Shown here: in pieces, positions 1-64,000 of the stretch | How the letters are laid out: the number at the start of each line of letters is the position of its first letter | Numbering within the stretch: position 1 is the first letter of the stretch | Assembly (NCBI GenBank): GCA_017935245.1 | Contig: JAGBHZ010000004.1 | Coordinates: 1,305-65,304 of the forward strand | Direction: 5' to 3' | Source: Alphaproteobacteria bacterium | GTDB lineage: Bacteria; Pseudomonadota; Alphaproteobacteria; Rs-D84 | DNA length: 64,000 bases | Notes under the pieces: generated by a model | Databases searched by the model: none | Seen by the model: the letters and a program-made list of their open reading frames with translations, nothing else | What the model was told of the DNA's origin: nothing | Made by a program: the position numbers and the translations under genes

Positions 1-103
1 CGTGTATCTACGCGATGTAAAACGCCCCGTTTCTGAATTGAATCATAATGGATTGGGGCGCTAAAATCAACCGTTTTGTATTAGGATAAAAAGCATAAAA
101 GAA

Positions 104-1168
104 TCATTTTTTGGGCATGCCCCAAAAGAACTTACGTCGATACACCAAACAACCAAATAAATATACAGATCGCGTACGATGTCTATCGTTAATACGCAAA
201 AACGGAATCAGTCCAAACAAACGATATTTATAAACATAATTCTTGGCACGCAAATCCATATATTCCATTAGTTTTTTTATGTTTTGTGTTTCCAAAAGAT
301 CACTCAATATTTCATCGCGCACCAAAAATTTATCTGCATTCTTTGTTTTTTTATACAAATCTATTATCAAGCGCGCCAACAACAGTTGTTTATCCGGATC
401 ATATACCTGGTAATAAAAATTATCAATCAAGAATAAAAATCTATCTTCAATAATATACCGATAGGCATCCCACGAAACCGTTGCACCATTAATCATATCC
501 CACATTTTTGGATATATATTTATAATGTCTAAGATCTGACGATCCGATGCACGCTTGCGCGTTAACGACATTTGGTTTTCGAAATGAAAATAAAACGCAT
601 CACGAACAATTTTTGCACTTTGCATCTTTAAAATGACGGGCAATTCGAATACAGTATCTTCGGCCAAATATCCATCACCAAACTTGGCCCCAATATCTGA
701 TATAAATTTAGCATCAAATATACAGCGCCATGGACGCGCACCAAACAAAAATTCACCGTCTTCTGATTCCAGCTTAACCTTTTTGCCATCCGCCCAAACA
801 CTTTTCATATTCCCAACAACAACCTGGCACCCATCCACCTGGGCAGCATTATATAGTTTTTCATACCAACTATGTTCAACCCAATCATCGGGGTCAACAA
901 ATCCAATATATTCACCACGCACATGCTTTAAACCGATATTTCGCGCAACGCCAGGGCCCGAATTTTTCTTTGTTGAATAAATTTCTATTCGCGGATCCTT
1001 GATCGCCATCAATTCCAATATATTCATACTGTTATCCGTTGAACAGTCATCAACACATATAATTTGTAAATCTGCCAATGTCTGCATACGCAACGAATGC
1101 ATACAGCGCTCCAAATACGGCGCAACATTATAAATTGGTATAATCACTGATATTTTTGGTTTTGTCAT
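104..1168 (-). CDS. GT2 family glycosyltransferase
   Basis: N-terminal ISVIIPIYNV...CVDDCSTD...GVARNIGL...GEYIGFVDPDD GT-A motifs; start taken at MTKPK (1168). Confidence 0.9.
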   Translation of the reverse strand: MTKPKISVIIPIYNVAPYLERCMHSLRMQTLADLQIICVDDCSTDNSMNILELMAIKDPRIEIYSTKKNSGPGVARNIGLKHVRGEYIGFVDPDDWVEHSWYEKLYNAAQVDGCQVVVGNMKSVWADGKKVKLESEDGEFLFGARPWRCIFDAKFISDIGAKFGDGYLAEDTVFELPVILKMQSAKIVRDAFYFHFENQMSLTRKRASDRQILDIINIYPKMWDMINGATVSWDAYRYIIEDRFLFLIDNFYYQVYDPDKQLLLARLIIDLYKKTKNADKFLVRDEILSDLLETQNIKKLMEYMDLRAKNYVYKYRLFGLIPFLRINDRHRTRSVYLFGCLVYRRKFFWGMPKK

Positions 1169-2165
1169 GTTTTTCACCCTTCTTTGACGAATATGCAAAT
1201 GCCATCAGTCGCAATAACAACCACTGAAAACGGCCAAAATATTTTTTGGGAAACAAATTTCGTCTTATAATTTCTTTTAATGTATTACCTGCGATATTTC
1301 TGCACATACGTTGATGCAAGGGTACCAATAACATATAATCAAAAAAATAACCCGCAAATGAATAGAAAAACGAATCTATAAACCATGCAGGATACTTATT
1401 CACAACATTATCGCGAATATATTCCAACGTCGGCAAAAAGAAATCAATTTGACCCGCGCTTAATCCATTATTCATTACCGATGTTGATGACAAACGATGA
1501 TATGTTATCGGCGCCCAAATCATCACCAGTTTGTTCACATACTGAAATACATCTAATATAAAACAAATATCGTCCCCTGGACACAATCCAGGCACAAAAC
1601 GCACCCTGTCAATTATACTGCGATGAAACAATTGATGCCAAATCCATACATTTTTATAATTTTCACCAAACACATTATACGACGTACAAAAGTTGCGCAA
1701 AACATTTTCATGACCATCTGAAATCATTATTGGCTGGGCCTTGTTAAGGGTCAATTTTTTTGGCAGTTTCTTTTCAAACTTGAAATTATCAGGCACGGTT
1801 ACAGCCGCCCCATTAACCAAATCTGCGCCTGTTTTTTTCGCCGCCAGGAACATTGATTCCAATGCAATTGGTGTATAACAATCGTCGGAATCTAAAAAAG
1901 CAAAATATTGTCCACGCGCCGCATCAATACCGGTATTACGGGCAACCGACACACCCATATTTTTTTCGTGTACAATTAACCTAAATCGATTGTCGTCGGC
2001 AATAAGTTTTCGGATAACGGCAACAGAATCATCCGTACTAACGTCATCAACAATAATACATTCAAAGTCTGAAAATGTCTGGCACCGAACCGATGCCAGA
2101 CAATCAGATAAATATTTTGAATTATTATAATTCGGTATAATAATCGATATTTTTGGTATATTCAT
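1128..2165 (-). CDS. GT2 family glycosyltransferase
   Basis: ISIIIPNYN...IVDDVSTD...SVARNTGI...FLDSDD; start MNIPK (2165); overlaps the next GT2 gene, operon-like. Confidence 0.9.
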   Translation of the reverse strand: MNIPKISIIIPNYNNSKYLSDCLASVRCQTFSDFECIIVDDVSTDDSVAVIRKLIADDNRFRLIVHEKNMGVSVARNTGIDAARGQYFAFLDSDDCYTPIALESMFLAAKKTGADLVNGAAVTVPDNFKFEKKLPKKLTLNKAQPIMISDGHENVLRNFCTSYNVFGENYKNVWIWHQLFHRSIIDRVRFVPGLCPGDDICFILDVFQYVNKLVMIWAPITYHRLSSTSVMNNGLSAGQIDFFLPTLEYIRDNVVNKYPAWFIDSFFYSFAGYFFDYMLLVPLHQRMCRNIAGNTLKEIIRRNLFPKKYFGRFQWLLLRLMAFAYSSKKGEKHDKTKNISDYTNL

Positions 2166-2167
2166 AA

Positions 2168-2881
2168 TTAGCTCTTCTGTGGATAACAACCACTGGTCAA
2201 ACTAAATTTACCAGACGTACCACTATAATTTCCAGAATACAAAACACAATTCGATGCATAGCTGTTATACCCAGGTGTTGTGGTTGGATACACATCATCT
2301 AATGCCTCACAACGGGTACATGTTGGATACGACGATGCCGCAACACCCCAACGTGGCAATCCGTAATATCCCGATGCACACGCATAATCATAAAGCGTTT
2401 CATGTTCAACACAGATAGCACCGGCATCAACACTGCAATACTGATGTTTTTTGCGCGCATACTTTGTCAAATACGTTTCATAGCCAGAGACCGAATTACA
2501 TGATTTCGAAGCGCAGATCGAACAATACAGGCTTGTAACCTCGCCACTTCGTGAATTATATGTACCTGCAACAGCCCCAGTACCAGACTGACATTTCATC
2601 ATATCACAATCACACATATCTGCATTTAATACAGAATTTTTACTGTAACACGCACAAAAAATAGAAGTCATAGAGACTTGCGAAATTATCCCCCGATAAT
2701 ACTTTGGATAGCCATTTGCATTACAATATTGACTGCATGCTGCATCTGTGTTGGCTGAAAGATATGTGCCACCACACGCACTTCCCATCTGGCACACCAA
2801 TTTTGGCATACTATATATGGCCCATGCATCATACACACGAACCAGCAACATCAATAATACCGCACAAATTTTCTTGAACAT
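2168..2881 (-). CDS. Cys-rich secreted protein, unknown function
   Basis: AAGGAGG SD before MFKK; signal-peptide-like N-terminus; many Cys including a YACASGYYG...CTRC segment. Confidence 0.75.
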   Translation of the reverse strand: MFKKICAVLLMLLVRVYDAWAIYSMPKLVCQMGSACGGTYLSANTDAACSQYCNANGYPKYYRGIISQVSMTSIFCACYSKNSVLNADMCDCDMMKCQSGTGAVAGTYNSRSGEVTSLYCSICASKSCNSVSGYETYLTKYARKKHQYCSVDAGAICVEHETLYDYACASGYYGLPRWGVAASSYPTCTRCEALDDVYPTTTPGYNSYASNCVLYSGNYSGTSGKFSLTSGCYPQKS

Positions 2882-3150
2882 TTTTCCTCCTTTGGTCCGT
2901 TTACGCATACAGGAAAACGGTGAGTTTTTTTCGGCATTTTTTTACATTGACAACGTTCAGAAAATTAAGATAGAATACATGCGATTGGTACAAGAATAAA
3001 AAGGACCGTTTTAATCCGACATGCTTTTTTTAAGGTAACATATTGTTTTTACATAAATTTACACCTTTAAATTCAGCATGATTATTTTCATGTTTTTTGG
3101 TGGCTAGCGCAAGTGCCGGATGATTAGTGCTGAATTCTGTTCATACCACA

Positions 3151-3177
3151 ATAAATAAAAGTTTAGTTAAGTATTTT
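3151..3177. repeat. Remnant of the dispersed repeat/MITE family
   Basis: ATAAATAAAAGTTTAG is identical to the left end of 58746-58945; TTAGTTAAGTATTTT is identical to 55691-55705. Confidence 0.55.
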
Positions 3178-3269
3178 TTGAGACCTAAACGCCGGTATGA
3201 CGACAGTGCTTGTTTTTCCATATTTGTACTTTGCTTGTTGATAAAAAAATCCCCGCAAACGCGGTTTTT

Positions 3270-3797
3270 TTATTTCTGGATTACGTTTTCGCGGATGCGC
3301 ATGATATATTTCATCATGTTCTGGTCGGGATAGCGATGAATTATTTCATCCATATCGGATTCTATTTCACGCGCGGCAATACGCATAACGTCCCCGGTGC
3401 TTAGTTGTCGAATAACCTGAATCGCACGCGCACCACATTGAAAAAACTGATTTTTATCATTACAGCGTTCTTTGTAATATGGCAATGATGGGACGATTTC
3501 ATAGAAATAAACCTCGCTAAAAGATGGGTAATCGTCCATACCAACCCAATACCACATCAGCATATCAATCGCATTATCACAAAAATGAATCAGGGGATGC
3601 GCGTTCCATACACAAACGTCCGGCGCCAGAAAACCATCTGCATCCGTGTGTGAACACCAATCAAAGCGACGACCACGGGCATAAAAACGACGGGTTGGAT
3701 ATAAATCTTCGGGGGATGTGATGTTATACGTATCGGTAAAATACGAATAATTCATCATAACCAATTTAAAAAAGCGCTTGTTTTTCGTGCGTTTCAT
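3270..3797 (-). CDS. Hypothetical protein
   Basis: Open frame; TTGACA...TAAAAT promoter lies just upstream of ATG 3797; hairpin and U-tract near 3245-3270. Confidence 0.6.
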   Translation of the reverse strand: MKRTKNKRFFKLVMMNYSYFTDTYNITSPEDLYPTRRFYARGRRFDWCSHTDADGFLAPDVCVWNAHPLIHFCDNAIDMLMWYWVGMDDYPSFSEVYFYEIVPSLPYYKERCNDKNQFFQCGARAIQVIRQLSTGDVMRIAAREIESDMDEIIHRYPDQNMMKYIMRIRENVIQK

Positions 3798-3901
3798 ATG
3801 CCGCATTTTATACCACAGGACCCGATTGTCAATGAACAAAAAGATAATTTTACAACTTGCAATTAATTTTATGATTCTATATAATAGCCAACGCACACCA
3901 C

Positions 3902-3989
3902 GGAGCGTTGGCAGAGTGGTAATGCAGCAGATTGCTAATCTGTGACCGGATTTTTCGGTCCATAGGTTCGAGTCCTATACGCTCCGCCA
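3902..3989 (+). tRNA. tRNA-Ser(GCT)
   Basis: GGAGCG acceptor stem, GCAGA-TTGCTAA-TCTGT anticodon arm, long variable arm, GGTTCGAGTCC, encoded CCA. Confidence 0.95.
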
Positions 3990-4118
3990 GGATTATTCCC
4001 CACCAGTCGGTGGGGTTGTTTTTTGATTTTAATTCGCATACAAACATGGGGAAATGGTTCCTGGTGCGTTTGGGGGACGAATCGTGCACAATTATTAGCA
4101 CAGAGGAGAGAGGAAGCC

Positions 4119-4655
4119 ATGTTCATAAAATCTAAAATTTGTTTTACTGTTTTCGTTATATACGAAATCATCGCAATCAGTTTGTTGCACTTTCAACGCA
4201 CATGCGACGCAATGTTCAGTGCCGGATTCTGCGACAGTGATTTTAAGTACTTTGCCGGGGCAATTGCCGTGCCGTTGCTGGCATACCTGGTGTGGATGTG
4301 GATTCGCGAAATTGTTCGCGCACGGCGGCGGCGCAAATTTATTAATCGGGCGAAACAATTACTGGGGGATATTGCGACAAATGTACACGAAAAACTGAAC
4401 GATGTTTCACCACGGGTCCTAGAACAACTTATCGTGGCGGCAATTATTCTGGGGGTGCAACGGTATGCCGCACATCATCCAAATATTCACCAAACAATTG
4501 GTAAAATCATTGGTAAATCAAACGGTGATACGATGTACGGATACGAATACGATATGGATACAGAAAATGTTGTCGCATCACAACAACGCGCACAACGTAA
4601 ATCAACGGGCAAATCCCGTGCACCACAAAAAAAGACAAACACACGCAAAAAATAA
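4119..4655 (+). CDS. Hypothetical membrane protein with basic C-terminal tail
   Basis: GAGG SD before MFIKSK; two hydrophobic segments; terminator hairpin at 4681-4702. Confidence 0.7.
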   Translation: MFIKSKICFTVFVIYEIIAISLLHFQRTCDAMFSAGFCDSDFKYFAGAIAVPLLAYLVWMWIREIVRARRRRKFINRAKQLLGDIATNVHEKLNDVSPRVLEQLIVAAIILGVQRYAAHHPNIHQTIGKIIGKSNGDTMYGYEYDMDTENVVASQQRAQRKSTGKSRAPQKKTNTRKK

Positions 4656-4769
4656 TCATCAACGCAAACATTCCCACAGACCCGCAAAAACTGCGGGTTT
4701 TTATATATTGATTTTAATCACAAAGGGGACTAAGATTCATATATCTGTTTGATAAAAAAGGGGGACGGT

Positions 4770-6083
4770 ATGAAAAAACTTGCAATTTTAACTTCAATCT
4801 TGGCATTGGCTGCATGTGGTGGTGGTTCTGGCGGTGTCCCTGTTGTTTCAAACAATAACACTTCTGCTTTAGGGAATATAGAATTACCAACATCACGTGT
4901 TTCAAGCACTGCTGCAACTTCTAATAGCTCTGTAACAGGTATGGATAGTAGTGTTACAAATATTAGTGAAATGGCATCCGCTGTCGAGTCTGCTATTGGA
5001 ACAGATGCTTTGAATAGTATTGCAAGTGATTCAGATAATATATCTAACGTGATAAATCGTAGTGCCTCAGCCAGACATGCGACATTGAGGGCCCCAGGAC
5101 ACCATACTGATAAAGAAAAAGGGGCGTATCTTTTCCTTGAGGGCGGAAAAAGATTTAAGAATTGGGGACACGATAAAAGACGTGATTTTTATAGAGAACA
5201 ACCAGATATGGTTAGATATTGGGGTAAGATATTCTGTGGCTGTAATATAGATTCTTATAACGAAGACCAAGTATTAGCAATATTTGATAATGATTCAAAT
5301 CAAACAAACTGGAATAATTTCTATGAACAAAACCATTATCGTGAATATACACTGGGCGATGTTAAATTTGAAACTATGATTACTCCAGGACAAGTTGATA
5401 CAATGAAATTTTTCGTAAAAGAAGACGGACAAATAGATGGCATTGCGTTTGCTGCGGGTGAAGGAAATACGTTAGAACATATACCAAACAGATGGTTAAG
5501 CAAAATTGACAGAACCACAGACAATAAATTTAGAACTGAAGATGGTGCAGATATGGAATATAAAACATATGCTGACGATCTTAACTTAAGATATACCGAT
5601 TTTGGAGTGATAGGTATAGATTATCAGGGAGACCATTTTGATGCCCCTTTTATAGCGGGTTATGAAGATAAAAAAATTATAACAATGCCTGAAGGAGAAA
5701 CACAATTTACTGGTATAGCCAAAGGAACTGTTGAATATGCTTCAGGTGAAAATAACGATTATTTGCCTATTGCTGATAACTCCGCAACATTAACTTTTAA
5801 TAATGGAACAGAAACTTTACACGCAAACTTTAATAATTGGTATGAAGTATCTATATCTAAAACAGGTATGAATTTAGATACACAGCATACACAAGATGAA
5901 CATTTCATTTTAAACAACGAAAATCCCACTTATAGTTATTTTAATGCAAATTATTATGGTGATAATAATACACCTTCTGAAGCGACTGCGTTATTCCAAT
6001 ATCAAGAAAAGATAAATCCTTCTGAAGACATTAAAAACAACAATAAAACTGTATATATCGGATTTGGCGGAAAAGCTGATTAA
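4770..6083 (+). CDS. Surface lipoprotein with TbpB-like C-terminal barrel (probable Slam/T11SS cargo)
   Basis: Lipobox LAAC followed by GGGSGG linker and S/T-rich tether; C-terminal ...FTGIAKG...ATLTF...YYG...EATALF...IGFGGK pattern; directly upstream of a Slam-like gene. Confidence 0.75.
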   Translation: MKKLAILTSILALAACGGGSGGVPVVSNNNTSALGNIELPTSRVSSTAATSNSSVTGMDSSVTNISEMASAVESAIGTDALNSIASDSDNISNVINRSASARHATLRAPGHHTDKEKGAYLFLEGGKRFKNWGHDKRRDFYREQPDMVRYWGKIFCGCNIDSYNEDQVLAIFDNDSNQTNWNNFYEQNHYREYTLGDVKFETMITPGQVDTMKFFVKEDGQIDGIAFAAGEGNTLEHIPNRWLSKIDRTTDNKFRTEDGADMEYKTYADDLNLRYTDFGVIGIDYQGDHFDAPFIAGYEDKKIITMPEGETQFTGIAKGTVEYASGENNDYLPIADNSATLTFNNGTETLHANFNNWYEVSISKTGMNLDTQHTQDEHFILNNENPTYSYFNANYYGDNNTPSEATALFQYQEKINPSEDIKNNNKTVYIGFGGKAD

Positions 6084-6089
6084 TAACCA

Positions 6090-7430
6090 TTGAAACGGAT
6101 ATTGGTATTTTTGTTGTTAATGATTCAGCCCGTATTTAGCGTATGGGCTGAATCTGGTGTGAAAGAAATCACTATGACCACAACCCAGGCCATGCAATTG
6201 GCGGGCGCACTGGTGGACCGTGGGGATATTGAACATGCAACACAAATTCTGACAAAAACACCAAAAATGGGTAATCCTGCCTTGGAAATTGAACGGTGGT
6301 TTTTATTGGCACAAATCGCACAAAAGCAAGGCGATTTTGAAACGGCAATAAAAATTTATCAAAAAATATTGGATGCACAACCGGACCTGGCACGTGTGCG
6401 ATTTGAATTGGCAACATGCTATATGCATACCAAACAATGGTATCGGGCGGATTATCATTTGCGCCTGGCCATGGCGGGGGCGGATTTACCCGACGAAGTA
6501 CGAAAAATAATGAACTATTACCGGTGGATTGTGCGCCAGAATAAAAATTGGAACGTATGGTTTAATTTTGGCGCGGCGCCGGATAACAACATTAACAATG
6601 CCGTCGGCGGGACCGAGTGCGTGAATACCATGTTCGGTCCAATGTGCCGCGATCTTAGCGATCCGGAATCTGCAATTGGGTACAATTTTTCGTTGGGCGG
6701 TAATTACGAGTTTAAATTGTCTGATCATTGGCGGTGGAAATCAGACGCATTTGTTTATTCGAATATTTATGATATTTCTGATTATGATGATTTATATCTG
6801 TCGGTTGGAACGGGGCCACGTTATATCTGGAACCGTGGGGACGTTTGGCTGGCCGGTGTTTGGAATCGCCGATGGTACGGTTGGGAACGATATAACTGGT
6901 CGGCGGGGGTAAAACTGGATTTAAACTATGATTTTACACGCAAATTATCGGGCGGTCTGTACCTGCAATACCTGAATAATTCATACGATTTATACGATGA
7001 TTTTCTGTCAGGCGACACATATTCGGCACAGATGCGGTTTTCATATTCATTTAATGCACGCCTGTATTCTATGTTGCGTGTCGGGCTAACGCGTGAAGAT
7101 ACAACAGCACCCGAATATTCATACTGGCAACCGGGGTTTGGTGTGGGGATTGGTGCAGAATTACCATGGGGATTTCATGTTTATGCGGAACCTTATTTCT
7201 ATTGGACGGCATATGATGATGACAAATGGGTTGTTCATAATGGCAATTTTTCCCAGATAACCGAACGCGACTTTACCCAGCGTTATTCTGTATCAATATC
7301 TAACAACAAATTTGACGTTTGGGGGTTTGTACCAACGATTGTATTGGGATATACACATCGCGATTCAAACATATGGCAACGCGAATTTGATAAATTTACC
7401 GCAGAATTTACAATGCGACAAAAATTTTAA
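6090..7430 (+). CDS. Surface lipoprotein assembly modulator (Slam, DUF560) / type XI secretion outer-membrane protein
   Basis: Signal peptide, TPR region (ILDAQPDLARVRFELA), APDNNINNA motif, aromatic-rich beta strands, terminal Phe; TTG start. Confidence 0.85.
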   Translation: MKRILVFLLLMIQPVFSVWAESGVKEITMTTTQAMQLAGALVDRGDIEHATQILTKTPKMGNPALEIERWFLLAQIAQKQGDFETAIKIYQKILDAQPDLARVRFELATCYMHTKQWYRADYHLRLAMAGADLPDEVRKIMNYYRWIVRQNKNWNVWFNFGAAPDNNINNAVGGTECVNTMFGPMCRDLSDPESAIGYNFSLGGNYEFKLSDHWRWKSDAFVYSNIYDISDYDDLYLSVGTGPRYIWNRGDVWLAGVWNRRWYGWERYNWSAGVKLDLNYDFTRKLSGGLYLQYLNNSYDLYDDFLSGDTYSAQMRFSYSFNARLYSMLRVGLTREDTTAPEYSYWQPGFGVGIGAELPWGFHVYAEPYFYWTAYDDDKWVVHNGNFSQITERDFTQRYSVSISNNKFDVWGFVPTIVLGYTHRDSNIWQREFDKFTAEFTMRQKF

Positions 7431-7491
7431 AAAAGTTGTTGAAAAATATTTTTGTCAACCTATAATATACCAGGACAAAGGGATATTATAG

Positions 7492-8535
7492 ATGGATAAA
7501 TTTTGTATTTTTTGCGGTAACAAGCCAGAAAACAAGAACAAAGAACACGTGATTCCACAGTGGCTTAGCAAGCACACAAACCGATATCAAAAGGTTTGTG
7601 AATTTGGAGAATCTATTACCAAGGCACAAATTCCGTTTTGCGCCCTGACCTTTCCGGCGTGTACGGCATGTAATGATGCGTTTGGAAAACTGGAAGCCAC
7701 CGTCAAACCAATTTTACTGGATATTATGGATGGAAAATCGGTCAATGCAGAACAAATTAGTTTGCTGATGGACTGGTTCGATAAAATCCGTGTGGGGTTA
7801 TGGTTATCGGAACTGACGCTGGCAAAAAAAGTCGATAAAATCGAACCAAAATTTCATATCGCCAGTCGTATGGGGCAAAAAGACCGTATGCTGATTATCG
7901 AACGATTCAAGGATATTGGCGAAGGATTGGCGTTCGTTGGAACAAATTCCCCACTGTTTGTCGAATCCCCCAGTGTATTCGCATTAATTGTTAATGATTT
8001 TGTGTTTATAAACGCGTCTGAATTTGGACTGGTATCCAATAAATTAGGGTTCCCAAACTATAACAAAATGAAATTAACCAATAATCGCAATGCGCAAACA
8101 CTGGAAATTACCAAGGGTCGAAATAAGACAACACATCCGGTTGTATCTGATTTCCAGGCATCGCCAACACGAACAATCATATATCAACCAATGTATCGCG
8201 GCGTTCCAAATTATAAGCCCAGCAAAGAATTTAATGTGCCATATGTGTTGAACCATTCACTGGATTATGAAAACGGTGTTGGCGGGATATTTGTGCAACG
8301 TGGCGACAACCAGATAAAGTATATCGACCAAAACCAAACAACGTCATTGGCACCACGTGCAAAAGATCCAAGCACAATTGGCAACACACTGCAAGACGTG
8401 TTTAAATTACAAAACTTTGTATTATCCAGTCGTGCAGACATTGATTCACGCCGCCCTGCAGATTCTTTGTTCTGGCGCAATATGATGGCAAAAAATATTG
8501 TATTAATGAACGCATATGCAACACGAAAAAAATAA
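7492..8535 (+). CDS. Protein with N-terminal Zn-binding HNH-endonuclease-like domain
   Basis: CIFC...KEHVIPQWL...ACTACN motif; the remaining ~280 aa were not recognised. Confidence 0.6.
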   Translation: MDKFCIFCGNKPENKNKEHVIPQWLSKHTNRYQKVCEFGESITKAQIPFCALTFPACTACNDAFGKLEATVKPILLDIMDGKSVNAEQISLLMDWFDKIRVGLWLSELTLAKKVDKIEPKFHIASRMGQKDRMLIIERFKDIGEGLAFVGTNSPLFVESPSVFALIVNDFVFINASEFGLVSNKLGFPNYNKMKLTNNRNAQTLEITKGRNKTTHPVVSDFQASPTRTIIYQPMYRGVPNYKPSKEFNVPYVLNHSLDYENGVGGIFVQRGDNQIKYIDQNQTTSLAPRAKDPSTIGNTLQDVFKLQNFVLSSRADIDSRRPADSLFWRNMMAKNIVLMNAYATRKK

Positions 8536-8549
8536 CCCAGATTTCCAGC

Positions 8550-9350
8550 ATGATTCAGGAAGGCGATAAATTTTCTGTGATTGATTTACGCACATCAATT
8601 GATGAAGTGTTAACCGCACAAAAATCTATGCCGGTTCATGGCGACACACCACCATTAAGGATTGTAATTGATGGCGAAATAATGGATATATTGCGATGTT
8701 CACCACACATGTACGCCCAGTACAGAATCAACCAATACAACGATATAAAATCCAGCGCAATAAATATTGATACACAATTACGCAAAAATGGATTTTATAC
8801 CACACATAAATTTTCTTATGATTATCGGACGCCGGGCTTGACACCAGAACAAATTATCAATGATGCATATTGTATGGAATACTTTCAAACCATGGCAAAT
8901 GCGGCACAATATCGCAGAAAATCTATGAAACGAGTTGAACCCATGCTCCGAGACGCATTTCGTATATCATATTACTATGCCCAATATTTATGGGCGTGTA
9001 ACCCCGGGGTGTGCACAAATATCGCAAAAAGTTTATCATGCCCGGGGGCTGATAACTGGGGCCAGATAATTGCAGCAATTTTGGGTATTGGATTTAAATT
9101 TCACCCAGATGATGTCTATGAATTTGCCATCAATCACATTAGTCCAGATATTACCCCAGATGAATTTAATGCACGATATGATATGCAAAAACACTTCAAA
9201 GATATGGTCATGAAAAAATATGCCATTGATACCGGGTGCATGGTGTTAAGCGAAAATTCACAACAAAAACTGACCCAGATTTTAACAAAATCTGAACCAT
9301 CATTGTTTATGCAAATTATTAGCAAATTGCGTTTCGGCAACAAACGATAA
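8550..9350 (+). CDS. Hypothetical protein
   Basis: 266 aa ORF 14 bp after the HNH-like gene; no motif recognised. Confidence 0.65.
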   Translation: MIQEGDKFSVIDLRTSIDEVLTAQKSMPVHGDTPPLRIVIDGEIMDILRCSPHMYAQYRINQYNDIKSSAINIDTQLRKNGFYTTHKFSYDYRTPGLTPEQIINDAYCMEYFQTMANAAQYRRKSMKRVEPMLRDAFRISYYYAQYLWACNPGVCTNIAKSLSCPGADNWGQIIAAILGIGFKFHPDDVYEFAINHISPDITPDEFNARYDMQKHFKDMVMKKYAIDTGCMVLSENSQQKLTQILTKSEPSLFMQIISKLRFGNKR

Positions 9351-9444
9351 GTATATGGGATGCGTGGAATACGTACCTAGTTATTTTCAATAAAATAATG
9401 TGTATACCTGAACATGTGTTAATAAACAAAAAAAAGGATTACAC

Positions 9445-12400
9445 ATGAAAAAACACCTTTGCAATATTATGGTTGGGGTATCGGCGTTACCCGCAATGTT
9501 TATTATGCCGGCAATGTCTGAAACAATTACCCAACGCCAGGTAATTTCAACAAATACCACATATAACAACGCAATCGCAGAAAACATCGCATCAACAACC
9601 GCAAATAACGGTGGTGTATTTTATATGCAAGACGTGCCAGATGTATTACTGGCGTTTGAAGGGGACACACTGTTTTCGGGAAATTCGCTAAACAATGGCG
9701 GTATGGGTGGTGCAATTGGAAATGGATGGTTGTCTTCGACATCGGGATCGGGGTACACCCAGGGTGGAAAAATTGTTTTTGCCGGCGCCACAACTTTTGA
9801 TAACAACTCAACCAACAATATAAACGGTGGTGGCGCAATTTTTAACTATGGCATGGGGAACGCAACGTCGCCCGATATTATATTCAATGATGACGCAACA
9901 TTTTCTAATAACCAAGTAACAGGAACCAGCAACAGCGTCCATGCCGGTGGTGGCGCAATAAACCATCGAAATGGCATGATTGTGTTTAACAGTGGGGCCG
10001 ACTTCACCGGCAACCAATCGCAATCCCAAGGTGGCGCAATTATAACCGCAGGCGACATAATTTTTAATGGCCAAACAAATTTTCAAAACAATAGCGCAAC
10101 AAAAAACGGTGGTGCATTGGCAATAAAGGGCGGGAATACTGCGTTTGATATGGATGCGTCTTTTTCTGGCAATACCGCAGGTGGTGCATCAGCAATCTAT
10201 CTGGGCGAAGGGGCAAAAAAACTGGAATTCAAAGGTACGGCTAATTTTTCCGAGAACACGGGGGTTGGGACACTGTTAAACAATTCGGCAAACGCAAGTG
10301 TTACATTTGCCAATGGCGCAACATTTAACAAAAATACGAATAATTATAATGGGGCACTGGTCAATACAGGAACTGTTTCTTTGACCGGTGGTGATTTTAT
10401 ATTTACCAATAACACCGGCAGCAATGGCGGCGGTCTGAAAAATTCTGGTACAGTTACAGCAAACACAAATGGGAAAATACTGTTTGATGCCAACACAACA
10501 ACCAGTACAGCGGGCGCGTTGGATAATGGCGGTAATATAATGCTTGGCGCATCCAACGTATCTTTTACCGAGAATACCGCAAATGCTGGATATGGTGGCG
10601 CAATATTTAATGCCGCAGACATAACAATACACGGTACAACAAACGTGTTCTCAAACAATACAGCCAATGACAGTGGCACAATCAAAAGTGGCGGTGGCGC
10701 AATACACAATCGCGGTAATACAAATACAGCAACACTAATTATCGGCACCACAGGCAACACAAATTCATTTACCGCCAATAATTCTGGTGCATATGGTGGC
10801 GCAATTGTTAATCGCGCATTTGACGGTGCAGGACAAGACGCAGAAATTATTATCAATGGCAACACATCGTTTTCGAACAACCAATCCGCATTGGATGGTG
10901 GTGCAATTTGGAACATGGTCGCGGCGGGTGATGATGGAACAACCGGCACGTCAACAATCGTATTTAATGGCGATACCACATTTTCAGACAATATCGCCAA
11001 TGGATTGGGTGGCGCAATATACAATAACGATACAATGACATTTGATGGCACCGCAAACTTTACCGGAAACACCGCAGGTGGATTGGCAAATGACATATTC
11101 AATAACGGTACGATTAAATTCAACGGCGACACACAAATTTCTGGTGGGATTAACGGAACCGGGACAATAAACATCGCGTCGGGCACAATGTTTAATATTG
11201 GAACATCTGATATAACCCAGGGGGCAATTATCTTGGACGGAACGATGTTGGCAACATTACGCAGTGGGAATAACGCACAGATTACTGTAAACAATGATGG
11301 TGGCTTCACAGGAAACGGCACATTAAAATTAGCCTTTGACAAGGCTGGAACATATCATGTTTTTGGCAACCAAACATTTAATAACGTAGATATTACCAGT
11401 TCTGTATATGATCTGGCATGGGATGGCGGAAGTGTTACCGCAACAATAAAATCTGTTGCAGATATTGCCCAACAGAATAACGTAACCCCAGATACCGCAC
11501 GGGTTATTTCGGGAACATCGGATTCTTCGTCGGCAAAACTGAACAACCTGGGCGTTTTATTCCAAGAAAAATTATCATCTGGCAAAGACGCCGATATTGC
11601 CGCCGTTGAACAGGCCGGACGTGCAATAAACCCAGAAAAAGAATCTGTATCACAGTCGGTCGGTACGTCAATTCAAAAAACAATCGCTTCAATTATATCA
11701 AACCGTATGGCAATGGATGGCCTGGGGCGCAGTGGTGGCGACAACACAATGGATTTTGGTGGCGTATGGGCCCAAGGGGTATATAACAAATCAAAACTGA
11801 ACAACGCATTTAATGGATATACCCGTGGCATTGCCGCCGGATTCGATGGAACAATTAACGATATATGGACACTGGGGGCGGGATATATGTTTTCACATTC
11901 CGATGTGCGTGGCGCCAGTCGCGATACCGACATAGATTCTTCGACCGTGTTCTTATACGGACAATACAAACCCAGCGCATGGTATGCAAATGCCATATTA
12001 AACTATACAATGTCTGATTACAGCGAAGATGGATCTGCATTAGGGGTTGCAATATCATCAGATTATGATGTTGATATATTTGGCGCACGCGTTGCATCGG
12101 GATATAACCTGGCCAGTGGCATAACCCCAGAAATCGCAATGGAATATATGCACATGGATGCATCTGATTATACAAACTCGTTGGGAATCAGAAACCATTT
12201 TAGTGATACAGACTATCTTAGCGCATCACTGGGTACAAAATATGAATTCGATTTATATTTTAACAATGGGTTAATAATTCGCCCCCAGATGCATTATGCA
12301 CTAAAATACGATCTGGTGTCGGATGATAACAATATCACGGTTACAATGCCAGGTGTAAATGCATACGTGTTGGGTGGCGAACGCCTGTCGCGGATTGCAA

Positions 12401-12525
12401 ACCTGGTTGGTATTGGTATCGGTATGAATTATATGGGCCTGGAAATGTCATTAAACTATGACATTGAATCCCGTGCCGATTATACATCCCAGACCGGACG
12501 TCTGAATTTCAGATATGAATTCTGA
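9445..12525 (+). CDS. Autotransporter with Pmp-like GGAI/FxxN repeat passenger
   Basis: Signal peptide; many GGA(I/L) and FxxN repeats; C-terminal barrel (GVWAQG...NFRYEF). Confidence 0.9.
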   Translation: MKKHLCNIMVGVSALPAMFIMPAMSETITQRQVISTNTTYNNAIAENIASTTANNGGVFYMQDVPDVLLAFEGDTLFSGNSLNNGGMGGAIGNGWLSSTSGSGYTQGGKIVFAGATTFDNNSTNNINGGGAIFNYGMGNATSPDIIFNDDATFSNNQVTGTSNSVHAGGGAINHRNGMIVFNSGADFTGNQSQSQGGAIITAGDIIFNGQTNFQNNSATKNGGALAIKGGNTAFDMDASFSGNTAGGASAIYLGEGAKKLEFKGTANFSENTGVGTLLNNSANASVTFANGATFNKNTNNYNGALVNTGTVSLTGGDFIFTNNTGSNGGGLKNSGTVTANTNGKILFDANTTTSTAGALDNGGNIMLGASNVSFTENTANAGYGGAIFNAADITIHGTTNVFSNNTANDSGTIKSGGGAIHNRGNTNTATLIIGTTGNTNSFTANNSGAYGGAIVNRAFDGAGQDAEIIINGNTSFSNNQSALDGGAIWNMVAAGDDGTTGTSTIVFNGDTTFSDNIANGLGGAIYNNDTMTFDGTANFTGNTAGGLANDIFNNGTIKFNGDTQISGGINGTGTINIASGTMFNIGTSDITQGAIILDGTMLATLRSGNNAQITVNNDGGFTGNGTLKLAFDKAGTYHVFGNQTFNNVDITSSVYDLAWDGGSVTATIKSVADIAQQNNVTPDTARVISGTSDSSSAKLNNLGVLFQEKLSSGKDADIAAVEQAGRAINPEKESVSQSVGTSIQKTIASIISNRMAMDGLGRSGGDNTMDFGGVWAQGVYNKSKLNNAFNGYTRGIAAGFDGTINDIWTLGAGYMFSHSDVRGASRDTDIDSSTVFLYGQYKPSAWYANAILNYTMSDYSEDGSALGVAISSDYDVDIFGARVASGYNLASGITPEIAMEYMHMDASDYTNSLGIRNHFSDTDYLSASLGTKYEFDLYFNNGLIIRPQMHYALKYDLVSDDNNITVTMPGVNAYVLGGERLSRIANLVGIGIGMNYMGLEMSLNYDIESRADYTSQTGRLNFRYEF

Positions 12526-12622
12526 TTTTGCCCCCCAATCTTGGGGGGTGTTTTTTCCTGTTCAATATTATATTATATGGTTTATAATACTGGTACTGAT
12601 AGAAACAAAAAAAGGAGACCAC

Positions 12623-13057
12623 ATGAAATTTAAACTGTTTGCAATTGGCGCGTGCGCATTAACACTGGCGGCGTGCGATATGGGCGCACAAAACCCAGAT
12701 ATGTTAAAAGGGAAATACTTTGTCGCGAACCAGCCCGACGCCACAATCGTATTAACATTTGCACCCGACGAAATGCGCGTTAATGGGCGTGTTGTGAACC
12801 TGTATAATGGGACATATACCGCCGATGGCGACAATATTAAATTTGACGGTTTTGCATCAACAATGATGATGGGCGAACCAAATGCGATGGCCGCAGAAAC
12901 AGAATATTTCCAGTTTATGCCAACCGTTGAAAAATACGAATTGCGCGATGGTATATTGACACTGACGGCGGGCGACGGCACCGAAATCGTATTCACGATG
13001 GTTGAAAACGACCCATTGGCGACCAACGAAACCCCGGGTGACGCGGTGGCGGAATAA
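12623..13057 (+). CDS. META domain (HslJ-like) lipoprotein
   Basis: AAGGAG SD; lipobox LAAC; NxYNGTY...FASTMM...E...LTL pattern. Confidence 0.8.
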   Translation: MKFKLFAIGACALTLAACDMGAQNPDMLKGKYFVANQPDATIVLTFAPDEMRVNGRVVNLYNGTYTADGDNIKFDGFASTMMMGEPNAMAAETEYFQFMPTVEKYELRDGILTLTAGDGTEIVFTMVENDPLATNETPGDAVAE

Positions 13058-13122
13058 AAACTTGACACAGAAAAAAAATACATGTATAATTTGCCGGCGT
13101 TCGATGTGAACACGGCAGTTTT

Positions 13123-13198
13123 GGCCCCATCGTCTAGAGGCCTAGGACACCGCCCTTTCAAGGCGAGAACACCGGTTCGAATCCGGTTGGGGCTGCCA
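13123..13198 (+). tRNA. tRNA-Glu(TTC)
   Basis: GGCCCCATCGTCTAGAGGCCTAGGAC...CTTTCAA anticodon loop...GGTTCGAATCC...GCCA. Confidence 0.95.
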
Positions 13199-13229
13199 AA
13201 AATAAAAAGACCACCAAACGGTGGTCGTT

Positions 13230-13796
13230 TTATTTTGTAATGGATTTTCTGAATTTTATTAAATTTGTAATTGTTGGATTACGTTTGGATATTGGCACAT
13301 TATGTTTAATATCTTCAATTGTATAATTGTTGCGCGCCAATATCGATTTTGACCTTTCGTTTGTATGAACAACACTGGCGTATAATGATTGTAAATTTAA
13401 TTGATTCAGTGAATAATCTTCTATTTTTTTTATCGATTGCGTGGCAACACCAAGACCTTCGTTTTCTTGGGAAACCCAAAACCAAATCTCGGCATCGTGC
13501 GATATTGGACTAATATTATCCAGCCCAATCATCCCAGCAACAGAATTATCCCGCATAATAACAAACGGCGCATCGTGTACACTGTTTGTTATTTTATGTT
13601 TTATATTTTTATAATATATATCAACCACATAGGCAACCATAAACAAAACAGTCTTGGAAAGGGTTGGGGTAACGTTCTTATTTGCCCAAAAAAAGTAAGA
13701 TTCCAGGCGCACACGATTTGAATCCAAAACACGATAAAAATCATGCGAATGTCGCCAAAGTAATGCAAAATCTAATTTTTTTAATTCAATATCCAT
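13230..13796 (-). CDS. RimJ/RimL-family GNAT acetyltransferase
   Basis: AEIWFWVSQENEGLGVAT...NERS motifs; start MDIEL. Confidence 0.85.
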   Translation of the reverse strand: MDIELKKLDFALLWRHSHDFYRVLDSNRVRLESYFFWANKNVTPTLSKTVLFMVAYVVDIYYKNIKHKITNSVHDAPFVIMRDNSVAGMIGLDNISPISHDAEIWFWVSQENEGLGVATQSIKKIEDYSLNQLNLQSLYASVVHTNERSKSILARNNYTIEDIKHNVPISKRNPTITNLIKFRKSITK

Positions 13797-13899
13797 ACCA
13801 GAACAATAACACACAAACGCCTTTTGTCAATATATATCTTTGGTTACCACGCCCCCTGCCCCGCTCAAACACAATAAATTACACAGGGCGCCCGCCGGT

Positions 13900-14232
13900 T
13901 TAGCCGTGGTGTGATGCCAGGTGTAACAAAACACTGATGATAAATAATACGGTAATCACGGTCATGATTATTTTCTGGGGACGGTGCGAACGATTCCCGC
14001 CACAGTGTTCACACGAACAACGACAATCACGCGCAACCAAATACCACGAAAACACCAACATTAACCCAGAAACCACAAACAACCATGGTTCCAACCAATG
14101 TGGAATCAGATGAAAATGCGCAGATTCCGGCGCAATTAAACCAATCAACGACAATGCAATCGGCATGCCACAACAAAAAATATGCGGCACAATTGATGCA
14201 ATAATTCCAATTTTTACGGCTTTGTTCTTCAT
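13900..14232 (-). CDS. MerC/MerT-like small metal-binding membrane protein
   Basis: About 3 TM segments, HIFCC pair in TM1, CRCSCEHC loop, several His. Confidence 0.55.
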   Translation of the reverse strand: MKNKAVKIGIIASIVPHIFCCGMPIALSLIGLIAPESAHFHLIPHWLEPWLFVVSGLMLVFSWYLVARDCRCSCEHCGGNRSHRPQKIIMTVITVLFIISVLLHLASHHG

Positions 14233-14361
14233 ACAACATGGTCCCTTTTGCGGACGATTATAATGTTTTTTTTGCGTCTGTAAATTATAAAATACAAGAT
14301 AAAAATCATTGTTGACAATATTTTTATTTGTGTTATTATCTTGCACAGAAAAACAAACAAG

Positions 14362-15297
14362 ATGATAACAATGGAAAAATTAAAAACATATTTTGCATTA
14401 AAAGACGGCCCAAACAATTCATGTTTTTACAGTTGGAATGCGCCTGTATTTTTATTCGCAAACGAAAACATATCGGGATACCTGGGGCAGATTAAGCCAA
14501 TTGATGGCAAGCGAGTCCTGACGGTGGCGGCCGGTGGCGACCACGCATTTGAAGCGTTATTGGCGGGCGCCAAGGGGGTTGATATGTTCGACATCAATTA
14601 CCTGCAAAAACACGTTGTAGAATTAAAATCCAAGATAATCAAGCATTTATCATACACGGATTTTATGCGGTTTTTCTTTGACAAGAAAAATTTCTTTAAC
14701 CACGAAATTATACGCCCAATATGGAAAACTTTTTCCGGGGGATTGCGCACATTTTTGTTGATGTATTACAGAAGCCAAGACAATCGTTTATTTCGATATT
14801 CTTCGGCCCAGCACAACGATTATGATATCAGCCAGATTTCATATATCGCAAGCGAATCTGAATACAAAAAACTGGGGCAGATAATGCCCGACAACCTTAG
14901 ATTCGTCCAGGGCGATATCACAGAAATCACAACACTGTTTCAAGAAAAATATGATTTGGTCATGCTGTCTAATATTTTTGAATATATGTATCCTGGAGCA
15001 AATGACGCGTCTATGAAATTGTCAAAGTTTTATAACAATATATTATGCCCAATTGCGGATAACAATCTGACGACGGATGGGGGACAGATATGCTTTCATT
15101 ATGCATGGGCGGTAAATTTGCCACAATGGACAGAATTTATTAATGCGTTTTCACGATATAAAAATCAGTCTATTGACGATTTCAATCCATGTAAACACGA
15201 TATTAATTTGGTCGCATTCCCGTCAATCCGCCAAGATATTCCACAATCACCAGACACCCCAGATATCGTATTAACAATGACACAACATACGCGATAG
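14362..15297 (+). CDS. DUF3419/BtaA-like SAM-binding protein (paralog 1)
   Basis: FANENI...VLTVAAGGD...DMFDIN..Q...ELK...YDLVMLSNIFEY; start may be 14371. Confidence 0.65.
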   Translation: MITMEKLKTYFALKDGPNNSCFYSWNAPVFLFANENISGYLGQIKPIDGKRVLTVAAGGDHAFEALLAGAKGVDMFDINYLQKHVVELKSKIIKHLSYTDFMRFFFDKKNFFNHEIIRPIWKTFSGGLRTFLLMYYRSQDNRLFRYSSAQHNDYDISQISYIASESEYKKLGQIMPDNLRFVQGDITEITTLFQEKYDLVMLSNIFEYMYPGANDASMKLSKFYNNILCPIADNNLTTDGGQICFHYAWAVNLPQWTEFINAFSRYKNQSIDDFNPCKHDINLVAFPSIRQDIPQSPDTPDIVLTMTQHTR

Positions 15298-15299
15298 CA

Positions 15300-16226
15300 A
15301 TGTTTCGACATATGCCTGATTTTAATCGTGAAATCAAACCCGCCGGTGATAATCATAACGCATTTGGGCGGGCATACCTGTTCACAAATGAAAATGTGGG
15401 CGGATATATCAACCAACTGGACATGCATGGGGGGCACATTTTATCCGTGGCGGCCGGTGGCGATCATGCGTTTGAATCACTATTAAACGGGGCCAAGGTT
15501 GTTGATTTGTTTGATATTAACTATGCCCAGAAAGTAATTGTTGAATTAAAAAGCCATATGATTAAATCTTTGCCGTACGAAGATTTTATGGATTTCTTTT
15601 TTGAAAGAAAGCATTTCATGGACAGAAAAATTATAGAACCAATTTATAATGATTTTTCGCGTGAATTGGCACTGTACATAGATTGGTATTATTGCATGGG
15701 AAACTGTGCCCCGCGACACATGTTCGTATATGGAACCAACCCAACATGGGCGGGATATGACATTAATAAAATTTCCTATATTGCCAGCCCTGAAAAATAC
15801 AAAACACTGGCAAAACGATTACCAAACAAAATTAACTTTATACATACTGGCATCGAAGATTTAGCCGGTAAAAACAATCAAAAATACGACTTTATTTTTA
15901 TGTCAAACATTTTTGATTATATTCTTTGTGATATCCCAGATAATGACCTGGCACTGGTTCAAATGTATAACAATGTAATAAAGCCACTGGCTGAAAATAA
16001 TCTAAGTAATGAAAACGGACAGATAATGTTCCACTATATGTGGAATGGACACGGCATTTCACGACCAGATTTAATGTTCGAATGGAAAAATTTTGCAAAA
16101 AAATTTAATCGCATAAAAAAAGACGCCGGCCAAAAAATGAAATCCATCTGTGTGCCATCGCCAATCTTAAAGTCATCCAAGCAAGACATTATTTTGTGTA
16201 TGACACAAAACCAAAAAATCAGATAA
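15300..16226 (+). CDS. DUF3419/BtaA-like SAM-binding protein (paralog 2)
   Basis: FTNENV...ILSVAAGGD...DLFDIN..Q...ELK...YDFIFMSNIFDY; tandem paralog of the upstream gene. Confidence 0.65.
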   Translation: MFRHMPDFNREIKPAGDNHNAFGRAYLFTNENVGGYINQLDMHGGHILSVAAGGDHAFESLLNGAKVVDLFDINYAQKVIVELKSHMIKSLPYEDFMDFFFERKHFMDRKIIEPIYNDFSRELALYIDWYYCMGNCAPRHMFVYGTNPTWAGYDINKISYIASPEKYKTLAKRLPNKINFIHTGIEDLAGKNNQKYDFIFMSNIFDYILCDIPDNDLALVQMYNNVIKPLAENNLSNENGQIMFHYMWNGHGISRPDLMFEWKNFAKKFNRIKKDAGQKMKSICVPSPILKSSKQDIILCMTQNQKIR

Positions 16227-16236
16227 TCAAACAATC

Positions 16237-16312
16237 TGGCATCCCCAACAGGAATCGAACCTGTATCTAATTCTTAGGAGGAATTTGTTCTATCCAATTG
16301 AACTATGGGGAC
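16237..16312 (-). tRNA. tRNA-Arg(CCT)
   Basis: Reverse complement GTCCCCATAGTTCAATTGGATAGAAC-AATTC-CTCCTAA-GAATT...GGTTCGATTCC...GCCA. Confidence 0.95.
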
Positions 16313-16411
16313 ATGCGTACCATTATAATATTCCCAACAATTAAATATTGCAAGATGGAATTCACCCATGTATAATGCGGGGGCATTTTTAATCGAAGGG
16401 AAACATAATTT

Positions 16412-17350
16412 ATGGGCAATAAACTTGTTGGATATGGCGCATATCTACCAGAACGCGTTATGACCAATGCTGATTTTGAAAAAATTATGGATACGTCGGA
16501 TGACTGGATTGTATCGCGTACCGGCATCCGTGAACGACACATTGCACGGGACAATGAAACCGTTGCCGACATGGCCGTTTTTGCCGCCCAGCGCGCGTTG
16601 GATAAAGCGGCCTTGGAGATTGATGATATTGACCTGTTAATCGTTGCAACAACAACACCCGAATTGGACTTTCCATCGGTCGGGGTCCAGGTATTGGGAC
16701 GATTGGGCGCAACAAAAAACCAACCGGCGTTTGATGTGCGTGGCGCATGCACGGGATTTATATACGCACTGCATACGGCACGGGCATTTTTTACCGCCGG
16801 CATGCATAGGCGCATCATGATTATTGGCGCAGAAAAAATGTCGCGATTTATCGACTGGACCGATCGCAGTACGGCTGTATTATTCGGCGATGGTGCCGGC
16901 GCACTGATTTTTGAACATTCCACATCCAGTTATTCTGGAATTATCGATACGGTTGTAATGGCAGATGGCGCGGGATTTGATATGCTGCACGGGACAGACG
17001 ATCATAAAATCGCAATGAACGGCCCAGAAACATATAAACGCGCGGTTATGTCAATGCCACATGCCGCACGATACATAATGGATCACGCGGGAATCACGGC
17101 GGATAATGTCGATTGGATTATCCCGCACCAGGCAAACCAGCGCATTATCGAAAGCTGTGCGGAACGCCTGGAATTTCCACTGGACAAAATTTTGATTACA
17201 GTGGACAAGCACGCAAATACCAGTGGCGCATCCGGTGTTTTAGCACTGGCATATGCGTTTGATAATGGTATAATACGTCGTGGACAATTAATTTTATATC
17301 CCGCCTTTGGCAGTGGTCTGACCTGGGGGGCGGCATTAATAAGGGTGTAA
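16412..17350 (+). CDS. fabH: 3-oxoacyl-ACP synthase III
   Basis: ACTGF, FGDGAGA, PHQAN, ANTSGAS, FGSGLTWG motifs. Confidence 0.95.
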   Translation: MGNKLVGYGAYLPERVMTNADFEKIMDTSDDWIVSRTGIRERHIARDNETVADMAVFAAQRALDKAALEIDDIDLLIVATTTPELDFPSVGVQVLGRLGATKNQPAFDVRGACTGFIYALHTARAFFTAGMHRRIMIIGAEKMSRFIDWTDRSTAVLFGDGAGALIFEHSTSSYSGIIDTVVMADGAGFDMLHGTDDHKIAMNGPETYKRAVMSMPHAARYIMDHAGITADNVDWIIPHQANQRIIESCAERLEFPLDKILITVDKHANTSGASGVLALAYAFDNGIIRRGQLILYPAFGSGLTWGAALIRV

Positions 17351-17353
17351 AAA

Positions 17354-17641
17354 ATGGCAACAGTAACAAGAAGTGATTTAGCAGATAAACTGCGTGAACG
17401 TTTTGGATTAACGTCGGCAGATGCGTATAAGTTAATTGATATAATCTTTGATGAAATTGGTGAATCCTTGACCAACGGAGAAGAGGTTAAATTTGCCGGT
17501 TTCGGAACATTTAAAATTCTATCCAAAAATGCGCGCATGGGTCGAAACCCAAAAACCGGTGAACCGGCCGTTATTACCGCACGCAATGTCGTAACATTTC
17601 GCCCAAGTACGGAATTTAGAAACCGTGTGGCAAAAAAATAA
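17354..17641 (+). CDS. ihfA: Integration host factor alpha subunit
   Basis: GFGTF...RMGRNPKTGE...VVTFRPS; follows fabH as in alphaproteobacteria. Confidence 0.88.
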   Translation: MATVTRSDLADKLRERFGLTSADAYKLIDIIFDEIGESLTNGEEVKFAGFGTFKILSKNARMGRNPKTGEPAVITARNVVTFRPSTEFRNRVAKK

Positions 17642-17665
17642 AAACCGCCAATTGGCGGTTTTTTT
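17641..17665. terminator. Bidirectional intrinsic terminator
   Basis: AAAACCGCC-AATT-GGCGGTTTTTTT between convergent ihfA and ferredoxin. Confidence 0.8.
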
Positions 17666-17840
17666 ATTCGTGGGCAATCGCACCAACCGGACATATTGCC
17701 GCGCATGTGCCACATGAAATGCATTTCGTTGCATCAATCACACATTTACCGTCGGCATCAACCGAAATCGCACCAACCGGGCACATGCCCATACAACTGT
17801 GGCAACCAATACATTTATTTTTATCTATTTTATACGCCAT
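17664..17840 (-). CDS. 2x[4Fe-4S] ferredoxin (58 aa, not in the ORF track)
   Basis: Translated by hand: MAYKIDKNKCIGCHSCMGMCPVGAISVDADGKCVIDATKCISCGTCAAICPVGAIAHE; two CxxCxxCxxxCP motifs. Confidence 0.92.
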   Translation of the reverse strand: MAYKIDKNKCIGCHSCMGMCPVGAISVDADGKCVIDATKCISCGTCAAICPVGAIAHE

Positions 17841-17867
17841 TTTTTACATCCCTTTTTTTGTTTTTTA

Positions 17868-18614
17868 CTATTCGCGATTAAACAAACTTAACAGATATTC
17901 GAACATCGCAATGAACGAAATGTACAAATGCAATGCACCCAATACCGCCATTTGGTTTTTCTGGGTATCATCACTGATATAATTGTATGCATTTTTCAGG
18001 TTCTGCATGTCATATGCCGTGAACAGCGCGAATACCAAGACACCAATCAAACTGACCACGGTGGAAAAACCCGTCCCCAATGGGACAAATATTGATATCA
18101 CGCCAACCAAAATTAACCCAATCATGCCAATAAACAAGAATATACCAAGGAACGATAAATCCTTGACCGTTTTATATCCGAACATTGCCATGCACGCAAA
18201 CATCAGTGCCGCAACACCAAATGCCCATAAAATAGACGCTGGGTTAATCGATAATGACACCGCCAACAATGGAGTCATTGTTACACCAATTAATATCGCA
18301 TACAGCGCCAATAACCATGCCGCCGATGATGGCTTCATATGAAACACACGAACCTGGGCCCAGATGGACAATGCCAATCCACCAAACAGCAATACATAAT
18401 ATGTTGCCGAAAACCCAGTAAATGATGCATTAAACAAATGCACAAATGCGCCGGTGGCCAACATCAAAAATGCCGCAACACCCGTCAGTGCAACCGCACC
18501 AAACATTAATGCAAATATACGTTTCAGATATCCGTCGATACCGGTTGTTTGCGGTGCGCTACGCGAAATACGACGCGCCGTGGTATCGGTGATTTTTGAT
18601 TTTTTTGTAACCAT
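17868..18614 (-). CDS. Bax inhibitor-1/YccA family membrane protein
   Basis: About 7 TM segments; TxKDLS, TAYDxQ and GALxLY motifs. Confidence 0.9.
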   Translation of the reverse strand: MVTKKSKITDTTARRISRSAPQTTGIDGYLKRIFALMFGAVALTGVAAFLMLATGAFVHLFNASFTGFSATYYVLLFGGLALSIWAQVRVFHMKPSSAAWLLALYAILIGVTMTPLLAVSLSINPASILWAFGVAALMFACMAMFGYKTVKDLSFLGIFLFIGMIGLILVGVISIFVPLGTGFSTVVSLIGVLVFALFTAYDMQNLKNAYNYISDDTQKNQMAVLGALHLYISFIAMFEYLLSLFNRE

Positions 18615-18688
18615 TTTAAGTTTCTCCTTGTTGTATGATGAATATATAATATAATGCAGTTACGATTTCAAGATGAAAAGGATTTTTT

Positions 18689-19501
18689 ATGTCGCCAATC
18701 GTTATACAACAAATGAACCCCGTTGCATTTTCAATATTCGGCATGGATATACGTTGGTACGCATTGGCATATGTTGCCGCATTTGTTGTGGGATATTTTA
18801 TATTTAAGCACCTGATGCATCAACCAAACAGCGGGATTGAAATATCCAACAAAAAAATGGACGATTTGTTGACGGCAATTATATTGGGGGTTGTAATCGG
18901 GGGCCGCGTTGGGTACGTATTGTTTTATAATTTGGGGTACTTTGTGGCGCACCCATTGGAAATTTTTGCAGTTTGGCATGGCGGGATGAGTTTCCATGGT
19001 GGATTAGTCGGGGTGATTGCGGCAACGTTCTGGTTTGGATGGAAAAACAAGATTAATTCGTGGCGAATACTGGATTTATTGGCAATTGTTGCACCGATTG
19101 GATTATTTTTTGGACGAATTGCAAACTTTATAAACATGGAATTAATGGGATACGCATCAGATGTTCCGTGGGCGGTGGAATTTGTTGATAAGTCTGGAAA
19201 CGTATTGATACCGGCATCGCACCCCAGCCCGATTTACGAAGCATTAACCGAAGGCATATTGTTATTCGTATTAATGTATGTTTTGTATAAACGAACCAAA
19301 TTGCGCAATCATCCCGGCGCATTGGCCGGCATAATGGGTATGGGTTATGCCGTGGCGCGTATTGGATGTGAACAATTTCGTATCCCCGATGTCCAGGTTG
19401 GGTTCTTGGTTGGGAACTGGCTAACCATGGGGATGATGTTGTCGTTAATAATATTTTTTTGTGGTATGGCGATTTTTGTGTTTGCGTTTCGCAAAAAATA
19501 A
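18689..19501 (+). CDS. lgt: Prolipoprotein diacylglyceryl transferase
   Basis: IRWYALAY, GGRVGYVLFY, GGMSFHGG, GRIANFIN, HPSPIYE. Confidence 0.95.
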   Translation: MSPIVIQQMNPVAFSIFGMDIRWYALAYVAAFVVGYFIFKHLMHQPNSGIEISNKKMDDLLTAIILGVVIGGRVGYVLFYNLGYFVAHPLEIFAVWHGGMSFHGGLVGVIAATFWFGWKNKINSWRILDLLAIVAPIGLFFGRIANFINMELMGYASDVPWAVEFVDKSGNVLIPASHPSPIYEALTEGILLFVLMYVLYKRTKLRNHPGALAGIMGMGYAVARIGCEQFRIPDVQVGFLVGNWLTMGMMLSLIIFFCGMAIFVFAFRKK

Positions 19502-19548
19502 TGTACAATACGCCCCGTTGACCAGAAAAAAATGGGAAACAAAATCTA

Positions 19549-19638
19549 GGATGGTTGGCAGAGCGGTCGAATGCGGCGGTCTTGAAAACCGTTGATGGGG
19601 CAACCCATCCGGGGGTTCGAATCCCTCACCATCCGCCA
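19549..19638 (+). tRNA. tRNA-Ser(TGA)
   Basis: GGATGGT acceptor stem, GCGGT-CTTGAAA-ACCGT anticodon arm, long variable arm, GGTTCGAATCC, GCCA. Confidence 0.95.
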
Positions 19639-19691
19639 GAAATTTACCCACCCGATTTTGGGTGGCTTAATTTTTGTTGCGATGGTTATTT

Positions 19692-21677
19692 TTATAGAAA
19701 CAGTTGTGTATCACGCATGGCCGGTTTTTCAATGGCCCGGTTCATATTATCTTGGCTGGATATGATATACGTTGCGTTTTTTGTTCTGGTTATTGCAGTG
19801 TATAAAATCTGGCGATTTAATAATGGACTGTTTTCAGATTCTGGCAAAATCACCAATATATTATTATATTCGGATCCCTGGGATTTATGTATTGTAATCG
19901 CGTACGCAGAATCAATCGCATCGGTTGGCAGTAAATACAACGGATAAAATATATAGTTCCCCATTTGCAGAATTAAATTCTGAACCGCGCCATCGGACGC
20001 ATCACTATTTTCTTTGACGCGTTTAATCATTATGTATTTCGTGCCTTTTATTGACACAACAACACCAATATCGCCGTTACTTAAATCGTACAGGTTTTGA
20101 TTCTTGGTTATAATTATCTGTTGACCAACAAAGAAATCCGTATCTGATTCAAGTTGATGCGTGGATTTTACATATTGGCAAATCGTTTTATTGATATTAT
20201 CGGTTCCACGCGCGCCATGATTTTCGGCACACAAAATTTTTGCGGTTTCCAGGTGCGACCATATTCCGTCAAGAACACGCAAGATGTCCCCAGATTGTAA
20301 ATCTAAATCAGAATATACGCGTTGATATTCTGGGGCATCATAAAAGGCGGCATACCATTCCCGGGGCGCGCAATCAATGGCATCTTCATCTGATATTGTT
20401 AAATATTTTACGGGATACTCTTTGATGCCGCGCTTTAAATTTTTCTGGTTGGTTTTTAATTCTTCTTGCCAGGTTGAACAATCAAAATCACACCAATCCA
20501 CCGCAACGGGTTCACCGTGTCGAATATGTTCTTTTAAATTGAATATTTCAGATTTTTCACGAAATCTTTGGCTTTTTGTTAATTCTATTAAACAATCGCG
20601 GCCACGATATTTTTGTGTCAAATCACAGAATACCGCCCCCGGTTGAACAGATGGTAACTGGTCTTTGTCCCCAAGGATAAATATGCGTGGACACTGGGTT
20701 TCATGCGACTGCGTTATTGTATTTAACAATTTAGCAAATAAAACAACGTCTATCATACTGGCTTCGTCTATTACAAAAACAGAATCTGATGGAAATTTCT
20801 TTGTTTCGTGCGTGTTAAAACCAGACAACCCCAACAGTCGATGAATTGTTATCGGTTCAACATCGGACAATATATCAATTTCTTCGCGGTGCGTTGATTT
20901 AATTTCGTCTTTTAAACCGTTAAGAACACCGGCAATACTTTCGCGCATTCTTTTGGCGGCCTTGCCACTGGGGGCGGCCATGTATATAGAACATCCCCCG
21001 TTCTTGGCAAGCATTTCCAACAGCAAATAACAAATAACCGTTGTTTTGCCCGTACCCGGACCACCGGTAACAATTAAATTACGGCCATTTTTCGCACGAA
21101 CAATTGCACGCGCCTGTTCCGGGGCCAGTTCAAATTTACGACCACTGTTATTGTCTGTGTAATCATATTTGGATTTAATGGACGCAACCGCGGCGTCTTC
21201 GTCGCCATGTTCGGGGGACGTGTTGGCATTTTCTGAAAACAGTAAATTTACAGATTCTTCGACAATTTGTTTGGCATTAAAAAACTTTTCCGTGAACAGC
21301 CACCCACGATATATCACAAACATATTATTTTTGCGTTCAATCCCGGGGGCGTCATATCGAAATACCAATGGGTTATCCGCGGGATATTGCGATATCGCCA
21401 AAATCCCACGGGATATGACCGTGTCATAATCTGTGGATATTGTCGCAGCGTCCAGACCCGCCAATTTTTCATGCCACTTTCTTTTTAATTCATTTTCATC
21501 AAGTGAAATACAAATATTCCCATCATCTATTAACGAAAAAAACACACAAAACAATTTCATAATATCGTCGGATACATGATATTCCTGGGCCAGCATAATC
21601 AAAACATATTCCCATGCATTGGAAATTGCCTTGGCTGCTTTTAATTCGTTAAAAATTTCTTTGAAGCCATTATCCAT
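19692..21677 (-). CDS. recD: Exodeoxyribonuclease V alpha subunit (SF1B helicase)
   Basis: TGGPGTGKTT, TIHRLLG, IDEASM, GDKDQLPSV, NGDIG, AITIHKSQGSEY; third gene of a recC-recB-recD operon. Confidence 0.9.
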   Translation of the reverse strand: MDNGFKEIFNELKAAKAISNAWEYVLIMLAQEYHVSDDIMKLFCVFFSLIDDGNICISLDENELKRKWHEKLAGLDAATISTDYDTVISRGILAISQYPADNPLVFRYDAPGIERKNNMFVIYRGWLFTEKFFNAKQIVEESVNLLFSENANTSPEHGDEDAAVASIKSKYDYTDNNSGRKFELAPEQARAIVRAKNGRNLIVTGGPGTGKTTVICYLLLEMLAKNGGCSIYMAAPSGKAAKRMRESIAGVLNGLKDEIKSTHREEIDILSDVEPITIHRLLGLSGFNTHETKKFPSDSVFVIDEASMIDVVLFAKLLNTITQSHETQCPRIFILGDKDQLPSVQPGAVFCDLTQKYRGRDCLIELTKSQRFREKSEIFNLKEHIRHGEPVAVDWCDFDCSTWQEELKTNQKNLKRGIKEYPVKYLTISDEDAIDCAPREWYAAFYDAPEYQRVYSDLDLQSGDILRVLDGIWSHLETAKILCAENHGARGTDNINKTICQYVKSTHQLESDTDFFVGQQIIITKNQNLYDLSNGDIGVVVSIKGTKYIMIKRVKENSDASDGAVQNLILQMGNYIFYPLYLLPTDAIDSAYAITIHKSQGSEYNNILVILPESENSPLLNRQILYTAITRTKNATYIISSQDNMNRAIEKPAMRDTQLFL

Positions 21678-24600
21678 TATAGATTCCTTTGATTACTTCT
21701 TTGAACGCGTTTTCCAATCGGTCATAATCGGCCCAGGTATGCGCATATATTCCATTGCCGGTCCCAGAATTACATCCGCGAACATAGACATAATAAATCC
21801 CACCAAAATGGTTGTTGAATATATCAGATTCAGATTGTTCTGGATAAAACTGGGCCAGCCATTTTATCAAACAATATGAATACAATACACGCTGGATTGC
21901 ATATCGTTCGTCGGTATGTGATTTCAGTGATTCATAGTTTGCATAGTCTTTGTCTGATTTGAATAAATCACTTTTCCAATCCAGTATCGAATACACCCGG
22001 CGGCCATCTATTTCGCGCACGAACAGCAAATCGATAAAACCATTACAATAATTTTTTAGCACATCTTTGTTATCGGGGTAAAAACCAAAATCAAATTCAA
22101 TCTCGGGCTTTCTGTCTTGATTCGTCAATGATGACAAACAAAATTTATTCCCAGTTGGATGATTTCCAATAATTTCTGGTATTTTCGCCGACATCGTGTT
22201 GATAATGTAACTGATGATTTCAGAATTTTTGCAATCAAACATATGTTTTTTGCAGCATTTTTCTATGATTGGTTTAAGATAATTTTTACGCGACGCATTA
22301 TCAGATTTTTCAAACACATTAAAATCAATACGCTCAAATATTTCATGAATTATTGTTCCGTATTGTTTGCCATACAAATCCGATGAAACATCAATTATAT
22401 TATTCGCGTCATAGATACCATCACGTATCGCAACTCCACAATCACAATCGTACCGATAGGTGGAAAAGTCGCCCGTGGCACCGGAATCATCTTCTTTGTC
22501 AATACGCTGTGTTTTTTCTGTTATCAAGATGTTCATATCTTCGCCGGTATCGTTTTTGTGATGCGATAATGACGTATAAGAATGCTTATACAATCGCTTT
22601 GACGACATTGGAATTGTACCAGGCACATCCGGCGCACTGTCCGTGCCGACAACATCATTTTTTTGCAAAATTGCCGCCGCACAATTATATGTGGCATCAG
22701 ATTTAACAAGTGCAAATAAATCCGGCATAGCGCTGTATTGGTCGATATTTGGACACCCCGACCATATCATCATCATCATCGAAGATGCGCGTGTAATTGC
22801 AACATATCGCAATGCATCAATATCTGATCTTTCTGGTTCTTGTTTTTCAGAAATATGCAGGTGTACTGTATCTTTGCCCGAATCATCACATTTGTGTTTA
22901 ACATGCACATATGTTTTATGTGCTGATTCTGCGCACATTAAATACACAGTTACCGGAAATTCCAACCCTTTGGCGGCGTGAATCGTGCTTATTTTTACAG
23001 TATCATTATCGGTGGACTTTTCCACAAGTTGCCCATCTTCGTCATTGGTCTTTTTATGTTTGCGTTGATTTAGAACCTGGGTTACGGTTGCAATTGATGC
23101 ATGTTTGGAAACAATATAATCCAGGATAAAATTCCCAACCTGGATATATTTTGTCAGGCTTTGGATTTTATCATAACTGGCCAGGCGTTCTGAAATCTTT
23201 GATTCTTCGATAATAGAATTAATCAATTTTGCATAATGTTTTGTTTCCGCCAGGTTGTGCCATTTTAACAACATCTGGCGTTCGGGACACAATATATTAT
23301 TGTATTTGTCGTTGTTTATGTCGCATATCGAAATATCAAAAAACGCCGTTTGCAGTGCCCGACGCAAAATGTTGCGGTTTGATGCATTAAAATCCGGGGC
23401 CGTTATGGCAGACAACAGCGCAACCCAATCCGCAGATTCCTTGGACATGAATAATGATGCGTCTTTGTACCACATAAATGGAATCTGGGCATGCGTCATT
23501 TTTTCAATTAAACCGGCCGCATCATCACGATTTCGAACCAATACCGTAAAATCCCCAAACGTTGCATTGCAATACGCATTTTTATCTTTGTGCCATATTT
23601 GTAGCGGGGTTTGACCAAAATTATCCGGCGTGCAATATTCAATTATTTTTGAAACGATTGTATCTTCGACCGTGATATATTTTTGTTCATCTGGGGACTG
23701 TTTTTCATGTAAAATAATATGAACGGGTTGTGTTACATTGCCATTTAATTTCGCCGGCATAATTGGATTTTTGGGTTCTGGGAATGTCGAATCCTGATAC
23801 GAATCTGCAATATCACCAACAACAATTTTATCCTTAGCAAGTACGTTTATCGCATTTATCATGGGTTCAGACGAACGATAATTTTCGTTTAATTCCCATA
23901 CCGCCACATTACGTTTGGTGTTATTTCTAATTTCTGTCTTGGCAACTTCATAAACCGCGGGGTCGGCACCCTGGAACGAATATATAGACTGCTTATTATC
24001 ACCAACAATTGTTATGTGATGGTCTGCGTCGGTGGTAAATATCTTTTTAAATATGTTCCATTGAATTTTATTAGTATCTTGGAATTCATCAATAATTGCG
24101 TATTTGTATTTATCCTTTAACACATCTAATAACTTGGACGATTTTTCTGTTATGGCATCATGAACAATTTTAATCATATCGCCATAGGTCTGCTGGTTCT
24201 TGTTTGTTTTTTCCAGTTGCCATGCCTGATAAATTTCTGTGATGTGTTTTATCACAAACCAACGGCGCAGTGCTTCGGGTTTGATTTCCTTTTTTTGGCG
24301 CCCCAGTTCCGCGACATCGCTTATTGTGGGCAACATTTTTATTATTTCGGTGGCTTTTTTATAACCCTGTTCTTCGGCGGGGGTTAATTTGTCCAGTGAA
24401 ATAATGTCTGGGTTTTCATGTGCACCATTTAGATAATATTTTTTTATTGCAGACGTCATGGCCGATAAAAACGGCTGGGGCGTGTTGTATAAATACATAA
24501 AAACGGGCGCTTCATTCTTAATCAAGGTATCACGTAAATACTTTCCAATAAATGTGTTTAGTTCCGCCCCTTCGTCAATCAACGTCATATTTTGCGTACA

Positions 24601-24981
24601 GTTCGCATATATGGCATTTTCTGTCAGGGTTTTCTGGCAAAAAGAGTTTATTGTAAATATTGGTGCATCATCAATTTTTTCAAGTTCTTGGTCTATTTTT
24701 GCCTTGTAACACAATGAACGCTCATCATTTTGACCGTTTAAAGCATCTGAGATTTCATTTAATTTCTTGCGGATTCTGTCGCGTAATTCACCGGTGGCCT
24801 TTTTCGTGTATGTAACGATTAGGATGTTAGACAGGCTGTAATCTGTGTTTTCTAACAACCACGGAACAACCAGTTCGGTAATTGTATATGTTTTGCCGGT
24901 GCCGGCGGATGCCTCTATGACCGTGTCCGTGGAACAATTAAAATCTTTGATACTGTGTATTTTTCTGATGTTATCTGACAT
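21670..24981 (-). CDS. recB: Exodeoxyribonuclease V beta subunit (UvrD-type helicase plus nuclease)
   Basis: IEASAGTGKTYTI, IDEFQDT, GDNKQSIYSF, STIHAAKGLEF; C-terminal nuclease GFIDLLF...LDWKS. Confidence 0.9.
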   Translation of the reverse strand: MSDNIRKIHSIKDFNCSTDTVIEASAGTGKTYTITELVVPWLLENTDYSLSNILIVTYTKKATGELRDRIRKKLNEISDALNGQNDERSLCYKAKIDQELEKIDDAPIFTINSFCQKTLTENAIYANCTQNMTLIDEGAELNTFIGKYLRDTLIKNEAPVFMYLYNTPQPFLSAMTSAIKKYYLNGAHENPDIISLDKLTPAEEQGYKKATEIIKMLPTISDVAELGRQKKEIKPEALRRWFVIKHITEIYQAWQLEKTNKNQQTYGDMIKIVHDAITEKSSKLLDVLKDKYKYAIIDEFQDTNKIQWNIFKKIFTTDADHHITIVGDNKQSIYSFQGADPAVYEVAKTEIRNNTKRNVAVWELNENYRSSEPMINAINVLAKDKIVVGDIADSYQDSTFPEPKNPIMPAKLNGNVTQPVHIILHEKQSPDEQKYITVEDTIVSKIIEYCTPDNFGQTPLQIWHKDKNAYCNATFGDFTVLVRNRDDAAGLIEKMTHAQIPFMWYKDASLFMSKESADWVALLSAITAPDFNASNRNILRRALQTAFFDISICDINNDKYNNILCPERQMLLKWHNLAETKHYAKLINSIIEESKISERLASYDKIQSLTKYIQVGNFILDYIVSKHASIATVTQVLNQRKHKKTNDEDGQLVEKSTDNDTVKISTIHAAKGLEFPVTVYLMCAESAHKTYVHVKHKCDDSGKDTVHLHISEKQEPERSDIDALRYVAITRASSMMMMIWSGCPNIDQYSAMPDLFALVKSDATYNCAAAILQKNDVVGTDSAPDVPGTIPMSSKRLYKHSYTSLSHHKNDTGEDMNILITEKTQRIDKEDDSGATGDFSTYRYDCDCGVAIRDGIYDANNIIDVSSDLYGKQYGTIIHEIFERIDFNVFEKSDNASRKNYLKPIIEKCCKKHMFDCKNSEIISYIINTMSAKIPEIIGNHPTGNKFCLSSLTNQDRKPEIEFDFGFYPDNKDVLKNYCNGFIDLLFVREIDGRRVYSILDWKSDLFKSDKDYANYESLKSHTDERYAIQRVLYSYCLIKWLAQFYPEQSESDIFNNHFGGIYYVYVRGCNSGTGNGIYAHTWADYDRLENAFKEVIKGIYNG

Positions 24982-24984
24982 AAT

Positions 24985-27900
24985 TTATTCCTTGGTTTCT
25001 GGGACAGATATCAATTTATCGTGTTCGTTCAGGGCCGCTTTGAATTCCTGGTAAAAATTATCTGCGGAAAACCCCAGGTCTGTATCCGGATCCAATAAAT
25101 CCTTGTTCGATATAGCAGACGGAATGAACGGATTATTAAAATAGCCCCTTTTAAGTTCGTCAAGTGATGAAACCTGTTTAATATTCCGTTCAAAGAAAGG
25201 TATGTATTTTCTATTATTTTCTATAAACGCAGATCTGTATATTTGATTCAATTTATCTTCGGCGATTTGCTTGGTCATGTTTGATATTTTTACCGCCAGC
25301 GCGGGGATTCCCCTATCGTTACTGATTATATGTGCCCTATATTTATGGTCGGGCACGGCAATTTGTGCAATTAGCGCATACAGTTCATGTTGATGTTTGG
25401 GTACTGAATTTAAACTGTTCACATATAAAAACACATCATTTTCTGTGTATGCGCACATAAAAATATCACCGCGCAAATCATACGATTTGCCATCACATCT
25501 TAGGCGAACGTTTATCGGATAGTTTGGTTTTATATCAATGTTGCAATCCCGAATTGCCAAGGCGATTCCAGCCCTGAATAACGCGATATGTCCTTCAATC
25601 TCTTGTTTAACGGCTTCGTATTCTTTTTTGTCAAACGGTTCGTTGGGTAACAAATCCCGAAAATCATCCATGCGCGGACGTTCGTCATCCAACAGGGGTT
25701 TAATTAAACGTCTTTGCAAGTTGTATTTTTCCAATGGTCCCAATTTTACATCTTCTAGTTCTTGGCATGATGTATCTTCTTCTTCGAAACCAAAAACACG
25801 ATTGGTATAGCATTTCAACGGATTTTCAATAAAATATCGAAATTCTGTTAATCTTACAACATCTGGCAAATCTGTTGCCGTGGGATTTTCGGGCGCCACA
25901 TGTGGATGCGCCGGGGACGGGGTCGTGTCATTTAAATTTATATAGACTTTTTTGTTCATGCGTTCGCGCGGCGTGTATAATTGGTCCCAATCACGTTTTT
26001 CATCAATCCCAACAGATTCCACCGCAACCCCGGCGTGGCGCGTCAAAATGTCCAGTGCACACGATGGATAAAAAGTATTATCTGTTTGCAAATCTTTGTT
26101 AACAAAACTGATATGTAATTCATCCGTGGTTCCCATAAACTGACACAAAAAGGCGTTTTTATTCTTTGATGGCACATCATCATCACCAATCTGCACCAGG
26201 TGCGAACGCCGATCCAATGCAATCTTGTTATTTGTACCCGGAAATTCATCAGAACCCATACCAATTAAAAACACATATTTAGCCGGCAAAATACGGTTCG
26301 CCAACAATGACGTAAATGTTACACCACGCGTAAATACCGTTCCGGTATTAAATTTAACATTGGATGCAATATCTATTAAAGACAGCAACACATATTCCAA
26401 TGGCATGGCAATCGTATTAAGTTTATATTGTTCCAATTTACGATTAATTTTGTCCAGGATGTATTTTTCTTTGGACACATTTTTGTTATCGCATTCGCTT
26501 AACGCAACCAGTTCATTGATAAACGTCTGGATATATTCAATGTCCACGCTTTCCAAAACGCGTTTGTGTTGAAACCGCCTAACCCATTTGTTTTTAACAT
26601 CATCAAATATTTTCACAAACTTTGTCAGCCAATCATTATCAGTGTCTTCGGTATTAAAGTCAGAAAATGGCATAACACGCCCGGATGAAAAATAAATTGG
26701 TTTATCCGTCAATTTTGCAATCAACAACCGATTAACTGCACTTTCCCAGTCATCAAAACTGTTACCGGCGGCGTCTGTGCCGTGGGCACGAAATACGCGC
26801 ATATTTTTAATCCAGGATTGAAAAACATTGGACACGTCATTATCAGTAATTTTGTATCGATTTTGAATCAAAGTGTTCTTGGTAAAACTAAAGAAATCCT
26901 TGCGACTAAAACCATTGTTATGCAATATCAAATACAATGTTTGCAGTACATCTAAAACAGCCGAATTTTTCCCACTGTAATCAACAATACTAAATGGAAC
27001 AAATGGATAATCGGGGTCCGTTTCATCAATTTGATTAAACACGGTTGTAATAACAGACTTGTACCGGTCAATATCAGGCGCCAGAACCAATATATCTTTT
27101 AAATTTGCGTTTTTTTCTTTTAATAATTTGCAAATTGATGAATGCACTATTTCTATTTCTTTGATTTTGGATGGAACACCAATAATCGTCAAAGATTCGT
27201 CGTTAATCAATCTTAGTTTTTCAGCATCTATTTTTTCATCATTGGCCATGGCATTTTGTATTCGCCCCAGCATCGTATTATTTTCATTTAGTGCCAATAT
27301 ATTGTGTGTCTGGTTGTTCGCATCAAACAATTCATGATTTTTTTGACCAAATTGCGCAAAATGCTTCAACAACAGGTTTTCGGATGCACATGGTTTTGGA
27401 ACCTGCAAATAAACACAGACATTAAACGTGTTGGACAATTCCTTTAACAAACGTCTGTATGTTTGTCCCATACCCGAAAAACCGAACACAAAAATATTTT
27501 GGTTTTCCAATGAGTTAAAGACTATTTTGCCGTCGTTTTCGCATCTGTTTTTTTCAGCCAATTCGGGACATGTGTAATAATGGACATCATTAATTATGAT
27601 ACCGTCGTTTATAATTTCATTATATAAATCTTTTTGCCAATCGGTGCCTGGTACCGCCACATCAATATTTTCACGGGTCGCTTCATATTCTATAAATAAT
27701 TTAGATAAATCATTGGCAAATTCAAACAGATGTTTGTAATCGATATCATCCATATTCCCATTAAAATTCAGATATTTTTCGATATTGTCGTTGCCCTTTA
27801 TTTTTTCTAGGTAGCATTGTCCATCGGGCCGCGACAGAAGTTTTTGCATAATAACATCACGCAATAAATCCGGCGACAAAAGGGCCTGGGGGGCGTCTGT

Positions 27901-28119
27901 CTTCATCAAATCAAACAAAAATGATTCCAGGCGTGCCGTGCGCAAATTCATTGGAACGCCACGATTTTCCAGGACATGCAATTTGAACCACTGTTCTGTT
28001 TTTGAATCTGTAAAAACAATGACGGGCGAAACAAAAGGATCGGTCCAACAATCCCTGATTTTTTGTAACATATCATCCGCCAATGCACGTGGCGACAAAG
28101 ATGTAATAATATTTAACAT
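24985..28119 (-). CDS. recC: Exodeoxyribonuclease V gamma subunit
   Basis: DPF..PVIV, FVFGFS, EIEIVH, DILVLAPDI..Y, GVTF, C-terminal FIENP; precedes recB. Confidence 0.85.
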   Translation of the reverse strand: MLNIITSLSPRALADDMLQKIRDCWTDPFVSPVIVFTDSKTEQWFKLHVLENRGVPMNLRTARLESFLFDLMKTDAPQALLSPDLLRDVIMQKLLSRPDGQCYLEKIKGNDNIEKYLNFNGNMDDIDYKHLFEFANDLSKLFIEYEATRENIDVAVPGTDWQKDLYNEIINDGIIINDVHYYTCPELAEKNRCENDGKIVFNSLENQNIFVFGFSGMGQTYRRLLKELSNTFNVCVYLQVPKPCASENLLLKHFAQFGQKNHELFDANNQTHNILALNENNTMLGRIQNAMANDEKIDAEKLRLINDESLTIIGVPSKIKEIEIVHSSICKLLKEKNANLKDILVLAPDIDRYKSVITTVFNQIDETDPDYPFVPFSIVDYSGKNSAVLDVLQTLYLILHNNGFSRKDFFSFTKNTLIQNRYKITDNDVSNVFQSWIKNMRVFRAHGTDAAGNSFDDWESAVNRLLIAKLTDKPIYFSSGRVMPFSDFNTEDTDNDWLTKFVKIFDDVKNKWVRRFQHKRVLESVDIEYIQTFINELVALSECDNKNVSKEKYILDKINRKLEQYKLNTIAMPLEYVLLSLIDIASNVKFNTGTVFTRGVTFTSLLANRILPAKYVFLIGMGSDEFPGTNNKIALDRRSHLVQIGDDDVPSKNKNAFLCQFMGTTDELHISFVNKDLQTDNTFYPSCALDILTRHAGVAVESVGIDEKRDWDQLYTPRERMNKKVYINLNDTTPSPAHPHVAPENPTATDLPDVVRLTEFRYFIENPLKCYTNRVFGFEEEDTSCQELEDVKLGPLEKYNLQRRLIKPLLDDERPRMDDFRDLLPNEPFDKKEYEAVKQEIEGHIALFRAGIALAIRDCNIDIKPNYPINVRLRCDGKSYDLRGDIFMCAYTENDVFLYVNSLNSVPKHQHELYALIAQIAVPDHKYRAHIISNDRGIPALAVKISNMTKQIAEDKLNQIYRSAFIENNRKYIPFFERNIKQVSSLDELKRGYFNNPFIPSAISNKDLLDPDTDLGFSADNFYQEFKAALNEHDKLISVPETKE

Positions 28120-28147
28120 ATTTCACCCCTTGGACACACCTTTTAGG

Positions 28148-28176
28148 ATTATAAGTCTGCATATCCCACTTTTCAA
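28148..28176 (-). promoter_or_regulatory. sigma70-like promoter of recCBD
   Basis: TTGAAA-17-TATAAT on the - strand about 30 nt before the recC ATG. Confidence 0.65.
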
Positions 28177-28228
28177 TATAAAAACCCCAATTTTTGCGCA
28201 ATAAATCATATGACAGACCGGGGGGATA

Positions 28229-28435
28229 TTATTCCCCCGGGCACGCCTTGGTTGATTTAACCGTATTTGACCAAAGCCACAAAATACTTAATATAAACCC
28301 AGAAAAATTCAGGATAAAATCCAGGCCTGACATATAATATTCCATACATGCCGCACCATAAAGATAGACCGCCGAAGAAAACGAAAGCAGCCATACACCA
28401 ATAAATATCATTGTTTTTATTATCATATTTGTCAT
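28229..28435 (-). CDS. Small 2-TM membrane protein
   Basis: AAGGAGG SD before MTNM; two hydrophobic segments; 22 bp after the AAA ATPase stop. Confidence 0.6.
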   Translation of the reverse strand: MTNMIIKTMIFIGVWLLSFSSAVYLYGAACMEYYMSGLDFILNFSGFILSILWLWSNTVKSTKACPGE

Positions 28436-28457
28436 ATCGGGTTCCTCCTTTTTTTTG

Positions 28458-30527
28458 TTAAAAACCAATTTTTGCCTTATTTTTTTGTATTTTTTTAACC
28501 TGTTGTTCTTGGCGTAATCTGGCCAACAGTTCCGATTTATCTGTGATATCCATCAGGTCGGCCTGTCTTTTAACCACGGCAAAATCACCAGGGGCCAAAT
28601 TTAATAAATCAGAAACTTCATCGGCACAAACCGTCTGGCCAAAGAAATCTTGAAACGCCATTACAACCTGGGGCGGGGTTAGGAAATCATATTTCACCTT
28701 GAACGAGAATCTGCGCAATGCCGCACGGTCTATGTTATCCATCAAATTTGTTGTACAGATAAACGGGTATTCGGCGGATTCCATCTGGGTCAACATTTCG
28801 TTAACACTGCTGACCTGCCATGATTGTTTGGCGTTGATACGATCCATCAGGAAACTGTCCGCTTCGTCAAATACCAGAATTGCTTTTTTATCGTGCGCCT
28901 CTTGAAAGGCACGGGCAATATTTCGTTCCGTTTGACCAACATAGGAACCATTAATATCACTGGCACGTTTTTTTATTATATTCATCCCCAATAAATCCGC
29001 CAAATATTCACAAAATGCGGTTTTGCCCGTGCCGGGCGCACCATACAGGCACAACGAAAAGTTTTTCAGATTTTTTACACTGATTTGATGCGCTAATTTT
29101 TCCAGATTCATATCTGTATTCAACAGGCCTGTGTTAAATTTTACACCGTCTGTTTTTTTATTCCGCGTCGATTGGCCGGTCATTGCACGCATCAAATTAT
29201 CAATCGTATAATCTATGATATGACAATCGTTCATGATTTTGGCATTTTTTACCGCGGTATCAATTACAGATAGCGGAACCGCATATTTCGATACAATTCG
29301 ACGTAATTCTGTATCAGAGATTTCAAGGTCATATTTTTCAAATATCCGACGCCATGTGTTGATTTTTGCACGCTCGTCGGGGTCGGTCATTTCCAGCGCC
29401 ATGGTAAATCTGCGAACATATGCACGGTCCATATCTTCGATATTATTTGTTATCCATATCACGGGACGTTTATTATTTTCCAGGATGCGATTTATGTATA
29501 ACTTGCTGGGGGTGTTGCGACTGTACGGTGATAAACAGAATACATCTTCGGCTTCGTCAAACAAGATAACGGAATCATTGTCTTTGTTCAGCACCGTTTG
29601 CAGATGTGCCAGATTGGACAGGCGCGCATCTTTGTCTTCTTGGTTTTCGGCGGTTGTGTATAAATTCAACCCCAGTTTATCACATATAGTTTTGGCAATT
29701 TCTGTTTTGCCGGTTCCGGGACGACCATACAATAATATATTTACACCCGCCTGGGTTTTAGCAACGCCACCCGACAAAATATCTGAAATTTTATCAAAGT
29801 CATCGGCCATATAATCAAAATTTTCGCGTTTCAAATTTGCAGACAATGGACACCCAATCAGGACATCACGAACATCCTTGCATGAATTAAAATTCATATT
29901 CAGCAAATTTAAGAACATTGGACTGAACGCATTATCACCATAGCGATGTTTTATTATACCCGCTTCGACCAGTGCACCGTTCGGCGACATTATCTCTTTG
30001 ACGCGTTCGGCGGGAATTTTACACACCGCGGATACAAAATCACTGTTAATGTCATCCATAAAATCATTGTTGATTCCATCGTTAAACGCAGTCAGCAATC
30101 GACGTATCGTCGTATTCTTCTTCATATAAATCCAGAATTGTAACAGACGCCGACAATCAGATGATAAATCAAATGTATCACATATGATTGTAAAGTTCTT
30201 GTCGAAATCGGGGCATGTTATATCGATTGTGTAATCCAATTTTCTGGAATCAAAAATGCCAGAAACCTGTTCATATAATTCATCTTTGGCCAAAATACTG
30301 TTGCGATACAATTTACCGTTCAACAGGTTGACAACAAATTCCACTTTGTCGGTGGATGTTACGCGACCTTCGCCACTGTTCAGTAAATCACGCAAACAGA
30401 AACCAAACAAATCCATGGAACATCTGGATAACTGATGAAAAAAGATATCAACATCTTCTGGTTCGTATTCACTGTTGGTTATATTCTTTAAATAGTGTAA
30501 TGCAATTTGTCTGTCTTTTACGTTCAT
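28458..30527 (-). CDS. Double-domain AAA+ ATPase (SpoVK/CDC48-like)
   Basis: Two Walker A motifs (GRPGTGKT, GAPGTGKT), two Walker B motifs (LFDEAE, VFDEAD), RRF arginine fingers, C-terminal IGF. Confidence 0.9.
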   Translation of the reverse strand: MNVKDRQIALHYLKNITNSEYEPEDVDIFFHQLSRCSMDLFGFCLRDLLNSGEGRVTSTDKVEFVVNLLNGKLYRNSILAKDELYEQVSGIFDSRKLDYTIDITCPDFDKNFTIICDTFDLSSDCRRLLQFWIYMKKNTTIRRLLTAFNDGINNDFMDDINSDFVSAVCKIPAERVKEIMSPNGALVEAGIIKHRYGDNAFSPMFLNLLNMNFNSCKDVRDVLIGCPLSANLKRENFDYMADDFDKISDILSGGVAKTQAGVNILLYGRPGTGKTEIAKTICDKLGLNLYTTAENQEDKDARLSNLAHLQTVLNKDNDSVILFDEAEDVFCLSPYSRNTPSKLYINRILENNKRPVIWITNNIEDMDRAYVRRFTMALEMTDPDERAKINTWRRIFEKYDLEISDTELRRIVSKYAVPLSVIDTAVKNAKIMNDCHIIDYTIDNLMRAMTGQSTRNKKTDGVKFNTGLLNTDMNLEKLAHQISVKNLKNFSLCLYGAPGTGKTAFCEYLADLLGMNIIKKRASDINGSYVGQTERNIARAFQEAHDKKAILVFDEADSFLMDRINAKQSWQVSSVNEMLTQMESAEYPFICTTNLMDNIDRAALRRFSFKVKYDFLTPPQVVMAFQDFFGQTVCADEVSDLLNLAPGDFAVVKRQADLMDITDKSELLARLRQEQQVKKIQKNKAKIGF

Positions 30528-30573
30528 ATGTGCCCCCTTTGGTCGGTCTTTATTGGGAATATAAACAACAAGT

Positions 30574-30590
30574 TGGACAAAAATGGTCCA
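30574..30590. promoter_or_regulatory. Candidate WYL-regulator operator TGGAC-N7-GTCCA
   Basis: Perfect palindrome between the divergent AAA and WYL genes, 10 bp upstream of a TATATT -10 (30558-30563, - strand) that has no -35. Confidence 0.65.
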
Positions 30591-30658
30591 TTTTCCCCTT
30601 GTGCTTTATTTTTTTATGCATATAATTAAAATAAAACGAATAAAACCCGGGGAAACAA

Positions 30659-31723
30659 ATGCCAGAATTACGAAAAAGCCATAAAAAAACAGACATAAAA
30701 CTGGAAATTATTAACGAATTGCGCGCCCGCTCCATGACATACGATGACATCCGGGCTTTTTTATCCAGGGTGTACAGACAACACGGGAAAATACCAAAAA
30801 ATTGTAAAAATCCGGCCGAATATACCGTATGCAAACGGACCGTTAACCGCGCAATTGAATCAATCCGGCAATCTTATAGAAATCAACTGGATTTTAACAA
30901 GGCGTTCGGGGTATATAAACTGGAATTGCATGACTTTCCCGATACAATCAGCGAAACAGAAATCCAGGCGCTGGATGTTGCCATAAAAAAAATGGGAAAC
31001 AATGTAAATGCACGCAAAATACTGGGGGATTTAAAGACAAAACTGACCACGCGTCTGTATCGTAAAATCCAACATACCGAACCGTTAAAAGCCGCACGCA
31101 AAATCAACGATATCGACCAGAAAATCAATGCAAACCACGCATTTGTTGGACCACAATTGGTTGTAAACTTTGACGAAAATGTTAAGCGCATCCTGGATTC
31201 TGCAATAAGCAGACAGCACAAGGTTTCTTTTAAATACTATAAAAACAACACAACCGTGTGTCCGTTGGGTATAATATATGGACCGAATAATGTGTATTTG
31301 ATTGCGTATGACTGCAAAGAACCAATCGTTTCGCGCGTGCCACGTCATTATATATTGTCTGAGATTTCAAATATTTCCCAAACCGGGGATTGGTTTGCGC
31401 GCGACGATGGTTTTTCAATCGAAGATTATGCAAAGTCTATGTTTGGAATATATAACGATGGAACAATATATGATGTAGAATGGTTAATCAAAGATAAACT
31501 CACAATCAGAATCGCAAAAAAATATAAATTCCATCCCACCCAAGAATTTATCAATAATCCAGAAGATGGCAGTTTGACGGTAAAAATGAAGACGGGTGGC
31601 CTGCGCGCGATAAGCGTATTTTTGGCACAATGGGGTGGAAAAATCATACCAATCGCCCCGCAAGAGTTAATTGATGAATATAAAAAACTGTTAAAAAACT
31701 GCCTGGACAGCATCAACAATTAA
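30659..31723 (+). CDS. HTH-WYL-WCX transcriptional regulator
   Basis: HTH-like RTVNRAIESIR; WYL-like VSFKY...VCPLGI...YLIAY...RHYILSEI; FGIY and FHPTQ in the WCX region. Confidence 0.88.
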   Translation: MPELRKSHKKTDIKLEIINELRARSMTYDDIRAFLSRVYRQHGKIPKNCKNPAEYTVCKRTVNRAIESIRQSYRNQLDFNKAFGVYKLELHDFPDTISETEIQALDVAIKKMGNNVNARKILGDLKTKLTTRLYRKIQHTEPLKAARKINDIDQKINANHAFVGPQLVVNFDENVKRILDSAISRQHKVSFKYYKNNTTVCPLGIIYGPNNVYLIAYDCKEPIVSRVPRHYILSEISNISQTGDWFARDDGFSIEDYAKSMFGIYNDGTIYDVEWLIKDKLTIRIAKKYKFHPTQEFINNPEDGSLTVKMKTGGLRAISVFLAQWGGKIIPIAPQELIDEYKKLLKNCLDSINN

Positions 31724-31821
31724 ACACCCCACATATGGGGTATTTTTTATTGCATATTTTTATTGTAAAAACACAAAATCCGTATAATATATATGCGTAT
31801 ATAAATTTAAGGATTAAAAAC

Positions 31822-33183
31822 ATGCCAGCAAAAACAGTTAATGATATCGTTGCATTATGCAAACGCCGTGGTTTTATTTTTACAGGTTCTGAAATTTATG
31901 GCGGATTGGGGGGCGCATATGACTATGGTCCGTATGGGGTTGAATTGATGAAAAACATCCGCAATGCATGGTGGAACGCAATGATTTATTCGCGCAATGA
32001 TGTCGAAGGATTGGATGCGGCACTGATATCTAATCGACTGTTGTGGAAATATTCTGGACACGAAGCGGGCTTTTCAGACCCATTGGTCGAATGTAAAAAA
32101 TGTGGCACACGTATGCGCCAAGATAAAATGAAAGACCAGACAAAATGTGATAACTGTGGTTCAACAGAAATTACAGAACCACGCGCGTATCAATTGATGA
32201 TGGGCCTGTCGATTGGGGCAACGGCCGACGGGGCAATTAACGCATACCTGCGCCCGGAAACCGCAACAACAACATATACAAACTTTAAGAACGTATTGGA
32301 TGCAAAACCACACAAATTGCCATTTGGTATCGCCCAGATTGGCAAGGCGTTCCGTAACGAAATTTCACCACGCGGATTCGTTTTCCGTATGCGTGAATTT
32401 GAACAGGCCGAATTACAATACTTTGTGCACCCAACCCAGGACGAACAATATCATAAAATGTGGATGGAAACCCGTCTGGCATGGTGGGTGAACGAATTGG
32501 GAATACCGGCGGAAAAATTACGTTTTATGCCACATGAAAAATTGGCACATTATGCCAAGGCCGCCGTCGATATCGAATACGAATTCCCAGATGGATTTGA
32601 CGAAGTCGAAGGTATCCATAATCGCCAGGACTTTGACCTGGGGTCGCATACCAAGGGACAAAAAGAATTTGAAATTCATGCAAATGTCCTGGAAAACAAA
32701 GACAGTACAACTAAATTATCTTATTCAGACCCGCAGACGGGCGAAAACTTTATCCCGTATGTTATTGAAACCGCAATGGGGGTTAATCGCGCAATGCTGG
32801 CCGTCATGCTGGAAGCATATACCGAAGAAGATTTGGGTGATGGAAAATCACGCGTGGTATTGAAATTAAAACCAAAACTGGCCCCGGTTAAGGCCGCGGT
32901 TATACCATTGGCACGAAATGTTCCAGAATTGCTGGAAATCGCAACAAATATCGAAAACGATTTGCGTAAACTGGCAATTGGACGTATCGAATTGGAAAAT
33001 TCGGGCAATATCGGTAAAAATTACCGTCGCCATGACGAAATTGGTACACCGGTTTGCATCACAGTCGATCACCAAACAATGGAAGATAAAACCGTTACCC
33101 TGCGCCATCGGGACAGCATGGCCCAAGAACGCATCGCAATCCAAGACGTACCAAAACGCATACTGGAAATTGTGAACGGTTAA
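31822..33183 (+). CDS. glyQS: Glycine--tRNA ligase, homodimeric (alpha2) type
   Basis: KRRGF...SEIYGG...DYGPYG, YLRPET, AQIGKAFRNEI, FRMREFEQ, IGKNYRRHDEIGTP. Confidence 0.93.
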   Translation: MPAKTVNDIVALCKRRGFIFTGSEIYGGLGGAYDYGPYGVELMKNIRNAWWNAMIYSRNDVEGLDAALISNRLLWKYSGHEAGFSDPLVECKKCGTRMRQDKMKDQTKCDNCGSTEITEPRAYQLMMGLSIGATADGAINAYLRPETATTTYTNFKNVLDAKPHKLPFGIAQIGKAFRNEISPRGFVFRMREFEQAELQYFVHPTQDEQYHKMWMETRLAWWVNELGIPAEKLRFMPHEKLAHYAKAAVDIEYEFPDGFDEVEGIHNRQDFDLGSHTKGQKEFEIHANVLENKDSTTKLSYSDPQTGENFIPYVIETAMGVNRAMLAVMLEAYTEEDLGDGKSRVVLKLKPKLAPVKAAVIPLARNVPELLEIATNIENDLRKLAIGRIELENSGNIGKNYRRHDEIGTPVCITVDHQTMEDKTVTLRHRDSMAQERIAIQDVPKRILEIVNG

Positions 33184-33206
33184 AAAATGCCCCAAACGGG
33201 GCATTT

Positions 33207-33476
33207 TTAACGCATTTTATCATTATTATTCTTGTATATATCGCGATAAACCCGTATCGCACGGTCGGCCGTGTATATCGTACACAACAACCATAGCATC
33301 CCAGTCAAAATCATGTCGTCATCACCGGGATTGTTGATAATGTCGCGCCCGACCCTTATCAAATTGCCCGTCGATATTCCGTTCAGCACAATATACAGCA
33401 ATAAAAACGGATGCCGGTTAAAATTGCCCGGATTGGGATTTCCGGATGGATTATATCGCGGACTGAACGATGACAT
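33207..33476 (-). CDS. Small hypothetical membrane protein
   Basis: 89 aa with two hydrophobic segments; coupled to the upstream ORF. Confidence 0.55.
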   Translation of the reverse strand: MSSFSPRYNPSGNPNPGNFNRHPFLLLYIVLNGISTGNLIRVGRDIINNPGDDDMILTGMLWLLCTIYTADRAIRVYRDIYKNNNDKMR

Positions 33477-33784
33477 TATTTTACCTTTTGTGCGTTTTGG
33501 GCATTTAATTGATTACGCGTGTCAACATAGTCGCGCAAAATTTTTGGATTCATCTGGCGTATAACCGCGGCACCACCAACACCAATCACACCCATTACAA
33601 CACCGGTCAACGCCGTTTCCAGGCCGGCCCCAAATGTTTTTGCTGTAAATGCCTTGGCTGTGAAAAACAACGGTGTTGCCAGGCTGGCATAATAAACCGC
33701 CATAGACGCCGCCTTGTTAACCTTGGCCATTGCCAGATAAATGTTCATTTCGCGTTTTAATTCTTTTTGTGTTTTATTTTCCAT
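33476..33784 (-). CDS. Small hypothetical membrane protein
   Basis: AAGGA SD; 102 aa with Gly/Ala-rich hydrophobic segments. Confidence 0.6.
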   Translation of the reverse strand: MENKTQKELKREMNIYLAMAKVNKAASMAVYYASLATPLFFTAKAFTAKTFGAGLETALTGVVMGVIGVGGAAVIRQMNPKILRDYVDTRNQLNAQNAQKVK

Positions 33785-33904
33785 TTTTTCTTTCCTTTTT
33801 TATATTGTTTGTTCAAACCATCACATAATAATATAGTACAAAATTATAAAATGTCAACATAAAAACAGTTTTATTTATTTTTAAATGCTGCTATCCTGGC
33901 CCCT

Positions 33905-34528
33905 ATGAAGACAAATCCAGATTTTTCCATTGAAAACAATATCGACGCAAATTTAATTGCGGGCGTTGACGAAGCGGGACGCGGTCCCCTGTGCGGGCCG
34001 GTGGTTGCGGCGGCGGTTATTTTCCCGCAACGCAATATCGAAATCCCTGTTGTTATTCGCGATTCCAAGCAGATGACACCACGCGCACGCGCCGCGGCGT
34101 ATGATTGGATTACAAAAAACACCATATGGGCGGTTGGTATGTGTAATCCCGACGAAATTGATGAATTAAACATACTGTGGGCGTCAATGCGCGCAATGGA
34201 ACGTGCGGTTGGGGGCCTGGGGGTACAGGCTGATTGGTGCCTGGTGGATGGTAACCGTGTGCCGGCCGGGATATCTGGCAATGCAATTGTCAAAGGGGAC
34301 GCAAAATCATTATCAATCGCGGCCGCATCCATTATCGCCAAGGAAACACGCGATAAAATTATGTCTGATTTGGCAAATCAATTCCCACAATATGCATGGG
34401 ATAAAAATGCAGGCTATCCAACAAAATCACATTTACAGGCCATCGAAAAATATGGTATAACGATACATCACAGAAAATCTTTTGGACCGGTTAAAGAAAG
34501 GATAAAAAATGAAACTGCGCACGATTGA
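33905..34528 (+). CDS. rnhB: Ribonuclease HII
   Basis: AGVDEAGRGPL, DSK, LVDGN, KGDA, IAAASIIAK, HRKSF. Confidence 0.96.
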   Translation: MKTNPDFSIENNIDANLIAGVDEAGRGPLCGPVVAAAVIFPQRNIEIPVVIRDSKQMTPRARAAAYDWITKNTIWAVGMCNPDEIDELNILWASMRAMERAVGGLGVQADWCLVDGNRVPAGISGNAIVKGDAKSLSIAAASIIAKETRDKIMSDLANQFPQYAWDKNAGYPTKSHLQAIEKYGITIHHRKSFGPVKERIKNETAHD

Positions 34529-35678
34529 TGGGTTGGATTTACGCGGAAAATATGTATTACTGCGTGATGATTTTAATGTTCAGATTGTCGATGGAAAAAT
34601 TACCGACGCATTTCGTATTGAACAAAGCATGCCAACAATAAATAAATTACGTCAAATGGGGGCACGTGTGGCAATATGCGCACACCTGGGGCGGCCCAAG
34701 GGAACACGCAACATGGAATACACATTAAAACCCGTTGCCGAATACATGGGAATAAAATTAATCCAGGATTGCTTGGACAAAGATTTTATGCATGATATGC
34801 ATGATGGCGATGTCGTGTTATTGGAAAACGTTCGGTTCTATGCGGGCGAAGAAAAAAATGACCCAACTTTTTCGGCCGAGCTGGCACGCGGTTTTGACGC
34901 ATATGTTAATGACGCATTTGCCGTATCACATCGCGCACATGCCAGTACCGTTGGTGTCGCAGAAATATTACCATCATATGCCGGGGATTTGTTGGCATCG
35001 GAAATAGAACACCTTAGCGCGGTTATGGAAAACCCAAAACGTCCGTTATTGTCCATCGTCGCAGGCAGCAAGGTTTCAACAAAAATTGGCGTATTAAAGG
35101 CGTTGGCAAAATTATCAGACACACTGATTATCGGTGGGGCACTGGGGACGACATTTAATTATGCAACCGGGGCACGCGTTGGAAATTCACTGTATGAAGC
35201 AGACCAGGTGGATACTGCGTTGGAAATTTTGGAATTTGCACGCGAAAACAATTGCCGGGTCTTGTTACCAATGGACAAAGGTGTGGCCAAAGAATTTGCA
35301 CGCGACGCAGAACGCACCAACAAAGATTTTAGCCAAATCGAAGATGACGATATTATTATCGATGCCGGCATTGCCACAACCGAACGCGATGTGAACGAGA
35401 TTAAAAATGCAAAAACAGTTATATGGAACGGAACGGTTGGTATGGCCGAATGGGCACCAATATGGTCATATGGTTCATTTGCATTGGCAAATGCAATTGC
35501 AGAACAAACACGCATGGGCAAATTAGAAAGCATTGTCGGCGGTGGCGACACGGTGGCGGCATTAACGGCGCTGGGGGTAAAAGACGATATCACGTATGTT
35601 TCAACCGGCGGTGGCGCATTTTTAGAGTTTGTAGAAGGACGCACCCTGCCGGGTGTTGCGATACTGGAAGAAAAATAA
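34509..35678 (+). CDS. pgk: Phosphoglycerate kinase
   Basis: DFNV, HLGRP, LLENVRF, VNDAF..SHRAHAS, GGGDT, STGGGA. Confidence 0.96.
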   Translation: MKLRTIDGLDLRGKYVLLRDDFNVQIVDGKITDAFRIEQSMPTINKLRQMGARVAICAHLGRPKGTRNMEYTLKPVAEYMGIKLIQDCLDKDFMHDMHDGDVVLLENVRFYAGEEKNDPTFSAELARGFDAYVNDAFAVSHRAHASTVGVAEILPSYAGDLLASEIEHLSAVMENPKRPLLSIVAGSKVSTKIGVLKALAKLSDTLIIGGALGTTFNYATGARVGNSLYEADQVDTALEILEFARENNCRVLLPMDKGVAKEFARDAERTNKDFSQIEDDDIIIDAGIATTERDVNEIKNAKTVIWNGTVGMAEWAPIWSYGSFALANAIAEQTRMGKLESIVGGGDTVAALTALGVKDDITYVSTGGGAFLEFVEGRTLPGVAILEEK

Positions 35679-35709
35679 GAAAACGCCCATGTGGGCGTTT
35701 TTTATATTG

Positions 35710-36810
35710 TTATGCGGCCTGTTTTATATCACGCTTGATATTTCTGATGTATTTGCGCAACTCATCAATCGCAACCAGGCCCCCATCACGCTTTTCGGCC
35801 GACCAATAATCCCAGCCATTAAAACTGACGCTGCGTTGCAATTTGGCCGCCATGACGTGAATTGACCCCTTGCCCAATAATGGGTGGGTCAATTGACCAT
35901 CACGTGTTATCATGACGCGTTCGCCGCGCGGACTGACCAGTGTTTGACCAACATATAACAAACCGGCATCAATCAATTCTTTGAACGCAATACGAATTTC
36001 GGCACGTTTGGGTTGGGTAACCTCGATTTCAGTTAAATCCATCGGTACCGCATTTGCAACACGTTCACGCGCCGCCGCAACATATGTTTCATCACGTTCG
36101 ACACCAATAAACCGCCGCCCCATTTCAACCGCGGCCGCGGCCGTTGTTCCCGAACCCATAAACGGATCTAAAATAACATCCCCCGGTTTTGTCGATGCTA
36201 AGATTACACGACGCAATAAATCCAGTGGTTTTTGTGTATTGTGCAGACTTTTTCCATCGGCACCCTTTAACCGTTCTTCGCCCAGACAGATGTTCATATC
36301 CCAATCCGAGCGCATCTGTTTTCCACCGTTAAGGCGCTTCATTGTTTCATAATTAAACGTATATTTTCCGGTCTTGGTCGGTGTTGCCCATATTAATGTT
36401 TCATGCGCATTGGTAAATCGCGTGCCACGAAAATTTGGCATTGGATTGGTCTTGACCCATACGATATCGTTCAAAATCCAAAAACCCATGTCTTGCAGGA
36501 TTGTACCAACACGGAAAATGTTATGATAACTGCCGATTGTCCACATTGCACCGGTGGGTTTTAAAATACGTTTACATTCCGCCATCCAGGCACGTGTAAA
36601 TTCATCATATGCATCATTTGATTCAAATGCATCCCATTCATCGCGCACGGCACGGGCGGCGGTTTGATCTTCGGGGCGATACAATGTTTTAGCACCCAAT
36701 TGCAGATTATATGGGGGATCTGCGAATACGGCATCAACCGATGCGTCGGGTATGCCACGCATAATTTCAATGCAATCACCACATAAAATCTGATTCAGGT
36801 ATTTGTCCAT
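35710..36810 (-). CDS. ccrM: CcrM-like beta-class adenine DNA methyltransferase
   Basis: FADPPYNLQL, IGSYHNIFRVG, NPMPNFRGTRFTNAHETLIW, LDPFMGSGTT; C-terminal GSIH...NGWDYW domain. Confidence 0.9.
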   Translation of the reverse strand: MDKYLNQILCGDCIEIMRGIPDASVDAVFADPPYNLQLGAKTLYRPEDQTAARAVRDEWDAFESNDAYDEFTRAWMAECKRILKPTGAMWTIGSYHNIFRVGTILQDMGFWILNDIVWVKTNPMPNFRGTRFTNAHETLIWATPTKTGKYTFNYETMKRLNGGKQMRSDWDMNICLGEERLKGADGKSLHNTQKPLDLLRRVILASTKPGDVILDPFMGSGTTAAAAVEMGRRFIGVERDETYVAAARERVANAVPMDLTEIEVTQPKRAEIRIAFKELIDAGLLYVGQTLVSPRGERVMITRDGQLTHPLLGKGSIHVMAAKLQRSVSFNGWDYWSAEKRDGGLVAIDELRKYIRNIKRDIKQAA

Positions 36811-36837
36811 CTCTCTCGCAACTCTCGTGTGTATATT

Positions 36838-36853
36838 TTACCATATTTTGGGG
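36838..36853. promoter_or_regulatory. Candidate NrdR box
   Basis: ttaCcAtATtTtGggg matches the NrdR core CnAnATnTnG; lies between the divergent ccrM and nrdR genes. Confidence 0.4.
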
Positions 36854-36979
36854 TCTAAAAAATGTGTGATGGGGTAATGTTTTTGAAATAAAGTGCTTGA
36901 TTTTTATAAAATGCTTAATTTTTTATAGATGCAAAATATACTTGCATGGGGGAAAATTCATTGCTACCGTATATATGCT

Positions 36980-37480
36980 ATGAGATGTCCGTATTGCAGT
37001 TCAACAGACAGTCGTGTAACAGATTCACGACCCGATATCGAAGACGCGATTATTCGCCGTCGTCGTGTTTGCAACCAATGTGGTGCCAAATTCACCACGG
37101 TTGAACGCATACAAATGCGCGATTTAATGGTACGGAAAAACAGTGGAAAACTGGAACCATTTGACCGTGAAAAATTGCGCCGCAGCATTTTATTAGCGTG
37201 TCGCAACCGTGATGTTGGCGAAGACCAGGTTGAACGTCTGGTTACGTCAATTCATCGTCGCCTGGAAACCGAGGCCCCCGATGATACCGTTACATCGGTC
37301 ATGGTTGGACAAATGGTTTCTGATTCATTGTTAAATCTGGATCCGATTGCGTTTATTCGTTTTTCATCAGTGTACCGTAAATTTTCACGCGTGTCGGATT
37401 TTAAAAAAATTATCGATCAAATACCAGAGGCAGACGAAGGCGCCGCCGTTTGCGAATTGCCACGTACAACACTGTTCTGA
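36980..37480 (+). CDS. nrdR: Transcriptional repressor NrdR
   Basis: MRCPYC...VTDSR...RRRRVCNQC..FTT.E, ATP cone, AFIRFSSVY. Confidence 0.95.
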   Translation: MRCPYCSSTDSRVTDSRPDIEDAIIRRRRVCNQCGAKFTTVERIQMRDLMVRKNSGKLEPFDREKLRRSILLACRNRDVGEDQVERLVTSIHRRLETEAPDDTVTSVMVGQMVSDSLLNLDPIAFIRFSSVYRKFSRVSDFKKIIDQIPEADEGAAVCELPRTTLF

Positions 37481-37491
37481 TGTATATAAAT

Positions 37492-39219
37492 ATGATGAAA
37501 AAGATTTTAAGTATTTTTATCGCACTGTTTTTGCCGACCGTTGCCGCGGCGGTGCCGGTGCTGGACGTTTTGTCGGACCATGACGCCAGTTTGTATAAGC
37601 AAATCTTTAAATTGCAAGACAATGAAAAAATTAGTGCGGCAACAAAACTGCAATCGCAAATCGAAGATGATTTATTAATTAACGAGGTTCTGTATCAGCG
37701 ATATTTTTCAGATTCATACACAACACGTGGGGCCGAAATAAAGGCATGGATGAACAAATACAACGATATGCCCGGCGCGACGCGTATGCAGAAATTAGCA
37801 AACATAAAAAAAGCGTCTGTTAAAAAACCAAATTTACCAACATCAATCAGTGGTGGCGCATCAATCGAAACACCACAATCTGAAAATTGGACCGCAAAAA
37901 AATATTCGGGGGATACCGCAAAAAAAATTGATAAGTTTAAGCGCGCAATTCGCAGCGGGTCAACAAAAACCGCACGCGAAATTCTGGAAACACGATCATT
38001 TAAAAACAAACTAACCGATTCCGATTATGGCCGCCTGGCGGGACGATTATCATACATTTATTACACAAATGGCGAAATGGAATTGGCAAAAAAATGGGGT
38101 TTTGTATCATCACATGAAAATTCTGAATATGGCCTGTGGACAATGGGCTTAATCTACTTCAAAGAAGAAAACTTTAAAGAATCCCAAAAATATTTTAGTA
38201 AAATATTGGCATTGGAACACATCAACAACGCCCGCAAGATAGAGGCCGCGTTTTGGGCCGGGCGTGCCGCCGATTTAAACGGTGCAGCGGATATGGCACG
38301 CCAATACTGGACCGTGGCGGCATCGCACCCAATGGCGTTCTATGGCGCATTGTCGGCAACAATGTTGGGCGGGGTGCCACAATACGAATTTTTTGAACAA
38401 GATTGTACCGACGAAGATATTGATGAACTGCGTCAAACAAAATATGGCAAGCGCGCATTGGCCATGTTACAGGTCGGACGCAAGGATCGCGCCGAAGAAT
38501 ACATGAAACTGATGATAACATCGCGTGCGACCGACCGACAATTGCATGCGGTAAATTCGGTTGCGACGGCGTATGGCCTGCCACGGGTATCGTTACAGGC
38601 ATCCAGTTTGATAAAAGACCGTGGAATCCTGGAAATTGACGACGATATTATTTATTCGGCGCAATATCCATTGCCAGATTGGGAACCGATGGGCGGTTGG
38701 TCAATTGACCGCGCGTTATTGTTGGCAATCACAAAACAAGAAAGCGGATTTCGTACAACGGCTAAATCGGGCGTGGGCGCCAATGGATTAATGCAATTGA
38801 TGCCCAGCACCGCAAAGCGCGTGGCAAAGCAAAATAACCTGGATATATCTGAAATGGATATGTCAAATCCAGAACACAACATGTACCTGGGACAGCAATA
38901 TATTGTTGACCTATTATCACACCCAAATATTGAAAATAATATTATAAAAATGTTGGCGGCATATAACGCGGGGATGGGTACAATGACAAAATTTGAAAAA
39001 ACATTTTATACATATGACCCATTATTGTATATCGAAAGTTTCCCCGCATACGAAACACGTAATTACATCAAACGCGTAATGTCAAATTTGTGGCTGTATC
39101 GGGCGCGACTGAATCAACCGCTGACATCATTGACCGAAATGGCAAATGGGAATTGGCCACTGTATAACAGCGAAGACGAATATGTCCAACAACAAATAAT
39201 GAACCGCATGACGATATAA
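37492..39219 (+). CDS. Soluble lytic transglycosylase (SLT domain with TPR-like region)
   Basis: Signal peptide; QESGF, GLMQLMP, AAYNAG, ETRNYIKRV. Confidence 0.9.
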   Translation: MMKKILSIFIALFLPTVAAAVPVLDVLSDHDASLYKQIFKLQDNEKISAATKLQSQIEDDLLINEVLYQRYFSDSYTTRGAEIKAWMNKYNDMPGATRMQKLANIKKASVKKPNLPTSISGGASIETPQSENWTAKKYSGDTAKKIDKFKRAIRSGSTKTAREILETRSFKNKLTDSDYGRLAGRLSYIYYTNGEMELAKKWGFVSSHENSEYGLWTMGLIYFKEENFKESQKYFSKILALEHINNARKIEAAFWAGRAADLNGAADMARQYWTVAASHPMAFYGALSATMLGGVPQYEFFEQDCTDEDIDELRQTKYGKRALAMLQVGRKDRAEEYMKLMITSRATDRQLHAVNSVATAYGLPRVSLQASSLIKDRGILEIDDDIIYSAQYPLPDWEPMGGWSIDRALLLAITKQESGFRTTAKSGVGANGLMQLMPSTAKRVAKQNNLDISEMDMSNPEHNMYLGQQYIVDLLSHPNIENNIIKMLAAYNAGMGTMTKFEKTFYTYDPLLYIESFPAYETRNYIKRVMSNLWLYRARLNQPLTSLTEMANGNWPLYNSEDEYVQQQIMNRMTI

Positions 39220-39244
39220 AAAAAATCCCCCAAACGGGGGATTT

Positions 39245-40975
39245 TTATTCGGTTGTATTCGGAATTATAACAACATCATTATAATGCGACAAGAATCGTG
39301 ATCCCGTTGCACAATAAATCTTTTGCAGTGAATCTTTGTATTCACGAACGGCGGTTACCCAGCGCTGCTGAATATCATCTTGGGCGCCCTGGTATGCGGA
39401 AAACGCCCCCATCGCCCCACCGGCACCGGCACCGATTAAGGTACCCTTTAACCGCGCATTGTTATTAATGTCAATTAGTCCGCCATCTTCGGCACTAACG
39501 TAAATCGGTCTAAAATTCGCAATAGTGGGTTCAACGTCTTTACCGGCGGCATCTTTGGTCTTTAAACTATTATTATCAATGGCATTGCCATTTGCATCGC
39601 GACCCCATATTTTCTTTACGTTTGCTTTATCATCCTTCCAGTCTTTATCCTTGTACCCGAATGGTTTATCCGCCGGAATTTCAACCAAAACTGGGATTGG
39701 CGCACCACTGGGGACGGTACCGGTATCAATTTTTGCAAACTTGTTGTCCGCCAAGCGATTTGGCGCGGTTTGGGAATGCAAATGCATTACACGGTTTTTA
39801 TCGTCCATATAATAACTTTCCCTTATATCAGCATAGTTTGCCGCTTCAATCGACTTTAAATCATATTCTTCGCCGGTGGCCGTTTTCTTGCCTAAATAAT
39901 CATTAAACATGATATCCATCAATTCGGCAGGAACACAGTTCTTTAAACCATCGGTTTCGCATTTCCATACGTCTTCTTTTTCTGTATCATAGAAATATGT
40001 GGCGTTTACGTCCATTGGTACCGATTTCGTGTACATACCCCACAGGCATTTTGCATCACGCTCTTCAATCTTGCAATTTTCAACGCGCATCACAGAATCA
40101 CCCGATGCCGCCATATTACCAATCAGGCCACCCGCGGCCGCATTTACCCCGGCAGACAATATCATATCCCCGGCAACCTTGCCACCATAGACGTTGCCCG
40201 CCATAATTGCCGCCCCCGTCAAGCCACCAATCGCCGTTGATGTCAATTTTTCTTTGTTGGTGCCAAGCATGGCATCTTTGCCAACCTCTTTTTCACCAAG
40301 CGCATTTCCCGCCACCGCCGCCAGGATTGTGCCCGCCGCAATTTTTATGCCGGCGTGTTGTTTTTGTTCTTGGTTCATGACGGCCTTTACATCTTCGATG
40401 GTGGGTTCGGTATCATTTGGAAATACAACCGTGCCGGCCGCCGGTAAATATGACGATTGCGACCATTCAGAAATATTACATTTAATTGAATCACCCGCCG
40501 CAACATTTACACGCGCCAAAACCAAATCTGAACCATCTGGGCCCATTTGATATCCGCGCATTTCAACAACCGATACACACTGGGACCCGGTGCCAGATTT
40601 TGTACCAGCCGTCGGCATATCCCATGCAAATTCACCATTTGGGTACACGGCACCACAATTCTGTAATTGCCCCAATGTAACAGATGCCGCATCACCCGAT
40701 GCAATCTGGGACGCCAATGTTGGATTTGCAACACGTATTGGCAAATCAACCGACTGGGGCGCATTTGTGGTCGATGTCGCCATTTCATTTACGGGCACGC
40801 CATTTTCGGCCGCAATTGCGGCGGGACCAGGATTGCGAATTGCGTTAACCTGGTCATAGGCGGCGGCATAACTGCGTGATTTATTGCCAACGCGTATCGC
40901 ACCATATGAATCACATGGCAATGAAACTAATGCGGCCAATAATGAATAATAAAAAAATGATTTGGATTTTAACAT
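39245..40975 (-). CDS. Secreted protein with Gly-zipper-like segments and Cys pairs
   Basis: Signal peptide; several GxxxG-rich hydrophobic stretches; no catalytic motif recognised. Confidence 0.7.
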   Translation of the reverse strand: MLKSKSFFYYSLLAALVSLPCDSYGAIRVGNKSRSYAAAYDQVNAIRNPGPAAIAAENGVPVNEMATSTTNAPQSVDLPIRVANPTLASQIASGDAASVTLGQLQNCGAVYPNGEFAWDMPTAGTKSGTGSQCVSVVEMRGYQMGPDGSDLVLARVNVAAGDSIKCNISEWSQSSYLPAAGTVVFPNDTEPTIEDVKAVMNQEQKQHAGIKIAAGTILAAVAGNALGEKEVGKDAMLGTNKEKLTSTAIGGLTGAAIMAGNVYGGKVAGDMILSAGVNAAAGGLIGNMAASGDSVMRVENCKIEERDAKCLWGMYTKSVPMDVNATYFYDTEKEDVWKCETDGLKNCVPAELMDIMFNDYLGKKTATGEEYDLKSIEAANYADIRESYYMDDKNRVMHLHSQTAPNRLADNKFAKIDTGTVPSGAPIPVLVEIPADKPFGYKDKDWKDDKANVKKIWGRDANGNAIDNNSLKTKDAAGKDVEPTIANFRPIYVSAEDGGLIDINNNARLKGTLIGAGAGGAMGAFSAYQGAQDDIQQRWVTAVREYKDSLQKIYCATGSRFLSHYNDVVIIPNTTE

Positions 40976-41033
40976 GCTCTCTCTTGCCCCGGATAAAATA
41001 AACGCAGACAACCGGGACGCGCCCGGTTATCCA

Positions 41034-42179
41034 TTAAAACTGTAATCGCAGACGTGCACCAACGTCAACCATCCCCAGTCGCCCACTTTCATACCAATTG
41101 GTATAGTGGAAAACGCTGTCATATGGCGCTTCGTATTCGCCGCCGGCACCATCACCCAACCATTCTGTCTGGGAAACAATAATTGAACCCGATGTCTTTA
41201 CACGCCCCAAATTTGCATAGCGAACATACAGGTCAAGTTTTATGCCGCCTTCCATTTCGGTTGTGATACCACCTTCTAGCATAAATGCCAATTGTTCTGT
41301 CGTGCCACCATTATGATACGCATAAACGTCGGATATACCCGTTAAATCGCCCGCACCGGCCCCAATCGGATCCATTTCAGAATAAAATGTGTTGTCATAT
41401 ACGACATAGTCTGCAACCGTATTCAACGCAATACCAACACCCGCACCAATATAGGGGCGCAGCGATCCACCCGCCAAAAATCCAGTATATGAATCAATGT
41501 TATAATATACGTTTAACATGGTCGTGTTTGACGTAATCGCACCACCATCAACGGTCGCATTAATCAAACCACCCGCACCGTCAGATGTCTGAACAATTGT
41601 CGGATATGCCAGCCCCGAATACCGCAAATATGAAAAATCAACACGAATATCGTTGTTAATCGCCGCACCAACGGACACCTGAAGCGGGATAACGGTATCA
41701 GAGTGAAAATCGGCTTCTTCAAATGCGCCGGGGACAAAGAAACTGTTTTCTTCGCCAACATAATCGGCCGACATACCACCCATCAAAGACGCAGTATACG
41801 CAACCGACAAACCAACGTACAGACCACTGTCGGCCAAACGTTCATAGTCGGTCGATTGATAATACGAACGCCCCGCGGTTGTCTGGGACGACCCAACATA
41901 TGGCAATGCGCCGGTGATACGCGTCGGCTGGGCCGCGGCAACAGTGCGATATTGATTATACTGGGACACATTGGCCGATGCCGGATTGGCGACGATACGA
42001 CTGTTATTCGATGGCATATATTGAACCACGCCATTATTCATAACCGGCACCGCCCCCACAGGCATACCGTTATTTTGTCCCACCGGATATGATGGATGCA
42101 CCGGATATGCCGCATTTAATGCGACGGGTGCGCCCAATAACAGACCGGCAAAAGCGGCAAAAACACTTGATTTTTTCAT
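41034..42179 (-). CDS. Outer membrane beta-barrel protein (OmpA/opacity-like)
   Basis: Signal peptide; GLYVG, IRVDFSY, MLNVYY, PYIGAGVG, terminal GARLRLQF. Confidence 0.8.
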   Translation of the reverse strand: MKKSSVFAAFAGLLLGAPVALNAAYPVHPSYPVGQNNGMPVGAVPVMNNGVVQYMPSNNSRIVANPASANVSQYNQYRTVAAAQPTRITGALPYVGSSQTTAGRSYYQSTDYERLADSGLYVGLSVAYTASLMGGMSADYVGEENSFFVPGAFEEADFHSDTVIPLQVSVGAAINNDIRVDFSYLRYSGLAYPTIVQTSDGAGGLINATVDGGAITSNTTMLNVYYNIDSYTGFLAGGSLRPYIGAGVGIALNTVADYVVYDNTFYSEMDPIGAGAGDLTGISDVYAYHNGGTTEQLAFMLEGGITTEMEGGIKLDLYVRYANLGRVKTSGSIIVSQTEWLGDGAGGEYEAPYDSVFHYTNWYESGRLGMVDVGARLRLQF

Positions 42180-42331
42180 ACCTTTCCGAATTCCTTTTGG
42201 GATTATTATATCACACAATGGGGGGGACGTGCAAGCAATCAGAATAAAACAAAAAATATTTTTAGCGTTCGCGTCCCACTACGCTGCGAGGCGCGGTCGC
42301 CGATGGCTCAACTGTTGACGCGCAAAAAAAT

Positions 42332-42416
42332 TGGTGCGGGTAAGGAGAATCGAACTCCTATGGGTTGCCCCACTGGAACCTAAATCCAGCGCGTCTACCA
42401 GTTTCGCCATACCCGC
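42332..42416 (-). tRNA. tRNA-Leu(TAG)
   Basis: Reverse complement GCGGGTATGGCGAAACTGGTAGACGCG-CTGGA-TTTAGGT-TCCAG...GTTCGATTC...ACCA. Confidence 0.95.
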
Positions 42417-42544
42417 GTTCCGCGGGCCAGTTGTCGTCAACCCGCATTAATTTTCACAGTTTTTGTATTCTATGATAATTTTTACTTGATTTCCAGTAAA
42501 ATTTAACCTAAAATCGGACGCAGAATAATTAAAAGGCAACCAAA

Positions 42545-42724
42545 ATGGCATCTAAAAAAGGCAGCAAAGAAGTTGTAAAGCTGGAAAACAAAGAAACTGG
42601 CTTCTTTTACACAACTACTAAAAATACCAAGTCGGAAAGAACCGCCGGCAAAATGAAATTCCGCAAGTACGACCCAAAACTGCGCAAGCATGTCGTATTC
42701 ACAGAAGCAAAAATGCCGCACTAA
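42545..42724 (+). CDS. rpmG: 50S ribosomal protein L33 (not in the ORF track)
   Basis: Translated by hand: MASKKGSKEVVKLENKETGFFYTTTKN...KMKFRKYDPKLRKHVVFTEAKMPH; Cys-free variant. Confidence 0.93.
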   Translation: MASKKGSKEVVKLENKETGFFYTTTKNTKSERTAGKMKFRKYDPKLRKHVVFTEAKMPH

Positions 42725-42765
42725 GCATTTGGTATAAAAAAATTTCCCCCAATCGGGGGATTTTT

Positions 42766-44145
42766 TTATCGGTCATATATTACCGGTGTGCGGTTTATCG
42801 TATAGACACGCCCGTCGTTTGCACGATTTATAAATACATATATCACGTTGGCCACATCTGAATCCTTCCACGGATTCATATTTCCAATTACCTGGCGCGA
42901 TGTGTTGTGGCGAAAAACACTGTGAAACGTGTTATCGATAACACGGCTGTACGCGTCGTCAAATGACGGATACACAATCATATTCATCAGAACCACACCA
43001 TTTGGGGCAACACGTGATTTAATACGCGACATAAATTCGGTTGTTATTAAACCTTCGGGAACCTGAAAGGAATTTGAATATACATCCAACAATATTATAT
43101 CATATAAATCGGGCGTGTTTTTTAAAAACTGGGACGCATCTTGGACGATAAATTTTTTATTTGGTGTTAAGGATTTTTTCAAGAAATGTTTTTCAGACAC
43201 ATCTTTTAATGTTGGTTCAATGTCAACAAATGTATATTCGTGAAATTCATCGTTCAAACCCGCGGTAAATCCCCCCGCCCCCAGAACCAAAATCTTGCGC
43301 GGGGTGTCCGATGGTAAATTATATATAAAATTGTCATTTATATAGTTTATATAATCGGCCCCCAATTGTTGACGTGAATCATACATAGACATTGCCAGGC
43401 GGTTCATATCTAAAACACGAACATCACCAAATTCCGCCACAGATATCGTTGAATTGGCATTATTTACCAATATGCCATATTTGCTGAATTGGACATAATC
43501 ACTGTTGATATAAAGCCCAAAGATTAACAGGAACAGTGATACAATCCAAACCCACAAACGGCGCGATGATGCCAGCGCACAAACCAACCCCAGTACTATT
43601 ACCAAACCAACGGTATAATTCACACCCAATATTGGCATCAAAAGCAATGTTGTCGTCATTGATGCCAATACCGAACCAATCGTATCAACCGCCATTATAT
43701 TACCAGTGTTGTTTTTATTTCGTGTCTGTAACAGGCGCGACAACAATGTCGTATTAAATCCAAATAAAAATGGTCCAACCGACAAAAACACAAATGAATA
43801 GATAAACGTCTGGGCCACAGATGATGTTATTCCATATGCGTACATTAGCGCAAAATATGTTGTAACAAATGGGAAACTGGCCGCGAATAATGCCAGGGTC
43901 GCGATTACTAAAAAACTGATACATAAAATGTTTGGAATCTTGGAAACACGGACACGTGGTGAATTGCCCAGCCAATACCCCAATGACATAAACCCAAGGA
44001 ATGCCCCCATAATAATACTGGTTATCACTGGACTGGACCCGACCCAGAACGACAATTGGCGCAATACGACCAATTCCAATGACAGACTTATAAACCCATT
44101 AAAGAAAATCAGTAACAGCAACCATACACGTAATTTTTTTGACAT
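42766..44145 (-). CDS. Fused membrane domain/spermidine synthase-like SAM-binding protein
   Basis: N-terminal multi-TM region (SLELV..R, DTIGS); C-terminal ILVLGAGG, VDIE, QDA, YDIILLDVY. Confidence 0.8.
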   Translation of the reverse strand: MSKKLRVWLLLLIFFNGFISLSLELVVLRQLSFWVGSSPVITSIIMGAFLGFMSLGYWLGNSPRVRVSKIPNILCISFLVIATLALFAASFPFVTTYFALMYAYGITSSVAQTFIYSFVFLSVGPFLFGFNTTLLSRLLQTRNKNNTGNIMAVDTIGSVLASMTTTLLLMPILGVNYTVGLVIVLGLVCALASSRRLWVWIVSLFLLIFGLYINSDYVQFSKYGILVNNANSTISVAEFGDVRVLDMNRLAMSMYDSRQQLGADYINYINDNFIYNLPSDTPRKILVLGAGGFTAGLNDEFHEYTFVDIEPTLKDVSEKHFLKKSLTPNKKFIVQDASQFLKNTPDLYDIILLDVYSNSFQVPEGLITTEFMSRIKSRVAPNGVVLMNMIVYPSFDDAYSRVIDNTFHSVFRHNTSRQVIGNMNPWKDSDVANVIYVFINRANDGRVYTINRTPVIYDR

Positions 44146-44208
44146 ATTTTTAATCCTTTCGCACCTGGGACAGTATGGTAATAAAAAAATGTATATGGGG
44201 CAACAATA

Positions 44209-44508
44209 TTAATGCACGTTCATAAGACGAATATCATCAAATTCAGGAAATCGATTAAACATCGCGCGCGCAAATGGACAAATCGTTATTACATGGCGAT
44301 GCTGGGACCGCGCCATGTCGGCAACATGCCGAATTAATGTCAGACCAATATTCTGGCCACGATATGGCGCCGCAACACCGGTATAATCAATAATTAATTT
44401 ATCCATTCCGATGCGTACAAATGTAACCTGGCCAACGATTTGACCACGGTAAATCGCATCAATACCCGAACCATCAATGGATGGTAAATACTGAATATCA
44501 TCCGCCAT
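44209..44508 (-). CDS. YjdJ-type small GNAT acetyltransferase
   Basis: IIDYTGV...RGQNIG...ICPFA. Confidence 0.85.
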   Translation of the reverse strand: MADDIQYLPSIDGSGIDAIYRGQIVGQVTFVRIGMDKLIIDYTGVAAPYRGQNIGLTLIRHVADMARSQHRHVITICPFARAMFNRFPEFDDIRLMNVH

Positions 44509-44605
44509 AATTTATGCCCCCCAACGCAAAAAATATAGCACATGAAAAAGATTGTTTCACTATGACTGTATTCAATAAAAACAAATGGGGGACGTGCCCC
44601 CAATT

Positions 44606-45541
44606 TTACCCAGAAATAGAATCAAAATTCTTGCGAATTATTTTACCACTGCGCCGCAGGGCAGATTTTTCCGGCGCCGTCATGCGCGGAACCAATGTTG
44701 TAATCACACCACCACGACCCACAATCCGCGGTAATGACATTGCCAATGCAGATGTCCCCGCACCGGCAACGGTGGATACGGTTAAAATGCGACGCTCGTC
44801 ATTTATAATGCAGCGCAATAAATCCGCCACGGCCGCCGCAATACCATCCCACGTTGCACCACGACCACGAATAATTTCATAGGCCGCATTTTGAACACGA
44901 TGTTCAATTGTATTACGGGTTGTGATTGGCAGACTTATTTTTGCCTGGCGACAAAAGGTGTTCAAATCAATTGCACCAATTGATGCCGATGACCAATTAA
45001 TCATACTGCTGTCGCCGTGTTCCCCCAGGACATATGCATTTATTGATTGGGTGGATACAGACAATTGGCGCGATAATATTGCACGCAAACGCGCCGAATC
45101 CAGCATTGTGCCCGTACCAATTACGCGGGACGGTGGCAACTTGGAAATCTTTTGCGCCAACATAACCATAACATCCAACGGATTTGTTACAATAACCAAC
45201 GTTACGTTTTTAGAATCTACATTTGCCATGACACGTGGCACAATATCAGAAATTACCGCCGCATTTGCATTTAATAAATCTGTACGCGTTTCGCCGGGCT
45301 TCTGGTTTGCACCGGCCGCAATTACAACGATATCAGACCCACGAATACCACGATAATTATTTACCGCAGTGATTTTTACATCGTACGAAAACGCAGACGC
45401 GTGGCCCAAATCTTCGGCCGCGGCATATGAACGCACATTATCACGATCATAAAGTGCGATTTCATGTACCAATCCTGTATTTTTTACCGCCGTTGCAACG
45501 GCCGCGCCAACCGAACCAATACCAATAATAGAAACCTTCAT
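44606..45541 (-). CDS. ldh: L-lactate dehydrogenase
   Basis: GIGSVG, AGANQKPGETR (Gln specificity residue), TNPLD, GTMLDSAR, GEHGDS. Confidence 0.88.
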   Translation of the reverse strand: MKVSIIGIGSVGAAVATAVKNTGLVHEIALYDRDNVRSYAAAEDLGHASAFSYDVKITAVNNYRGIRGSDIVVIAAGANQKPGETRTDLLNANAAVISDIVPRVMANVDSKNVTLVIVTNPLDVMVMLAQKISKLPPSRVIGTGTMLDSARLRAILSRQLSVSTQSINAYVLGEHGDSSMINWSSASIGAIDLNTFCRQAKISLPITTRNTIEHRVQNAAYEIIRGRGATWDGIAAAVADLLRCIINDERRILTVSTVAGAGTSALAMSLPRIVGRGGVITTLVPRMTAPEKSALRRSGKIIRKNFDSISG

Positions 45542-45641
45542 AACAATCCCCCCCGATTATCAAAGTAATTATATCACATATTATGGTATTTTCACATAGG
45601 ACTTGAAGTTTTTTTATTTCGTGGTAAATTTCGTTATTACC

Positions 45642-46121
45642 ATGAAGAATAGAAATAAAATTAAATTAATATTGATGCTGATGCTGGCGGGGGCACCGAT
45701 TGCCGCCCAACAACAAACACCAGACGACAAAAAACGTAGCGCACGCACAGAACGATTTGCGCGGTTGTTGCTGTATTGGGCCGATTACGAAGCATATGAT
45801 TCTGTAAAAATGCGTGAAAAACGTATTGCCGAGAAAATGCCATATGACAGTGCCGCGAATAAAATCCCGGACCTGATTCGTGATTCAACATATTATGCCG
45901 ACATAATAAAATCTGGGGCAGATTTGATAAATAAAAGGTATTCATTACGTGAAACACCAGACAATGTTTATATGCTGTACGAGTTGCTGTATATTTACGA
46001 AGAAAAACACACAGACAAGAATTCATCTGAATACATTTTAATTGATAATTTAATGAAATATGTCGATGTGTTAAAGCAACTAAAACTGAACCGATATACG
46101 ATGGAAGTGAATATGAAATAA
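45642..46121 (+). CDS. Hypothetical secreted protein
   Basis: Signal-peptide-like MKNRNKIKLILMLMLAGAPIAA; terminator at 46120-46147. Confidence 0.65.
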   Translation: MKNRNKIKLILMLMLAGAPIAAQQQTPDDKKRSARTERFARLLLYWADYEAYDSVKMREKRIAEKMPYDSAANKIPDLIRDSTYYADIIKSGADLINKRYSLRETPDNVYMLYELLYIYEEKHTDKNSSEYILIDNLMKYVDVLKQLKLNRYTMEVNMK

Positions 46122-46144
46122 AAATCCCCCATTCGGGGGATTTT

Positions 46145-47581
46145 TTAATAGGATTTCGCAACAAATACGTATGTTGGATCATTATCATCCAAACAACGAC
46201 GTGTAATTTTATGTTTGTCCATTAATTCATCAAATTTTGAATCCTGGGTTAATTCGTACTTGATGCGAAAGAATCCAATTTGGCCATTTGTTAATGCGAT
46301 ATCCAGCGCATCTAAATCCGCCACATCGTGAATCATGTCTGCATTACGTTTTTCAATACGCGTAACCATGTCATCATGAATCTGATTCATAATATCGTTT
46401 GCAGACGCAACCAATTCATCGGTTGTTATTGTACGCTTGGATTCTTTGCCAATATCACGACGGGTAATCGTTACCGTCCCAGATTCCATTTCACGGCCAC
46501 CAATTTCAACACGCAATGGCACACCGCGCTTAATCCATTTCCACATTTTGTCTGGGGCACGCATATCAGACGTGTCAACCAATACACGAATACCCACCCC
46601 GCGTAATTGTTCACCCAGTTTTTCTGCATATGAATTAAGGGCATCTGCGGTATCTTCACGGGTGATTGGAATAATAACAATTTGATATGGCGCAACCGCC
46701 GGCGGTAATACCAAACCATCATCATCAGAATGAACCATAAACATTGACCCCATCATACGCGTTGTTGTACCCCATGATGTTGTCCATGCATGTTGCAATT
46801 TACCATCGGTCCCCAGGAACTGAATCCCAAAAGATTTGGAAAAATGCTGTCCCAGGTCATGCGATGTGCCGGCCTGTAACGCTTTGCCGTCTTGCATAAT
46901 ATGTTCCAATGTATATGTGTGATCGGCACCGGCAAATCTTTCTTCGGGTGTTTTTTCGCCCATAATTGACGGTATAGCCAATATTTCACGCATATAGTCG
47001 CCATACATTTTATGCATTTTACGTGCATCGGCATTGGCTTGCTCGTGTGTGGCAAAAACATTATGCCCTTCTTGCCAGTTAAATTCTGATGTGCGCAAGA
47101 ACATACGTGGACGCATTTCCCAACGCATTACATTTACCCACTGGTTTAATTTCATTGGCAAATCGCGATAACTTTGTATCCACCTGGACATTGCTTCGCC
47201 AATAATCGTTTCTGATGTCGGACGAATAATATATGGTTCGGTCAATTTTGATTCTGGGTCAGGTTGCAATTTACCATCAATCATTTTTAAGCGGTGATGG
47301 GTTACAACTGCTGATTCCTTGGCAAAACCGTCAACATGCTGGGCCTCTTTATTAAAAAATTCAATTGGTATCAGCAATGGAAAGTTTGCGTTTTGAACGC
47401 CGTGTGATTTGATACGTCTGTCCATTTCATCACGCATCAATTCCCAAATCGCCCAACCATATGGCTTAATTGTCATGCATCCCCGCACAGGGGCATTTTC
47501 CGCCAAATCTGCGGCAACGATTAAATTTTGATACCATTCGCTAAAATTTTCAGCGCGCGTTGGTGTAATTGCTGTTTTCAT
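46145..47581 (-). CDS. proS: Proline--tRNA ligase, eukaryote/archaea-like type (no editing insertion)
   Basis: FSEWY, VRGCM.IKPYG, RPTSET, QWVNVMRWE, FLRT.EF.WQEGH, QAGTSH.LGQ, SWGTTTR, terminal AKSY. Confidence 0.93.
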   Translation of the reverse strand: MKTAITPTRAENFSEWYQNLIVAADLAENAPVRGCMTIKPYGWAIWELMRDEMDRRIKSHGVQNANFPLLIPIEFFNKEAQHVDGFAKESAVVTHHRLKMIDGKLQPDPESKLTEPYIIRPTSETIIGEAMSRWIQSYRDLPMKLNQWVNVMRWEMRPRMFLRTSEFNWQEGHNVFATHEQANADARKMHKMYGDYMREILAIPSIMGEKTPEERFAGADHTYTLEHIMQDGKALQAGTSHDLGQHFSKSFGIQFLGTDGKLQHAWTTSWGTTTRMMGSMFMVHSDDDGLVLPPAVAPYQIVIIPITREDTADALNSYAEKLGEQLRGVGIRVLVDTSDMRAPDKMWKWIKRGVPLRVEIGGREMESGTVTITRRDIGKESKRTITTDELVASANDIMNQIHDDMVTRIEKRNADMIHDVADLDALDIALTNGQIGFFRIKYELTQDSKFDELMDKHKITRRCLDDNDPTYVFVAKSY

Positions 47582-47601
47582 TTTTTATATCTCTTACTTT
47601 T

Positions 47602-48426
47602 TTATTTCTTGTCTTTTAATTCCATGTATTTATCAGATACCTGTTTTTGCAGTACCGTTGCGATTTCTTTTCTGTTTAACCCCGCCAGGGGTGGTGGTGG
47701 CAGTAATGTAATTTCAACCATGAATCCACCCAGCATCATGATGTGAAATACCTGGCCGAATGCACTGCGTTCGCGTTTGCATTTTGGCCCCACATCCATT
47801 TTTGCGTTATCAAAGTATGCAAAATGGTCCGCCATTGTTTGTTCATCAATCGGTGTACCATCTTTGTAGCGATAATGCATCGCCATAGGTTGCACCGTAA
47901 CATTTGAATTTTCAACAAAATTAAACAAGGTGCTTTTAAATGGCTTTACATATGCGCCGTTGGTGGTTGTGCCCTCTGGAAACAATATCATTGGGTATTT
48001 AACGTTTTTGACCGTTTCTTGAACCACCGCCAATGCATCGCGCGCATGTGATGGACGACGATCAACAAATATCACACCAAACTTTTTCGCAACCCATCCA
48101 ACCAGTGGCCAATTTTCCATTTCTTTTTTGGCAATAAAACTGCCCCGAAATGCAGACGGAAATGTCGCGATTTCAAACACAGATATATGATTAGATACAA
48201 CCATCAATGGTCGCGCATCTGACAATTTTCCATGCACAACAATTTTAATCCCGCCCAGTTTTAGCAAAAACCACATAAATACCGGCATATATTGAACCGC
48301 CCAACGACGTGGTAAAAATGCGATAATTGGTATCTGAACAACAACCATTATCCAGAATGCAATAAACTTAATCGCGGCGGTTGTGGTATTAAAAATATTC
48401 TGTTTACGTAGTTTTGGTTTCGCCAT
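47602..48426 (-). CDS. Lysophospholipid/lyso-ornithine lipid acyltransferase (PlsC/OlsA family)
   Basis: SNHIS, FIAKKE..WP..G, FVDR, LFPEGTT; directly after the OlsB-like gene. Confidence 0.85.
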   Translation of the reverse strand: MAKPKLRKQNIFNTTTAAIKFIAFWIMVVVQIPIIAFLPRRWAVQYMPVFMWFLLKLGGIKIVVHGKLSDARPLMVVSNHISVFEIATFPSAFRGSFIAKKEMENWPLVGWVAKKFGVIFVDRRPSHARDALAVVQETVKNVKYPMILFPEGTTTNGAYVKPFKSTLFNFVENSNVTVQPMAMHYRYKDGTPIDEQTMADHFAYFDNAKMDVGPKCKRERSAFGQVFHIMMLGGFMVEITLLPPPPLAGLNRKEIATVLQKQVSDKYMELKDKK

Positions 48427-48428
48427 GA

Positions 48429-49391
48429 TTATTCTTCTTCGTTTTCTGATTTTTCGGCATCTTCGATATATTCGGCATCGGCCGCATCTTCGTGCAGCAA
48501 GAATTCAACAAATGCACGCATAACCTTTAACGGGCCGGCAACAGGGAACGTTACAATCTTGCCAATCGTTTTTATAATACCATCTTTGTCTTCGCCAATA
48601 TCCCCCAGTGCATTTTCACGTCCCAAGAAATGTTTCTGGTATGCGACGTCCATTTTACGGGTTTCCATCATAACAAACACATCATACGAATTAAATGGCG
48701 CATCAACAAATACCCCCTTGCCAAATGTCGCCCCCAGGCGCAAATATCCCTTTATCAATGGGGTCATTTCACGTTTTGCATCCACTTCATCCACAAATTC
48801 CGGCGGCAGAATATTCATGCGACTTAATTTCGGATTTACACCATCTGCAAACTTTTCCGGTAAAACTGTTGCCCGCAGGCGCAATGGTGTTAGATGGTTA
48901 TAGTACAAATATGATATCGCCTGGGCCGATTTGGCCGGTTTGGTTCCAACCCATGATGCAACACCGAACAGTACCCCAATCTTGCGACGGACAATATATT
49001 CACCCAATCCCGCCCATAACATACGCATAACCAGTGCATTTTCACAATATGCCATATCAACACATGCACGGGACATTTCTGCAATATTACCACGATATTT
49101 TTTTATCTTGGATATATTAAATTCATTTTCTGTATAAAAACCGCCCATTTTTTCGGCCGCATTTCGATCAATAATTCGATATGTGCCAACAACACGCCCC
49201 TGGTGAAAAACCGCCATGTATTCGGCAAATCGATCGTATGCATCATATTCTTCGCCCAGGGCACGCTGTTCTTCGGTTGTGCCGGCCCCCTCTTCTTCTA
49301 CAAAGACCTTGTAGCGCAATTGACGAACCTGTTTTCGTTCTTCTTTGTTTCGTGTCAGGCGTACTTCGAAATCACGCACCTTGATAGCCAT
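48429..49391 (-). CDS. olsB: Ornithine N-acyltransferase-like GNAT (OlsB family)
   Basis: LRYKVFVEE.GA, D.YD, VVGTYR, FY.E.EF, EMSRACV, LW.GL, LFG.AS, PLIKGYLRLGA. Confidence 0.8.
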   Translation of the reverse strand: MAIKVRDFEVRLTRNKEERKQVRQLRYKVFVEEEGAGTTEEQRALGEEYDAYDRFAEYMAVFHQGRVVGTYRIIDRNAAEKMGGFYTENEFNISKIKKYRGNIAEMSRACVDMAYCENALVMRMLWAGLGEYIVRRKIGVLFGVASWVGTKPAKSAQAISYLYYNHLTPLRLRATVLPEKFADGVNPKLSRMNILPPEFVDEVDAKREMTPLIKGYLRLGATFGKGVFVDAPFNSYDVFVMMETRKMDVAYQKHFLGRENALGDIGEDKDGIIKTIGKIVTFPVAGPLKVMRAFVEFLLHEDAADAEYIEDAEKSENEEE

Positions 49392-49459
49392 AAGTAATCC
49401 TTTTATAAATTTATATTGGGAAGAATATCAAACAAAAGCGCCGTTGTAAATTGTTTTAT

Positions 49460-50524
49460 TTATCGCAAATTATCCGCCAGGTTTGATATCGCAATCGCAT
49501 ACCAATTCGAATTATTCCACTTCTTTATACGATAGAAATTTGGATATGTCAAATATGCCACAATTGCCGGCATTGGCGCAATGTCCGAATCCATGGGTGC
49601 GGCCGCGGCATTGGCAATAACCGTCGCGCGCGCCATTTCAATTGCCGCAACATCCGCAACCAGACCCGCCGTCATGTCCGCAACCGGAATTGGGGTGCCG
49701 TCTGGATTCAAAACACCCATCGATGCCCACTGGGATAACGATAGCCGTGTTTTACCATCCAATAACGTGGTATCAAAATCTGCGGGTAAAATTACACGAC
49801 GGGCAATACGCTCGTTTTTATTCCAGCCCAAGCGACTTAGATAATTACCCGCACTGAACATTGCGTCCCCGATGCTGTCAATAATATCAATGCGCCCATC
49901 ACCGTTACCATCAACACCATACTGCGCCAGGGTTGTTGGTATAAACTGAAAATGCCCCATTGCACCCGCCCATGAACCATAAATATTGTTTATGTCCAGA
50001 TTATTTTTGTCCGCAATTTTCAACAGTGCCAATAATTGATTTCCAAAAAAAGTTTCACGGCGACCTTCGTACATCAATGTCAAAAACGCATCAATTAATT
50101 TATGACGCGATTTGACCGCACCATAGTTTGATTCCATACCCCAAAACGCCAAAATAACATGTGGCGGAACACCATATTTATTTTCAACACGCGATAACAT
50201 GGTTGGATACTTTGCACGCATTTGGCGCCCGGTTTTGATGCGGGTGGAATTAACCGTGCGGTCCAGATATTCATCCAATGTTAATTTAAATTCAGATTGA
50301 TTTCGATCACTTTTAACAATCGACGGGATAAACGCCGGCGAACGCAATGCAGAACGCGTAACATCCACAGACACCCCCGATGCCAATGCACGGGTACGAA
50401 CATTTTCCAGCACCGTTTCCCATCGGTCCATATCAAACGCACCACGCACGTCGCAATGGCCCGCCATCGGAATAATAAATATCATAAACACACCGCATAT
50501 GCGGGAAATACTACGCAAAAACAT
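49460..50524 (-). CDS. Lytic murein transglycosylase (MltB-like, SLT_2)
   Basis: D.NQSEF, AFWGMESNYG, GSWAGAMGHFQF.P, DGNGDGRID, NF..IKKWN.S.WYA. Confidence 0.9.
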   Translation of the reverse strand: MFLRSISRICGVFMIFIIPMAGHCDVRGAFDMDRWETVLENVRTRALASGVSVDVTRSALRSPAFIPSIVKSDRNQSEFKLTLDEYLDRTVNSTRIKTGRQMRAKYPTMLSRVENKYGVPPHVILAFWGMESNYGAVKSRHKLIDAFLTLMYEGRRETFFGNQLLALLKIADKNNLDINNIYGSWAGAMGHFQFIPTTLAQYGVDGNGDGRIDIIDSIGDAMFSAGNYLSRLGWNKNERIARRVILPADFDTTLLDGKTRLSLSQWASMGVLNPDGTPIPVADMTAGLVADVAAIEMARATVIANAAAAPMDSDIAPMPAIVAYLTYPNFYRIKKWNNSNWYAIAISNLADNLR

Positions 50525-50555
50525 ACGTCCACCCTTTGGCCAGATATTATAACTT

Positions 50556-52040
50556 TTAGAAAGAATACTTTACACCGATATGCAGACCAAATGATTGCCA
50601 TGTGGCCTTTTTCAGGGAATCGGTTACATGTTCGGTGTATGCCGGGACGGTTTCCAATATCGGCAAACCATTATCATCCAAGATATATTGACCGTTTTCG
50701 TCAATCAAGAATTGTGTATATTCGGCAACATATAATTCCCCACCAATCTGCCCAACATGGAAACAGTTTGTGTCCACCCGCAGGGCCAATTGCAATCTGT
50801 CAGATAATTTATAATTATATTCCAATTCCGCCAGGTATGAATATGCATCATTGTCGCCTTCGTCCAAGAAACTGGGGTTTTGTTGCCAGTCTGTACGATT
50901 TGGCCAGATTCCTTCTGATGAATATTTAGGCAGACCGAATTGAACATACATGCGTAATTTATCTTTTAACGTCATCTGTTTTTCAATTTCCAACCCAACA
51001 TAGAACCCAGACCATGTCGTATTGTAAATGTGTGTTGTACCACCAACAATTATCGGCCCATCACCACCAATAATTACACATTCACCCGAATCAACACCCC
51101 ATGGCACATAACCCATGGCCGGATCATAATCACCCATGGTCAGGGAATTGCCCAATTCCAAGAAACCGCTGTTTGGGGCCTGGACCAATTTAATATCTTC
51201 GGGCGACATACAAACCTGGTACCATTCATCCGGGGCCGCTGTCCCAACCGGCAACGTATAATAATCCCCGTTTTCATCACCATATACATAATCACCCTTG
51301 TCCGTCATCAGGGGCAAATATATCCCCGGATTTGGATAATAGTGATCGTTCATTTCCAGATTATGTTTAAAAATTTCATACCCAATTGTTGGTGATAACT
51401 TCCACCCACCAATATCCCAAACATGATGAGCCGACAGACCAAATCTGAAATGATTACTGCGCCCGGATAAATCGCCCATAGAAATTGTAAAGATACCATA
51501 TGTCGGATCTGAATCATCAAATGGCTTTAAATCATAGTCCATTGATAACCCACCATGCGAAACATCGCCATATGAATATTCACCATACGCAGACAAATCA
51601 AAATCACGCAAACTAAAATTATGACGGGCACCAACCGTGATTTCGTTAAAAACCATGTCATCCCATTCCAAAACAGAATTTACACCGGTTTCAAACTGAA
51701 AATCTGCAAAACGACGCGTATATCCCGCATAGATTGATGTTGCCGGTTCGCTGTCCGTTGGCATGGCAATACCATTTGCCGTCATCATACCCGGCATTTG
51801 TGGAACATATGCGGGTTGACGTGGAACCTGGTACGAATAAGAACGTGAACCAACGGCCTGTTTATTTCCAGATGAACCAACATATTTGGTGTATCCCGCC
51901 GCCGCATATTGATTATAGCCGGCCTGGTTCGCGTTTTGGGCACGCTCAGTTTGATAATATGACGGCACCCCTTCGTTCGCAGCAAAGGCCGCGCCGATTG
52001 TGAAAAATCCTGCTAAAAATGAAACTAAACCCTTTCTCAT
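50556..52040 (-). CDS. Large outer membrane beta-barrel protein
   Basis: Signal peptide; amphipathic aromatic strands, acidic loops, terminal GLHIGVKYSF. Confidence 0.75.
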   Translation of the reverse strand: MRKGLVSFLAGFFTIGAAFAANEGVPSYYQTERAQNANQAGYNQYAAAGYTKYVGSSGNKQAVGSRSYSYQVPRQPAYVPQMPGMMTANGIAMPTDSEPATSIYAGYTRRFADFQFETGVNSVLEWDDMVFNEITVGARHNFSLRDFDLSAYGEYSYGDVSHGGLSMDYDLKPFDDSDPTYGIFTISMGDLSGRSNHFRFGLSAHHVWDIGGWKLSPTIGYEIFKHNLEMNDHYYPNPGIYLPLMTDKGDYVYGDENGDYYTLPVGTAAPDEWYQVCMSPEDIKLVQAPNSGFLELGNSLTMGDYDPAMGYVPWGVDSGECVIIGGDGPIIVGGTTHIYNTTWSGFYVGLEIEKQMTLKDKLRMYVQFGLPKYSSEGIWPNRTDWQQNPSFLDEGDNDAYSYLAELEYNYKLSDRLQLALRVDTNCFHVGQIGGELYVAEYTQFLIDENGQYILDDNGLPILETVPAYTEHVTDSLKKATWQSFGLHIGVKYSF

Positions 52041-52141
52041 TCCGTTGTATTCGATGTACTATTATATCATAAAAATTGTATCATAAAAAGTATTTTTCAT
52101 TTAATACTTGCGCATGGATTTTATGGCGGTAAAATACCCGC

Positions 52142-53197
52142 ATGAATCCGGCACATAATATATATATTCACGTACCGTTTTGTATGTCCAAGTGCAATTA
52201 TTGTGCTTTTTTTTCGCACGCATGCGCAAATCCAGACTGGGATAAATACCAAGATGAAATACAAAATGAAATTGAACACTGGGGGCATGTTTTGGGACGC
52301 GTTACAATCCCAACTATATTTTTTGGTGGCGGAACACCATCACTGATGCCAATTAAATGCTTTGAAAAAATAATTGGTAAAATTCATCAATGCTTTAACG
52401 TACAGGCCGATGCCGAAATAACAATCGAATCAAACCCAGGAACAATCGATAAAATCAAAATGCATGATTTTAAGTCCAATGGTATGAATCGCATCAGCAT
52501 CGGCATCCAAAGCATGGATGATGAACGATTAAAATACCTGGGGCGACGGCACAGTGTATCGGACGCAATCCACACATTAATCACAGCCCAGGATATGGGC
52601 CTGGGCGTGTCGGGGGATTTTATTTATGGCCTGCCGGGGGATACGGTTTCAGACGTTATCAATACATGTAAAAAAATTAATTCTTTGGGATTAACACATT
52701 GTTCAATGTATGAGTTAACCATCGAAGATGGAACACCACTGGCACGAACAAACCCGGTTATGCCAACAAACAATGAAATGGCCGAAATGTATTTGGCGAT
52801 ACAAAATACCCTGAACCTGGACCGGTACGAGGTTTCAAATTACGCCACCCCGGGCAACCATTGTCGCCACAACGAAAATGTGTGGGATGGCGCACCGTAT
52901 ATTGGTATTGGTCGTGGCGCGGCGGGACGCATCTATTACAACAACACATGGTATGAACAACGTGGAAACGGGGCGGAATTTTCACCAATGACATCGGACA
53001 ATCGCGCAATTGAAAAAGTTATCACAGGTATGCGCACCATGCGTGGCACACATTTGACAGATGACGTAAAACGCGTTATAAATATGGACACCATATTGTC
53101 AATGCCAGAACACGTCCGCATTTCAGGCAACCGGATACGCGCCACAGATGCGGGGATAATGGTGCTGGATGACATGTTGGCCAAAATCATAAGGTAG
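52142..53197 (+). CDS. hemW: Radical SAM heme chaperone HemW
   Basis: YIHVPFC..KC.YCAF, GGGTPS, EITIESNP, NRISIGIQS, YEVSNY...HN. Confidence 0.88.
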   Translation: MNPAHNIYIHVPFCMSKCNYCAFFSHACANPDWDKYQDEIQNEIEHWGHVLGRVTIPTIFFGGGTPSLMPIKCFEKIIGKIHQCFNVQADAEITIESNPGTIDKIKMHDFKSNGMNRISIGIQSMDDERLKYLGRRHSVSDAIHTLITAQDMGLGVSGDFIYGLPGDTVSDVINTCKKINSLGLTHCSMYELTIEDGTPLARTNPVMPTNNEMAEMYLAIQNTLNLDRYEVSNYATPGNHCRHNENVWDGAPYIGIGRGAAGRIYYNNTWYEQRGNGAEFSPMTSDNRAIEKVITGMRTMRGTHLTDDVKRVINMDTILSMPEHVRISGNRIRATDAGIMVLDDMLAKIIR

Positions 53198-53201
53198 AAA
53201 T

Positions 53202-55190
53202 ATGAGAAGTACATTCTGGAATATCATCGGTGTAATTGCCGTTATAATTGCAATTTTTTTCGCATATAAAATAACCAAGGAGAAACTAATGAGTGCAGGT
53301 ATCGACACAGCAAATATGGATATGACGGTTAAACCGGGCGATAATTTTTATGATTTCGCGACACGCGGATGGCGTGATGCGAACCCGATTCCAGATGACT
53401 ATTCCCGATTTGGCGCGTTCGAAGTTTTACGTAACACAAATCTGGAACGCAGTCGTGAAATTGCAGAAAACGATACGGGTAAAATTGGCACACTTTATAA
53501 AATCATTATGGACACCGAAAAGCGTAATGCCGATGGGGTTGCGCCTGTAAAAAAATACATGGATGAAATTGACGCAATAACAGGCCCCAATCAATTACCA
53601 CAATATCTGGGGAAAATGCATACATTTTCGTCCGCATTCTGGGGGGATGGGGTTGCCCTGGACGAAATGGACAGCACGCATTACATATATAACATCGGCC
53701 AGGGTGGAATTGGCCTGTCGCGGGATTATTATTTTGACACAGACACTAAATCGGTTGAAATACGCAACGAATATAAAAAATATATCGCACGGCAATTAAA
53801 GAATTTTGGCATTGTGGGCGATGCAGAAAAATTATACGCATTGGAAGAACGCATGGCAAAATCATTTCATACAAAAGAAGTTCTGCGCGATCCACATGCA
53901 AACTATCATAAAATGACATTAGCAGATGTAAAAAAAGAATTCCCAGAATTTAATTGGGATACATACCTGGTGGCGCGTGGCGCGGCGGCGGCAACGGTTA
54001 TTAATATTAATCAGCCCGATGCAATAAAAACATCTATCGAAATTATGAACGATACAGATTTTGAATTAATTAAAACATATTTAAAGTATCGAATTGCAAA
54101 TTCAGCGGCCAGCCTGCTGGATGACGCGTCTTATGAAATCGCATTTGATTTTTATAATCGAAAAATGGCGGGACAAAAAGAACCTAAGCCACGGTGGAAA
54201 CGTGCGGTTTCAATGTTGGATGATGCACTGGGGGATTTGGTTGGACAATTGTATGTTGAAAAATACTTCCCGGCGGCCGCAAAAAAGCGCATGGAAACAT
54301 TGGTGCAAAATCTGCAACGCGCATATGCAATTAGAATTGAAAACCTGGCGTGGATGTCAGATGAAACCAAACAAAAAGCACTGGAAAAATTATCCACATT
54401 CCGGGCCAAAATTGGATACCCAAACAAATGGCGCGATTATTCAAAAATGAAAATCGACGCAAACAAATCCCTGTGGGAAAATATGGTTGATGTATCCGCA
54501 CACGAAGATGCGTTTTGGCTAAATAAGATTGGTGCAGAAAAAGACCCAACCATTTGGTACATGAACGCACACGAGGTTAATGCATACTATGACCCATCAA
54601 CAAACGAAATCTGTTTCCCGGCGGGGATTTTACAGTATCCGTTCTTTGACATGGCGGCCGATGATGCATTTAACTATGGTGCGATTGGTGCGGTTATTGG
54701 ACATGAAATGACACACGGTTTTGACGATATGGGACGCAAGTTTGATAAGGATGGAAACCTGAAAGATTGGTGGACATTACTGGATGCGGCACGCTTTGAT
54801 GTACGGGCCAAGGTAATGCGCGAATTTTTTGATAAAATAAAAATTAATGACGAAGTTCATGCAAACGGCGAATTTACGTTGGGTGAAAACCTGGCGGATT
54901 ATGGTGGGGTAACAATCGCATATACGGCATATAAAAACTTTGGTACACCATCAAACACATCGGCGGGTTTAACACCAGAAATGCGCTTCTTTATCGCATA
55001 TGCGGGCGCATGGGCACAAAACATTCGCCCCGACGAAGAATTACGCCTGACAAAAATTGATGAACACAGCCTGGGCAAAAATCGCGTAAATGGAATCCTG
55101 GTTCATATTGATGCATGGTATGATGCATTTGACATTAAACCAGACGATAAAATGTACGTTGCACCACACGAACGCGTAAAACTGTGGTAA
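53202..55190 (+). CDS. M13 (neprilysin/PepO) metalloendopeptidase
   Basis: VNAYY, FPAGILQ, HEMTH, GENLADYGG; N-terminal TM anchor (alternative start 53289). Confidence 0.93.
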   Translation: MRSTFWNIIGVIAVIIAIFFAYKITKEKLMSAGIDTANMDMTVKPGDNFYDFATRGWRDANPIPDDYSRFGAFEVLRNTNLERSREIAENDTGKIGTLYKIIMDTEKRNADGVAPVKKYMDEIDAITGPNQLPQYLGKMHTFSSAFWGDGVALDEMDSTHYIYNIGQGGIGLSRDYYFDTDTKSVEIRNEYKKYIARQLKNFGIVGDAEKLYALEERMAKSFHTKEVLRDPHANYHKMTLADVKKEFPEFNWDTYLVARGAAAATVININQPDAIKTSIEIMNDTDFELIKTYLKYRIANSAASLLDDASYEIAFDFYNRKMAGQKEPKPRWKRAVSMLDDALGDLVGQLYVEKYFPAAAKKRMETLVQNLQRAYAIRIENLAWMSDETKQKALEKLSTFRAKIGYPNKWRDYSKMKIDANKSLWENMVDVSAHEDAFWLNKIGAEKDPTIWYMNAHEVNAYYDPSTNEICFPAGILQYPFFDMAADDAFNYGAIGAVIGHEMTHGFDDMGRKFDKDGNLKDWWTLLDAARFDVRAKVMREFFDKIKINDEVHANGEFTLGENLADYGGVTIAYTAYKNFGTPSNTSAGLTPEMRFFIAYAGAWAQNIRPDEELRLTKIDEHSLGKNRVNGILVHIDAWYDAFDIKPDDKMYVAPHERVKLW

Positions 55191-55213
55191 TAAAAATCCC
55201 CCAGACGGGGGAT

Positions 55214-55444
55214 TTATTTTTTTATTTTTCTATAATTTTTTGCCCACAACATATTGCACGCTTCGGCAAATATTTTATGTATTAATTCATTGCTGGGTAA
55301 TATTTTTCCATGCTCGATACGGGCCAGCGTCCTTCTGGGGATATTTAGTATTTTTGCCATATCCCCGCGCCCCATGCGCGCACTGCGCCGCCCCATACGT
55401 ATTGCATTACCATAAAATTTTGCATCAATTAAAACAATTGCCAT
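55214..55444 (-). CDS. Small XRE-family helix-turn-helix protein
   Basis: GNAIR..RR...M....MAKIL.I....LARIE.GK..P; AGGGG SD. Confidence 0.8.
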   Translation of the reverse strand: MAIVLIDAKFYGNAIRMGRRSARMGRGDMAKILNIPRRTLARIEHGKILPSNELIHKIFAEACNMLWAKNYRKIKK

Positions 55445-55493
55445 AATTATCCCCCTATCTTTTTGTTAAACAAAAAACCGCCACATCAAAAAG

Positions 55494-55562
55494 GCGGTTG
55501 GAGGTTAACAACTATTAACAGTAATAGCGTCGCTTATTGGATATTCACGACCCTCCAACCAT
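55494..55562 (-). ncRNA. C4/CI-like antisense RNA (element 1)
   Basis: Basal stem GGTTGGAGG/CCTCCAACC encloses two hairpins; exposed CTGTTAA and GTTGTTAA are complementary to upstream TTAACAG and TTAACAAC. Confidence 0.65.
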
Positions 55563-55625
55563 GGTTGGAGTTTTTTTCTGTTAAGAGGTTGTTAAGCCCC
55601 GCACTGGTTTCCCAATGCATATCGT

Positions 55626-55654
55626 ATTATATCGAATAAAAACATCAGATTCAA
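55626..55654 (-). promoter_or_regulatory. sigma70-like promoter of element 1 / XRE gene
   Basis: TTGAAT-17-TATAAT on the - strand. Confidence 0.75.
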
Positions 55655-55690
55655 CACTTTGATAAATAAATATTTATCGTACAAAATACG

Positions 55691-55737
55691 TTAGTTAAGT
55701 ATTTTGTCATCCCCGCGTTCGGCGACGGGATTTTTTT
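55691..55737. repeat. Remnant of the dispersed palindromic repeat family
   Basis: TGTCATCCCCGCG (55705-55717) is the reverse complement of 58882-58894; TTAGTTAAGTATTTT is shared with 3163-3177. Confidence 0.55.
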
Positions 55738-57325
55738 AAACAAATTTTTCGGGAACCAGACTGCAAATCGATTTCCATACACGACGGAATATTGATGTGT
55801 CCGGCGCATGCGTGTGAACCTGGGGTTTTTTATCGCCGGGGCGACTGCCGGTCCAGATGGGGTCGTCGTCTTCGTCCAGGGTTACACGCCACGATGTTTG
55901 AGTATCTTTTAAAATCATCGCACGCAGTTTTTCTGCAAAATCCGCACTTTCAAAAATTGCCACGTTTTCTGTGTTATAATATGCACTGCGTGGGTCCAGA
56001 TTAAAACTGCCAATCCATGAAATTTTATCGTCAAAAACCATCGTCTTGCTGTGCAGGACCGAAAAACTGGATTGTTTTCGTTCACGATCATGTTCTTTAC
56101 CGCGCAGATTTTCCGCAGACACCATAAATTCATAAACATCGGCGCCGGATTTAATCAACTGTTCCCGGTATTTTTCCCATTTCGCATACACCGTTGGCGC
56201 ATTTGTTGACGCCAATGAATTTGTAACAATGGTCATGTGCACACCAGATTTTTCTTCGTGCAACATGTGTTCCAAACCGCCCTGGCCCGGGACAAAATAC
56301 GCCGCCGACATGTACACAGATTCATCCGTTTTATTCCACAGATGTTGCAGAGCCCGAATAATATCACCACGATAGGCTTCTTTTTCAGCCATGGTCATTT
56401 CAACCTTTTGCGGTGGATCGGCCAAGAATTTTCCGCGACCCCAACTGAAATCAAATTGCTTGGTCTGGTATTCGCGCTGGGCCATTGCAATAATATTATT
56501 ATATTGCTTTATGCCGATGGCACTTTTTTCTGCGATTTTTTCAAATTCACGTTCCAGTTTCTTTAAACCGCGCTTTGTCTTGGCACGCGGAAACGCCGAT
56601 GCCGGTATCGACAGGTGATGATTCCAGTATTCATCAAAACTTTTTGTTGCATGCTTGGTCATTTCGCCGATAAACAAAACGTCTGTATCAGAAAAGTTTG
56701 ACGCGGTTTCTGGATAGAAATAATTACTGCCCACATTGCGGCCACCGGTAATATACGCAACATTATCAACAATAAATAATTTGTTATGCATGCGCGAATT
56801 CAGACGATTAAAATCCATCATAAATTGTGGGTAATATAACAACTTGCTGCGGGTTTTTACGGTGTTAAAAACCTTAACCTCTATATTAGGATGCTGGTTC
56901 AGCAACATCACATCAACAATATCAGATTTTGTTCCATAATCATCCAATAATATTCGCACCTTGACCCCGCGGTCGGCCGCGTTTTTCAGTTCACCAATCA
57001 ATACCTTGGACGAAAAATCGTTACTGTAAATATACGTCTGTAAATCAATCGTTTTGGTCGCCATGCGCGCAAATGCCGAACGAATAACAAACGCGGACAA
57101 CCCATCTTCGATTAATGTCGCGCCCGAAACATTGGTGTTGGTGGCCAATTCCGTGGCATAACATTGCGCAATTGGGGTTTCATATGGATTGTAATCAAAA
57201 TCACTTTGTGTGATTTTTGCCGTGTACGTTTCCAACCTTTTGTCGCGCGTTGTGGTTGGCACAGTTACACACCCAACCAATGGCAAACATAGCATCATCA
57301 TAGAAACTTTCTTAACAATCGTCAA
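55736..57325 (-). CDS. Phospholipase D family protein (ClsC/YmdC-like cardiolipin synthase)
   Basis: Two HKD motifs (MHNKLFIVD, LHSKTMVFD), GGRN, GSFNLDPRS; lipobox-like LVGC; start codon uncertain. Confidence 0.88.
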   Translation of the reverse strand: MTIVKKVSMMMLCLPLVGCVTVPTTTRDKRLETYTAKITQSDFDYNPYETPIAQCYATELATNTNVSGATLIEDGLSAFVIRSAFARMATKTIDLQTYIYSNDFSSKVLIGELKNAADRGVKVRILLDDYGTKSDIVDVMLLNQHPNIEVKVFNTVKTRSKLLYYPQFMMDFNRLNSRMHNKLFIVDNVAYITGGRNVGSNYFYPETASNFSDTDVLFIGEMTKHATKSFDEYWNHHLSIPASAFPRAKTKRGLKKLEREFEKIAEKSAIGIKQYNNIIAMAQREYQTKQFDFSWGRGKFLADPPQKVEMTMAEKEAYRGDIIRALQHLWNKTDESVYMSAAYFVPGQGGLEHMLHEEKSGVHMTIVTNSLASTNAPTVYAKWEKYREQLIKSGADVYEFMVSAENLRGKEHDRERKQSSFSVLHSKTMVFDDKISWIGSFNLDPRSAYYNTENVAIFESADFAEKLRAMILKDTQTSWRVTLDEDDDPIWTGSRPGDKKPQVHTHAPDTSIFRRVWKSICSLVPEKFV

Positions 57326-57436
57326 TTTTACTACCCCGTCTGGATTGACAGTATAATACAAAAACAAATTATATTACAAGCAAAATTCATTATATTTTTT
57401 AACGAATTGTGAATTTTGTCTTGTCTGTGATTTTAA

Positions 57437-57883
57437 CTAAGCGATTTTTAAATTTGGACGCGTCGCGCGCAGATTTTGCAGTGATTTTTCCTGGGCCGAA
57501 CGAAATGCATCTGGATTCCAGATTTGAAAACTGTTCCCGCGGCCAACAAACACCGCACGATCGGTAATACCCGCATGTTCCAGCATGTCGGCCGGAATAA
57601 CAATTCGCCCGGTTACATCAAATGCCAGGGGGCGCGCATCTGCAAATAACATTGCCGACAAATCATCCATTTCACGGTCAAATATTCCCATCTGGTCGGT
57701 GGCCGACGCCATTTGTTCCATGCGGGACATTGAAAAACCTTCGATGCAATTATTTGTAAAAGAACGAAATAAAACAACACCGGCAAATTTTTCATTTGCA
57801 ACCGAAGCACGGAAAGACGCCGGTACGGATATACGTCCCTTTGTATCCAAACGATTTTCATAAGATGAGAGAAACAATGACAT
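57437..57883 (-). CDS. mraZ: Division/cell wall cluster repressor MraZ
   Basis: LDTKGRISVPASFR, D.TGRIVIP, FVGRG..FQIW.P. Confidence 0.93.
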   Translation of the reverse strand: MSLFLSSYENRLDTKGRISVPASFRASVANEKFAGVVLFRSFTNNCIEGFSMSRMEQMASATDQMGIFDREMDDLSAMLFADARPLAFDVTGRIVIPADMLEHAGITDRAVFVGRGNSFQIWNPDAFRSAQEKSLQNLRATRPNLKIA

Positions 57884-57993
57884 TTCTGCGTCTTGTGCTT
57901 TTATGTTTTGGGGCGCGCCCCGGGTTAATCTTTCCGTCTTCGTACAACGAATTTAGCACAAGCATTTATGGTTGTCAATGACAATTCATAATT

Positions 57994-58013
57994 ATTTTAT
58001 GGTATTTTATGGT
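57994..58013. promoter_or_regulatory. Candidate MraZ operator (10 bp direct repeat)
   Basis: ATTTTATGGT x2 plus TTTATGGT at 57965-57972, around a TTGACA-17-TAAATT promoter of mraZ. Confidence 0.45.
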
Positions 58014-58280
58014 TTTTCAGTGTTTTTATAAAAAATTGAAAATAAAATTAAAATAAATATATTTTGTACTTGACCAACGATTCGTTTTTGTTCTAAGATG
58101 TTTGTATAGACAAAGGGAAAAGAAATAAAAAGCCCAGAAAACCGCACAAAAACCGGATTTCTGCCAAAAAGAACAAAACAGATTAAATCAAAAAATTAAA
58201 TTTTGTAAATACTTTCGTAAATACACGATTTAGTTCAAAATTTAATCACAACCGCATCCCAAGGAAGGAGGGGAACGCAC

Positions 58281-58616
58281 ATGACAAAAAACATCAAAGA
58301 AATTATGATTGCACTGAACCAGGTTTTAACAACAACGGTTTGGGTCAACGAAGATCGTCAGATTGTATCATTGGCGGATGAATTGAAAATTGGGAAAAAT
58401 AACGCCCCACGCTCTATCGAAGATTTGGCACGCGCATCGCTGGTTGGTGCATACGTGTCGTTACAAATTCGCACAGATAATTTTGATGTCGCGGCCGAAA
58501 GCATGGAAACCAAAGCATTGGCATTGCGTGTCAAAGAAATGGTTTTTGCCGAAGCAAAGAAAATTATGGATGCGTCCAACGTATCTGAAAACACACACGT
58601 TGCAATGGCGGCATAA
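58281..58616 (+). CDS. Hypothetical small protein
   Basis: Strong AAGGAGG SD; TTGACC-18-TAAGAT promoter about 180 nt upstream; terminator 58698-58733. Confidence 0.75.
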   Translation: MTKNIKEIMIALNQVLTTTVWVNEDRQIVSLADELKIGKNNAPRSIEDLARASLVGAYVSLQIRTDNFDVAAESMETKALALRVKEMVFAEAKKIMDASNVSENTHVAMAA

Positions 58617-58745
58617 TTATTACGCACGTGATGTGCGTATCTGGGCCAAAATTAAATGTGTGTCACCACAGTTTCCGGCTACCGGAAGGAAGGGAGCCAC
58701 CGTCGGTCAAGCAATTGCCGACGGTGATTTTTTATGGACATAAAA

Positions 58746-58945
58746 ATAAATAAAAGTTTAGTGGGGTAAGTCCTAGCAAAAATTTTGTCATTACCGCGCA
58801 GGCGGTAATAGGGCTTTTTAAACCACGCACACCGTGCGCCAAATAAATGTGTTTAGTTTTTATAGACCCTGTCCCCGCCGTCGCGGGGATGACAATTTTT
58901 TTGTCAGAAAATTGTAAAAAAATACCCCACCAAACTTTTATTTAT
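58746..58945. mobile_element. MITE-like element with 23 bp terminal inverted repeats and internal RPE/REP-like palindromes
   Basis: ATAAATAAAAGTTTAGTGGGGTA (58746-58768) vs TACCCCACCAAACTTTTATTTAT (58923-58945), 1 mismatch; internal TGTCATTACCGCGCAGGCGGTAAT and TCCCCGCCGTCGCGGGGATGACA; no ORF. Confidence 0.65.
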
Positions 58946-58953
58946 CTTAGCAT

Positions 58954-58982
58954 TTGCCTAATTTAAAATATTTGGTTATAAT
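58954..58982 (+). promoter_or_regulatory. sigma70-like promoter of element 2 / Cys-rich genes
   Basis: TTGCCT-17-TATAAT. Confidence 0.7.
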
Positions 58983-59106
58983 ATGTCTGTTATGGTGATT
59001 TTACCATAATGGGGTGTAGAAACCCGACTTGTGCATTAAAAGATGACGCAGTGCTAAATTGCCGACGCGTCATGCTTTGATGAAAAAAACTCCTGAGCAT
59101 ATTGGC

Positions 59107-59171
59107 GTCAGGAGGGCTGCGAATATATTGAATAAGCACACAATTCACAAGATTGTTTCTAACCTCCTGGC
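59107..59171 (+). ncRNA. C4/CI-like antisense RNA (element 2)
   Basis: Basal stem GTCAGGAGG/CCTCCTGGC; exposed CACAAG and GTTTCTA are complementary to upstream CTTGTG and TAGAAAC. Confidence 0.65.
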
Positions 59172-59236
59172 CACTCGAATTTATTCGGTGGTTTTTGTTT
59201 TTTCGCGAATAAAACAAAAGAAAGGGAGTGATACAA

Positions 59237-59680
59237 ATGAAAAAACTTTTAACCTTAACCGCGGTTGGCGCACTGCTGGCCGCACCCGCATCGGCGGTAC
59301 AAAAGTGTGTGGCATTGGACAGCAGCACGACAACATGTACAAATATAGAAGCGGAAGCTCCATACAGGGGGTGGAAATTAACATGCACCACCAATGGTAT
59401 CACGGTACCAATTGAGGGAACAAGCTCTTGTTCTAAGACCGCGGCGTTAACCCTTAACACCATAAAGGACGATTTAAAAATAAAATATAGTGAAAATGAT
59501 AGCAGTGAAGTATACTGCTGGTGCCAAATGATTCGTCCATTGGCATCATCTTGGGTGCTTGCACATCGTACCTTTGGTATGAATGTAAACTGCACAACTG
59601 GATGCGCAGAGAAGTGTGCAGAAACCTTTTCAGGAAACGCCGACTTTCGGTCTGCGATGATCTCGACCCTGTCTGACTAA
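59237..59680 (+). CDS. Cys-rich secreted protein
   Basis: Signal peptide MKKLLTLTAVGALLAAPASA; CWCQM..P..S.WV...C...CA..CA...FR C-terminal pattern. Confidence 0.75.
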   Translation: MKKLLTLTAVGALLAAPASAVQKCVALDSSTTTCTNIEAEAPYRGWKLTCTTNGITVPIEGTSSCSKTAALTLNTIKDDLKIKYSENDSSEVYCWCQMIRPLASSWVLAHRTFGMNVNCTTGCAEKCAETFSGNADFRSAMISTLSD

Positions 59681-59693
59681 TAAGGAAGCACGA

Positions 59694-60200
59694 ATGAAAC
59701 GAATAATAATTTTATTAGCCTGCGTGCCAATAAGTGCAACAGCGGCTGATTTGGTTGCCGATGGTGAACTGTGCCTAAGTAGTCCGCAATGCGCATCAGG
59801 TGTGTGTCTGCGTAAAGACGCTACGTCACTGGCACGATGCGCGCCAAAGGCACAGCAGGGCGAAGCCTGTTCTTTTGTCGATACGTTGACTGGCGTATAT
59901 TACAATCCACCTTGTGAAACAGGACTAGCTTGTAAGGCAGACGCATCTGCAACAACAGGTAATTTTGGTGTCTGTGGAAAAATCGAACTTTTAGAGGAGT
60001 GTCCCACAGGGCATATATCGATTGATGCGCCGTACATAACCATCGCGACATCGTGCCCCAGTGGCACAACCGCCATTGGCACGGCGGAGTCGTGTTTGGC
60101 AACACTAAATGGTAATTGCATAATGTATGCCCCGGCGGGCGTGTCATTTACCGACGATGCCGGCACGTACGAATTTACCGCATCATGTGCATTAGAATAA
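59694..60200 (+). CDS. Cys-rich secreted protein
   Basis: Signal peptide; dense Cys array (GELC...QCASGVC...C...GEAC...C..GLAC); C-terminal FTDDAGTYEFTASC. Confidence 0.75.
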   Translation: MKRIIILLACVPISATAADLVADGELCLSSPQCASGVCLRKDATSLARCAPKAQQGEACSFVDTLTGVYYNPPCETGLACKADASATTGNFGVCGKIELLEECPTGHISIDAPYITIATSCPSGTTAIGTAESCLATLNGNCIMYAPAGVSFTDDAGTYEFTASCALE

Positions 60201-60229
60201 AAAATCCCGCGGAATGCGGGATTTTTTTA
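60199..60229. terminator. Bidirectional intrinsic terminator
   Basis: AAAAAATCCCGC-GGAAT-GCGGGATTTTTT between convergent genes; similar hairpins at 33183-33208, 35679-35704, 39219-39246, 42736-42767, 46120-46147 and 55191-55225. Confidence 0.8.
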
Positions 60230-61291
60230 TTATTCTTGCTTTAATGCGGCACGTATTGATTCAACCGATTTTGCACGTTCGGCAATCAGGCCGTTTAAAT
60301 TCGCGTGTATCAAATCCGATGCGTATTTCAGTGAATTGGCAAATGCCAATGCATCACTATTACCATGGGTTTTGACCGCAAACCCTTTTAGCCCCAGGAA
60401 CACCGCACCCGCATACGAACGCGGATCAATTTTATGCTTTAACCGTTTGAATACATGCACCAAGAAAAACGCCCCAATCATTGCCAGGATGGATTTCTTG
60501 AAGTTTTCAACGATAACGCGCTTAATCAATTTTGCGGTACCTTCGACCGTTTTTAATACGATGTTGCCGGTGAATCCGTCGGTAACAACAACCTGAACAC
60601 GGCCGGCACTGATATCATTGGCCTCTACAAAACCGATGTATTCATATGGTAATTCATCTTTGTGTTCGGTCAGAACGTGATTCAAGTGCACCAGGGTTTC
60701 ATTACCCTTGGTTTCTTCGGAACCGATGTTTAATACCCCCAGTTTTGGTTTTGGCATTTTTCCCATAACTTCGGCGTAAACACTGCCCAAAACGGCAAAG
60801 TCGAACAAAATAGTTTCATCACACTGAACATTTGCACCCAAATCCAGTACAACCACACGATCGTCCCCCGCCCCCGATGGCAGCATCGTTGTAATTGCCG
60901 GGCGCGCAATGCCATCTACGGTTTTTAACGCCAATTTAGACAATGACATTAAAACACCGGTGTTACCCGCACTGACGATGGCGGCGGCGTTACCTTCGCG
61001 GACATCTTTGATTGCCATATACATAGACGTATCCTGGGCATGACGGACAATATCCATGATTTTGTCCGTACCCTTTACCACGCCGGGGGCATGTACAACC
61101 TCTACATTTCGACCGACACGCGGATATTTAGTCAACATACGGCGCAGACGCTTTTCATCACCAAACAGACGGAATTGAACCCGGTCTTCGCCATTTTGAT
61201 ACAAAAATTGGTTAATGCCCCCCAGGACAACGGATGGACCTTTGTCCCCACTCATGGCATCAACGGCTATGATTTTCTTTTCTTCTGACAT
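60230..61291 (-). CDS. plsX: Phosphate acyltransferase PlsX
   Basis: IAVDAMSGD.GP, SAGNTG, RPAI, LDLGAN, LNIGSEE.KG, DGFTGN..LK..EG, K.HG.SD; start MSEEKK. Confidence 0.95.
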   Translation of the reverse strand: MSEEKKIIAVDAMSGDKGPSVVLGGINQFLYQNGEDRVQFRLFGDEKRLRRMLTKYPRVGRNVEVVHAPGVVKGTDKIMDIVRHAQDTSMYMAIKDVREGNAAAIVSAGNTGVLMSLSKLALKTVDGIARPAITTMLPSGAGDDRVVVLDLGANVQCDETILFDFAVLGSVYAEVMGKMPKPKLGVLNIGSEETKGNETLVHLNHVLTEHKDELPYEYIGFVEANDISAGRVQVVVTDGFTGNIVLKTVEGTAKLIKRVIVENFKKSILAMIGAFFLVHVFKRLKHKIDPRSYAGAVFLGLKGFAVKTHGNSDALAFANSLKYASDLIHANLNGLIAERAKSVESIRAALKQE

Positions 61292-61359
61292 TGTATTATT
61301 TAAAACGGCAGACAGACCACAACACATGTGGCCACGTCTGCCCTAAATTTTTGGTTAAT

Positions 61360-61509
61360 TTATTTCGCACCACATGCCGCACAAACATGATGTGGGCGTT
61401 TCTTTTCACCACAGACCTTGCATACGCTGCATGGCATAACAGACAATGCATCGTGCGAACGGCGCTGGGCGCTGCGTGATTTACTTGTTTTACTTCTTGG
61501 CGTTGCCAT
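61360..61509 (-). CDS. rpmF: 50S ribosomal protein L32 (not in the ORF track)
   Basis: Translated by hand: MATPRSKTSKSRSAQRRSHDALSVMPCSVCKVCGEKKRPHHVCAACGAK; upstream of plsX. Confidence 0.93.
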   Translation of the reverse strand: MATPRSKTSKSRSAQRRSHDALSVMPCSVCKVCGEKKRPHHVCAACGAK

Positions 61510-61583
61510 TTTATTATCCTTTTTATATTTACCGAGTGCTTATTTTATTAAATTATTCCCGTTTTGCAAGCAAAAGTTTACAT

Positions 61584-61629
61584 TAGTGGTTAGTGCAAGT
61601 GGTTAGTGATTAGTGTTTTGCTAACCACT
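61584..61629. repeat. Short TAGTG(G/A)T-type tandem repeats with an inverted copy
   Basis: AGTGGTTAGTG x2 and TAGTGATTAGTG, then CTAACCACT (inverted), directly after the rpoC stop. Confidence 0.5.
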
Positions 61630-61645
61630 TACACAATAGCCTTTA

Positions 61646-64000
61646 CTAAATATCCAACAATTGCTGCTGGGCATTGCCTTCGCGTGCAAGACGTTCGGCA
61701 CGTTCTTCTTCTTTGGCGATTTCACGAACACGACGAACATATGCACCCGTTCCAATTGGAATCAAACGACCAACAATCAGGTTTTCGTTGATACCAACCA
61801 ATTTATCGGTTGCCCCCGAAATCGCGGCGTCAACCAATACCTTGGTCGTCTGTTGGAACGATGCGTTCGAAATAAACGAACGTGATGTCAATGATGCACG
61901 GGTCAAACCAACCAGTACCTGGGACGCTTCGGCAATGCGACCACCATCACGGGCAACACGGGCGTTTTCTTCTTCGAAATCAACACGGTCAACAACCTGG
62001 CCCATCAGGAAGCCGGTATCGCCCGGATTTGTGATTTCAACACGACGTGTCATTTCGCGTATCAGAATTTCAATGTGCTTGTCATTGATTGTTACACCCT
62101 GAAGGCGATAAACCTGTTGAATCTGGTCAACCATAAATGTTGCCAAGGCTTTCTGGCCCAGGATGCGCAAGATATCTTGTGGCACAGGGTCACCATCAAC
62201 CAATTTATCGGCTTTCTTTACGATATCGCCGCTGCGTACCAACAGGTTTGTACCCTTTGGAACCGCATATTCAACCGGTGCCGTACCGTCGGTCGGTTCG
62301 ATACGGATGATGATTTTAGATTTCGCATCTTCCAGTTCAATTGTACCATCGATTTCCGCCAATAATGCCGGATTTGTTGGACGACGTACTTCCAGCAACT
62401 CGTTAACACGTGGCAGACCGCCCGTAATGTCGCCGGTACGTTTTGTCTGAACCGGGATACGTGCCAAGATGTCGCCCGCATGAACCGTGTCGCCATTTGC
62501 AACGTTCAGGATGGAATAGATTGGCAACAGATATTCTGCAATCTTTTTACCACCCAGATTGATAACGTTACCCGATGCGTCAACCAATGTAACCGCCGGT
62601 TTCAAGGCTTTCTTGGTATTTGTTTTCCAATTTATAACCTTGCGCGAAACGATACCGGTCATTGAATCAACTTCTTCTTGGTACGATACGTTTTCAACCA
62701 GGTCATTAAAGCTCACAGTACCATCGGCTTCGGCGATGATTGTATTGGAATATGGATCCCATTCGGCAACCTTGGCACCTTTTTCAACGGTGTCGCCTTC
62801 GTTAACAATCAACATTGATGCGTATGGTAATGCGCAACTGAACAATTCTTTGTCGGCGTCATCAACAACGGCGATTTTACCATTGCGGCTTAATACCACG
62901 ATGCGGCCTGCGCTGTTCTTGATTGTGTTAACACCAACCAGTTTGATGCGACCAGCCACAGGTACTTCGATAAAGTGGCTGTCGGTACCACCGGCCGCAA
63001 TACCACCAATGTGGAACGTACGCAACGTCAACTGGGTCCCGGGTTCACCAATAGACTGGCCCGCGATAACACCAACGGCTTCGCCGACGTGTACCAATGC
63101 ATTACGCGACAGGTCCATACCATAACATTTTGCACACAGACCATCACTGCAACATGTCAGAACACTGCGAACATCAACAGATGGCAGACCTGATTCATTA
63201 ATCGCCTTGGATGCGGCCTTGGTAATCAATTCGCCGGCTGGGACAATGACTTCCTTGGTCAATGGATGAACAATGTCGTGTGCCGCCGTGCGACCCAATA
63301 CCACATCACCCAATGGAACCGACAGTGTCGAACCCGTATAAACTGGTTTCGCCGTGATGAATTCAGTTGTTCCACAGTCGTGTTCGGTAATAACCGTGTT
63401 TTGTGCCAATTCAACCAAACGACGTGTCAGGTAACCCGCGTCCGCCGTTTTCAACGCCGTGTCCGACATACCCTTACGAGCACCGTGGGTGGATGTAAAG
63501 TATTCAGACATGGTCAGACCTTCTTTAAAGTTCGAGATAATTGGAACTTCAATAATAGATCCGTCTGGTTTCTGCATCATACCACGCATACCGGCCAACT
63601 GCTGAATCTGGCGTTTGGAACCACGGGCTTCGGATAATGCCATCATGTGGATAGAATTCCAGTTGTCCCCGGTTGTTTTACCCAGCGCAGCATATGCCAT
63701 ATCACCCAATTTATCGGTTGTCTTTTGCCACATATCGACCAATTTGTTATAGCGTTCACCACCAGACAACAAACCGTTCTGATATTGTTCTTCGATTTCT
63801 TCGGCAATTTTTTCAGATTCTGCAATCATCGCTTTCTTTTCTTCTGGAATAACGATGTCGTCGTAACCAATGGAAATACCACTGCGTGCGGCCTGTTCAA
63901 AGCCAGTGTCTTTTAACGCGTCCGCCAACAGAATCATTGCCTTGTCCCCGCAACGTTCATATGTTGTTGCCAACAATGACTTAATCGCACTGCGTGGCAT
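61646..64000 (-). CDS. rpoC: RNA polymerase beta' subunit, 3' part (runs off the window end)
   Basis: THGARKG..DTALKTADAGYLTRRLV, QSIGEPGTQLTLRTFH, DITGGLPRV, ASFQQTT, ENLIVGRLIP.GTG. Confidence 0.98.
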   Translation of the reverse strand: MPRSAIKSLLATTYERCGDKAMILLADALKDTGFEQAARSGISIGYDDIVIPEEKKAMIAESEKIAEEIEEQYQNGLLSGGERYNKLVDMWQKTTDKLGDMAYAALGKTTGDNWNSIHMMALSEARGSKRQIQQLAGMRGMMQKPDGSIIEVPIISNFKEGLTMSEYFTSTHGARKGMSDTALKTADAGYLTRRLVELAQNTVITEHDCGTTEFITAKPVYTGSTLSVPLGDVVLGRTAAHDIVHPLTKEVIVPAGELITKAASKAINESGLPSVDVRSVLTCCSDGLCAKCYGMDLSRNALVHVGEAVGVIAGQSIGEPGTQLTLRTFHIGGIAAGGTDSHFIEVPVAGRIKLVGVNTIKNSAGRIVVLSRNGKIAVVDDADKELFSCALPYASMLIVNEGDTVEKGAKVAEWDPYSNTIIAEADGTVSFNDLVENVSYQEEVDSMTGIVSRKVINWKTNTKKALKPAVTLVDASGNVINLGGKKIAEYLLPIYSILNVANGDTVHAGDILARIPVQTKRTGDITGGLPRVNELLEVRRPTNPALLAEIDGTIELEDAKSKIIIRIEPTDGTAPVEYAVPKGTNLLVRSGDIVKKADKLVDGDPVPQDILRILGQKALATFMVDQIQQVYRLQGVTINDKHIEILIREMTRRVEITNPGDTGFLMGQVVDRVDFEEENARVARDGGRIAEASQVLVGLTRASLTSRSFISNASFQQTTKVLVDAAISGATDKLVGINENLIVGRLIPIGTGAYVRRVREIAKEEERAERLAREGNAQQQLLDI

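Follow-up and report, generated by a model that had tools for sequence, protein, structure and literature searches.

A previously undescribed gene pair, encoding a regulator of the DriD family and a double-ring AAA ATPase, lies in the window, i.e., the whole 64,000-nucleotide stretch of alphaproteobacterial DNA analysed here, and recurs as an accessory module in many small gut bacteria. It is probable that the regulator is an activator of DriD type that controls the operon of the ATPase, and a somewhat weaker case can be made that this ATPase is the main output of the switch. A longer chain of events, leading from the switch to a new specificity of the ClpP protease, is put forward tentatively. 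In this chain, the WYL gene would encode a dimeric activator of the DriD family, presumably triggered by ssDNA, which when bound would recruit RNA polymerase to the divergent AAA promoter, as DriD does in Caulobacter. The operon would then deliver a double-ring unfoldase, accompanied in this genome alone by an orphan membrane protein of 68 aa, and a flexible C-terminal [I/M]GF tail would dock the unfoldase onto ClpP.

The first-pass annotation had reported three genes, a 131-bp spacer, an exact palindrome and a TATATT hexamer 10 bp away from it, and all of these were recovered where it had placed them. The features of the locus are, in window coordinates:

28458..30527, minus strand: AAA gene, encoding a 689-aa ATPase (Pfam and NCBIfam)
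30659..31723, plus strand: WYL gene, encoding a 354-aa DriD-family regulator (Pfam WYL and WCX)
28229..28468, minus strand: small ORF, 79 aa if the start is TTG and 68 aa if it is the ATG at 28435
30528-30658: spacer of 131 bp between the AAA and WYL genes
30574..30590, minus strand: DriD-type box, TGGACCATTTTTGTCCA as read on the minus strand, at the -35 position of the AAA promoter
30558..30563, minus strand: TATATT, the -10 hexamer of the AAA operon promoter, without a -35
28458..28475, minus strand: codons of the AKIGF tail and stop, a candidate ClpP-docking peptide
30599..30626, plus strand: probable promoter of the WYL gene, TTGTGC-16 nt-TATAAT, as read from the sequence, beginning 9 nt past the box
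31726..31741, plus strand: terminator-like hairpin and T-run 3' of the WYL gene, between it and glyRS
19692..28119, minus strand: recD, recB and recC (Pfam and NCBIfam)
28148-28176, minus strand: recC promoter, TTGAAA-17-TATAAT (sigma-70 scan)
19549..19638, plus strand: tRNA-Ser(tga), left border of a 12-kb stretch missing in a relative

The profile match of glyRS begins at residue 30 of its long ORF, which corresponds to position 31822.

The ATPase is composed of a helical N-domain with a winged-helix-like portion (residues 1-250), a D1 domain (about 257-450), a D2 domain (about 470-650) and a disordered tail with KIGF as its last four residues, and Pfam finds two AAA stretches in it. Its structural model (pLDDT 83.7) has its best Foldseek matches in Rix7, NVL, Cdc48, p97 and Afg2, all type II AAA unfoldases, and the tandem D1-D2 fold is common to Cdc48/p97, Rix7/NVL and Afg2/Drg1 (E 1.6e-16 to 1e-14, query-normalised TM 0.37-0.45). 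Walker A and Walker B are invariant in both D1 and D2 of the homolog alignment, and in each of 32 aligned rows the D2 pore loop reads [YWF][VI]G, the canonical aromatic-hydrophobic-Gly. The sequence of D2 is of the classical AAA type (PF00004, E 9.8e-41), and that of D1 comes nearer to clamp-loader and RuvB modules. Alignment and model suggest a Cdc48/Rix7-like double-ring unfoldase in which D1 and D2 are both catalytically intact. It departs from the Cdc48 type in its helical and winged-helix-like N-domain, which has no Foldseek match at E ≤ 0.001, and in its [I/M]GF end.

This end is the part of the protein that points to ClpP. An [ILMV]GF motif is found at most four residues from the C-terminus in 107 of 120 ATPase homologs and is missing in three, and the [I/M]GF of the tail is preceded by basic residues. 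The same tripeptide after basic residues occurs in the IGF loop of ClpX, which, as described in PMC12383707, docks in ClpP clefts. The IGF of ClpX is an internal loop in a single-ring ATPase of the ClpX-type/HCLR clade, whereas the present motif is placed right at the C-terminal end of a double-ring AAA+ protein of the classical clade, where its binding is predicted. The genome encodes ClpP and ClpX, with GIGF in the loop of its own ClpX (context RRGIGFGA), and neither HslV nor a proteasome-type peptidase was found in it. When the complex of three ClpP copies with AAA residues 640-689 was predicted with alignments that we supplied, the score was 0.63, as compared to 0.01 for the best of three controls; among reference cases, 58 of 80 solved complexes and 2 of 110 mismatched pairs attain this mark, three ClpP copies lying outside the calibrated case. 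At least 70% of the contacts are shared between the runs, the partner has a pLDDT of at least 47, and AAA residues 685-689 come to lie in a cleft formed by two neighbouring ClpP subunits, although, as the tool warns, the score may reflect prior exposure of the predictor to solved ClpXP complexes. Docking of the tail into the hydrophobic ClpP clefts is on these grounds a real candidate, to which we give slightly less than an even chance.

If the tail does not bind ClpP, the ATPase could be a stand-alone remodeller that, for instance, strips proteins off damaged DNA or the replisome by means of its N-domain and uses its GF end for self-assembly or another partner. The proteins closest to it in fold, Rix7, NVL, Cdc48 and Afg2, mostly work with no peptidase fused or docked to them, and a role on DNA would suit a D1 like clamp-loader and RuvB-type modules and a regulon rich in DNA enzymes among relatives. 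A part of the N-domain also resembles winged helices (DnaD N-terminal, LexA DNA-binding), but with VIA Z values of 4.7-6.6, below the informative range of the tool. A disordered tail with a conserved [I/M]GF after basic residues is, however, hard to explain without docking, and the predicted placement in the ClpP cleft has a clear margin over the controls. The stand-alone remodeller is therefore considered unlikely, yet worth keeping beside the docked unfoldase that we prefer.

The regulator consists of a wHTH, a three-helix bundle, a WYL and a WCX domain, of which Pfam names the last two, while the HTH is backed solely by the family profile, whose alignment to DriD begins at its residue 5. 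[quoted passage not shown] The profile was built from 36 sequences of the family, and its match to full-length DriD (8tp8_A) has E 3.9e-75 and 256 bits over profile positions 3-328. All nine profile matches to solved structures at E ≤ 0.001 are DriD or PafBC: those other than DriD are PafB, PafC or PafBC chains (5.3e-9 to 5.4e-8), and no CapW or BrxR chain appears at this threshold. The solved chains nearest to the regulator itself are all DriD. Judged by its sequence, the regulator is a DriD-family protein, which bears out the initial comparison with DriD. PafBC of mycobacteria, which also activates -35-less promoters, via sigma adaptation, is far more distant than DriD, with a weak profile similarity (5e-9 to 5e-8), and occurs either as a heterodimer or as a fused tandem, encoded beside the Pup-proteasome locus, a proteolysis system.

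The regulator also differs from DriD in several respects. About 20 additional residues separate its HTH helix 2 from the recognition helix, and it is accessory, occurring in 49 of 328 genomes of the order, whereas DriD is a core regulator. The DriD regulon contains didA, recA, recJ, bapE and dnaG; here the corresponding genes encode the AAA unfoldase, small proteins and nucleases. The DNA-reading positions are kept, with R60 and T61 at the places of DriD Arg37 and Thr38, and Arg37 contacts the conserved guanine of the box according to PMC10853764. Of the seven residues that PMC9186387 names as ssDNA contacts of DriD, three are identical (the equivalents of Y168, Y192 and R204), W206 is conservatively replaced by Y, S172 by N and K202 by V, and R178 falls inside a 5-residue deletion. 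Since only three of seven are identical, the ligand of the regulator may differ from that of DriD. A single such regulator gene was found in the 902-kb genome, and LexA was not found there; from this follows that the response would be SOS-independent by default, in line with what had been anticipated for this locus.

Consider now the promoter of the AAA operon. The palindrome TGGACAAAAATGGTCCA is exact at 30574-30590, and on the minus strand the TATATT at 30563-30558 is 10 nt from this 17-mer and 12 nt from its GTC core. No -35-like hexamer occurs 16-18 nt from the -10, and the sigma-70 scan lists no AAA promoter. Because the box occupies the place of the -35, 12 nt from the -10, the promoter would depend on bound activator. 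If the spacer is taken as 17 nt, a -35 would be made up of the last base of GAC and five N7 bases, and in oligos of PMC13004042 an "optimised -35" replaces those very bases of the DriD box. The DriD promoters described there lack a -35 and have a fixed distance from box to -10, and at the bidirectional driD promoter the divergent operon is activated and driD is not. The probable WYL promoter here matches the -35 consensus in only three of six positions, and for this reason it is absent from the scan list.

The box is thus like that of DriD in its type, in replacing the -35, in its fixed distance to the -10 and in lying in a bidirectional promoter that faces a divergent operon (as presented in PMC10853764 and PMC13004042). 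It follows the GAC-N7-GTC pattern, is rich in A/T at its centre and is lengthened here to TGGACC...GTCCA; it also has the G and C positions described in PMC10853764 as highly conserved in the DriD box. The outer half-site is ATACGAC for DriD, as against TGGACC in the close group of relatives and ACGAC in the distant group. Taken by itself, the pattern of the palindrome could be due to chance: a genome scan, as had been suggested, gave one exact occurrence in 902 kb, and about one per genome is expected by a hand estimate from genome size and ten fixed bases. The window has five one-mismatch matches versus 1.19 expected, a number reached in 3 of 100 shuffles. The palindrome owes its significance instead to its conservation in homologous spacers, where the box is kept although the flanks diverge. 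At 65% identity or more, all 14 intact loci carry the box 5' of the AAA gene, as do all six at 50-65%, so that all 20 intact promoters of closer relatives have it. It occurs in 7 of 11 loci at 43-50% and in 9 of 45 below 43%, making 36 of 78 overall; for the distant relatives this leaves two options, a different operator or an AAA gene that is no direct target. Conservation, which the first-pass annotation had taken as decisive, thus holds for the closer relatives and does not extend to all loci, while its proposal of a probable operator is strengthened by the DriD-like geometry. In the 10 promoters first read, the distance from GTC to the -10 (TAnnnT) was always 12 nt, and the box has a constant orientation, GACCA...GTC along the direction of transcription, which fits a promoter-integrated site.

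Boxes are found at other genes as well. The second box of this genome adjoins McrBC, those of one relative (G001) lie in a 10-kb cluster, in front of an FtsK/SpoIIIE-like gene and of small ORFs, and many of the boxed genes in relatives encode DNA enzymes.

The regulator could, alternatively, be a repressor of the CapW/BrxR type, controlling a defence operon and released by ssDNA from phage attack, with the ATPase as an abortive-infection or anti-phage effector. CapW and BrxR of CBASS and BREX share the wHTH-WYL-WCX architecture and have a palindromic operator by a divergent or adjacent accessory operon, ssDNA is the signal of CapW (as reported in PMC11662680), and ssDNA-sensing WYL repressors of defence systems are documented in PMC11662680 and PMC9122601. 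The accessory status of the module (46 of 328 genomes), cargo with nuclease, MBL, FtsK-like and HNH-like products, and the box beside McrBC would agree with defence. So would the resemblance of the ATPase to IetA of the IetAS system, the best PADLOC (2e-34) and NCBIfam (2.6e-31) name for D2. This resemblance is at the domain level: the bit scores are 117.6 in PADLOC and 109 in NCBIfam, against an equivalog cut-off of 510, IetA has a single AAA domain in about 370 aa, and the window operon has no protease partner gene (ORF list, Pfam). The PADLOC run that had been recommended returned no known defence system. CapW and BrxR repress, but the AAA promoter lacks a -35 and has the box in its place at a fixed distance, the geometry of activation by DriD in PMC13004042; box orientation tracks transcription, and the solved structures matched by the profile at E ≤ 0.001 are all activators, DriD or PafBC. 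A repressor is accordingly improbable; only this part of the reading is disfavoured, because a defence output remains compatible with activation.

The small ORF lies outside the conserved module. In its 68-aa form (28229..28435, minus strand, same orientation as the AAA gene) it has a strong Shine-Dalgarno sequence, AAGGAGG, 9 nt 5' of the ATG at 28435, and a G+C-rich hairpin (28218-28241) extends across its stop codon. The product has hydrophobic peaks at about residues 4-26 and 38-56 (Kyte-Doolittle above 1.6 over 17 residues), with no credible homolog among the 328 genomes of the order and no family match in Pfam, PADLOC or phage-family searches. In relatives this position is taken by a gene for a soluble protein of 56 aa or for a Cas4/DUF2779 nuclease. 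The view that this two-TM gene is an output of the conserved module is not supported; it is an orphan. DriD induces DidA, a membrane protein of 71 aa that blocks cell division (described in PMC4211646), and here, too, a small membrane product would be made from a DriD-type promoter. DidA, however, has one predicted transmembrane helix, while the 68-aa ORF has two hydrophobic segments, no detectable similarity to DidA or any other protein, and no counterpart in related loci.

The linkage of regulator and ATPase was followed in 81 loci (80 fetched AAA loci and the window) and in the 328 genomes. A WYL gene, divergent or tandem, flanks 59 of the 81 AAA genes, and both genes are present in 39 genomes, AAA only in 7, WYL only in 10 and neither in 272, i.e., 39 of the 46 AAA genomes have the WYL gene, which shows that the WYL/AAA pairing recurs. 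Apart from WYL, no neighbouring cluster occurs in more than 18 of 81 loci, and genes for a Cas4/DUF2779 nuclease, an MBL-fold hydrolase, an FtsK-like ATPase and an HNH-like protein are found among the variable cargo. A distant scaffold of 57% G+C has a tandem WYL/AAA pair with a CGAC-N7-GTCG box. Horizontal mobility with variable cargo is the best explanation, and the patchy distribution fits a role in defence or in a mobile element as well as a damage response.

The proposed tie to recCBD stands only in part. recCBD adjoins the AAA gene in two of 81 loci (the window and L028), and no box precedes recC in the window, where recC has, as already remarked in the annotation, its own consensus promoter with 11 of 12 matches. 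All four of the 328 genomes that have recC also have AAA and WYL, a small sample of related genomes; in three of them the WYL gene is within 2.6 kb of recC, and in one (G126) it is directly divergent from recC, which is faced by a one-mismatch box. This genome also has an AddB-like gene. recCBD appears here as an acquired neighbour and, at most, as a candidate member of the regulon. In another relative (G013) the 12-kb stretch with recDBC, TM ORF, AAA and WYL is absent between the same flanking genes, and the block of tRNA-Ser, lgt and the next gene abuts glyRS with a gap of 316 nt.

Such mobility might mean that the pair is part of an element of phage-like or integrative nature, in which WYL ties induction to DNA damage and the ATPase serves replication, packaging or transfer. 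Residues 93-689 of the ATPase match phrog_10401 ("ATPase") with E 2.6e-89, the pair is present on one scaffold labelled as phage, the boxes of G001 precede an FtsK/SpoIIIE-like gene, and the stretch in the window lies beside a tRNA gene. Yet a match occurs in one of 50,697 phage records, marked unverified, no integrase, capsid or terminase was seen at 19.5-33 kb of the window, and neighbours differ between loci, all of which makes such an element still less probable than a repressor. That the palindrome is a chance occurrence between unrelated genes, as the single exact site per 902 kb and a roughly one-in-ten chance of a perfect 5-N7-5 palindrome in 131 bp (own arithmetic) might suggest, is ruled out for practical purposes by 72 box-plus-(-10) matches across the 81 loci (11-13 nt spacing allowed) versus a mean of 5.55 and a maximum of 9 in Markov simulations, by the fixed spacing and orientation, and by the strong co-occurrence of the two genes.

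For the bacteria that carry the pair, the preferred reading of a DriD-type switch with the unfoldase as its output may have the following meaning. An unfoldase that is switched by an activator and has a ClpP-docking tail would thus confer a new inducible specificity on ClpP, and damage or the processing of foreign DNA would, on this tentative account, be what calls it into action.

The AAA gene and the WYL gene of the window diverge from a spacer of 131 bp, and the features of the locus are the following.

28435 (ATG) to 28229 (end), small ORF of 68 aa, with AAGGAGG 9 nt 5' of the ATG and two hydrophobic peaks
28458-30527, minus strand, AAA gene, an ORF of 689 aa (P0001) with two AAA stretches
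30563-30558, minus strand, -10 hexamer TATATT, 10 nt from the 17-mer palindrome
30574-30590, palindrome TGGACAAAAATGGTCCA, an exact match in the window sequence
30659-31723, plus strand, WYL gene, an ORF of 354 aa (P0002) with Pfam WYL and WCX domains
31726-31741, terminator hairpin of the WYL gene, overlapping the first codons of the long glyRS ORF
31735-33183, long glyRS ORF, to which the family profiles align from residue 30

The genes, the spacer, the exact palindrome, the TATATT hexamer 10 nt away from it and the lack of a -35 element are all confirmed as the first-pass annotation had described them; a promoter scan for a sigma-70-like -35 at the AAA promoter found none. Since the glyRS family profiles align from residue 30 and the terminator hairpin of the WYL gene overlaps the first codons of the long ORF, glyRS probably starts at the ATG at 31822. 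A pattern scan for TGGAC-N7-GTCCA, as that annotation had proposed, finds one exact site in the 902-kb genome of the window (G000), and by our own estimate about this single site is expected per genome by chance. Read as a bare pattern, the palindrome is unremarkable, and any significance it may have derives from comparison across loci.

[quoted passage not shown] A profile of 36 WYL-family members drawn from related loci matches the full-length DriD chain 8tp8_A with E 3.9e-75 (profile 3-328 on chain 19-338), and the only other matches at E of 0.001 or less are four PafB, PafC or PafBC chains at about 5e-9 to 5e-8. By this match and the Pfam domains, P0002 has the collinear architecture of DriD, with a winged helix-turn-helix, a three-helix bundle, WYL and WCX. 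In DriD, Arg37 reads a conserved guanine (PMC10853764), and in the alignment of the recognition helices K59-R60-T61 of P0002 corresponds to R36-R37-T38 of DriD, so that the guanine-reading arginine is kept as R60. Between helix 2 and the recognition helix (residues about 35-55), P0002 has some 20 extra residues compared with DriD and most family members. PMC9186387 names seven ssDNA-contacting residues of DriD; in P0002 three of them are identical, one is conservatively replaced, two are changed and one is deleted, and ssDNA is therefore a reasonable ligand for P0002 rather than an established one. G000 has one gene of the DriD/WYL family; RecA is present, and LexA was not found in the 902 kb of this genome, which is 92.5% complete. 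Supplementary Table S4 of PMC10853764 lists 69 DriD homologs, which may include relatives of P0002.

In the two same-genus loci closest to the window the spacer has diverged, while the 17-mer survives, unchanged in one locus and with two changes in its centre in the other, and in a third genome the motif stands ahead of several genes in a 10-kb cluster. In all of the first ten promoters read, 12 nt separate GTC from a downstream TAnnnT. A search pattern of GAC-N7-GTC with at least five A/T in N7, followed by 11-13 nt and TAnnnT, was applied to 81 loci (1.12 Mb), i.e., the window and 80 loci fetched with the AAA protein as the best 80 of 568 tblastn-confirmed stretches. The record titles of these best 80 of 568 name Candidatus Enterousia or uncultured gut Alphaproteobacteria, and in a few cases Deferribacterales, Chitinispirillales and Planctomycetaceae. 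The pattern matches 72 times in the 81 loci, whereas 20 simulations with a first-order Markov model average 5.55 matches and never exceed 9. Within this sample, loci with an AAA protein nearer to that of the window have a box of type TGGACCAwTTTTGTCC, and distant loci have a box of type ACGACAwwwwTTGTCGT, which approaches the Caulobacter DriD consensus ATACGAC-N7-GTCGTAT (PMC10853764). Where a box precedes a gene, GACCA...GTC reads along the direction of transcription. Set against the DriD dyad xCGxC-N7-GxCGx, the GGAC-N7-GTCC of the window (30575-30589) keeps G2, C4, G12 and C14, and its centre, AAAAATG, is A/T-rich like that of the DriD dyad, while distant relatives have ACGAC-N7-GTCGT. How often the box is present ahead of the AAA gene depends on the distance of the AAA protein from that of the window, and this is how the palindrome, proposed by the first-pass annotation as an operator, is kept in homologous spacers:

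Loci whose AAA gene has a box in the preceding 300 nt, by identity of the AAA protein to that of the window (loci from the best 80 of 568 plus the window; one further locus with too little upstream sequence is left out)
At least 65% identity: 14 of 16, both misses being 5'-truncated genes
50-65% identity: 6 of 6
43-50% identity: 7 of 11
Below 43% identity: 9 of 45
All: 36 of 78

With a spacer of 17 nt, the missing -35 would overlie the final base of GAC plus five N7 bases. The same bases of the DriD box are replaced by the 'optimised -35' in the oligonucleotides of PMC13004042, if a 17-nt spacer is used, and the DriD promoters in that paper have no recognisable -35. There, DriD activates the operon divergent from driD at a bidirectional promoter, and not driD itself. 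Like the DriD promoters, the promoter of the window has the box where a -35 would lie, with a fixed spacing to the -10, and since the window has this layout and a divergent operon as well, activation by P0002 at the AAA promoter is favoured, by analogy, over repression. Taken together, the profile match and the conserved box give good support to the DriD-like regulator with an operator that the first-pass annotation had proposed, and sharpen it to a putative DriD-family activator acting at a DriD-type promoter. The divergent DriD target in Caulobacter (CCNA_03891/CCNA_01149) is a TonB-dependent transporter according to the paper, and not an AAA gene, and therefore the locus of the window is not a simple ortholog of that operon.

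The only other box of TGGACC type in G000 lies on contig C10 (about 2974-2990), 12 nt from TATAAT and just downstream of McrB- and McrC-like genes, and faces a 60-aa ORF that contains an internal repeat, an ORF of 52 aa, and genes for a Nudix and a Nudix-ASCH protein; it looks like a second promoter of the P0002 regulon. Other genes preceded by a box include those for an FtsK/SpoIIIE-like ATPase, an MBL-fold hydrolase, proteins of 134 aa and 159 aa that belong to no known family, and a conserved 56-aa protein.

When the ORFs of the 81 loci (best 80 of 568 plus window) are clustered, the AAA gene is found in 79 and a single WYL cluster in 59, and the next commonest neighbour, a 489-aa DUF2779/Cas4-like protein, in 18. 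Close relatives have the WYL gene divergent, and many distant ones have it in tandem downstream. Among 328 genomes of the order, 39 have both genes, seven the AAA gene without the WYL gene, ten the WYL gene without the AAA gene and 272 neither, so that 46 genomes have the AAA gene and 49 a WYL-family gene (Fisher p 6e-34, a value that overstates the case because the genomes are kin). From this distribution follows that the pair is accessory and that its two genes travel together. At the window, a stretch of 12 kb from recD to the WYL gene sits between tRNA-Ser(tga) and glyRS, and in another genome (G013) the flanking genes abut glyRS without it. The G+C content of the stretch is 0.37-0.40 and that of the flanks 0.41-0.46, a gap too small by itself to argue for transfer. 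P0001 matches phrog_10401 over nearly its full length (E 2.6e-89), and in a phage collection of 50,697 records one, an unverified faecal scaffold of 57% G+C, has a relative of the AAA gene. This gene ends in ...PIGFIH and has a CGAC-N7-GTCG site ahead of it; the ORF after it, of 340 aa, can be aligned with the WYL family profile (hhalign probability 97%, E 1.2e-10). In one genome of the order (G213, contig C3, about 53637-58346), a second AAA copy near a WYL gene is fragmented, with one in-frame TAA and with N- and C-terminal parts that match separately, and thus appears to be a decaying module. The region upstream of glyRS was considered as a defence hot spot and rejected: its content in one genome (G003) is an LRR protein, a hydrolase and an HD protein, and in another (G006) RlpA-, MurJ- and BamD-type housekeeping genes. 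In the sample of the best 80 of 568 plus the window, nrdD and its activase, i.e., the anaerobic ribonucleotide reductase, occur within 8 kb of the AAA gene at 9-10 loci (among them L054, L056, L058, L060 and L067), and ankyrin-repeat genes recur at 13 AAA loci; no box was assigned to these genes near the AAA loci.

The recCBD genes of the window (19692-28119) are an acquired extra in this lineage. RecC is found in one of 41 relatives and in four of the 328 genomes of the order, and G000 has an AddB-like gene whose score falls short of the curated cut-off, as do the 12 other same-genus genomes sampled; such a gene occurs in all 21 genomes sampled. Adjacency of recCBD to the AAA gene is limited to the window and one further locus (L028) of the 81 (best 80 of 568 plus window), and at both recC has a sigma-70-type promoter of its own, as the first-pass annotation had cautioned for the window. 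No DriD-type box was found ahead of recC in the window, and membership of recCBD in the regulon finds no support there. The link between RecBCD and the sensor, which the same annotation had suggested, fares better in comparison across genomes, since recC is rare and yet always accompanied by the pair: all four recC-bearing genomes have AAA and WYL genes (Fisher p 1.7e-4, for a small sample of kindred genomes). One of them (G135, whose contig coincides with L028) has the arrangement of the window with a different far flank. In another (G126) recC and the WYL gene diverge directly, and a box with one mismatch, followed by 12 nt and TATTTT, faces recC; in the last (G076) recC lies on a contig of 3.9 kb and the pair on another. 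The link is suggestive only.

The full-length model of P0001 (pLDDT 83.7, pTM 0.59) has a tandem D1-D2 fold like the type II AAA+ proteins Cdc48 and p97, and the top 30 rows of a Foldseek search are all Rix7, NVL, Cdc48, p97 or Afg2 (E 1.6e-16 to 1.7e-14). Walker A and B are invariant in both D1 and D2 among 32 homologs down to 38% identity. All 32 have a D2 pore loop [YWF][VI]G, aromatic, hydrophobic and Gly, a type of loop by which unfoldases that partner ClpP translocate their substrates. The N-domain (pLDDT 88) has no Foldseek match in the PDB at E of 0.001 or less; VIA-align places residues about 101-218 with winged-helix proteins at Z of at most 6.6, which according to the tool may reflect a common arrangement, and the Cdc48 N-domain is absent from the VIA-wide match list. 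In the ESM Atlas, residues 1-250 match only unnamed clusters, one of which has the PF22977 WHD on 11% of its members. The regulatory half of the interpretation is well supported, and the output of the operon is probably a conserved Cdc48-like unfoldase.

PADLOC, a check proposed by the first-pass annotation, gave no system-level match for P0001, P0002, a third protein of the set (P0003) and the cargo genes, and at the level of domains returned IetA, TRIP13, Cas4, SspH-like and PDC-S07. P0001 falls short of the IetA equivalog, since its score with NF042959 is 109.1 bits where the cut-off is 510, with only D2 aligned. The operon consists of the AAA gene and the 68-aa ORF, with recC and the WYL gene as neighbours and no adjacent gene for the serine protease IetS, as an IetAS system would have.

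Unfoldases that partner ClpP have a docking tripeptide, with consensus [LIV]-G-[FL], on a flexible element. In the model of P0001, the tail of residues 680-689 is disordered and ends in KIGF (686-689, pLDDT under 50). G688 and F689 are invariant in the tail, and in 107 of 120 homologs [ILMV]GF lies no more than four residues from the end; the other 13 comprise six with the motif at a greater distance from the end, four fragments and three that lack it. IGF is the tripeptide of ClpX that inserts into the clefts of ClpP (PMC12383707). In G000 the corresponding part of ClpX reads RRGIGFGA, ClpP is present, and neither HslV nor a proteasome-type peptidase was found (902 kb, 92.5% complete). A complex of three ClpP copies and residues 640-689 of the AAA protein, with alignments of the ClpP and AAA families, was predicted in one controlled run set. 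The score was 0.63, against 0.01 for the best of three controls. Of 80 solved complexes 58 attain this mark, and of 110 mismatched pairs 2 do; between runs, at least 70% of contacts are shared, with a partner pLDDT of at least 47. The tool itself cautions that a pass may stem from resemblance to solved ClpXP. Residues 685-689 are predicted to contact residues 25-26, 29, 31, 63, 65, 93, 115, 117 and 192 of one ClpP copy and 51-52, 54-56, 58 and 85 of the adjacent copy, positions that would match, offset by three residues, the hydrophobic pocket for docking known from E. coli ClpP. The tail of P0001 may then dock on ClpP, a tentative proposal that we place somewhat below the probable. A literature search over main texts in open journals found no description of a WYL-AAA pairing or of an unfoldase with a C-terminal IGF.

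The 68-aa ORF, which the first-pass annotation had put forward as a two-helix membrane output of the module, loses this place, as it has no credible homolog in the 328 genomes, with three marginal matches (E 0.002-0.005) inside unrelated frames. It looks expressible, but is incidental cargo restricted to this genome. DidA, a DriD-induced division inhibitor of 71 aa, has one transmembrane helix (PMC4211646), and the likeness of the ORF to it is only an analogy. The position after the AAA gene is in the loci closest to the window (among the best 80 of 568) taken by a conserved 56-aa soluble protein of no known family (L027, L028, L030, L032, L067), which has its own DriD-type box promoter in two loci and may be an adaptor or partner of the ATPase.

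On a wider reading, possible and on balance doubtful, the AAA protein founds an unrecognised class of ClpP partners, a Cdc48-like double ring with a C-terminal IGF tail made upon DriD-type sensing of ssDNA, and forms with recBCD a DNA-end surveillance island. The DriD-type sensor would detect ssDNA and only then would the unfoldase be made, so that breakage of DNA or processing of foreign DNA would re-aim ClpP proteolysis at new targets via the AAA protein. In the few genomes of the clade that have acquired recBCD, the sensor gene travels with the enzyme, which suggests a self-contained island where RecBCD would produce the signal. The module may serve damage tolerance, defence or a mobile element.

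To our knowledge, DriD has been described in a single model organism, where its regulon consists of repair and division genes. At the present locus, a DriD-type switch would be a mobile cassette in genome-reduced gut Alphaproteobacteria, in one of which, G000, no LexA was found. The most conserved target of the switch appears to be a protein unfoldase, which would give WYL sensing a concrete output other than repair genes and defence operons. The box with its fixed 12-nt spacing and its two types, TGGACC and ACGAC, provides a data set for the co-evolution of WYL activators and their operators. The known partners of ClpP are ClpX, ClpA, ClpC and ClpE, and if the IGF tail docks on ClpP, a new architectural class would join this short list, and the sensing of DNA damage or phage would be tied to regulated proteolysis without SOS.

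Follow-up and report, generated by a model that had tools for sequence, protein, structure and literature searches.

The window, a 64,000-nt stretch of DNA, carries two structured leaders on opposite strands, each followed by its cargo (Table 1). All the letters and parts quoted for them in an initial annotation are present where it had placed them, and both leaders are complete in the order of parts that it had described. The transcript begins with a 5' hairpin. A GGG/CCC hairpin then presents a1 in its loop, b1 comes just 3' of it, and an RNA of ~65 nt follows. Within this RNA, three parts lie inside a GGAGG/CCUCC basal stem: a conserved hairpin rich in A and U, another hairpin whose loop holds b', and a', which is single-stranded. 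An intrinsic terminator sits directly 3' of the basal stem. Both leaders fold better than 200 of 200 shuffles (z −4.5).

The gene behind element 1 had been called an XRE gene; its product is HTH-like, but the score against Pfam HTH_3 (22.6 bits, E 1.1e-4) lies just below the cut-off of 23. A paralogue of this ORF stands behind another copy of the leader, C13:28210. The cargo of element 2 matched the Pfam models Colipase (38.6 bits, cut-off 27) and Colipase_C (33.8 bits, cut-off 23.7), and its ORF1 has nine paralogues, with 7 invariant Cys in common. The host is a gut bacterium with a tiny genome (0.9 Mb), and Candidatus Enterousia is the title on relatives of one cargo protein.

Table 1. Parts of the two leaders and their cargo in the window
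Feature	Position	Strand	Basis or remark
Element 1 promoter, TTGAAT-17-TATAAT	55626..55654	-	consensus scan, 10/12 matches
Element 1 5' hairpin H1, GCATTGG GAAA CCAGTGC	55601..55618	-	MFE fold, helix counts
Element 1 target region (GGGG 55600-55597, then a1, b1)	55578..55600	-	sequence
Element 1 a1, TTAACAAC	55595-55588	-	in small hairpin; cognate run 8 nt
Element 1 b1, TTAACAG	55584-55578	-	cognate run 7 nt
Element 1 A7	55577-55571	-	
Element 1 region 1, CTCCAACC	55570-55563	-	copies 3' strand of basal stem; 8-nt run with region 2; paired in MFE fold
Element 1 C4-like RNA core, 65 nt	55496..55560	-	nhmmer E 1.2e-21; R1 93.8 bits
Element 1 basal stem, GGTTGGAGG/CCTCCAACC; hairpin with AAUAU..AAUAAG loop	within RNA core	-	
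Element 1 b', CTGTTAA	55521-55515	-	carried by hairpin
Element 1 a', GTTGTTAA	55512-55505	-	single-stranded
Element 1 terminator, CCGCC..GGCGG + T6	55472..55497	-	sequence, MFE hairpin; abuts basal stem
Element 1 SD	55455-55450	-	
Element 1 cargo, 76-aa HTH-like ORF	55444-55214 (ATG 55444)	-	ORF list
Element 2 promoter, TTGCCT-17-TATAAT	58954..58982	+	consensus scan, 10/12 matches
Element 2 5' hairpin H1, GTTATGGTG ATTT TACCATAAT	58989..59010	+	MFE fold, helix counts
Element 2 target region (GGGG 59011-59014, then a1, b1)	59011..59033	+	sequence
Element 2 a1, TAGAAAC	59017-59023	+	in GGG..CCC hairpin; cognate run 7 nt
Element 2 b1, CTTGTG	59028-59033	+	cognate run 6 nt
Element 2 variable spacer with own hairpin	59034..59082	+	MFE fold
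Element 2 A7	59083-59089	+	
Element 2 region 1, CTCCTGA	59090-59096	+	7-nt run with region 2; paired in MFE fold
Element 2 C4-like RNA core, 65 nt	59107..59171	+	nhmmer E 4.6e-29; R1 107.8 bits; helix counts
Element 2 basal stem, GTCAGGAGG/CCTCCTGGC	within RNA core	+	
Element 2 b', CACAAG	59146-59151	+	hairpin loop
Element 2 a', GTTTCTA	59155-59161	+	single-stranded
Element 2 terminator, CCACTCGAA..TTCGGTGG, then T5 G T6	59171..59203	+	sequence, MFE hairpin
Element 2 SD	59224-59228	+	
Element 2 cargo region as a whole	59224..60200	+	
Element 2 ORF1	59237-59680 (ATG 59237)	+	147 aa, 9 Cys, signal-like N-terminus
Element 2 ORF2	59694-60200	+	168 aa, 14 Cys, colipase-like N-terminal part

The initial annotation had described two elements and suggested a model scan of the genome and its relatives. 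Both elements are real, but their number is not two: at least 20 are present per genome, and the family is spread through the order. An nhmmer search of the 0.9-Mb genome gave 21 matches (E ≤ 3.7e-11) and, with both window leaders included, 20 C4-like loci; the next match had only E 0.3, and the core model R1 also gave 21 matches. In the order, the core model matched 133 of 151 genomes, and outside it 9 of 149, from other alphaproteobacterial families. An automatic search recovered new complementary a/b letters in 14 of 19 best loci from other genomes, and inspection by eye did so in four distant loci.

The −10 box hardly varies over the 20 copies. Pairing in the H1 helix reaches 85% among them, with double changes in 6 of its 7 pairs. 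The core alignment shows conserved terminator columns, and the variable spacer ranges from ~0 to 130 nt. Secreted Cys-rich proteins stand behind 15 of the 20 loci and small HTH-like genes behind three. The window elements are flanked by housekeeping genes (M13 peptidase, PLD, MraZ, PlsX), and their description as non-phage holds within the window; elsewhere it does not, since phage-type integrases adjoin two loci. The C2:99976 copy has such an integrase as a neighbour, together with an HTH_17 gene that resembles an excisionase. Neither a capsid nor a terminase was found in this genome.

Leaders are 0.82–0.95 identical and their cargo only 26–43% at the amino-acid level, suggesting leader homogenisation or cargo shuffling, and four of the five genes for tyrosine recombinases have a copy within ~2.5 kb. 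These observations would fit a cassette for recombination or gene conversion, or a mobile promoter unit, in which the a and b repeats are protein or recombinase sites on the DNA. We consider this very improbable. Two of the copy-adjacent recombinases are XerC/XerD-like with housekeeping neighbours, the parts run in fixed order from promoter to terminator on the coding strand in 20/20 loci, and five further helices covary as RNA. The a and b pairings also include G-U pairs, which would be A-C mismatches on the opposite strand; this points to pairing as RNA on the coding strand.

The recognition letters differ between loci and covary, as the initial annotation had noted. Complementarity of a1 to a' (cognate run ≥7 nt) was observed in 20/20 loci, and that of b1 to b' in 20/20 at ≥5 nt and 19/20 at ≥6 nt; the cognate a/b pairing ranked first in all 20, with ties in two. 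The a' sites come in 13 versions and the b' sites in 19, and no two of the 20 loci share an (a,b) combination. On the alignment, pairing in the a1:a' helix extended by GGGG:CCUC amounts to 94.1%, and double changes occupy 31 cells, values matched by 0 of 500 shuffles, and controls with the helix slid out of register gave 32–59%. Between paralogues, identity is 0.82 outside a/b versus 0.53 within, and in 53 of 55 pairs the value within a/b is the lower one. The presumably unconstrained loop of the region 1:2 hairpin varies (1.31 bits) like b1 (1.44) and b' (1.1), and diversifying selection on the a/b letters is therefore suggested at most.

The 3' strand of the basal stem has a copy further upstream, region 1, allowing two mutually exclusive pairings. 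Both folds are conserved: the 5' strand of the stem is taken up either by region 1 (CUCC..) or by its own 3' partner, in which case the basal stem is closed. Region 1:region 2 runs of 5–10 nt occur in 20/20 loci and track the stem class, including a GGATGG/ATCC/CGTCC triple change. The basal stems, which had been described as different yet still paired, are 100% paired in the 20-copy alignment with four covarying pairs. The stem of the b' hairpin covaries as well (8 double changes at 254:267), and the whole sRNA fold is 93.5% paired, equalled by 0 of 500 shuffles.

Unconstrained MFE folds of both window elements pair a1 with a' and b1 with b' in cis, and these nested helices enclose the region 1:2 hairpin, so that a purely cis structure would explain the covariation. 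In such a leader, a1/b1 would pair only with a'/b' of the same molecule without a trans RNA, one long nested fold would set stability, termination or SD exposure, and the differences between loci would reflect drift and compensation after gene duplication. When the folded core and the folded 5' region were combined, RNAcofold agreed with this in giving ~0 kcal/mol for most cognate pairs (means −1.3 for cognate versus −0.13 kcal/mol for non-cognate), although its nested model is blind to loop-loop contacts, and the variability of the unconstrained loop is equally compatible. We nevertheless regard a purely cis leader as rather unlikely. The b'-loop hairpin and the closed basal stem both covary and are absent from the nested cis fold, which argues for a second conformation kept by selection. 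The placement of a1 in a hairpin loop with a' single-stranded is that of kissing antisense RNAs such as C4, and the terminator directly 3' of the stem would release a separate RNA. Drift alone hardly accounts for the nearest paralogue pair, which is 0.95 identical outside a/b and 0.44 inside, with every change compensated.

The genome was searched for further targets under strict conditions (Watson-Crick pairing, both half-sites ≤60 nt apart, whole genome). For most RNAs, this returned only their own a1b1 and, trivially, the antisense of the RNA gene, as for element 2, whose a1b1 is the sole bipartite match besides that antisense; the extras were widely spaced matches to the shortest motifs. 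With the own leader as the only bipartite match, a second site (a2/b2) is absent for most RNAs in this search, which also favours a cis leader. A permissive search with G-U pairs and mismatches returned tens to hundreds of chance matches per RNA. The initial annotation had proposed silencing through a/b as in P1 and P4; a2/b2 is the site where C4/CI silence icd/ant or kil, and with it missing, self-silencing cannot work in that way. The RNAs might instead act in trans on other real targets (transcripts of the host, of phage or of neighbouring cells, or imperfect sites), with the upstream a1/b1 merely keeping the precursor inactive or serving as a decoy. The working target of P1 is a2/b2 and not a1/b1, according to the annotation of the P1 record, Acinetobacter C4-like sRNAs have been proposed to hit bacterial or phage targets (PMC5320573, in the part available), and the C17:79536 copy has a core and a1b1 without a convincing cargo ORF. 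Since the strict search found no second site for most RNAs, we think such targets improbable.

The P1 comparison used the annotated a1, b1, c4, a2 and b2 sites together with the Rfam structure lines and alignments, with which the layout agrees as initially proposed. P1 C4 and c4-a1b1 (RF01695, RF03163) have in common with the family the order promoter, 5' hairpin, G/C hairpin with a1, b1, spacer and RNA, and within the RNA the order basal stem, first hairpin, second hairpin with b' loop, single-stranded a' and stem 3' strand. The topology is that of P1 C4 plus c4-a1b1. In P1/P7 C4, as in the family, two short address sites set specificity, and these differ between P1 and P7, according to the portions available of the two sources (PMC12197685; PMC5320573). 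Unlike the C4 model, with a basal stem of ~17 bp, the family has one of 9 bp; its terminator stands where P1 has a2, with no a2/b2 over the RBS; its cargo is secreted Cys-rich proteins rather than icd/ant; and it reaches at least 20 copies in a genome in which no capsid or terminase was found.

Membership in the Rfam families was not supported, all matches to the C4, c4-a1b1 and isrK models being below threshold. The cmsearch suggested by the initial annotation gave no match for C4, c4-2 or c4-a1b1 at E ≤ 10 in the region, and none for RF01695 in the genome at E ≤ 1. The best c4-a1b1 score was 16.6 bits (threshold 46.7), and two of the four weak RF03163 matches in the genome fall on a1b1 regions. 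Conversely, R1 did not recognise P1 c4. The likeness is therefore one of layout, from which common descent does not follow.

By analogy, the a1/b1 region would be of the same kind as Rfam c4-a1b1, Salmonella IsrK and P4 seqA. The IsrK model (Gifsy-1, RF01394) covers the P1 a1b1 region with 35.1 bits; on the family it gave 15.9 bits for element 1 (55557-55618, E 4.1) and 15.7 for C13:28210, against a gathering score of 50. The short terminated form of IsrK works in trans: its target is the read-through transcript of the same locus, which it switches between two folds (PMC4825925, in the part available). Five family copies have a terminator-like hairpin directly 3' of b1. IsrK activates translation in a phage antiterminator pathway, whereas for the family we only infer the sign of regulation. 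For P4, the published description served for comparison rather than the sequence. There, a CI RNA processed from the leader pairs with seqA, upstream of it in the same transcript, and autoregulates its own operon; CI also uses a downstream seqC and premature termination, whereas the family has no downstream site (PMC4825925). The integrase and HTH_17 gene beside C2:99976 are a P4-like feature.

Multicopy chromosomal C4-like sRNAs are already known: the 'Group 1' sRNAs of Acinetobacter baumannii AB5075 form a large family with variable address loops, and their apparent precursors are longer transcripts from which they are processed (Weiss et al. 2016, PMC5320573, in the part available). The idea of a domesticated C4 module, put forward in the initial annotation, was thus in print for that species. 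Group 1 differs from the family in being recognised by the Rfam C4 motif, in consisting of stand-alone sRNAs rather than leaders of secreted-protein operons, and, as far as the available part of that report goes, in having no cognate upstream a1/b1 or self-address (PMC5320573). Its hosts are Gammaproteobacteria, those of the family genome-reduced Alphaproteobacteria.

Blocking a1b1 in silico lowered the probability of an unpaired SD from 0.41 to 0.19; SD accessibility fell in 14 of 18 loci and rose in one. Control blocks of H1 or the spacer lowered it in 0/18 and 0/10 loci, respectively. Covariation is uninformative on CCUCC:SD pairing, because both strands are invariant by nature. A good terminator stands between RNA and gene, inspection by eye found no antiterminator, and RNA runs gave only short contigs, from relatives or paralogues.

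On balance, the two window elements probably belong to a family of leader-embedded RNAs that is specific to this lineage, has expanded greatly and exerts locus-specific autoregulation in trans. The terminated or processed core RNA would accumulate and bind in trans solely a1/b1 of nascent transcripts of its own locus, with IsrK as a precedent for a leader RNA acting on its own read-through transcript (PMC4825925, in the part available). With a1/b1 so occupied, the nascent a'/b' and CCUCC could no longer fold back onto the a1/b1 and GGGG of the same transcript; the CCUCC strand, an anti-SD, would thereby be freed and could base-pair with the cargo gene's SD. The predicted outcome is that each locus regulates its own operon, most likely negatively; most of these operons code for small secreted Cys-rich proteins.

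All the parts that the initial annotation had listed for the two leaders were found on inspection of the sequence from 55214 to 60200, on opposite strands. In each leader, the promoter is followed by a 5' hairpin, by GGGG and site a1 in a small G/C hairpin, and by site b1 a few bases further on. These are followed by a spacer, an A7 run, a CUCC.. segment, a C4-like core RNA containing the complementary letters b' and a', an abutting terminator, the SD and the gene. Both leaders folded better than 200 of 200 shuffles each (z = -4.49 for element 1 and -4.47 for element 2). Their neighbours include an M13 peptidase, a PLD-family gene, mraZ and plsX.

Promoters and core RNAs of the two leaders (window positions)
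Feature	Position	Strand	Remark
Element 1 promoter, TTGAAT-17-TATAAT	55654..55626	-	sigma-70-like, 10/12 consensus
Element 2 promoter, TTGCCT-17-TATAAT	58954..58982	+	sigma-70-like, 10/12 consensus
Element 1 core RNA, 65 nt	55560-55496	-	carries b' then a'
Element 2 core RNA, 65 nt	59107-59171	+	carries b' then a'

Just upstream of element 2 lies a 26-nt inverted repeat (92% complementary) with arms at 58743-58768 and 58923-58948, and the 154 nt between the arms contain two terminator-like hairpins. The right arm is the box AAACTTTTATTTATCT, which many other copies of the leader also carry before the -35. Part of the window was contained in 20 sequencing runs, of which 2 are recorded as RNA. 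The contigs of the RNA runs are short and cover the conserved core and terminator, but continue into other b'/a' letters, and therefore come from paralogues or relatives.

The pair of leaders described in the initial annotation is real, but understates their number, as leaders of this kind are present at 20 loci in the genome (902 kb in 18 contigs, 92.5% complete). A search of the whole genome with simple patterns, and then with an nhmmer profile, gave 21 core matches at E ≤ 3.7e-11, the next match being at E 0.3. Two of these matches, at the ends of C6 and C11, represent one locus, which leaves 20 loci. The same 21 places were recovered with R1, a covariance model built from the core (116 positions, 15 pairs). 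Visual inspection upstream of C1:6903-7424 (-) revealed a divergent 21st copy, overlooked by nhmmer and by R1, with a basal stem of GTCGGGATG/CATCCCGAC and a longer core than usual. Its a and b pairs are TTAGAAAA/TTTTCTAA and CATACAT/ATGTATG, respectively.

Scanning relatives with a covariance model, as the annotation had proposed, gave R1 matches in 30 of 41 genomes, including 23 of the 24 other genomes of the genus, with 2-44 matches in each matching genome of the genus. Across the order, R1 matched 133 of 151 genomes, among them 105 of the 107 genomes of the genus, and was found in 16 of the 22 genera, amounting to at least 1,386 core matches in the 151 genomes with up to 24 candidates scored per genome. 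In other alphaproteobacterial families, 9 of 149 genomes were matched. In four distant loci from these families, a1:a' and b1:b' complementarity was recognized by eye around a GGAAGG/CUUCC stem.

The two sites of each leader form a private address. Site a1 is complementary to the a' stretch preceding CCUCC in 20/20 loci, with a run of at least 7 nt, and b1 is complementary to the loop b' with a run of at least 5 nt in 20/20 loci and at least 6 nt in 19/20. The 20 loci use 13 distinct a' and 19 distinct b', and no (a,b) combination is common to two of them, bearing out the orthogonality suggested from the two leaders of the window. Ranked by summed run length, the cognate leader came first for all 20 RNAs, with ties in 2. 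Run lengths over narrow windows were used for this comparison because duplex energies over wide windows were noisy, owing to cross-pairing of the conserved stems. RNAcofold of the core with the 5' region gave ~0 kcal/mol for most pairs, in a nested model that cannot represent loop contacts.

Covariation of the recognition letters, also part of the original claim, was evident in an alignment of 20 sequences (A2). The a1:a' helix with its GGGG:CCUC extension was 94.1% paired, compared with 32-59% in slid-partner controls, and contained 31 double-change cells, a value equalled by 0 of 500 shuffles. Outside a/b, the paralogue leaders have a mean identity of 0.82 (up to 0.95), versus 0.53 inside, and identity was lower inside than outside in 53 of 55 leader pairs. 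New complementary letters (a ≥ 7, b ≥ 6) were found by script in 14 of 19 best loci, taken one per other genome. For the remaining five, two were outside the parsing pattern and three were given a wrong a1 candidate by the script; by eye, one of these three (L034) fits, a second (L038) shows an a1 site, and the third (L035) is without a clear assignment. We regard a role of the a/b repeats at the DNA level as extremely improbable: a and b contain G-U pairs (e.g. CTCGTAG/CTATGAG), which fits pairing in RNA of this strand.

We searched the whole genome for places where both half-sites lie within 60 nt. With G-U pairs allowed, the search gave tens to hundreds of chance matches per RNA, and was replaced by strict Watson-Crick matching. 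For most RNAs the strict search returned nothing beyond the cognate a1b1 and, trivially, the antisense strand of the RNA gene itself, indicating that each RNA is addressed to its own leader; additional half-site matches were widely spaced hits of the shortest motifs. The P1-like silencing site that had been expected, a2/b2, did not appear in this search, and by eye the stretch from terminator to start codon is nearly identical among copies with different a'/b'. The strict search covers perfect Watson-Crick sites and not imperfect second targets, which leaves some room for core RNAs acting in trans on other targets; given the leader-only matches, we consider this improbable.

RNAalifold on a MAFFT alignment of the core gave only the 5-bp GGAGG/CCUCC stem, with the loops misaligned, and the helices were then defined by hand. 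Across the 20 copies, every cell of the closed basal stem (100%) is paired, and four of its pairs covary. Covariation is also seen in the stem of the hairpin displaying b' (AU 12 and UA 7 at one pair) and in the 5' hairpin. The complete 'sRNA fold' reaches 93.5% pairing and has 43 double-change cells, equalled by 0 of 500 shuffles. The CUCC.. segment (region 1) duplicates the basal stem's 3' strand (region 3) further upstream, and pairs with the 5' strand (region 2) in runs of 5-10 nt at 20/20 loci. Region 1 matches the stem class (TGA/TCA, AAC/GTT or TGC/GCA), and at one locus, where the 5' strand reads GGATGG, regions 1 and 3 have the corresponding ATCC and CGTCC. Variability is as high in the region 1:2 hairpin loop as in b. 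With both the closed stem and the region 1:2 pairing available, the leader has a G-/C-rich chain of GGGG, CUCC, GGAGG, CCUCC and SD with exclusive pairings.

Partition-function folding was applied to 18 full leaders, in which 30 nt of a1b1 were barred from pairing to mimic occupation by a second RNA. In this equilibrium model, which ignores termination, the mean probability of an unpaired SD decreased from 0.41 to 0.19, and the expected number of CCUCC:SD pairs increased from 1.0 to 2.65. SD accessibility decreased by more than 0.05 in 14 loci and increased in 1. Blocking the 5' hairpin lowered it in 0/18 loci, and blocking the spacer in 0/10. Five of the 20 copies (L001, L002, L009, L010 and L011; e.g. 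L002:148-166) contain an extra terminator-like hairpin in the spacer between b1 and core, consisting of GGCGCGCC..GGCGTGT followed by a T-run, which would give an IsrK-like short a1b1 transcript.

The analysis shows the a1:a' and b1:b' pairings, the private letters of each locus, the two exclusive folds and the fixed place between promoter and cargo (the gene or genes behind the leader). We propose that the leader is probably a trans-acting, self-addressed switch. The terminator, perhaps together with RNase P, would release the core, which would display a' and b' as C4 does and, among nascent transcripts, bind solely those of its own locus, at the a1 loop and b1. A core-bound nascent RNA could not close on itself, so that its CCUCC strand would be free to mask the SD, resulting in locus-specific negative feedback. 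A leader fold acting purely in cis is a somewhat unlikely alternative. The minimum-energy folds of both window leaders have a1:a' and b1:b' paired in cis, as it would predict, whereas the terminator abutting the core would release a separate RNA. The opposite sign of regulation, activation as in IsrK, is conceivable for the trans-acting switch.

C4/CI-type RNAs are textbook phage immunity factors, and the only multicopy chromosomal C4-like family known to us is that of Acinetobacter, for which we know of no targets. The claim that the leaders have the layout of C4 with a1/b1 held, as their topology is that of the P1 annotation and of the Rfam structure lines. The P1 record has the order a1, b1, c4 (77 nt), a2, b2, icd, with a2 (48423-29) and b2 (48452-59) over the ribosome binding site and the icd start at 48470. 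Comparison of the Rfam structure line on P1 with the helices and a'/b' positions of the 20 copies shows the topology of C4 (RF01695) in both: a basal stem with two hairpins inside it, of which the second exposes b' in its loop, and an unpaired a' before the 3' strand. The layout of c4-a1b1 (RF03163), in which a 5' hairpin leads directly into a short G/C hairpin whose loop holds a1, with b1 next, is likewise found in the 20 copies. The elements differ from P1 C4 in lacking a2/b2, in having a terminator where P1 has a2, and in their shorter stem, non-phage cargo and copy number. The immunity setting of C4 and CI, with antirepressor, kil or replication genes downstream, is absent from the cargo of the 20 loci.

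Assignment to the Rfam families failed. In a positive control on P1, the models gave 68.8 bits for C4, 51 bits for c4-a1b1 and 35.1 bits for isrK. At its gathering score (45 bits), RF01695 left the window unmatched; at E ≤ 10 it matched neither 55200-59400 nor any of 18 other loci, and at E ≤ 1 there were 0 matches in the whole genome. The best RF03163 match in the genome search had 16.6 bits (E 0.049; gathering score 46.7 bits), and the isrK (RF01394) matches of 15.9 and 15.7 bits were below the threshold of 50 bits. A faint link is that two of the four weak RF03163 matches in the genome sit exactly on a1b1 regions, both on contig C4 (C4:54930-54973 and C4:19354-19407). Conversely, a search of the P1 immunity region with R1 did not find c4. 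We infer that the elements are built like, and work like, C4 with a1/b1, but are not filed in its Rfam families.

The mature C4/CI RNA is ~77 nt long, released from its leader by RNase P at the 5' end and trimming; a role for RNase P in C4 maturation is described in PMC5320573. RNase P RNA is present in the genome (C14:16207-16541, 170 bits). Hfq (PF17209) was not found in this 92.5% complete genome, which carries at least 20 structured antisense-type RNAs. According to PMC4825925, the trans action of the short, terminated form of IsrK is directed at IsrK's own read-through transcript, which it switches between a silent and an active fold; IsrK is a structural homologue of P4 seqA, and CI RNA pairs with seqA upstream and seqC downstream. 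The large chromosomal C4-like sRNA family of Acinetobacter baumannii, as described in PMC5320573, has variable address loops and is processed from longer transcripts. The many chromosomal copies with variable address loops are shared by our elements (20 loci, 13 a', 19 b'), with up to 44 core matches per genome in relatives. In a 2010 motif paper (PMC2864571), c4 antisense RNA and c4-a1b1 are listed for Proteobacteria and phages. Among the c4 antisense papers listed, none concerned Alphaproteobacteria or self-addressed leaders, judging from titles and abstracts.

The module had been suggested to be domesticated. HK97-type capsid and TerL were not found in the genome (92.5% complete). Five tyrosine recombinases are present, two XerD/XerC-like and three phage-type, and the phage-type integrases adjoin only 2 of the 20 loci; domestication therefore fits most loci. 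A general link of the leaders to recombinases was considered and rejected, as the recombinases are partly XerC/XerD beside housekeeping genes. The most divergent copy, at C2:99976, lies at the edge of an islet (L070, G000:C2:96000-104500). A phage-type integrase that has an Arm-binding domain lies directly upstream, accompanied by an excisionase-like HTH_17 ORF and the 5' fragment of a tRNA; a 178-aa ORF and an AAA_14/DUF4143 ATPase are also on this side, and accB, accC and mreB are downstream. The operon at C17:38454 has a phage-type integrase and a DUF3631 gene ~1.5 kb beyond, and an HU-family gene upstream (L071, G000:C17:35500-43500). These integrase-linked copies hint at the origin of the module.

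The cargo is secreted and Cys-rich at 15 of the 20 loci, with a signal-like N-terminus (by eye) and 5-15 cysteines, and is often an operon for a ~150-aa and a ~90-aa protein. Three loci have small HTH-like cargo, one a 75-aa ORF of unknown kind, and one no convincing ORF. The HTH-like ORF of element 1 scored 22.6 bits for HTH_3, against a cut-off of 23. Behind element 2, ORF2 (59694-60200, +; 168 aa, 14 Cys) matched both Pfam Colipase domains (N- and C-terminal) above cut-off; Colipase is a eukaryotic family. A paralogue with the same N-terminal module lies behind another copy (G000:C17:14621-15130). ORF1 (cargo family A) gave no Pfam family and no usable Atlas match, and its structure model (pLDDT 74.4, pTM 0.69) gave no fold match with Foldseek against PDB (best E 0.15). 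Nine ORF1 paralogues have seven invariant Cys in common, but are only 26-43% identical to ORF1 of element 2. In alignment A4 (59237-59677 and eight paralogues), the cargo proteins are far more diverged than the leaders before them, which are 0.82-0.95 identical outside a/b. Searching 110 further genomes of the genus with the cargo DNA (59237-60200) gave matches to the signal-peptide and C-terminal domain pieces only, and none over the full length.

The leader precedes 15 of the 22 cargo-like regions of the genome and is missing from the other 7; among the latter, three are 198-nt fragments and two share another conserved upstream region. These two, operons of the same protein families at G000:C17:15927-16250 (-) and G000:C11:37800-38111 (+), are preceded by a different conserved region of ~200 nt (..GTGTCGAAAAAAAAGGACCGTTTTCC..), pieces of which are also found in other parts of the genome. 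The cargo protein has relatives in MAGs titled Candidatus Enterousia sp. or Alphaproteobacteria bacterium. That group is described, in the available text of PMC12306168, as gut bacteria of the order Rs-D84 with genomes below 1 Mb and a probably partner-dependent life; the terms 'small RNA' and 'cysteine' do not occur in that text.

These elements escape every current Rfam model, and a description of them fills that gap. Unlike in the Acinetobacter family, the target is visible in sequence, as a two-part address matching only the RNA's own leader, a property that extends over hundreds of genomes. They open the questions of what purpose the enigmatic upstream a1/b1 sites of C4-like RNAs serve, how many non-cross-reacting address pairs one scaffold can carry, and how a fast-evolving secreted Cys-rich set is controlled in uncultured, genome-reduced gut Alphaproteobacteria (Rs-D84, Candidatus Enterousia). 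They are also ready-made orthogonal riboregulator parts. A bolder and rather unlikely reading is that variation of surface or secreted proteins is switched by locus-addressed RNA, each operon having its own RNA and possibly a bistable, heritable ON/OFF state. If this were true, the RNA of each of 20-40 cargo operons would be specific for the 5' end of that locus's own transcripts, the competing pairings that involve the anti-SD strand would help to give each locus an independent state, and the family would constitute a natural library of more than 1,000 orthogonal RNA-RNA address pairs. In that case, a gut symbiont or parasite with a reduced genome and no Hfq would vary a hypervariable repertoire of secreted Cys-rich proteins, some of them colipase-like, without DNA rearrangement.

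Follow-up and report, generated by a model that had tools for sequence, protein, structure and literature searches.

A C4-like 5' leader upstream of cysteine-rich exported-protein genes belongs to a large, lineage-specific family of structured leader RNAs

The 256-nt C4-like leader designated Element 2, on the + strand of the 64,000-nt stretch of DNA analyzed here (the window), is a genuine element situated upstream of two Cys-rich exported-protein genes, and it belongs to a large, lineage-specific family of structured 5' leader RNAs, ~150 to 260 nt long, of an order of uncultured gut alphaproteobacteria. The genome in which Element 2 lies ("Candidatus Enterousia," 0.9 Mb) contains 20 distinct copies at E ≤ 1e-4 and one weaker copy. 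Family matches are present in 80 of 81 genomes at the genus level and in 101 of 121 genomes in an order-wide search, and one relative, G110, has 39 copies; in all, the copies number more than 1,000. Literature searches found no published description of these leaders, and the family is apparently undescribed. At gathering thresholds, no Rfam 15 family, riboswitches included, matched the leader in a search of the window; at E ≤ 10, the window copy and 13 others returned only chance-level matches, with no C4, c4-type, or riboswitch match inside the leaders. The leaders probably tune the expression of the exported-protein genes that they precede. The best reading, to which we give about an even chance, is that each is a self-addressed two-state riboregulator; its mechanism, including the translational output, trans action, and input signal, is what we infer from the arrangement described below.

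Promoter, leader, and intrinsic terminator all precede the first gene, and every motif coordinate given by the sequence-only reading held when positions 58700-60500 were read base by base. The component features, in window coordinates, are as follows.

58932..58946, + strand: A/T-rich motif AAACTTTTATTTATC, directly 5' of the -35; seen by eye in most printed typical copies; could be an UP element or operator
58954..58982, + strand: sigma-70-type promoter (10 of 12 matches in the promoter scan), with -35 TTGCCT at 58954-58959
58977-58982, + strand: -10 TATAAT, after a 17-nt spacer
58989..59010, + strand: hairpin H1 (58990-59009 in the sequence-only reading), predicted fold at or near the transcript 5' end
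59011..59026, + strand: a1 hairpin (prediction for the 5' domain folded alone), stem GGGG/CCC(G)
59017-59023, + strand: box a1, TAGAAAC, in the loop of the a1 hairpin
59028-59033, + strand: box b1, CTTGTG, single-stranded, 3' of the a1 hairpin
59034..59082, + strand: variable spacer hairpin (previously noted as an extra hairpin), in which ATGACGC (59043-59049) pairs with GCGTCAT (59067-59073)
59083..59096, + strand: A-rich linker, A7 at 59083-59089 and then segment (1)
59090-59096, + strand: segment (1), CUCCUGA, resembling an anti-Shine-Dalgarno sequence; pairs with segment (2) in the minimum-free-energy fold
59107-59116, + strand: GTCAGGAGGG, seen base by base
59108..59115, + strand: segment (2), UCAGGAGG, resembling a Shine-Dalgarno sequence; its partner is segment (1) or (3)
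59118..59138, + strand: hairpin P2, with conserved loop GAAUAUAUUGAAUAA; 95% paired
59140..59156, + strand: hairpin P3, stem ACAAU/AUUGU, with box b' in its loop
59146-59151, + strand: box b', CACAAG, in the P3 loop
59155..59161, + strand: box a', GUUUCUA (GTTTCTA in DNA), in the single-stranded joint linking P3 and the 3' strand of P1
59163..59170, + strand: segment (3), CCUCCUGG, the 3' strand of P1 of the C4-like domain, resembling an anti-Shine-Dalgarno sequence
59171..59196, + strand: weak intrinsic terminator, CCACUCGAA/UUCGGUGG with a bulged U, then U5; -7.3 kcal/mol
59224..59239, + strand: Shine-Dalgarno sequence GGGAG (59224-59228) and ATG (59237) of gene 1
59237..59680, + strand: gene 1, 147 amino acids (aa), 9 Cys; N terminus signal-peptide-like by eye; orphan family
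59694..60200, + strand: gene 2, 168 aa, 14 Cys; signal-like N terminus, colipase-like domain fused to a C-terminal module
60199..60227, + strand: operon-end terminator
55474..55654, - strand: Element 1, a compact second copy of the family, 60.4 bits
55444-55214, - strand: 76-aa XRE-type helix-turn-helix (HTH) gene downstream of Element 1; HTH Pfam matches below curated cutoffs

The 256-nt leader folds at -77 kcal/mol, compared with a mean of -57.9 kcal/mol for shuffled versions (z = -4.47), and its value was equalled by 0 of 200 shuffles. The distance from TATAAT to the first hairpin is constant in 12 of 12 typical copies, and H1 itself is 94.6% paired across 14 copies, with both sides changed in four of its eight pairs. 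The inserts that form the spacer hairpin vary in length and sequence from copy to copy, none being present in Element 1, and two copies have an additional hairpin inserted in the P2 loop. The stem of the a1 hairpin occurs in other genera as GAGG/CCTC, AAGG/CCTT, AGGG/CCCT, and AAAG/CTTT, and that of P3 occurs in other copies as CUAUA/UAUAG; variation in both stems is compensated. The a1 hairpin, the third partner segment CCUCCUGA, and the multicopy nature of the element are features beyond those of the sequence-only reading.

That reading had anticipated that other Cys-rich protein genes in the genome would bear the same leader with different a/b letters, which proved to be the case, and the structure is also kept in related genomes. 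A motif related to that upstream of Element 2, TTTATTTATC, lies upstream of Element 1. Small XRE-type HTH genes follow three copies in the window's genome and ~7 of 30 copies in G110. The PLD gene that neighbors Element 1 has a leader within 1.2 kb in only 4 of 80 relatives' loci, indicating that leader-gene cassettes are not syntenic. Three contigs from viral collections contain a copy, one of which adjoins tail genes, and assembly breaks are located inside one copy. Where a start codon preceded by a Shine-Dalgarno sequence was found (~19 of ~21 copies), it lies 24 to 40 nt past the terminator; no credible open reading frame follows two copies.

Gene 1 has no Pfam match, and its structure model, searched with Foldseek against the PDB, gave a best E value of 0.22. 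The C-terminal module of gene 2 (~90 aa) also occurs in paralogs, and DNA matches to the window operon among 150 genomes of the genus were confined to four other genomes and, within these, to the region encoding that module. The genome contains RNase E/G and RNase P RNA; Hfq was not found in it. Inspection revealed no conserved leader peptide.

The two modules of each leader are joined by complementary boxes that change together. Among 14 paralogs, the a helix is 96% paired, with both sides changed in 5 of 11 pairs, and the b helix has both sides changed in 6 of 7 pairs; the a/b covariation score of 0.326, against 0.157 for shuffles, was reached by 0 of 500. Box a1 is the reverse complement of a' in all 12 parsed copies from the window's genome, and of 72 distinct copies, drawn from more than 30 genomes, 59 have a perfect 7-nt complement of a' upstream of it. 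In 53 of those 59, the cognate boxes form a b helix of ≥6 bp, as opposed to 10.5% of 3,422 non-cognate pairings, and the mean a/b duplex energy is -16.8 kcal/mol for cognate and -11.7 kcal/mol for non-cognate combinations (n = 49). The box combination is private to each copy examined: the box pairs of the 27 parsed G110 copies all differ, and the 3' domains of two paralogs are 100% identical outside boxes that differ. This uniqueness is not statistically remarkable, ~0.2 coincident pairs being expected by chance in G110 (hand calculation).

Besides the boxes, three segments covary, CUCCUGA, UCAGGAGG, and CCUCCUGA, and these define two mutually exclusive folds. At positions (1)/(2)/(3), the commonest triplets among 72 copies are TGA/TCA/TGA (29 copies), AAC/GTT/AAC (10 copies), and TAC/GTA/TAT (3 copies), with AGY/GCT/AGC and TGY/GCA/TGC as rarer variants. 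The isolated 3' domain folds as P1/P2/P3, its (2):(3) stem being 97 to 100% paired, and 100% paired among 30 distinct sequences. Folded in full, the leader has its energy minimum in the docked form, docking being worth ~10.8 kcal/mol in the thermodynamic model.

Thermodynamic models of 12 copies from the window's genome connect these folds to the first gene. The mean pairing of the Shine-Dalgarno sequence with segments (1) and (3) was 0.22 when docking was allowed and 0.64 to 0.72 when either box pair was blocked, and the unpaired fraction of the Shine-Dalgarno sequence fell from 0.38 to 0.20 upon blocking. On this modelling, once a/b docking is lost, an anti-Shine-Dalgarno segment becomes available to mask the Shine-Dalgarno sequence of gene 1. 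The modelled accessibility in Enterousia depends in part on extending the a helix by GGGG:CUCC. Hand-pairing showed that this extension is not kept in the copies of G064 (genus g3), and we therefore rejected it as a conserved feature. Covariation of the Shine-Dalgarno flank with (1)/(3) is anecdotal only (GUAGGGAG in G064), and AAC-type copies in the window's genome have no consistent covariation of this kind.

The presence of a terminator between a good promoter and the genes had been taken to imply conditional expression, which stays unproven. The terminator hairpin is predicted in both folds, and the U-tract terminator is missing from four of the five G064 copies shown and from one viral-collection copy. 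Where present, terminators are weak (~-7.4 kcal/mol, with U runs of 4 to 6), and in relatives, both sides have changed in six of eight pairs of the stem. Across 12 copies, the terminator stem had a mean probability of 1.00 when docking was permitted and of 0.96 when a1/b1 were blocked, and modelling of the same number of copies found no antiterminator pairing that competes with it. Since the terminator is predicted in both states, docking shows no discernible connection to termination. Downstream of the terminator and ahead of the ATG, the promoter scan detected no promoter-like site on the + strand. A 3' CCA was considered as an RNase P signal and rejected because this CC[A/G] simply begins the terminator stem and varies.

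In the mechanism that we favor, each leader would be transcribed from its own consensus promoter and would contain two modules. In the target module, a small hairpin presents a1 in its loop, next to the single-stranded b1; the antisense module is C4-like, a three-way junction that (2):(3) closes, in which b' occupies the P3 loop and a' is unpaired. Because the modules share private, copy-specific complementary boxes, the RNA could adopt two states. In the undocked state, the local hairpins would form and stem (2):(3) would hold; in the docked state, a1:a' and b1:b' would pair and (1):(2) would form. Segments (1) and (3) being anti-Shine-Dalgarno-like and segment (2) Shine-Dalgarno-like, it would depend on the state whether, in read-through transcripts, the first gene's ribosome-binding site can be masked by an anti-Shine-Dalgarno segment. 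In Enterousia, the weak terminator would give rise to two products, a short leader RNA and an mRNA made by read-through, and the short RNA, or a C4-like piece processed from it, may pair in trans with a1/b1 on the mRNA of its own operon. Such pairing would give operon-specific feedback, for which IsrK, in the available part of its description, provides a precedent (PMC4825925). Bearing both modules, the terminated short RNA would dock internally and, without processing, be unavailable for pairing in trans.

A more far-reaching version, which we consider unlikely, is that the leaders constitute an RNA addressing system, with a private two-box code for each of 20 to 39 variable exported-protein operons. 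As the code is common to the target and antisense modules of one leader, any trans action would be confined to transcripts of the same operon. Each operon would then have its own post-transcriptional feedback loop or bistable switch, and with a set of such loops, a genome-reduced gut symbiont without detectable Hfq could express its surface and secreted proteins heterogeneously or one to the exclusion of another. This would be an equivalent, built from RNA only, of the control of antigenic variation.

The same pairings could arise if the a/b helices were the long-range closing helices of a compact, static 5' UTR that neither switches nor acts in trans, but stabilizes the mRNA (e.g., against RNase E) or fixes the level of termination and translation, the diversity of the boxes reflecting neutral compensatory drift among old paralogs. 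The docked minimum-free-energy fold accords with a static leader, as do the conserved 5'-terminal hairpin H1, the presence of RNase E/G, the formation of the terminator in every modelled state, and, by our own estimate, a box-pair uniqueness no greater than chance. A single fold would not, however, require that (1), (2), and (3) covary as a triple, and helices found only in the undocked form, namely, (2):(3), P3, and the a1 hairpin stem, are maintained. Moreover, box divergence is saturated even between paralogs whose remaining 3' domain, unconstrained loops included, is identical, and on balance we hold a static role to be improbable, if worth serious consideration. A ligand- or protein-responsive attenuator or riboswitch-like element would account for one feature that no pairing explains, the high conservation of the P2 loop: a common factor could bind such unpaired nucleotides and shift (1):(2) versus (2):(3) in all leaders together, thereby co-regulating a regulon, with a/b docking as scaffolding. 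The architecture has two states, and the occurrence of one leader before dozens of operons is as expected of a regulon, but the copy-specific boxes would be left unexplained, the terminator has no competing antiterminator, the Rfam 15 search matched no riboswitch or other family, and no candidate ligand or binding protein was identified. We judge this explanation to be distinctly unlikely.

The topology and the order of elements, which are those of the phage P1 c4 region, also raise the classical C4 mechanism, in which a processed antisense RNA represses through pairing of a'/b' with a second site, a2/b2, over the ribosome-binding site, as in P1 immI. The RNase P RNA is at hand, and the copies that precede small XRE-type HTH genes (three in the window's genome and the ~7 of 30 in G110) would suit this mechanism. 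It is nevertheless very improbable and already contradicted, for an exact two-box scan of the whole genome recovered only each copy's own a1/b1. The a/b duplex energies with the 120 nt downstream are the same for cognate (-10.0 kcal/mol) and non-cognate (-10.1 kcal/mol) combinations (n = 49), and copies with differing boxes have almost the same sequence from terminator to ATG; the Rfam C4 model, likewise, gives no match. When the scan was relaxed to one mismatch per box and a spacer of ≤40 nt, the window copy yielded 353 matches, within the range of 310 to 1,001 for shuffled boxes and so not informative. Lastly, the multicopy occurrence, the assembly breaks inside a copy, and the lack of synteny of the leader-gene cassettes might be those of a nonfunctional repeat or mobile element that is structured in appearance only. 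This we consider extremely improbable: a promoter-like -10/-35 is present in every copy examined in the window's genome, most copies (~19 of ~21) are followed by a start, several helices show compensatory covariation, and neither transposase nor terminal repeats were seen in the regions read.

If the two-state riboregulator is correct, the C4 design, a structured antisense RNA encoded beside its own a1/b1 boxes, is not confined to phage immunity, and an order of uncultured, genome-reduced gut bacteria has recruited it as a standard 5' leader of exported-protein genes. In G110, 39 copies of ~230 nt would amount to ~0.9% of a ~1-Mb genome. The host organisms have few obvious regulators, Hfq not having been found by genome search, and the leaders offer a handle on the regulation of a fast-evolving secretome that includes a vertebrate-like colipase domain. 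In addition, their box pairs, orthogonal to one another and set in a constant scaffold, make up a natural library with which to study how specific RNA-RNA recognition is achieved.

Among known systems, attenuators of the trp type (1:2/2:3/3:4) likewise have a promoter-proximal leader, a terminator before the genes, and consecutive segments with mutually exclusive pairings. Unlike these attenuators, the leaders have a terminator stem that no alternative pairing overlaps, and most of the G064 copies shown are without a terminator.

The closest architectural counterpart is the C4 antisense RNA of phages P1 and P7 (Rfam RF01695) with its a1/b1 leader, the "c4-a1b1" motif of Weinberg et al. (2010; PMC2864571). 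For comparison, the P1 c4 region was obtained and folded, with box positions taken from the annotation of the record. The C4-like architecture proposed from sequence alone was borne out: both RNAs have a1, b1, a spacer hairpin, and a three-way junction with b' in a loop and a' single-stranded. C4-type control was not, there being neither detectable membership in the Rfam C4 family nor an a2/b2 target at the ribosome-binding site. In the fold of 59105-59176, a terminal stem encloses two hairpins, as in P1 C4, and promoter, a1, b1, spacer hairpin, and RNA follow in the same order on one transcript. RF01695 gave 0 matches at E ≤ 10 against the whole genome (98 candidates scored), and, in reverse, our family model R1 missed P1 c4, its best score, 8 bits, falling elsewhere in the region; with covariance-model tests failing in both directions, the leader family is not a detectable member of Rfam C4. 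The closing stem is 8 to 9 bp in the leaders, as opposed to 17 in C4, and the leaders additionally have the competitor segment (1) and an intrinsic terminator directly after the RNA. They are chromosomal, at 20 to 39 copies per genome, and precede exported-protein genes, whereas C4 precedes icd/ant; in place of the antirepressor operon of the phage immunity context, the downstream genes encode exported Cys-rich proteins. In both systems, boxes vary among relatives and targets change to match. According to the available part of one account, the specificity of P1 and P7 C4 is set by a few changed letters, and RNase P, cutting where the terminal stem begins on its 5' side, frees the ~77-nt RNA (PMC5320573).

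The Group 1 C4-like sRNAs of Acinetobacter baumannii resemble the leader family in that many C4-type RNAs occur in one genome; they differ in matching the Rfam C4 motif and, in the portion of the paper available, in being described as sRNAs with possible trans targets and not as leaders bearing their own target in front of particular genes (PMC5320573). IsrK, of the Salmonella Gifsy-1 prophage, offers a functional parallel. As far as the accessible text of that study goes, transcripts from a single promoter either terminate, giving a short RNA, or read through, giving an mRNA with two alternative structures, one of them translationally inactive; the short RNA activates translation by acting in trans on its longer counterpart (PMC4825925). 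An isrK Rfam match at 2239-2305 of locus L017 (E = 0.2), 2 kb from a leader, is probably due to chance. Whereas IsrK, in the part of the literature available, is a single, experimentally tested locus, the leader family is multicopy and known here from sequence, and its anatomy would fit the same pair of isoforms, a short terminated RNA and a read-through mRNA.

Element 2 is a leader RNA in which a 5' target module, boxes a1 and b1, precedes a 3' C4-like domain that carries the complementary boxes a' and b'. Direct reading of positions 58700-60500 confirmed, in place, every motif that the sequence-only reading had named there.

Features of the window (Element 2 by sequence reading unless indicated)
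58932-58946, +, A/T-rich motif AAACTTTTATTTATC directly 5' of the -35, kept at the same place in most typical copies
58954-58982, +, promoter TTGCCT-17-TATAAT (sequence reading and promoter scan)
58990-59009, +, first hairpin
59017-59023, +, box a1 TAGAAAC
59028-59033, +, box b1 CTTGTG
59043-59073, +, spacer hairpin
59083-59096, +, A7-CTCCTGA
59107 (start), +, GTCAGGAGGG
59146-59151, +, box b'
59155-59161, +, box a'
59171-59196, +, terminator
59237, +, ATG, preceded by a Shine-Dalgarno sequence
55474-55654, -, Element 1, a compact member of this leader family (covariance-model match at 55474-55570; full anatomy 55654-55474)

The 256-nt leader folds at -77 kcal/mol, as opposed to -57.9 kcal/mol for shuffled sequences (z = -4.47), and from the terminator to the ATG the promoter scan detected nothing promoter-like on the + strand. 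AAACTTTTATTTATC may be either a UP element or an operator, and Element 1 has a shorter form of it.

The source assembly (902 kb in 18 contigs, 92.5% complete), which the neighbors of its PlsX gene mark as a 'Candidatus Enterousia' MAG, yielded many leader copies of 72 to 87% identity when searched at the DNA level. R1, a covariance model trained on 14 copies of the 3' domain, has 21 matches in this genome at E <= 1e-4, 2 of which are halves of one copy split across two contig ends; a weaker copy was detected at C1:7446. Inside one leader copy, 141 identical bases are shared by the contig ends C11:77400-77540 and C6:16807-16947, so the assembly breaks at such repeats, and fragmented MAGs probably contain more copies than are counted. 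At E <= 1e-3, R1 matches 101 of the 121 genomes of the order; matches occur in 80 of the 81 genomes of the genus, with fewer in other genera and families, and the near-complete relative G110 carries 39 copies at E <= 1e-6. Scans of the window and the copies found no entry for this family in Rfam 15.

Leader copies also occur, one each, on three IMG/VR contigs from the viral collection (L188 12089-12196, L189 8508-8612, and L190 837-944) and are either phage-borne or in host flanks. On L188, tail sheath, tape measure, tail, and head-closure genes lie a few kilobases from the leader, which precedes two signal-peptide proteins without a PHROG match; on L189, a leader without a U-tract lies 5' of a gene for an ABC-transporter-like protein. 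At four loci in genomes G050 and G059 (L146, L148, L153, and L163), a second, related tandem module directly follows the leader terminator in the order GGTTGGAG, a P2-like hairpin, GGCCGCCCACAATCGGCTC, and CCTCCAACC. Its loop sequence is nearly constant across three G059 loci, in contrast to the variable boxes of the leaders.

In all 12 parsed copies from the source genome, a1 and a' are exact reverse complements, and the complement of b' lies within b1; a b box recurs only once in this set. In the 14 aligned copies, pairing of the a helix reaches 96%; both partners have changed in 5 of its 11 pairs and, despite misaligned gaps, in 6 of 7 pairs of the b helix. The covariation score was 0.326, versus 0.157 in shuffles (0 of 500) and far lower values in slid controls; because the aligned copies are paralogs, significance is overstated by the shuffle control, on which neither the slid control nor the tests that follow here depend. 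Among 72 distinct copies drawn from the source, genus, and other-family genomes, 59 have an exact 7-mer complement of a' within 320 nt upstream, representing 33 different a boxes. A helix of at least 6 bp between the 16 nt after a1 and the copy's own P3-loop region is present in 53 of 59 copies but in only 10.5% of 3,422 non-cognate pairs, and duplex energies average -16.8 kcal/mol for cognate versus -11.7 kcal/mol for non-cognate combinations (n = 49).

Three further segments, (1) CUCCUGA, (2) UCAGGAGG, and (3) CCUCCUGA, covary as a triple in the 72 copies, most commonly as TGA/TCA/TGA (29 copies), AAC/GTT/AAC (10 copies), and TAC/GTA/TAT (3 copies). Variants include AGY/GCT/AGC and TGY/GCA/TGC, and the triple is more altered in other families (e.g., UUCCUAC / GUAGGAAG / CUUCCUAU). 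Since (1) and (3) are mutually exclusive partners of segment (2), both pairings appear to be maintained. The small hairpin that holds box a1 in its loop shows compensatory variation in its stem (GGGG/CCCG, GAGG/CCTC, AAGG/CCTT, and AAAG/CTTT), and the P3 stem likewise reads ACAAU/AUUGU or CUAUA/UAUAG. Both box contacts oppose a loop to a single strand, the a1 loop to linear a' and linear b1 to the b' loop, as antisense RNA pairs usually do. As a whole, the leader is predicted to favor the docked form, in which both box pairs and (1):(2) are formed (-71.2 kcal/mol, versus -60.4 kcal/mol with a1/b1 blocked).

Box divergence is saturated regardless of scaffold similarity. Outside the boxes, the 3' domains of the paralogs C11:45643 and C17:38460 are identical even in their variable loops, whereas b' differs in all six letters and a' in three. 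Two copies in G092 and G111, both close relatives, match the C17 copy exactly in 3' domain and boxes and are probably its orthologs. In G110, the (a,b) pair differs in all 27 parsed copies, with shared a boxes accompanied by different b boxes; by our estimate, chance would produce only about 0.2 coincident pairs, and uniqueness alone is therefore no proof. The pattern is compatible both with selection for operon-specific pairing and with a scaffold that evolves in concert while the boxes are locked by distant partners.

The hairpins of the terminators are bulged and weak, averaging about -7.4 kcal/mol, and have 4 to 6 U. Modelling of the terminator stem with and without docking revealed no antiterminator, since the hairpin is predicted to form in either case. 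A U-tract terminator is missing from 4 of the 5 copies shown from G064 (genus g3) and from one viral-collection copy, in which the Shine-Dalgarno sequence comes straight after segment (3) or after a plain hairpin, so the conserved function is probably independent of termination. Segments (1) and (3) are similar to anti-Shine-Dalgarno sequences. For 12 read-through mRNAs from the source genome, partition-function models put Shine-Dalgarno pairing with (1) and (3) at 0.22 when docking is allowed and at 0.64 to 0.72 when either box pair is blocked, and the unpaired Shine-Dalgarno fraction drops from 0.38 to 0.20 upon blocking of a box pair. These models suggest that the docked leader is translatable and the undocked leader masked. 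The source genome, at 92.5% completeness, has no Hfq match; RNase E/G is encoded at C13:18289-19113, and RNase P RNA at C14:16207-16541.

At 13 of 14 loci in the source genome, the first ORF starts 25 to 40 nt past the terminator and encodes a protein with 5 to 15 cysteines and a signal-peptide-like N terminus (judged by eye rather than by a predictor), often followed by a second gene of the same type. The leader is therefore shared by other Cys-rich protein genes, as the sequence-only reading had considered, and with different boxes (7 a boxes in the 12 parsed copies). Three further copies precede similar exported proteins, and two have no clear ORF. Small XRE-type HTH proteins lie behind three copies in all. 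Of 30 G110 loci read by hand, about 20 precede exported proteins (Cys-rich proteins and two with an outer-membrane-protein look), 7 precede small HTH proteins, and 3 are unclear.

Gene 1 (59237-59680, +; 147 aa) has 69 relatives, most of them nameless and the named ones all hypothetical proteins of Alphaproteobacteria MAGs. Its product has no Pfam match, and its AlphaFold model (mean pLDDT 78.5; 5 strands and 2 helices) has no fold match in the PDB (Foldseek, best E 0.22). The family, of about 145 aa, is confined to these MAGs and conserves AVQKCVAL, CWC, and a C-terminal LSD/LSN. Gene 2 (59694-60200, +; 168 aa) combines a bacterial signal-like peptide, a colipase domain, and a C-terminal module of ~90 aa common to its paralogs. 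Residues 22-97 match pancreatic colipase, with both Pfam colipase halves above cutoffs, an E value of 1e-16 to porcine colipase chains, and about 50% identity over aligned residues (hand count); Dickkopf matches are weaker. This N-terminal domain is closely related to the pancreatic colipase of vertebrates and is a candidate for host-to-bacterium gene transfer or host mimicry. Only 3 other clusters with such a domain emerged from a search of 5.8 billion proteins.

Element 1, evidently the element so named in the sequence-only reading, lacks the spacer hairpin, has boxes CTTAACAAC/GTTGTTAA and TTAACAG/CTGTTAA, and precedes a gene for a 76-aa XRE-type HTH protein (55444-55214, -), paralogs of which lie 3' of two more source copies and about seven G110 copies. 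The adjoining PLD-like gene (55736-57367, -) is 77 to 91% identical in 80 relatives (loci L191-L270). Only 4 of these have any leader copy within 1.2 kb of it, and the Cys-rich operon of the window has a full-length DNA match in none of 150 genus genomes; the turnover of leader-gene cassettes is therefore rapid, and they lack synteny.

The main text of PMC12306168, which assigns 'Candidatus Enterousia' to the uncultured, genome-reduced order Rs-D84, contains neither 'RNA' nor 'cysteine'. Our literature search, which left aside supplementary files, a possible home of motif lists, returned no published C4 antisense leader in Alphaproteobacteria and, for the c4-a1b1 motif, Weinberg et al. 2010 alone.

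The annotated order of phage P1 immI is promoter, a1, b1, the 77-nt C4 RNA, a2 and b2, and then icd. C4 is predicted to fold into a 17-bp terminal stem around a small hairpin and a second hairpin, and our comparison with the annotated b1 site places the complement of b1 in the second-hairpin loop and that of a1 next to it, single-stranded. The Enterousia 3' domain is predicted to form stem P1 from (2) UCAGGAGG and (3) CCUCCUGG around P2 and P3, and it shares with C4 the b' box in the P3 loop and the single-stranded a'. The proposal that the leader is C4-like thus stands for anatomy but not for family membership or a ribosome-binding-site target. The C4 family RF01695 has no match at E <= 10 in the whole source genome or on the leader copies, and R1 does not match P1 c4. 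Cognate complementarity to the 120 nt downstream is at the non-cognate level (-10.0 vs. -10.1), and the terminator-to-ATG sequence is almost identical in copies with different boxes. Unlike P1 immI, with its a2/b2 target, the Enterousia leaders have no second a/b site anywhere in the genome in an exact two-box scan. The family is C4-type in architecture and probably very distantly related. PMC5320573 describes an A. baumannii genome with many C4-like sRNAs, a precedent for expansion within one genome. In IsrK, a terminated short RNA acts on the read-through mRNA of its own promoter, switching between two structures (PMC4825925), and the anatomy of the Enterousia leader would allow similar action. 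We regard the family as a C4-type architecture that exported-protein operons have taken up as their self-targeting leader.
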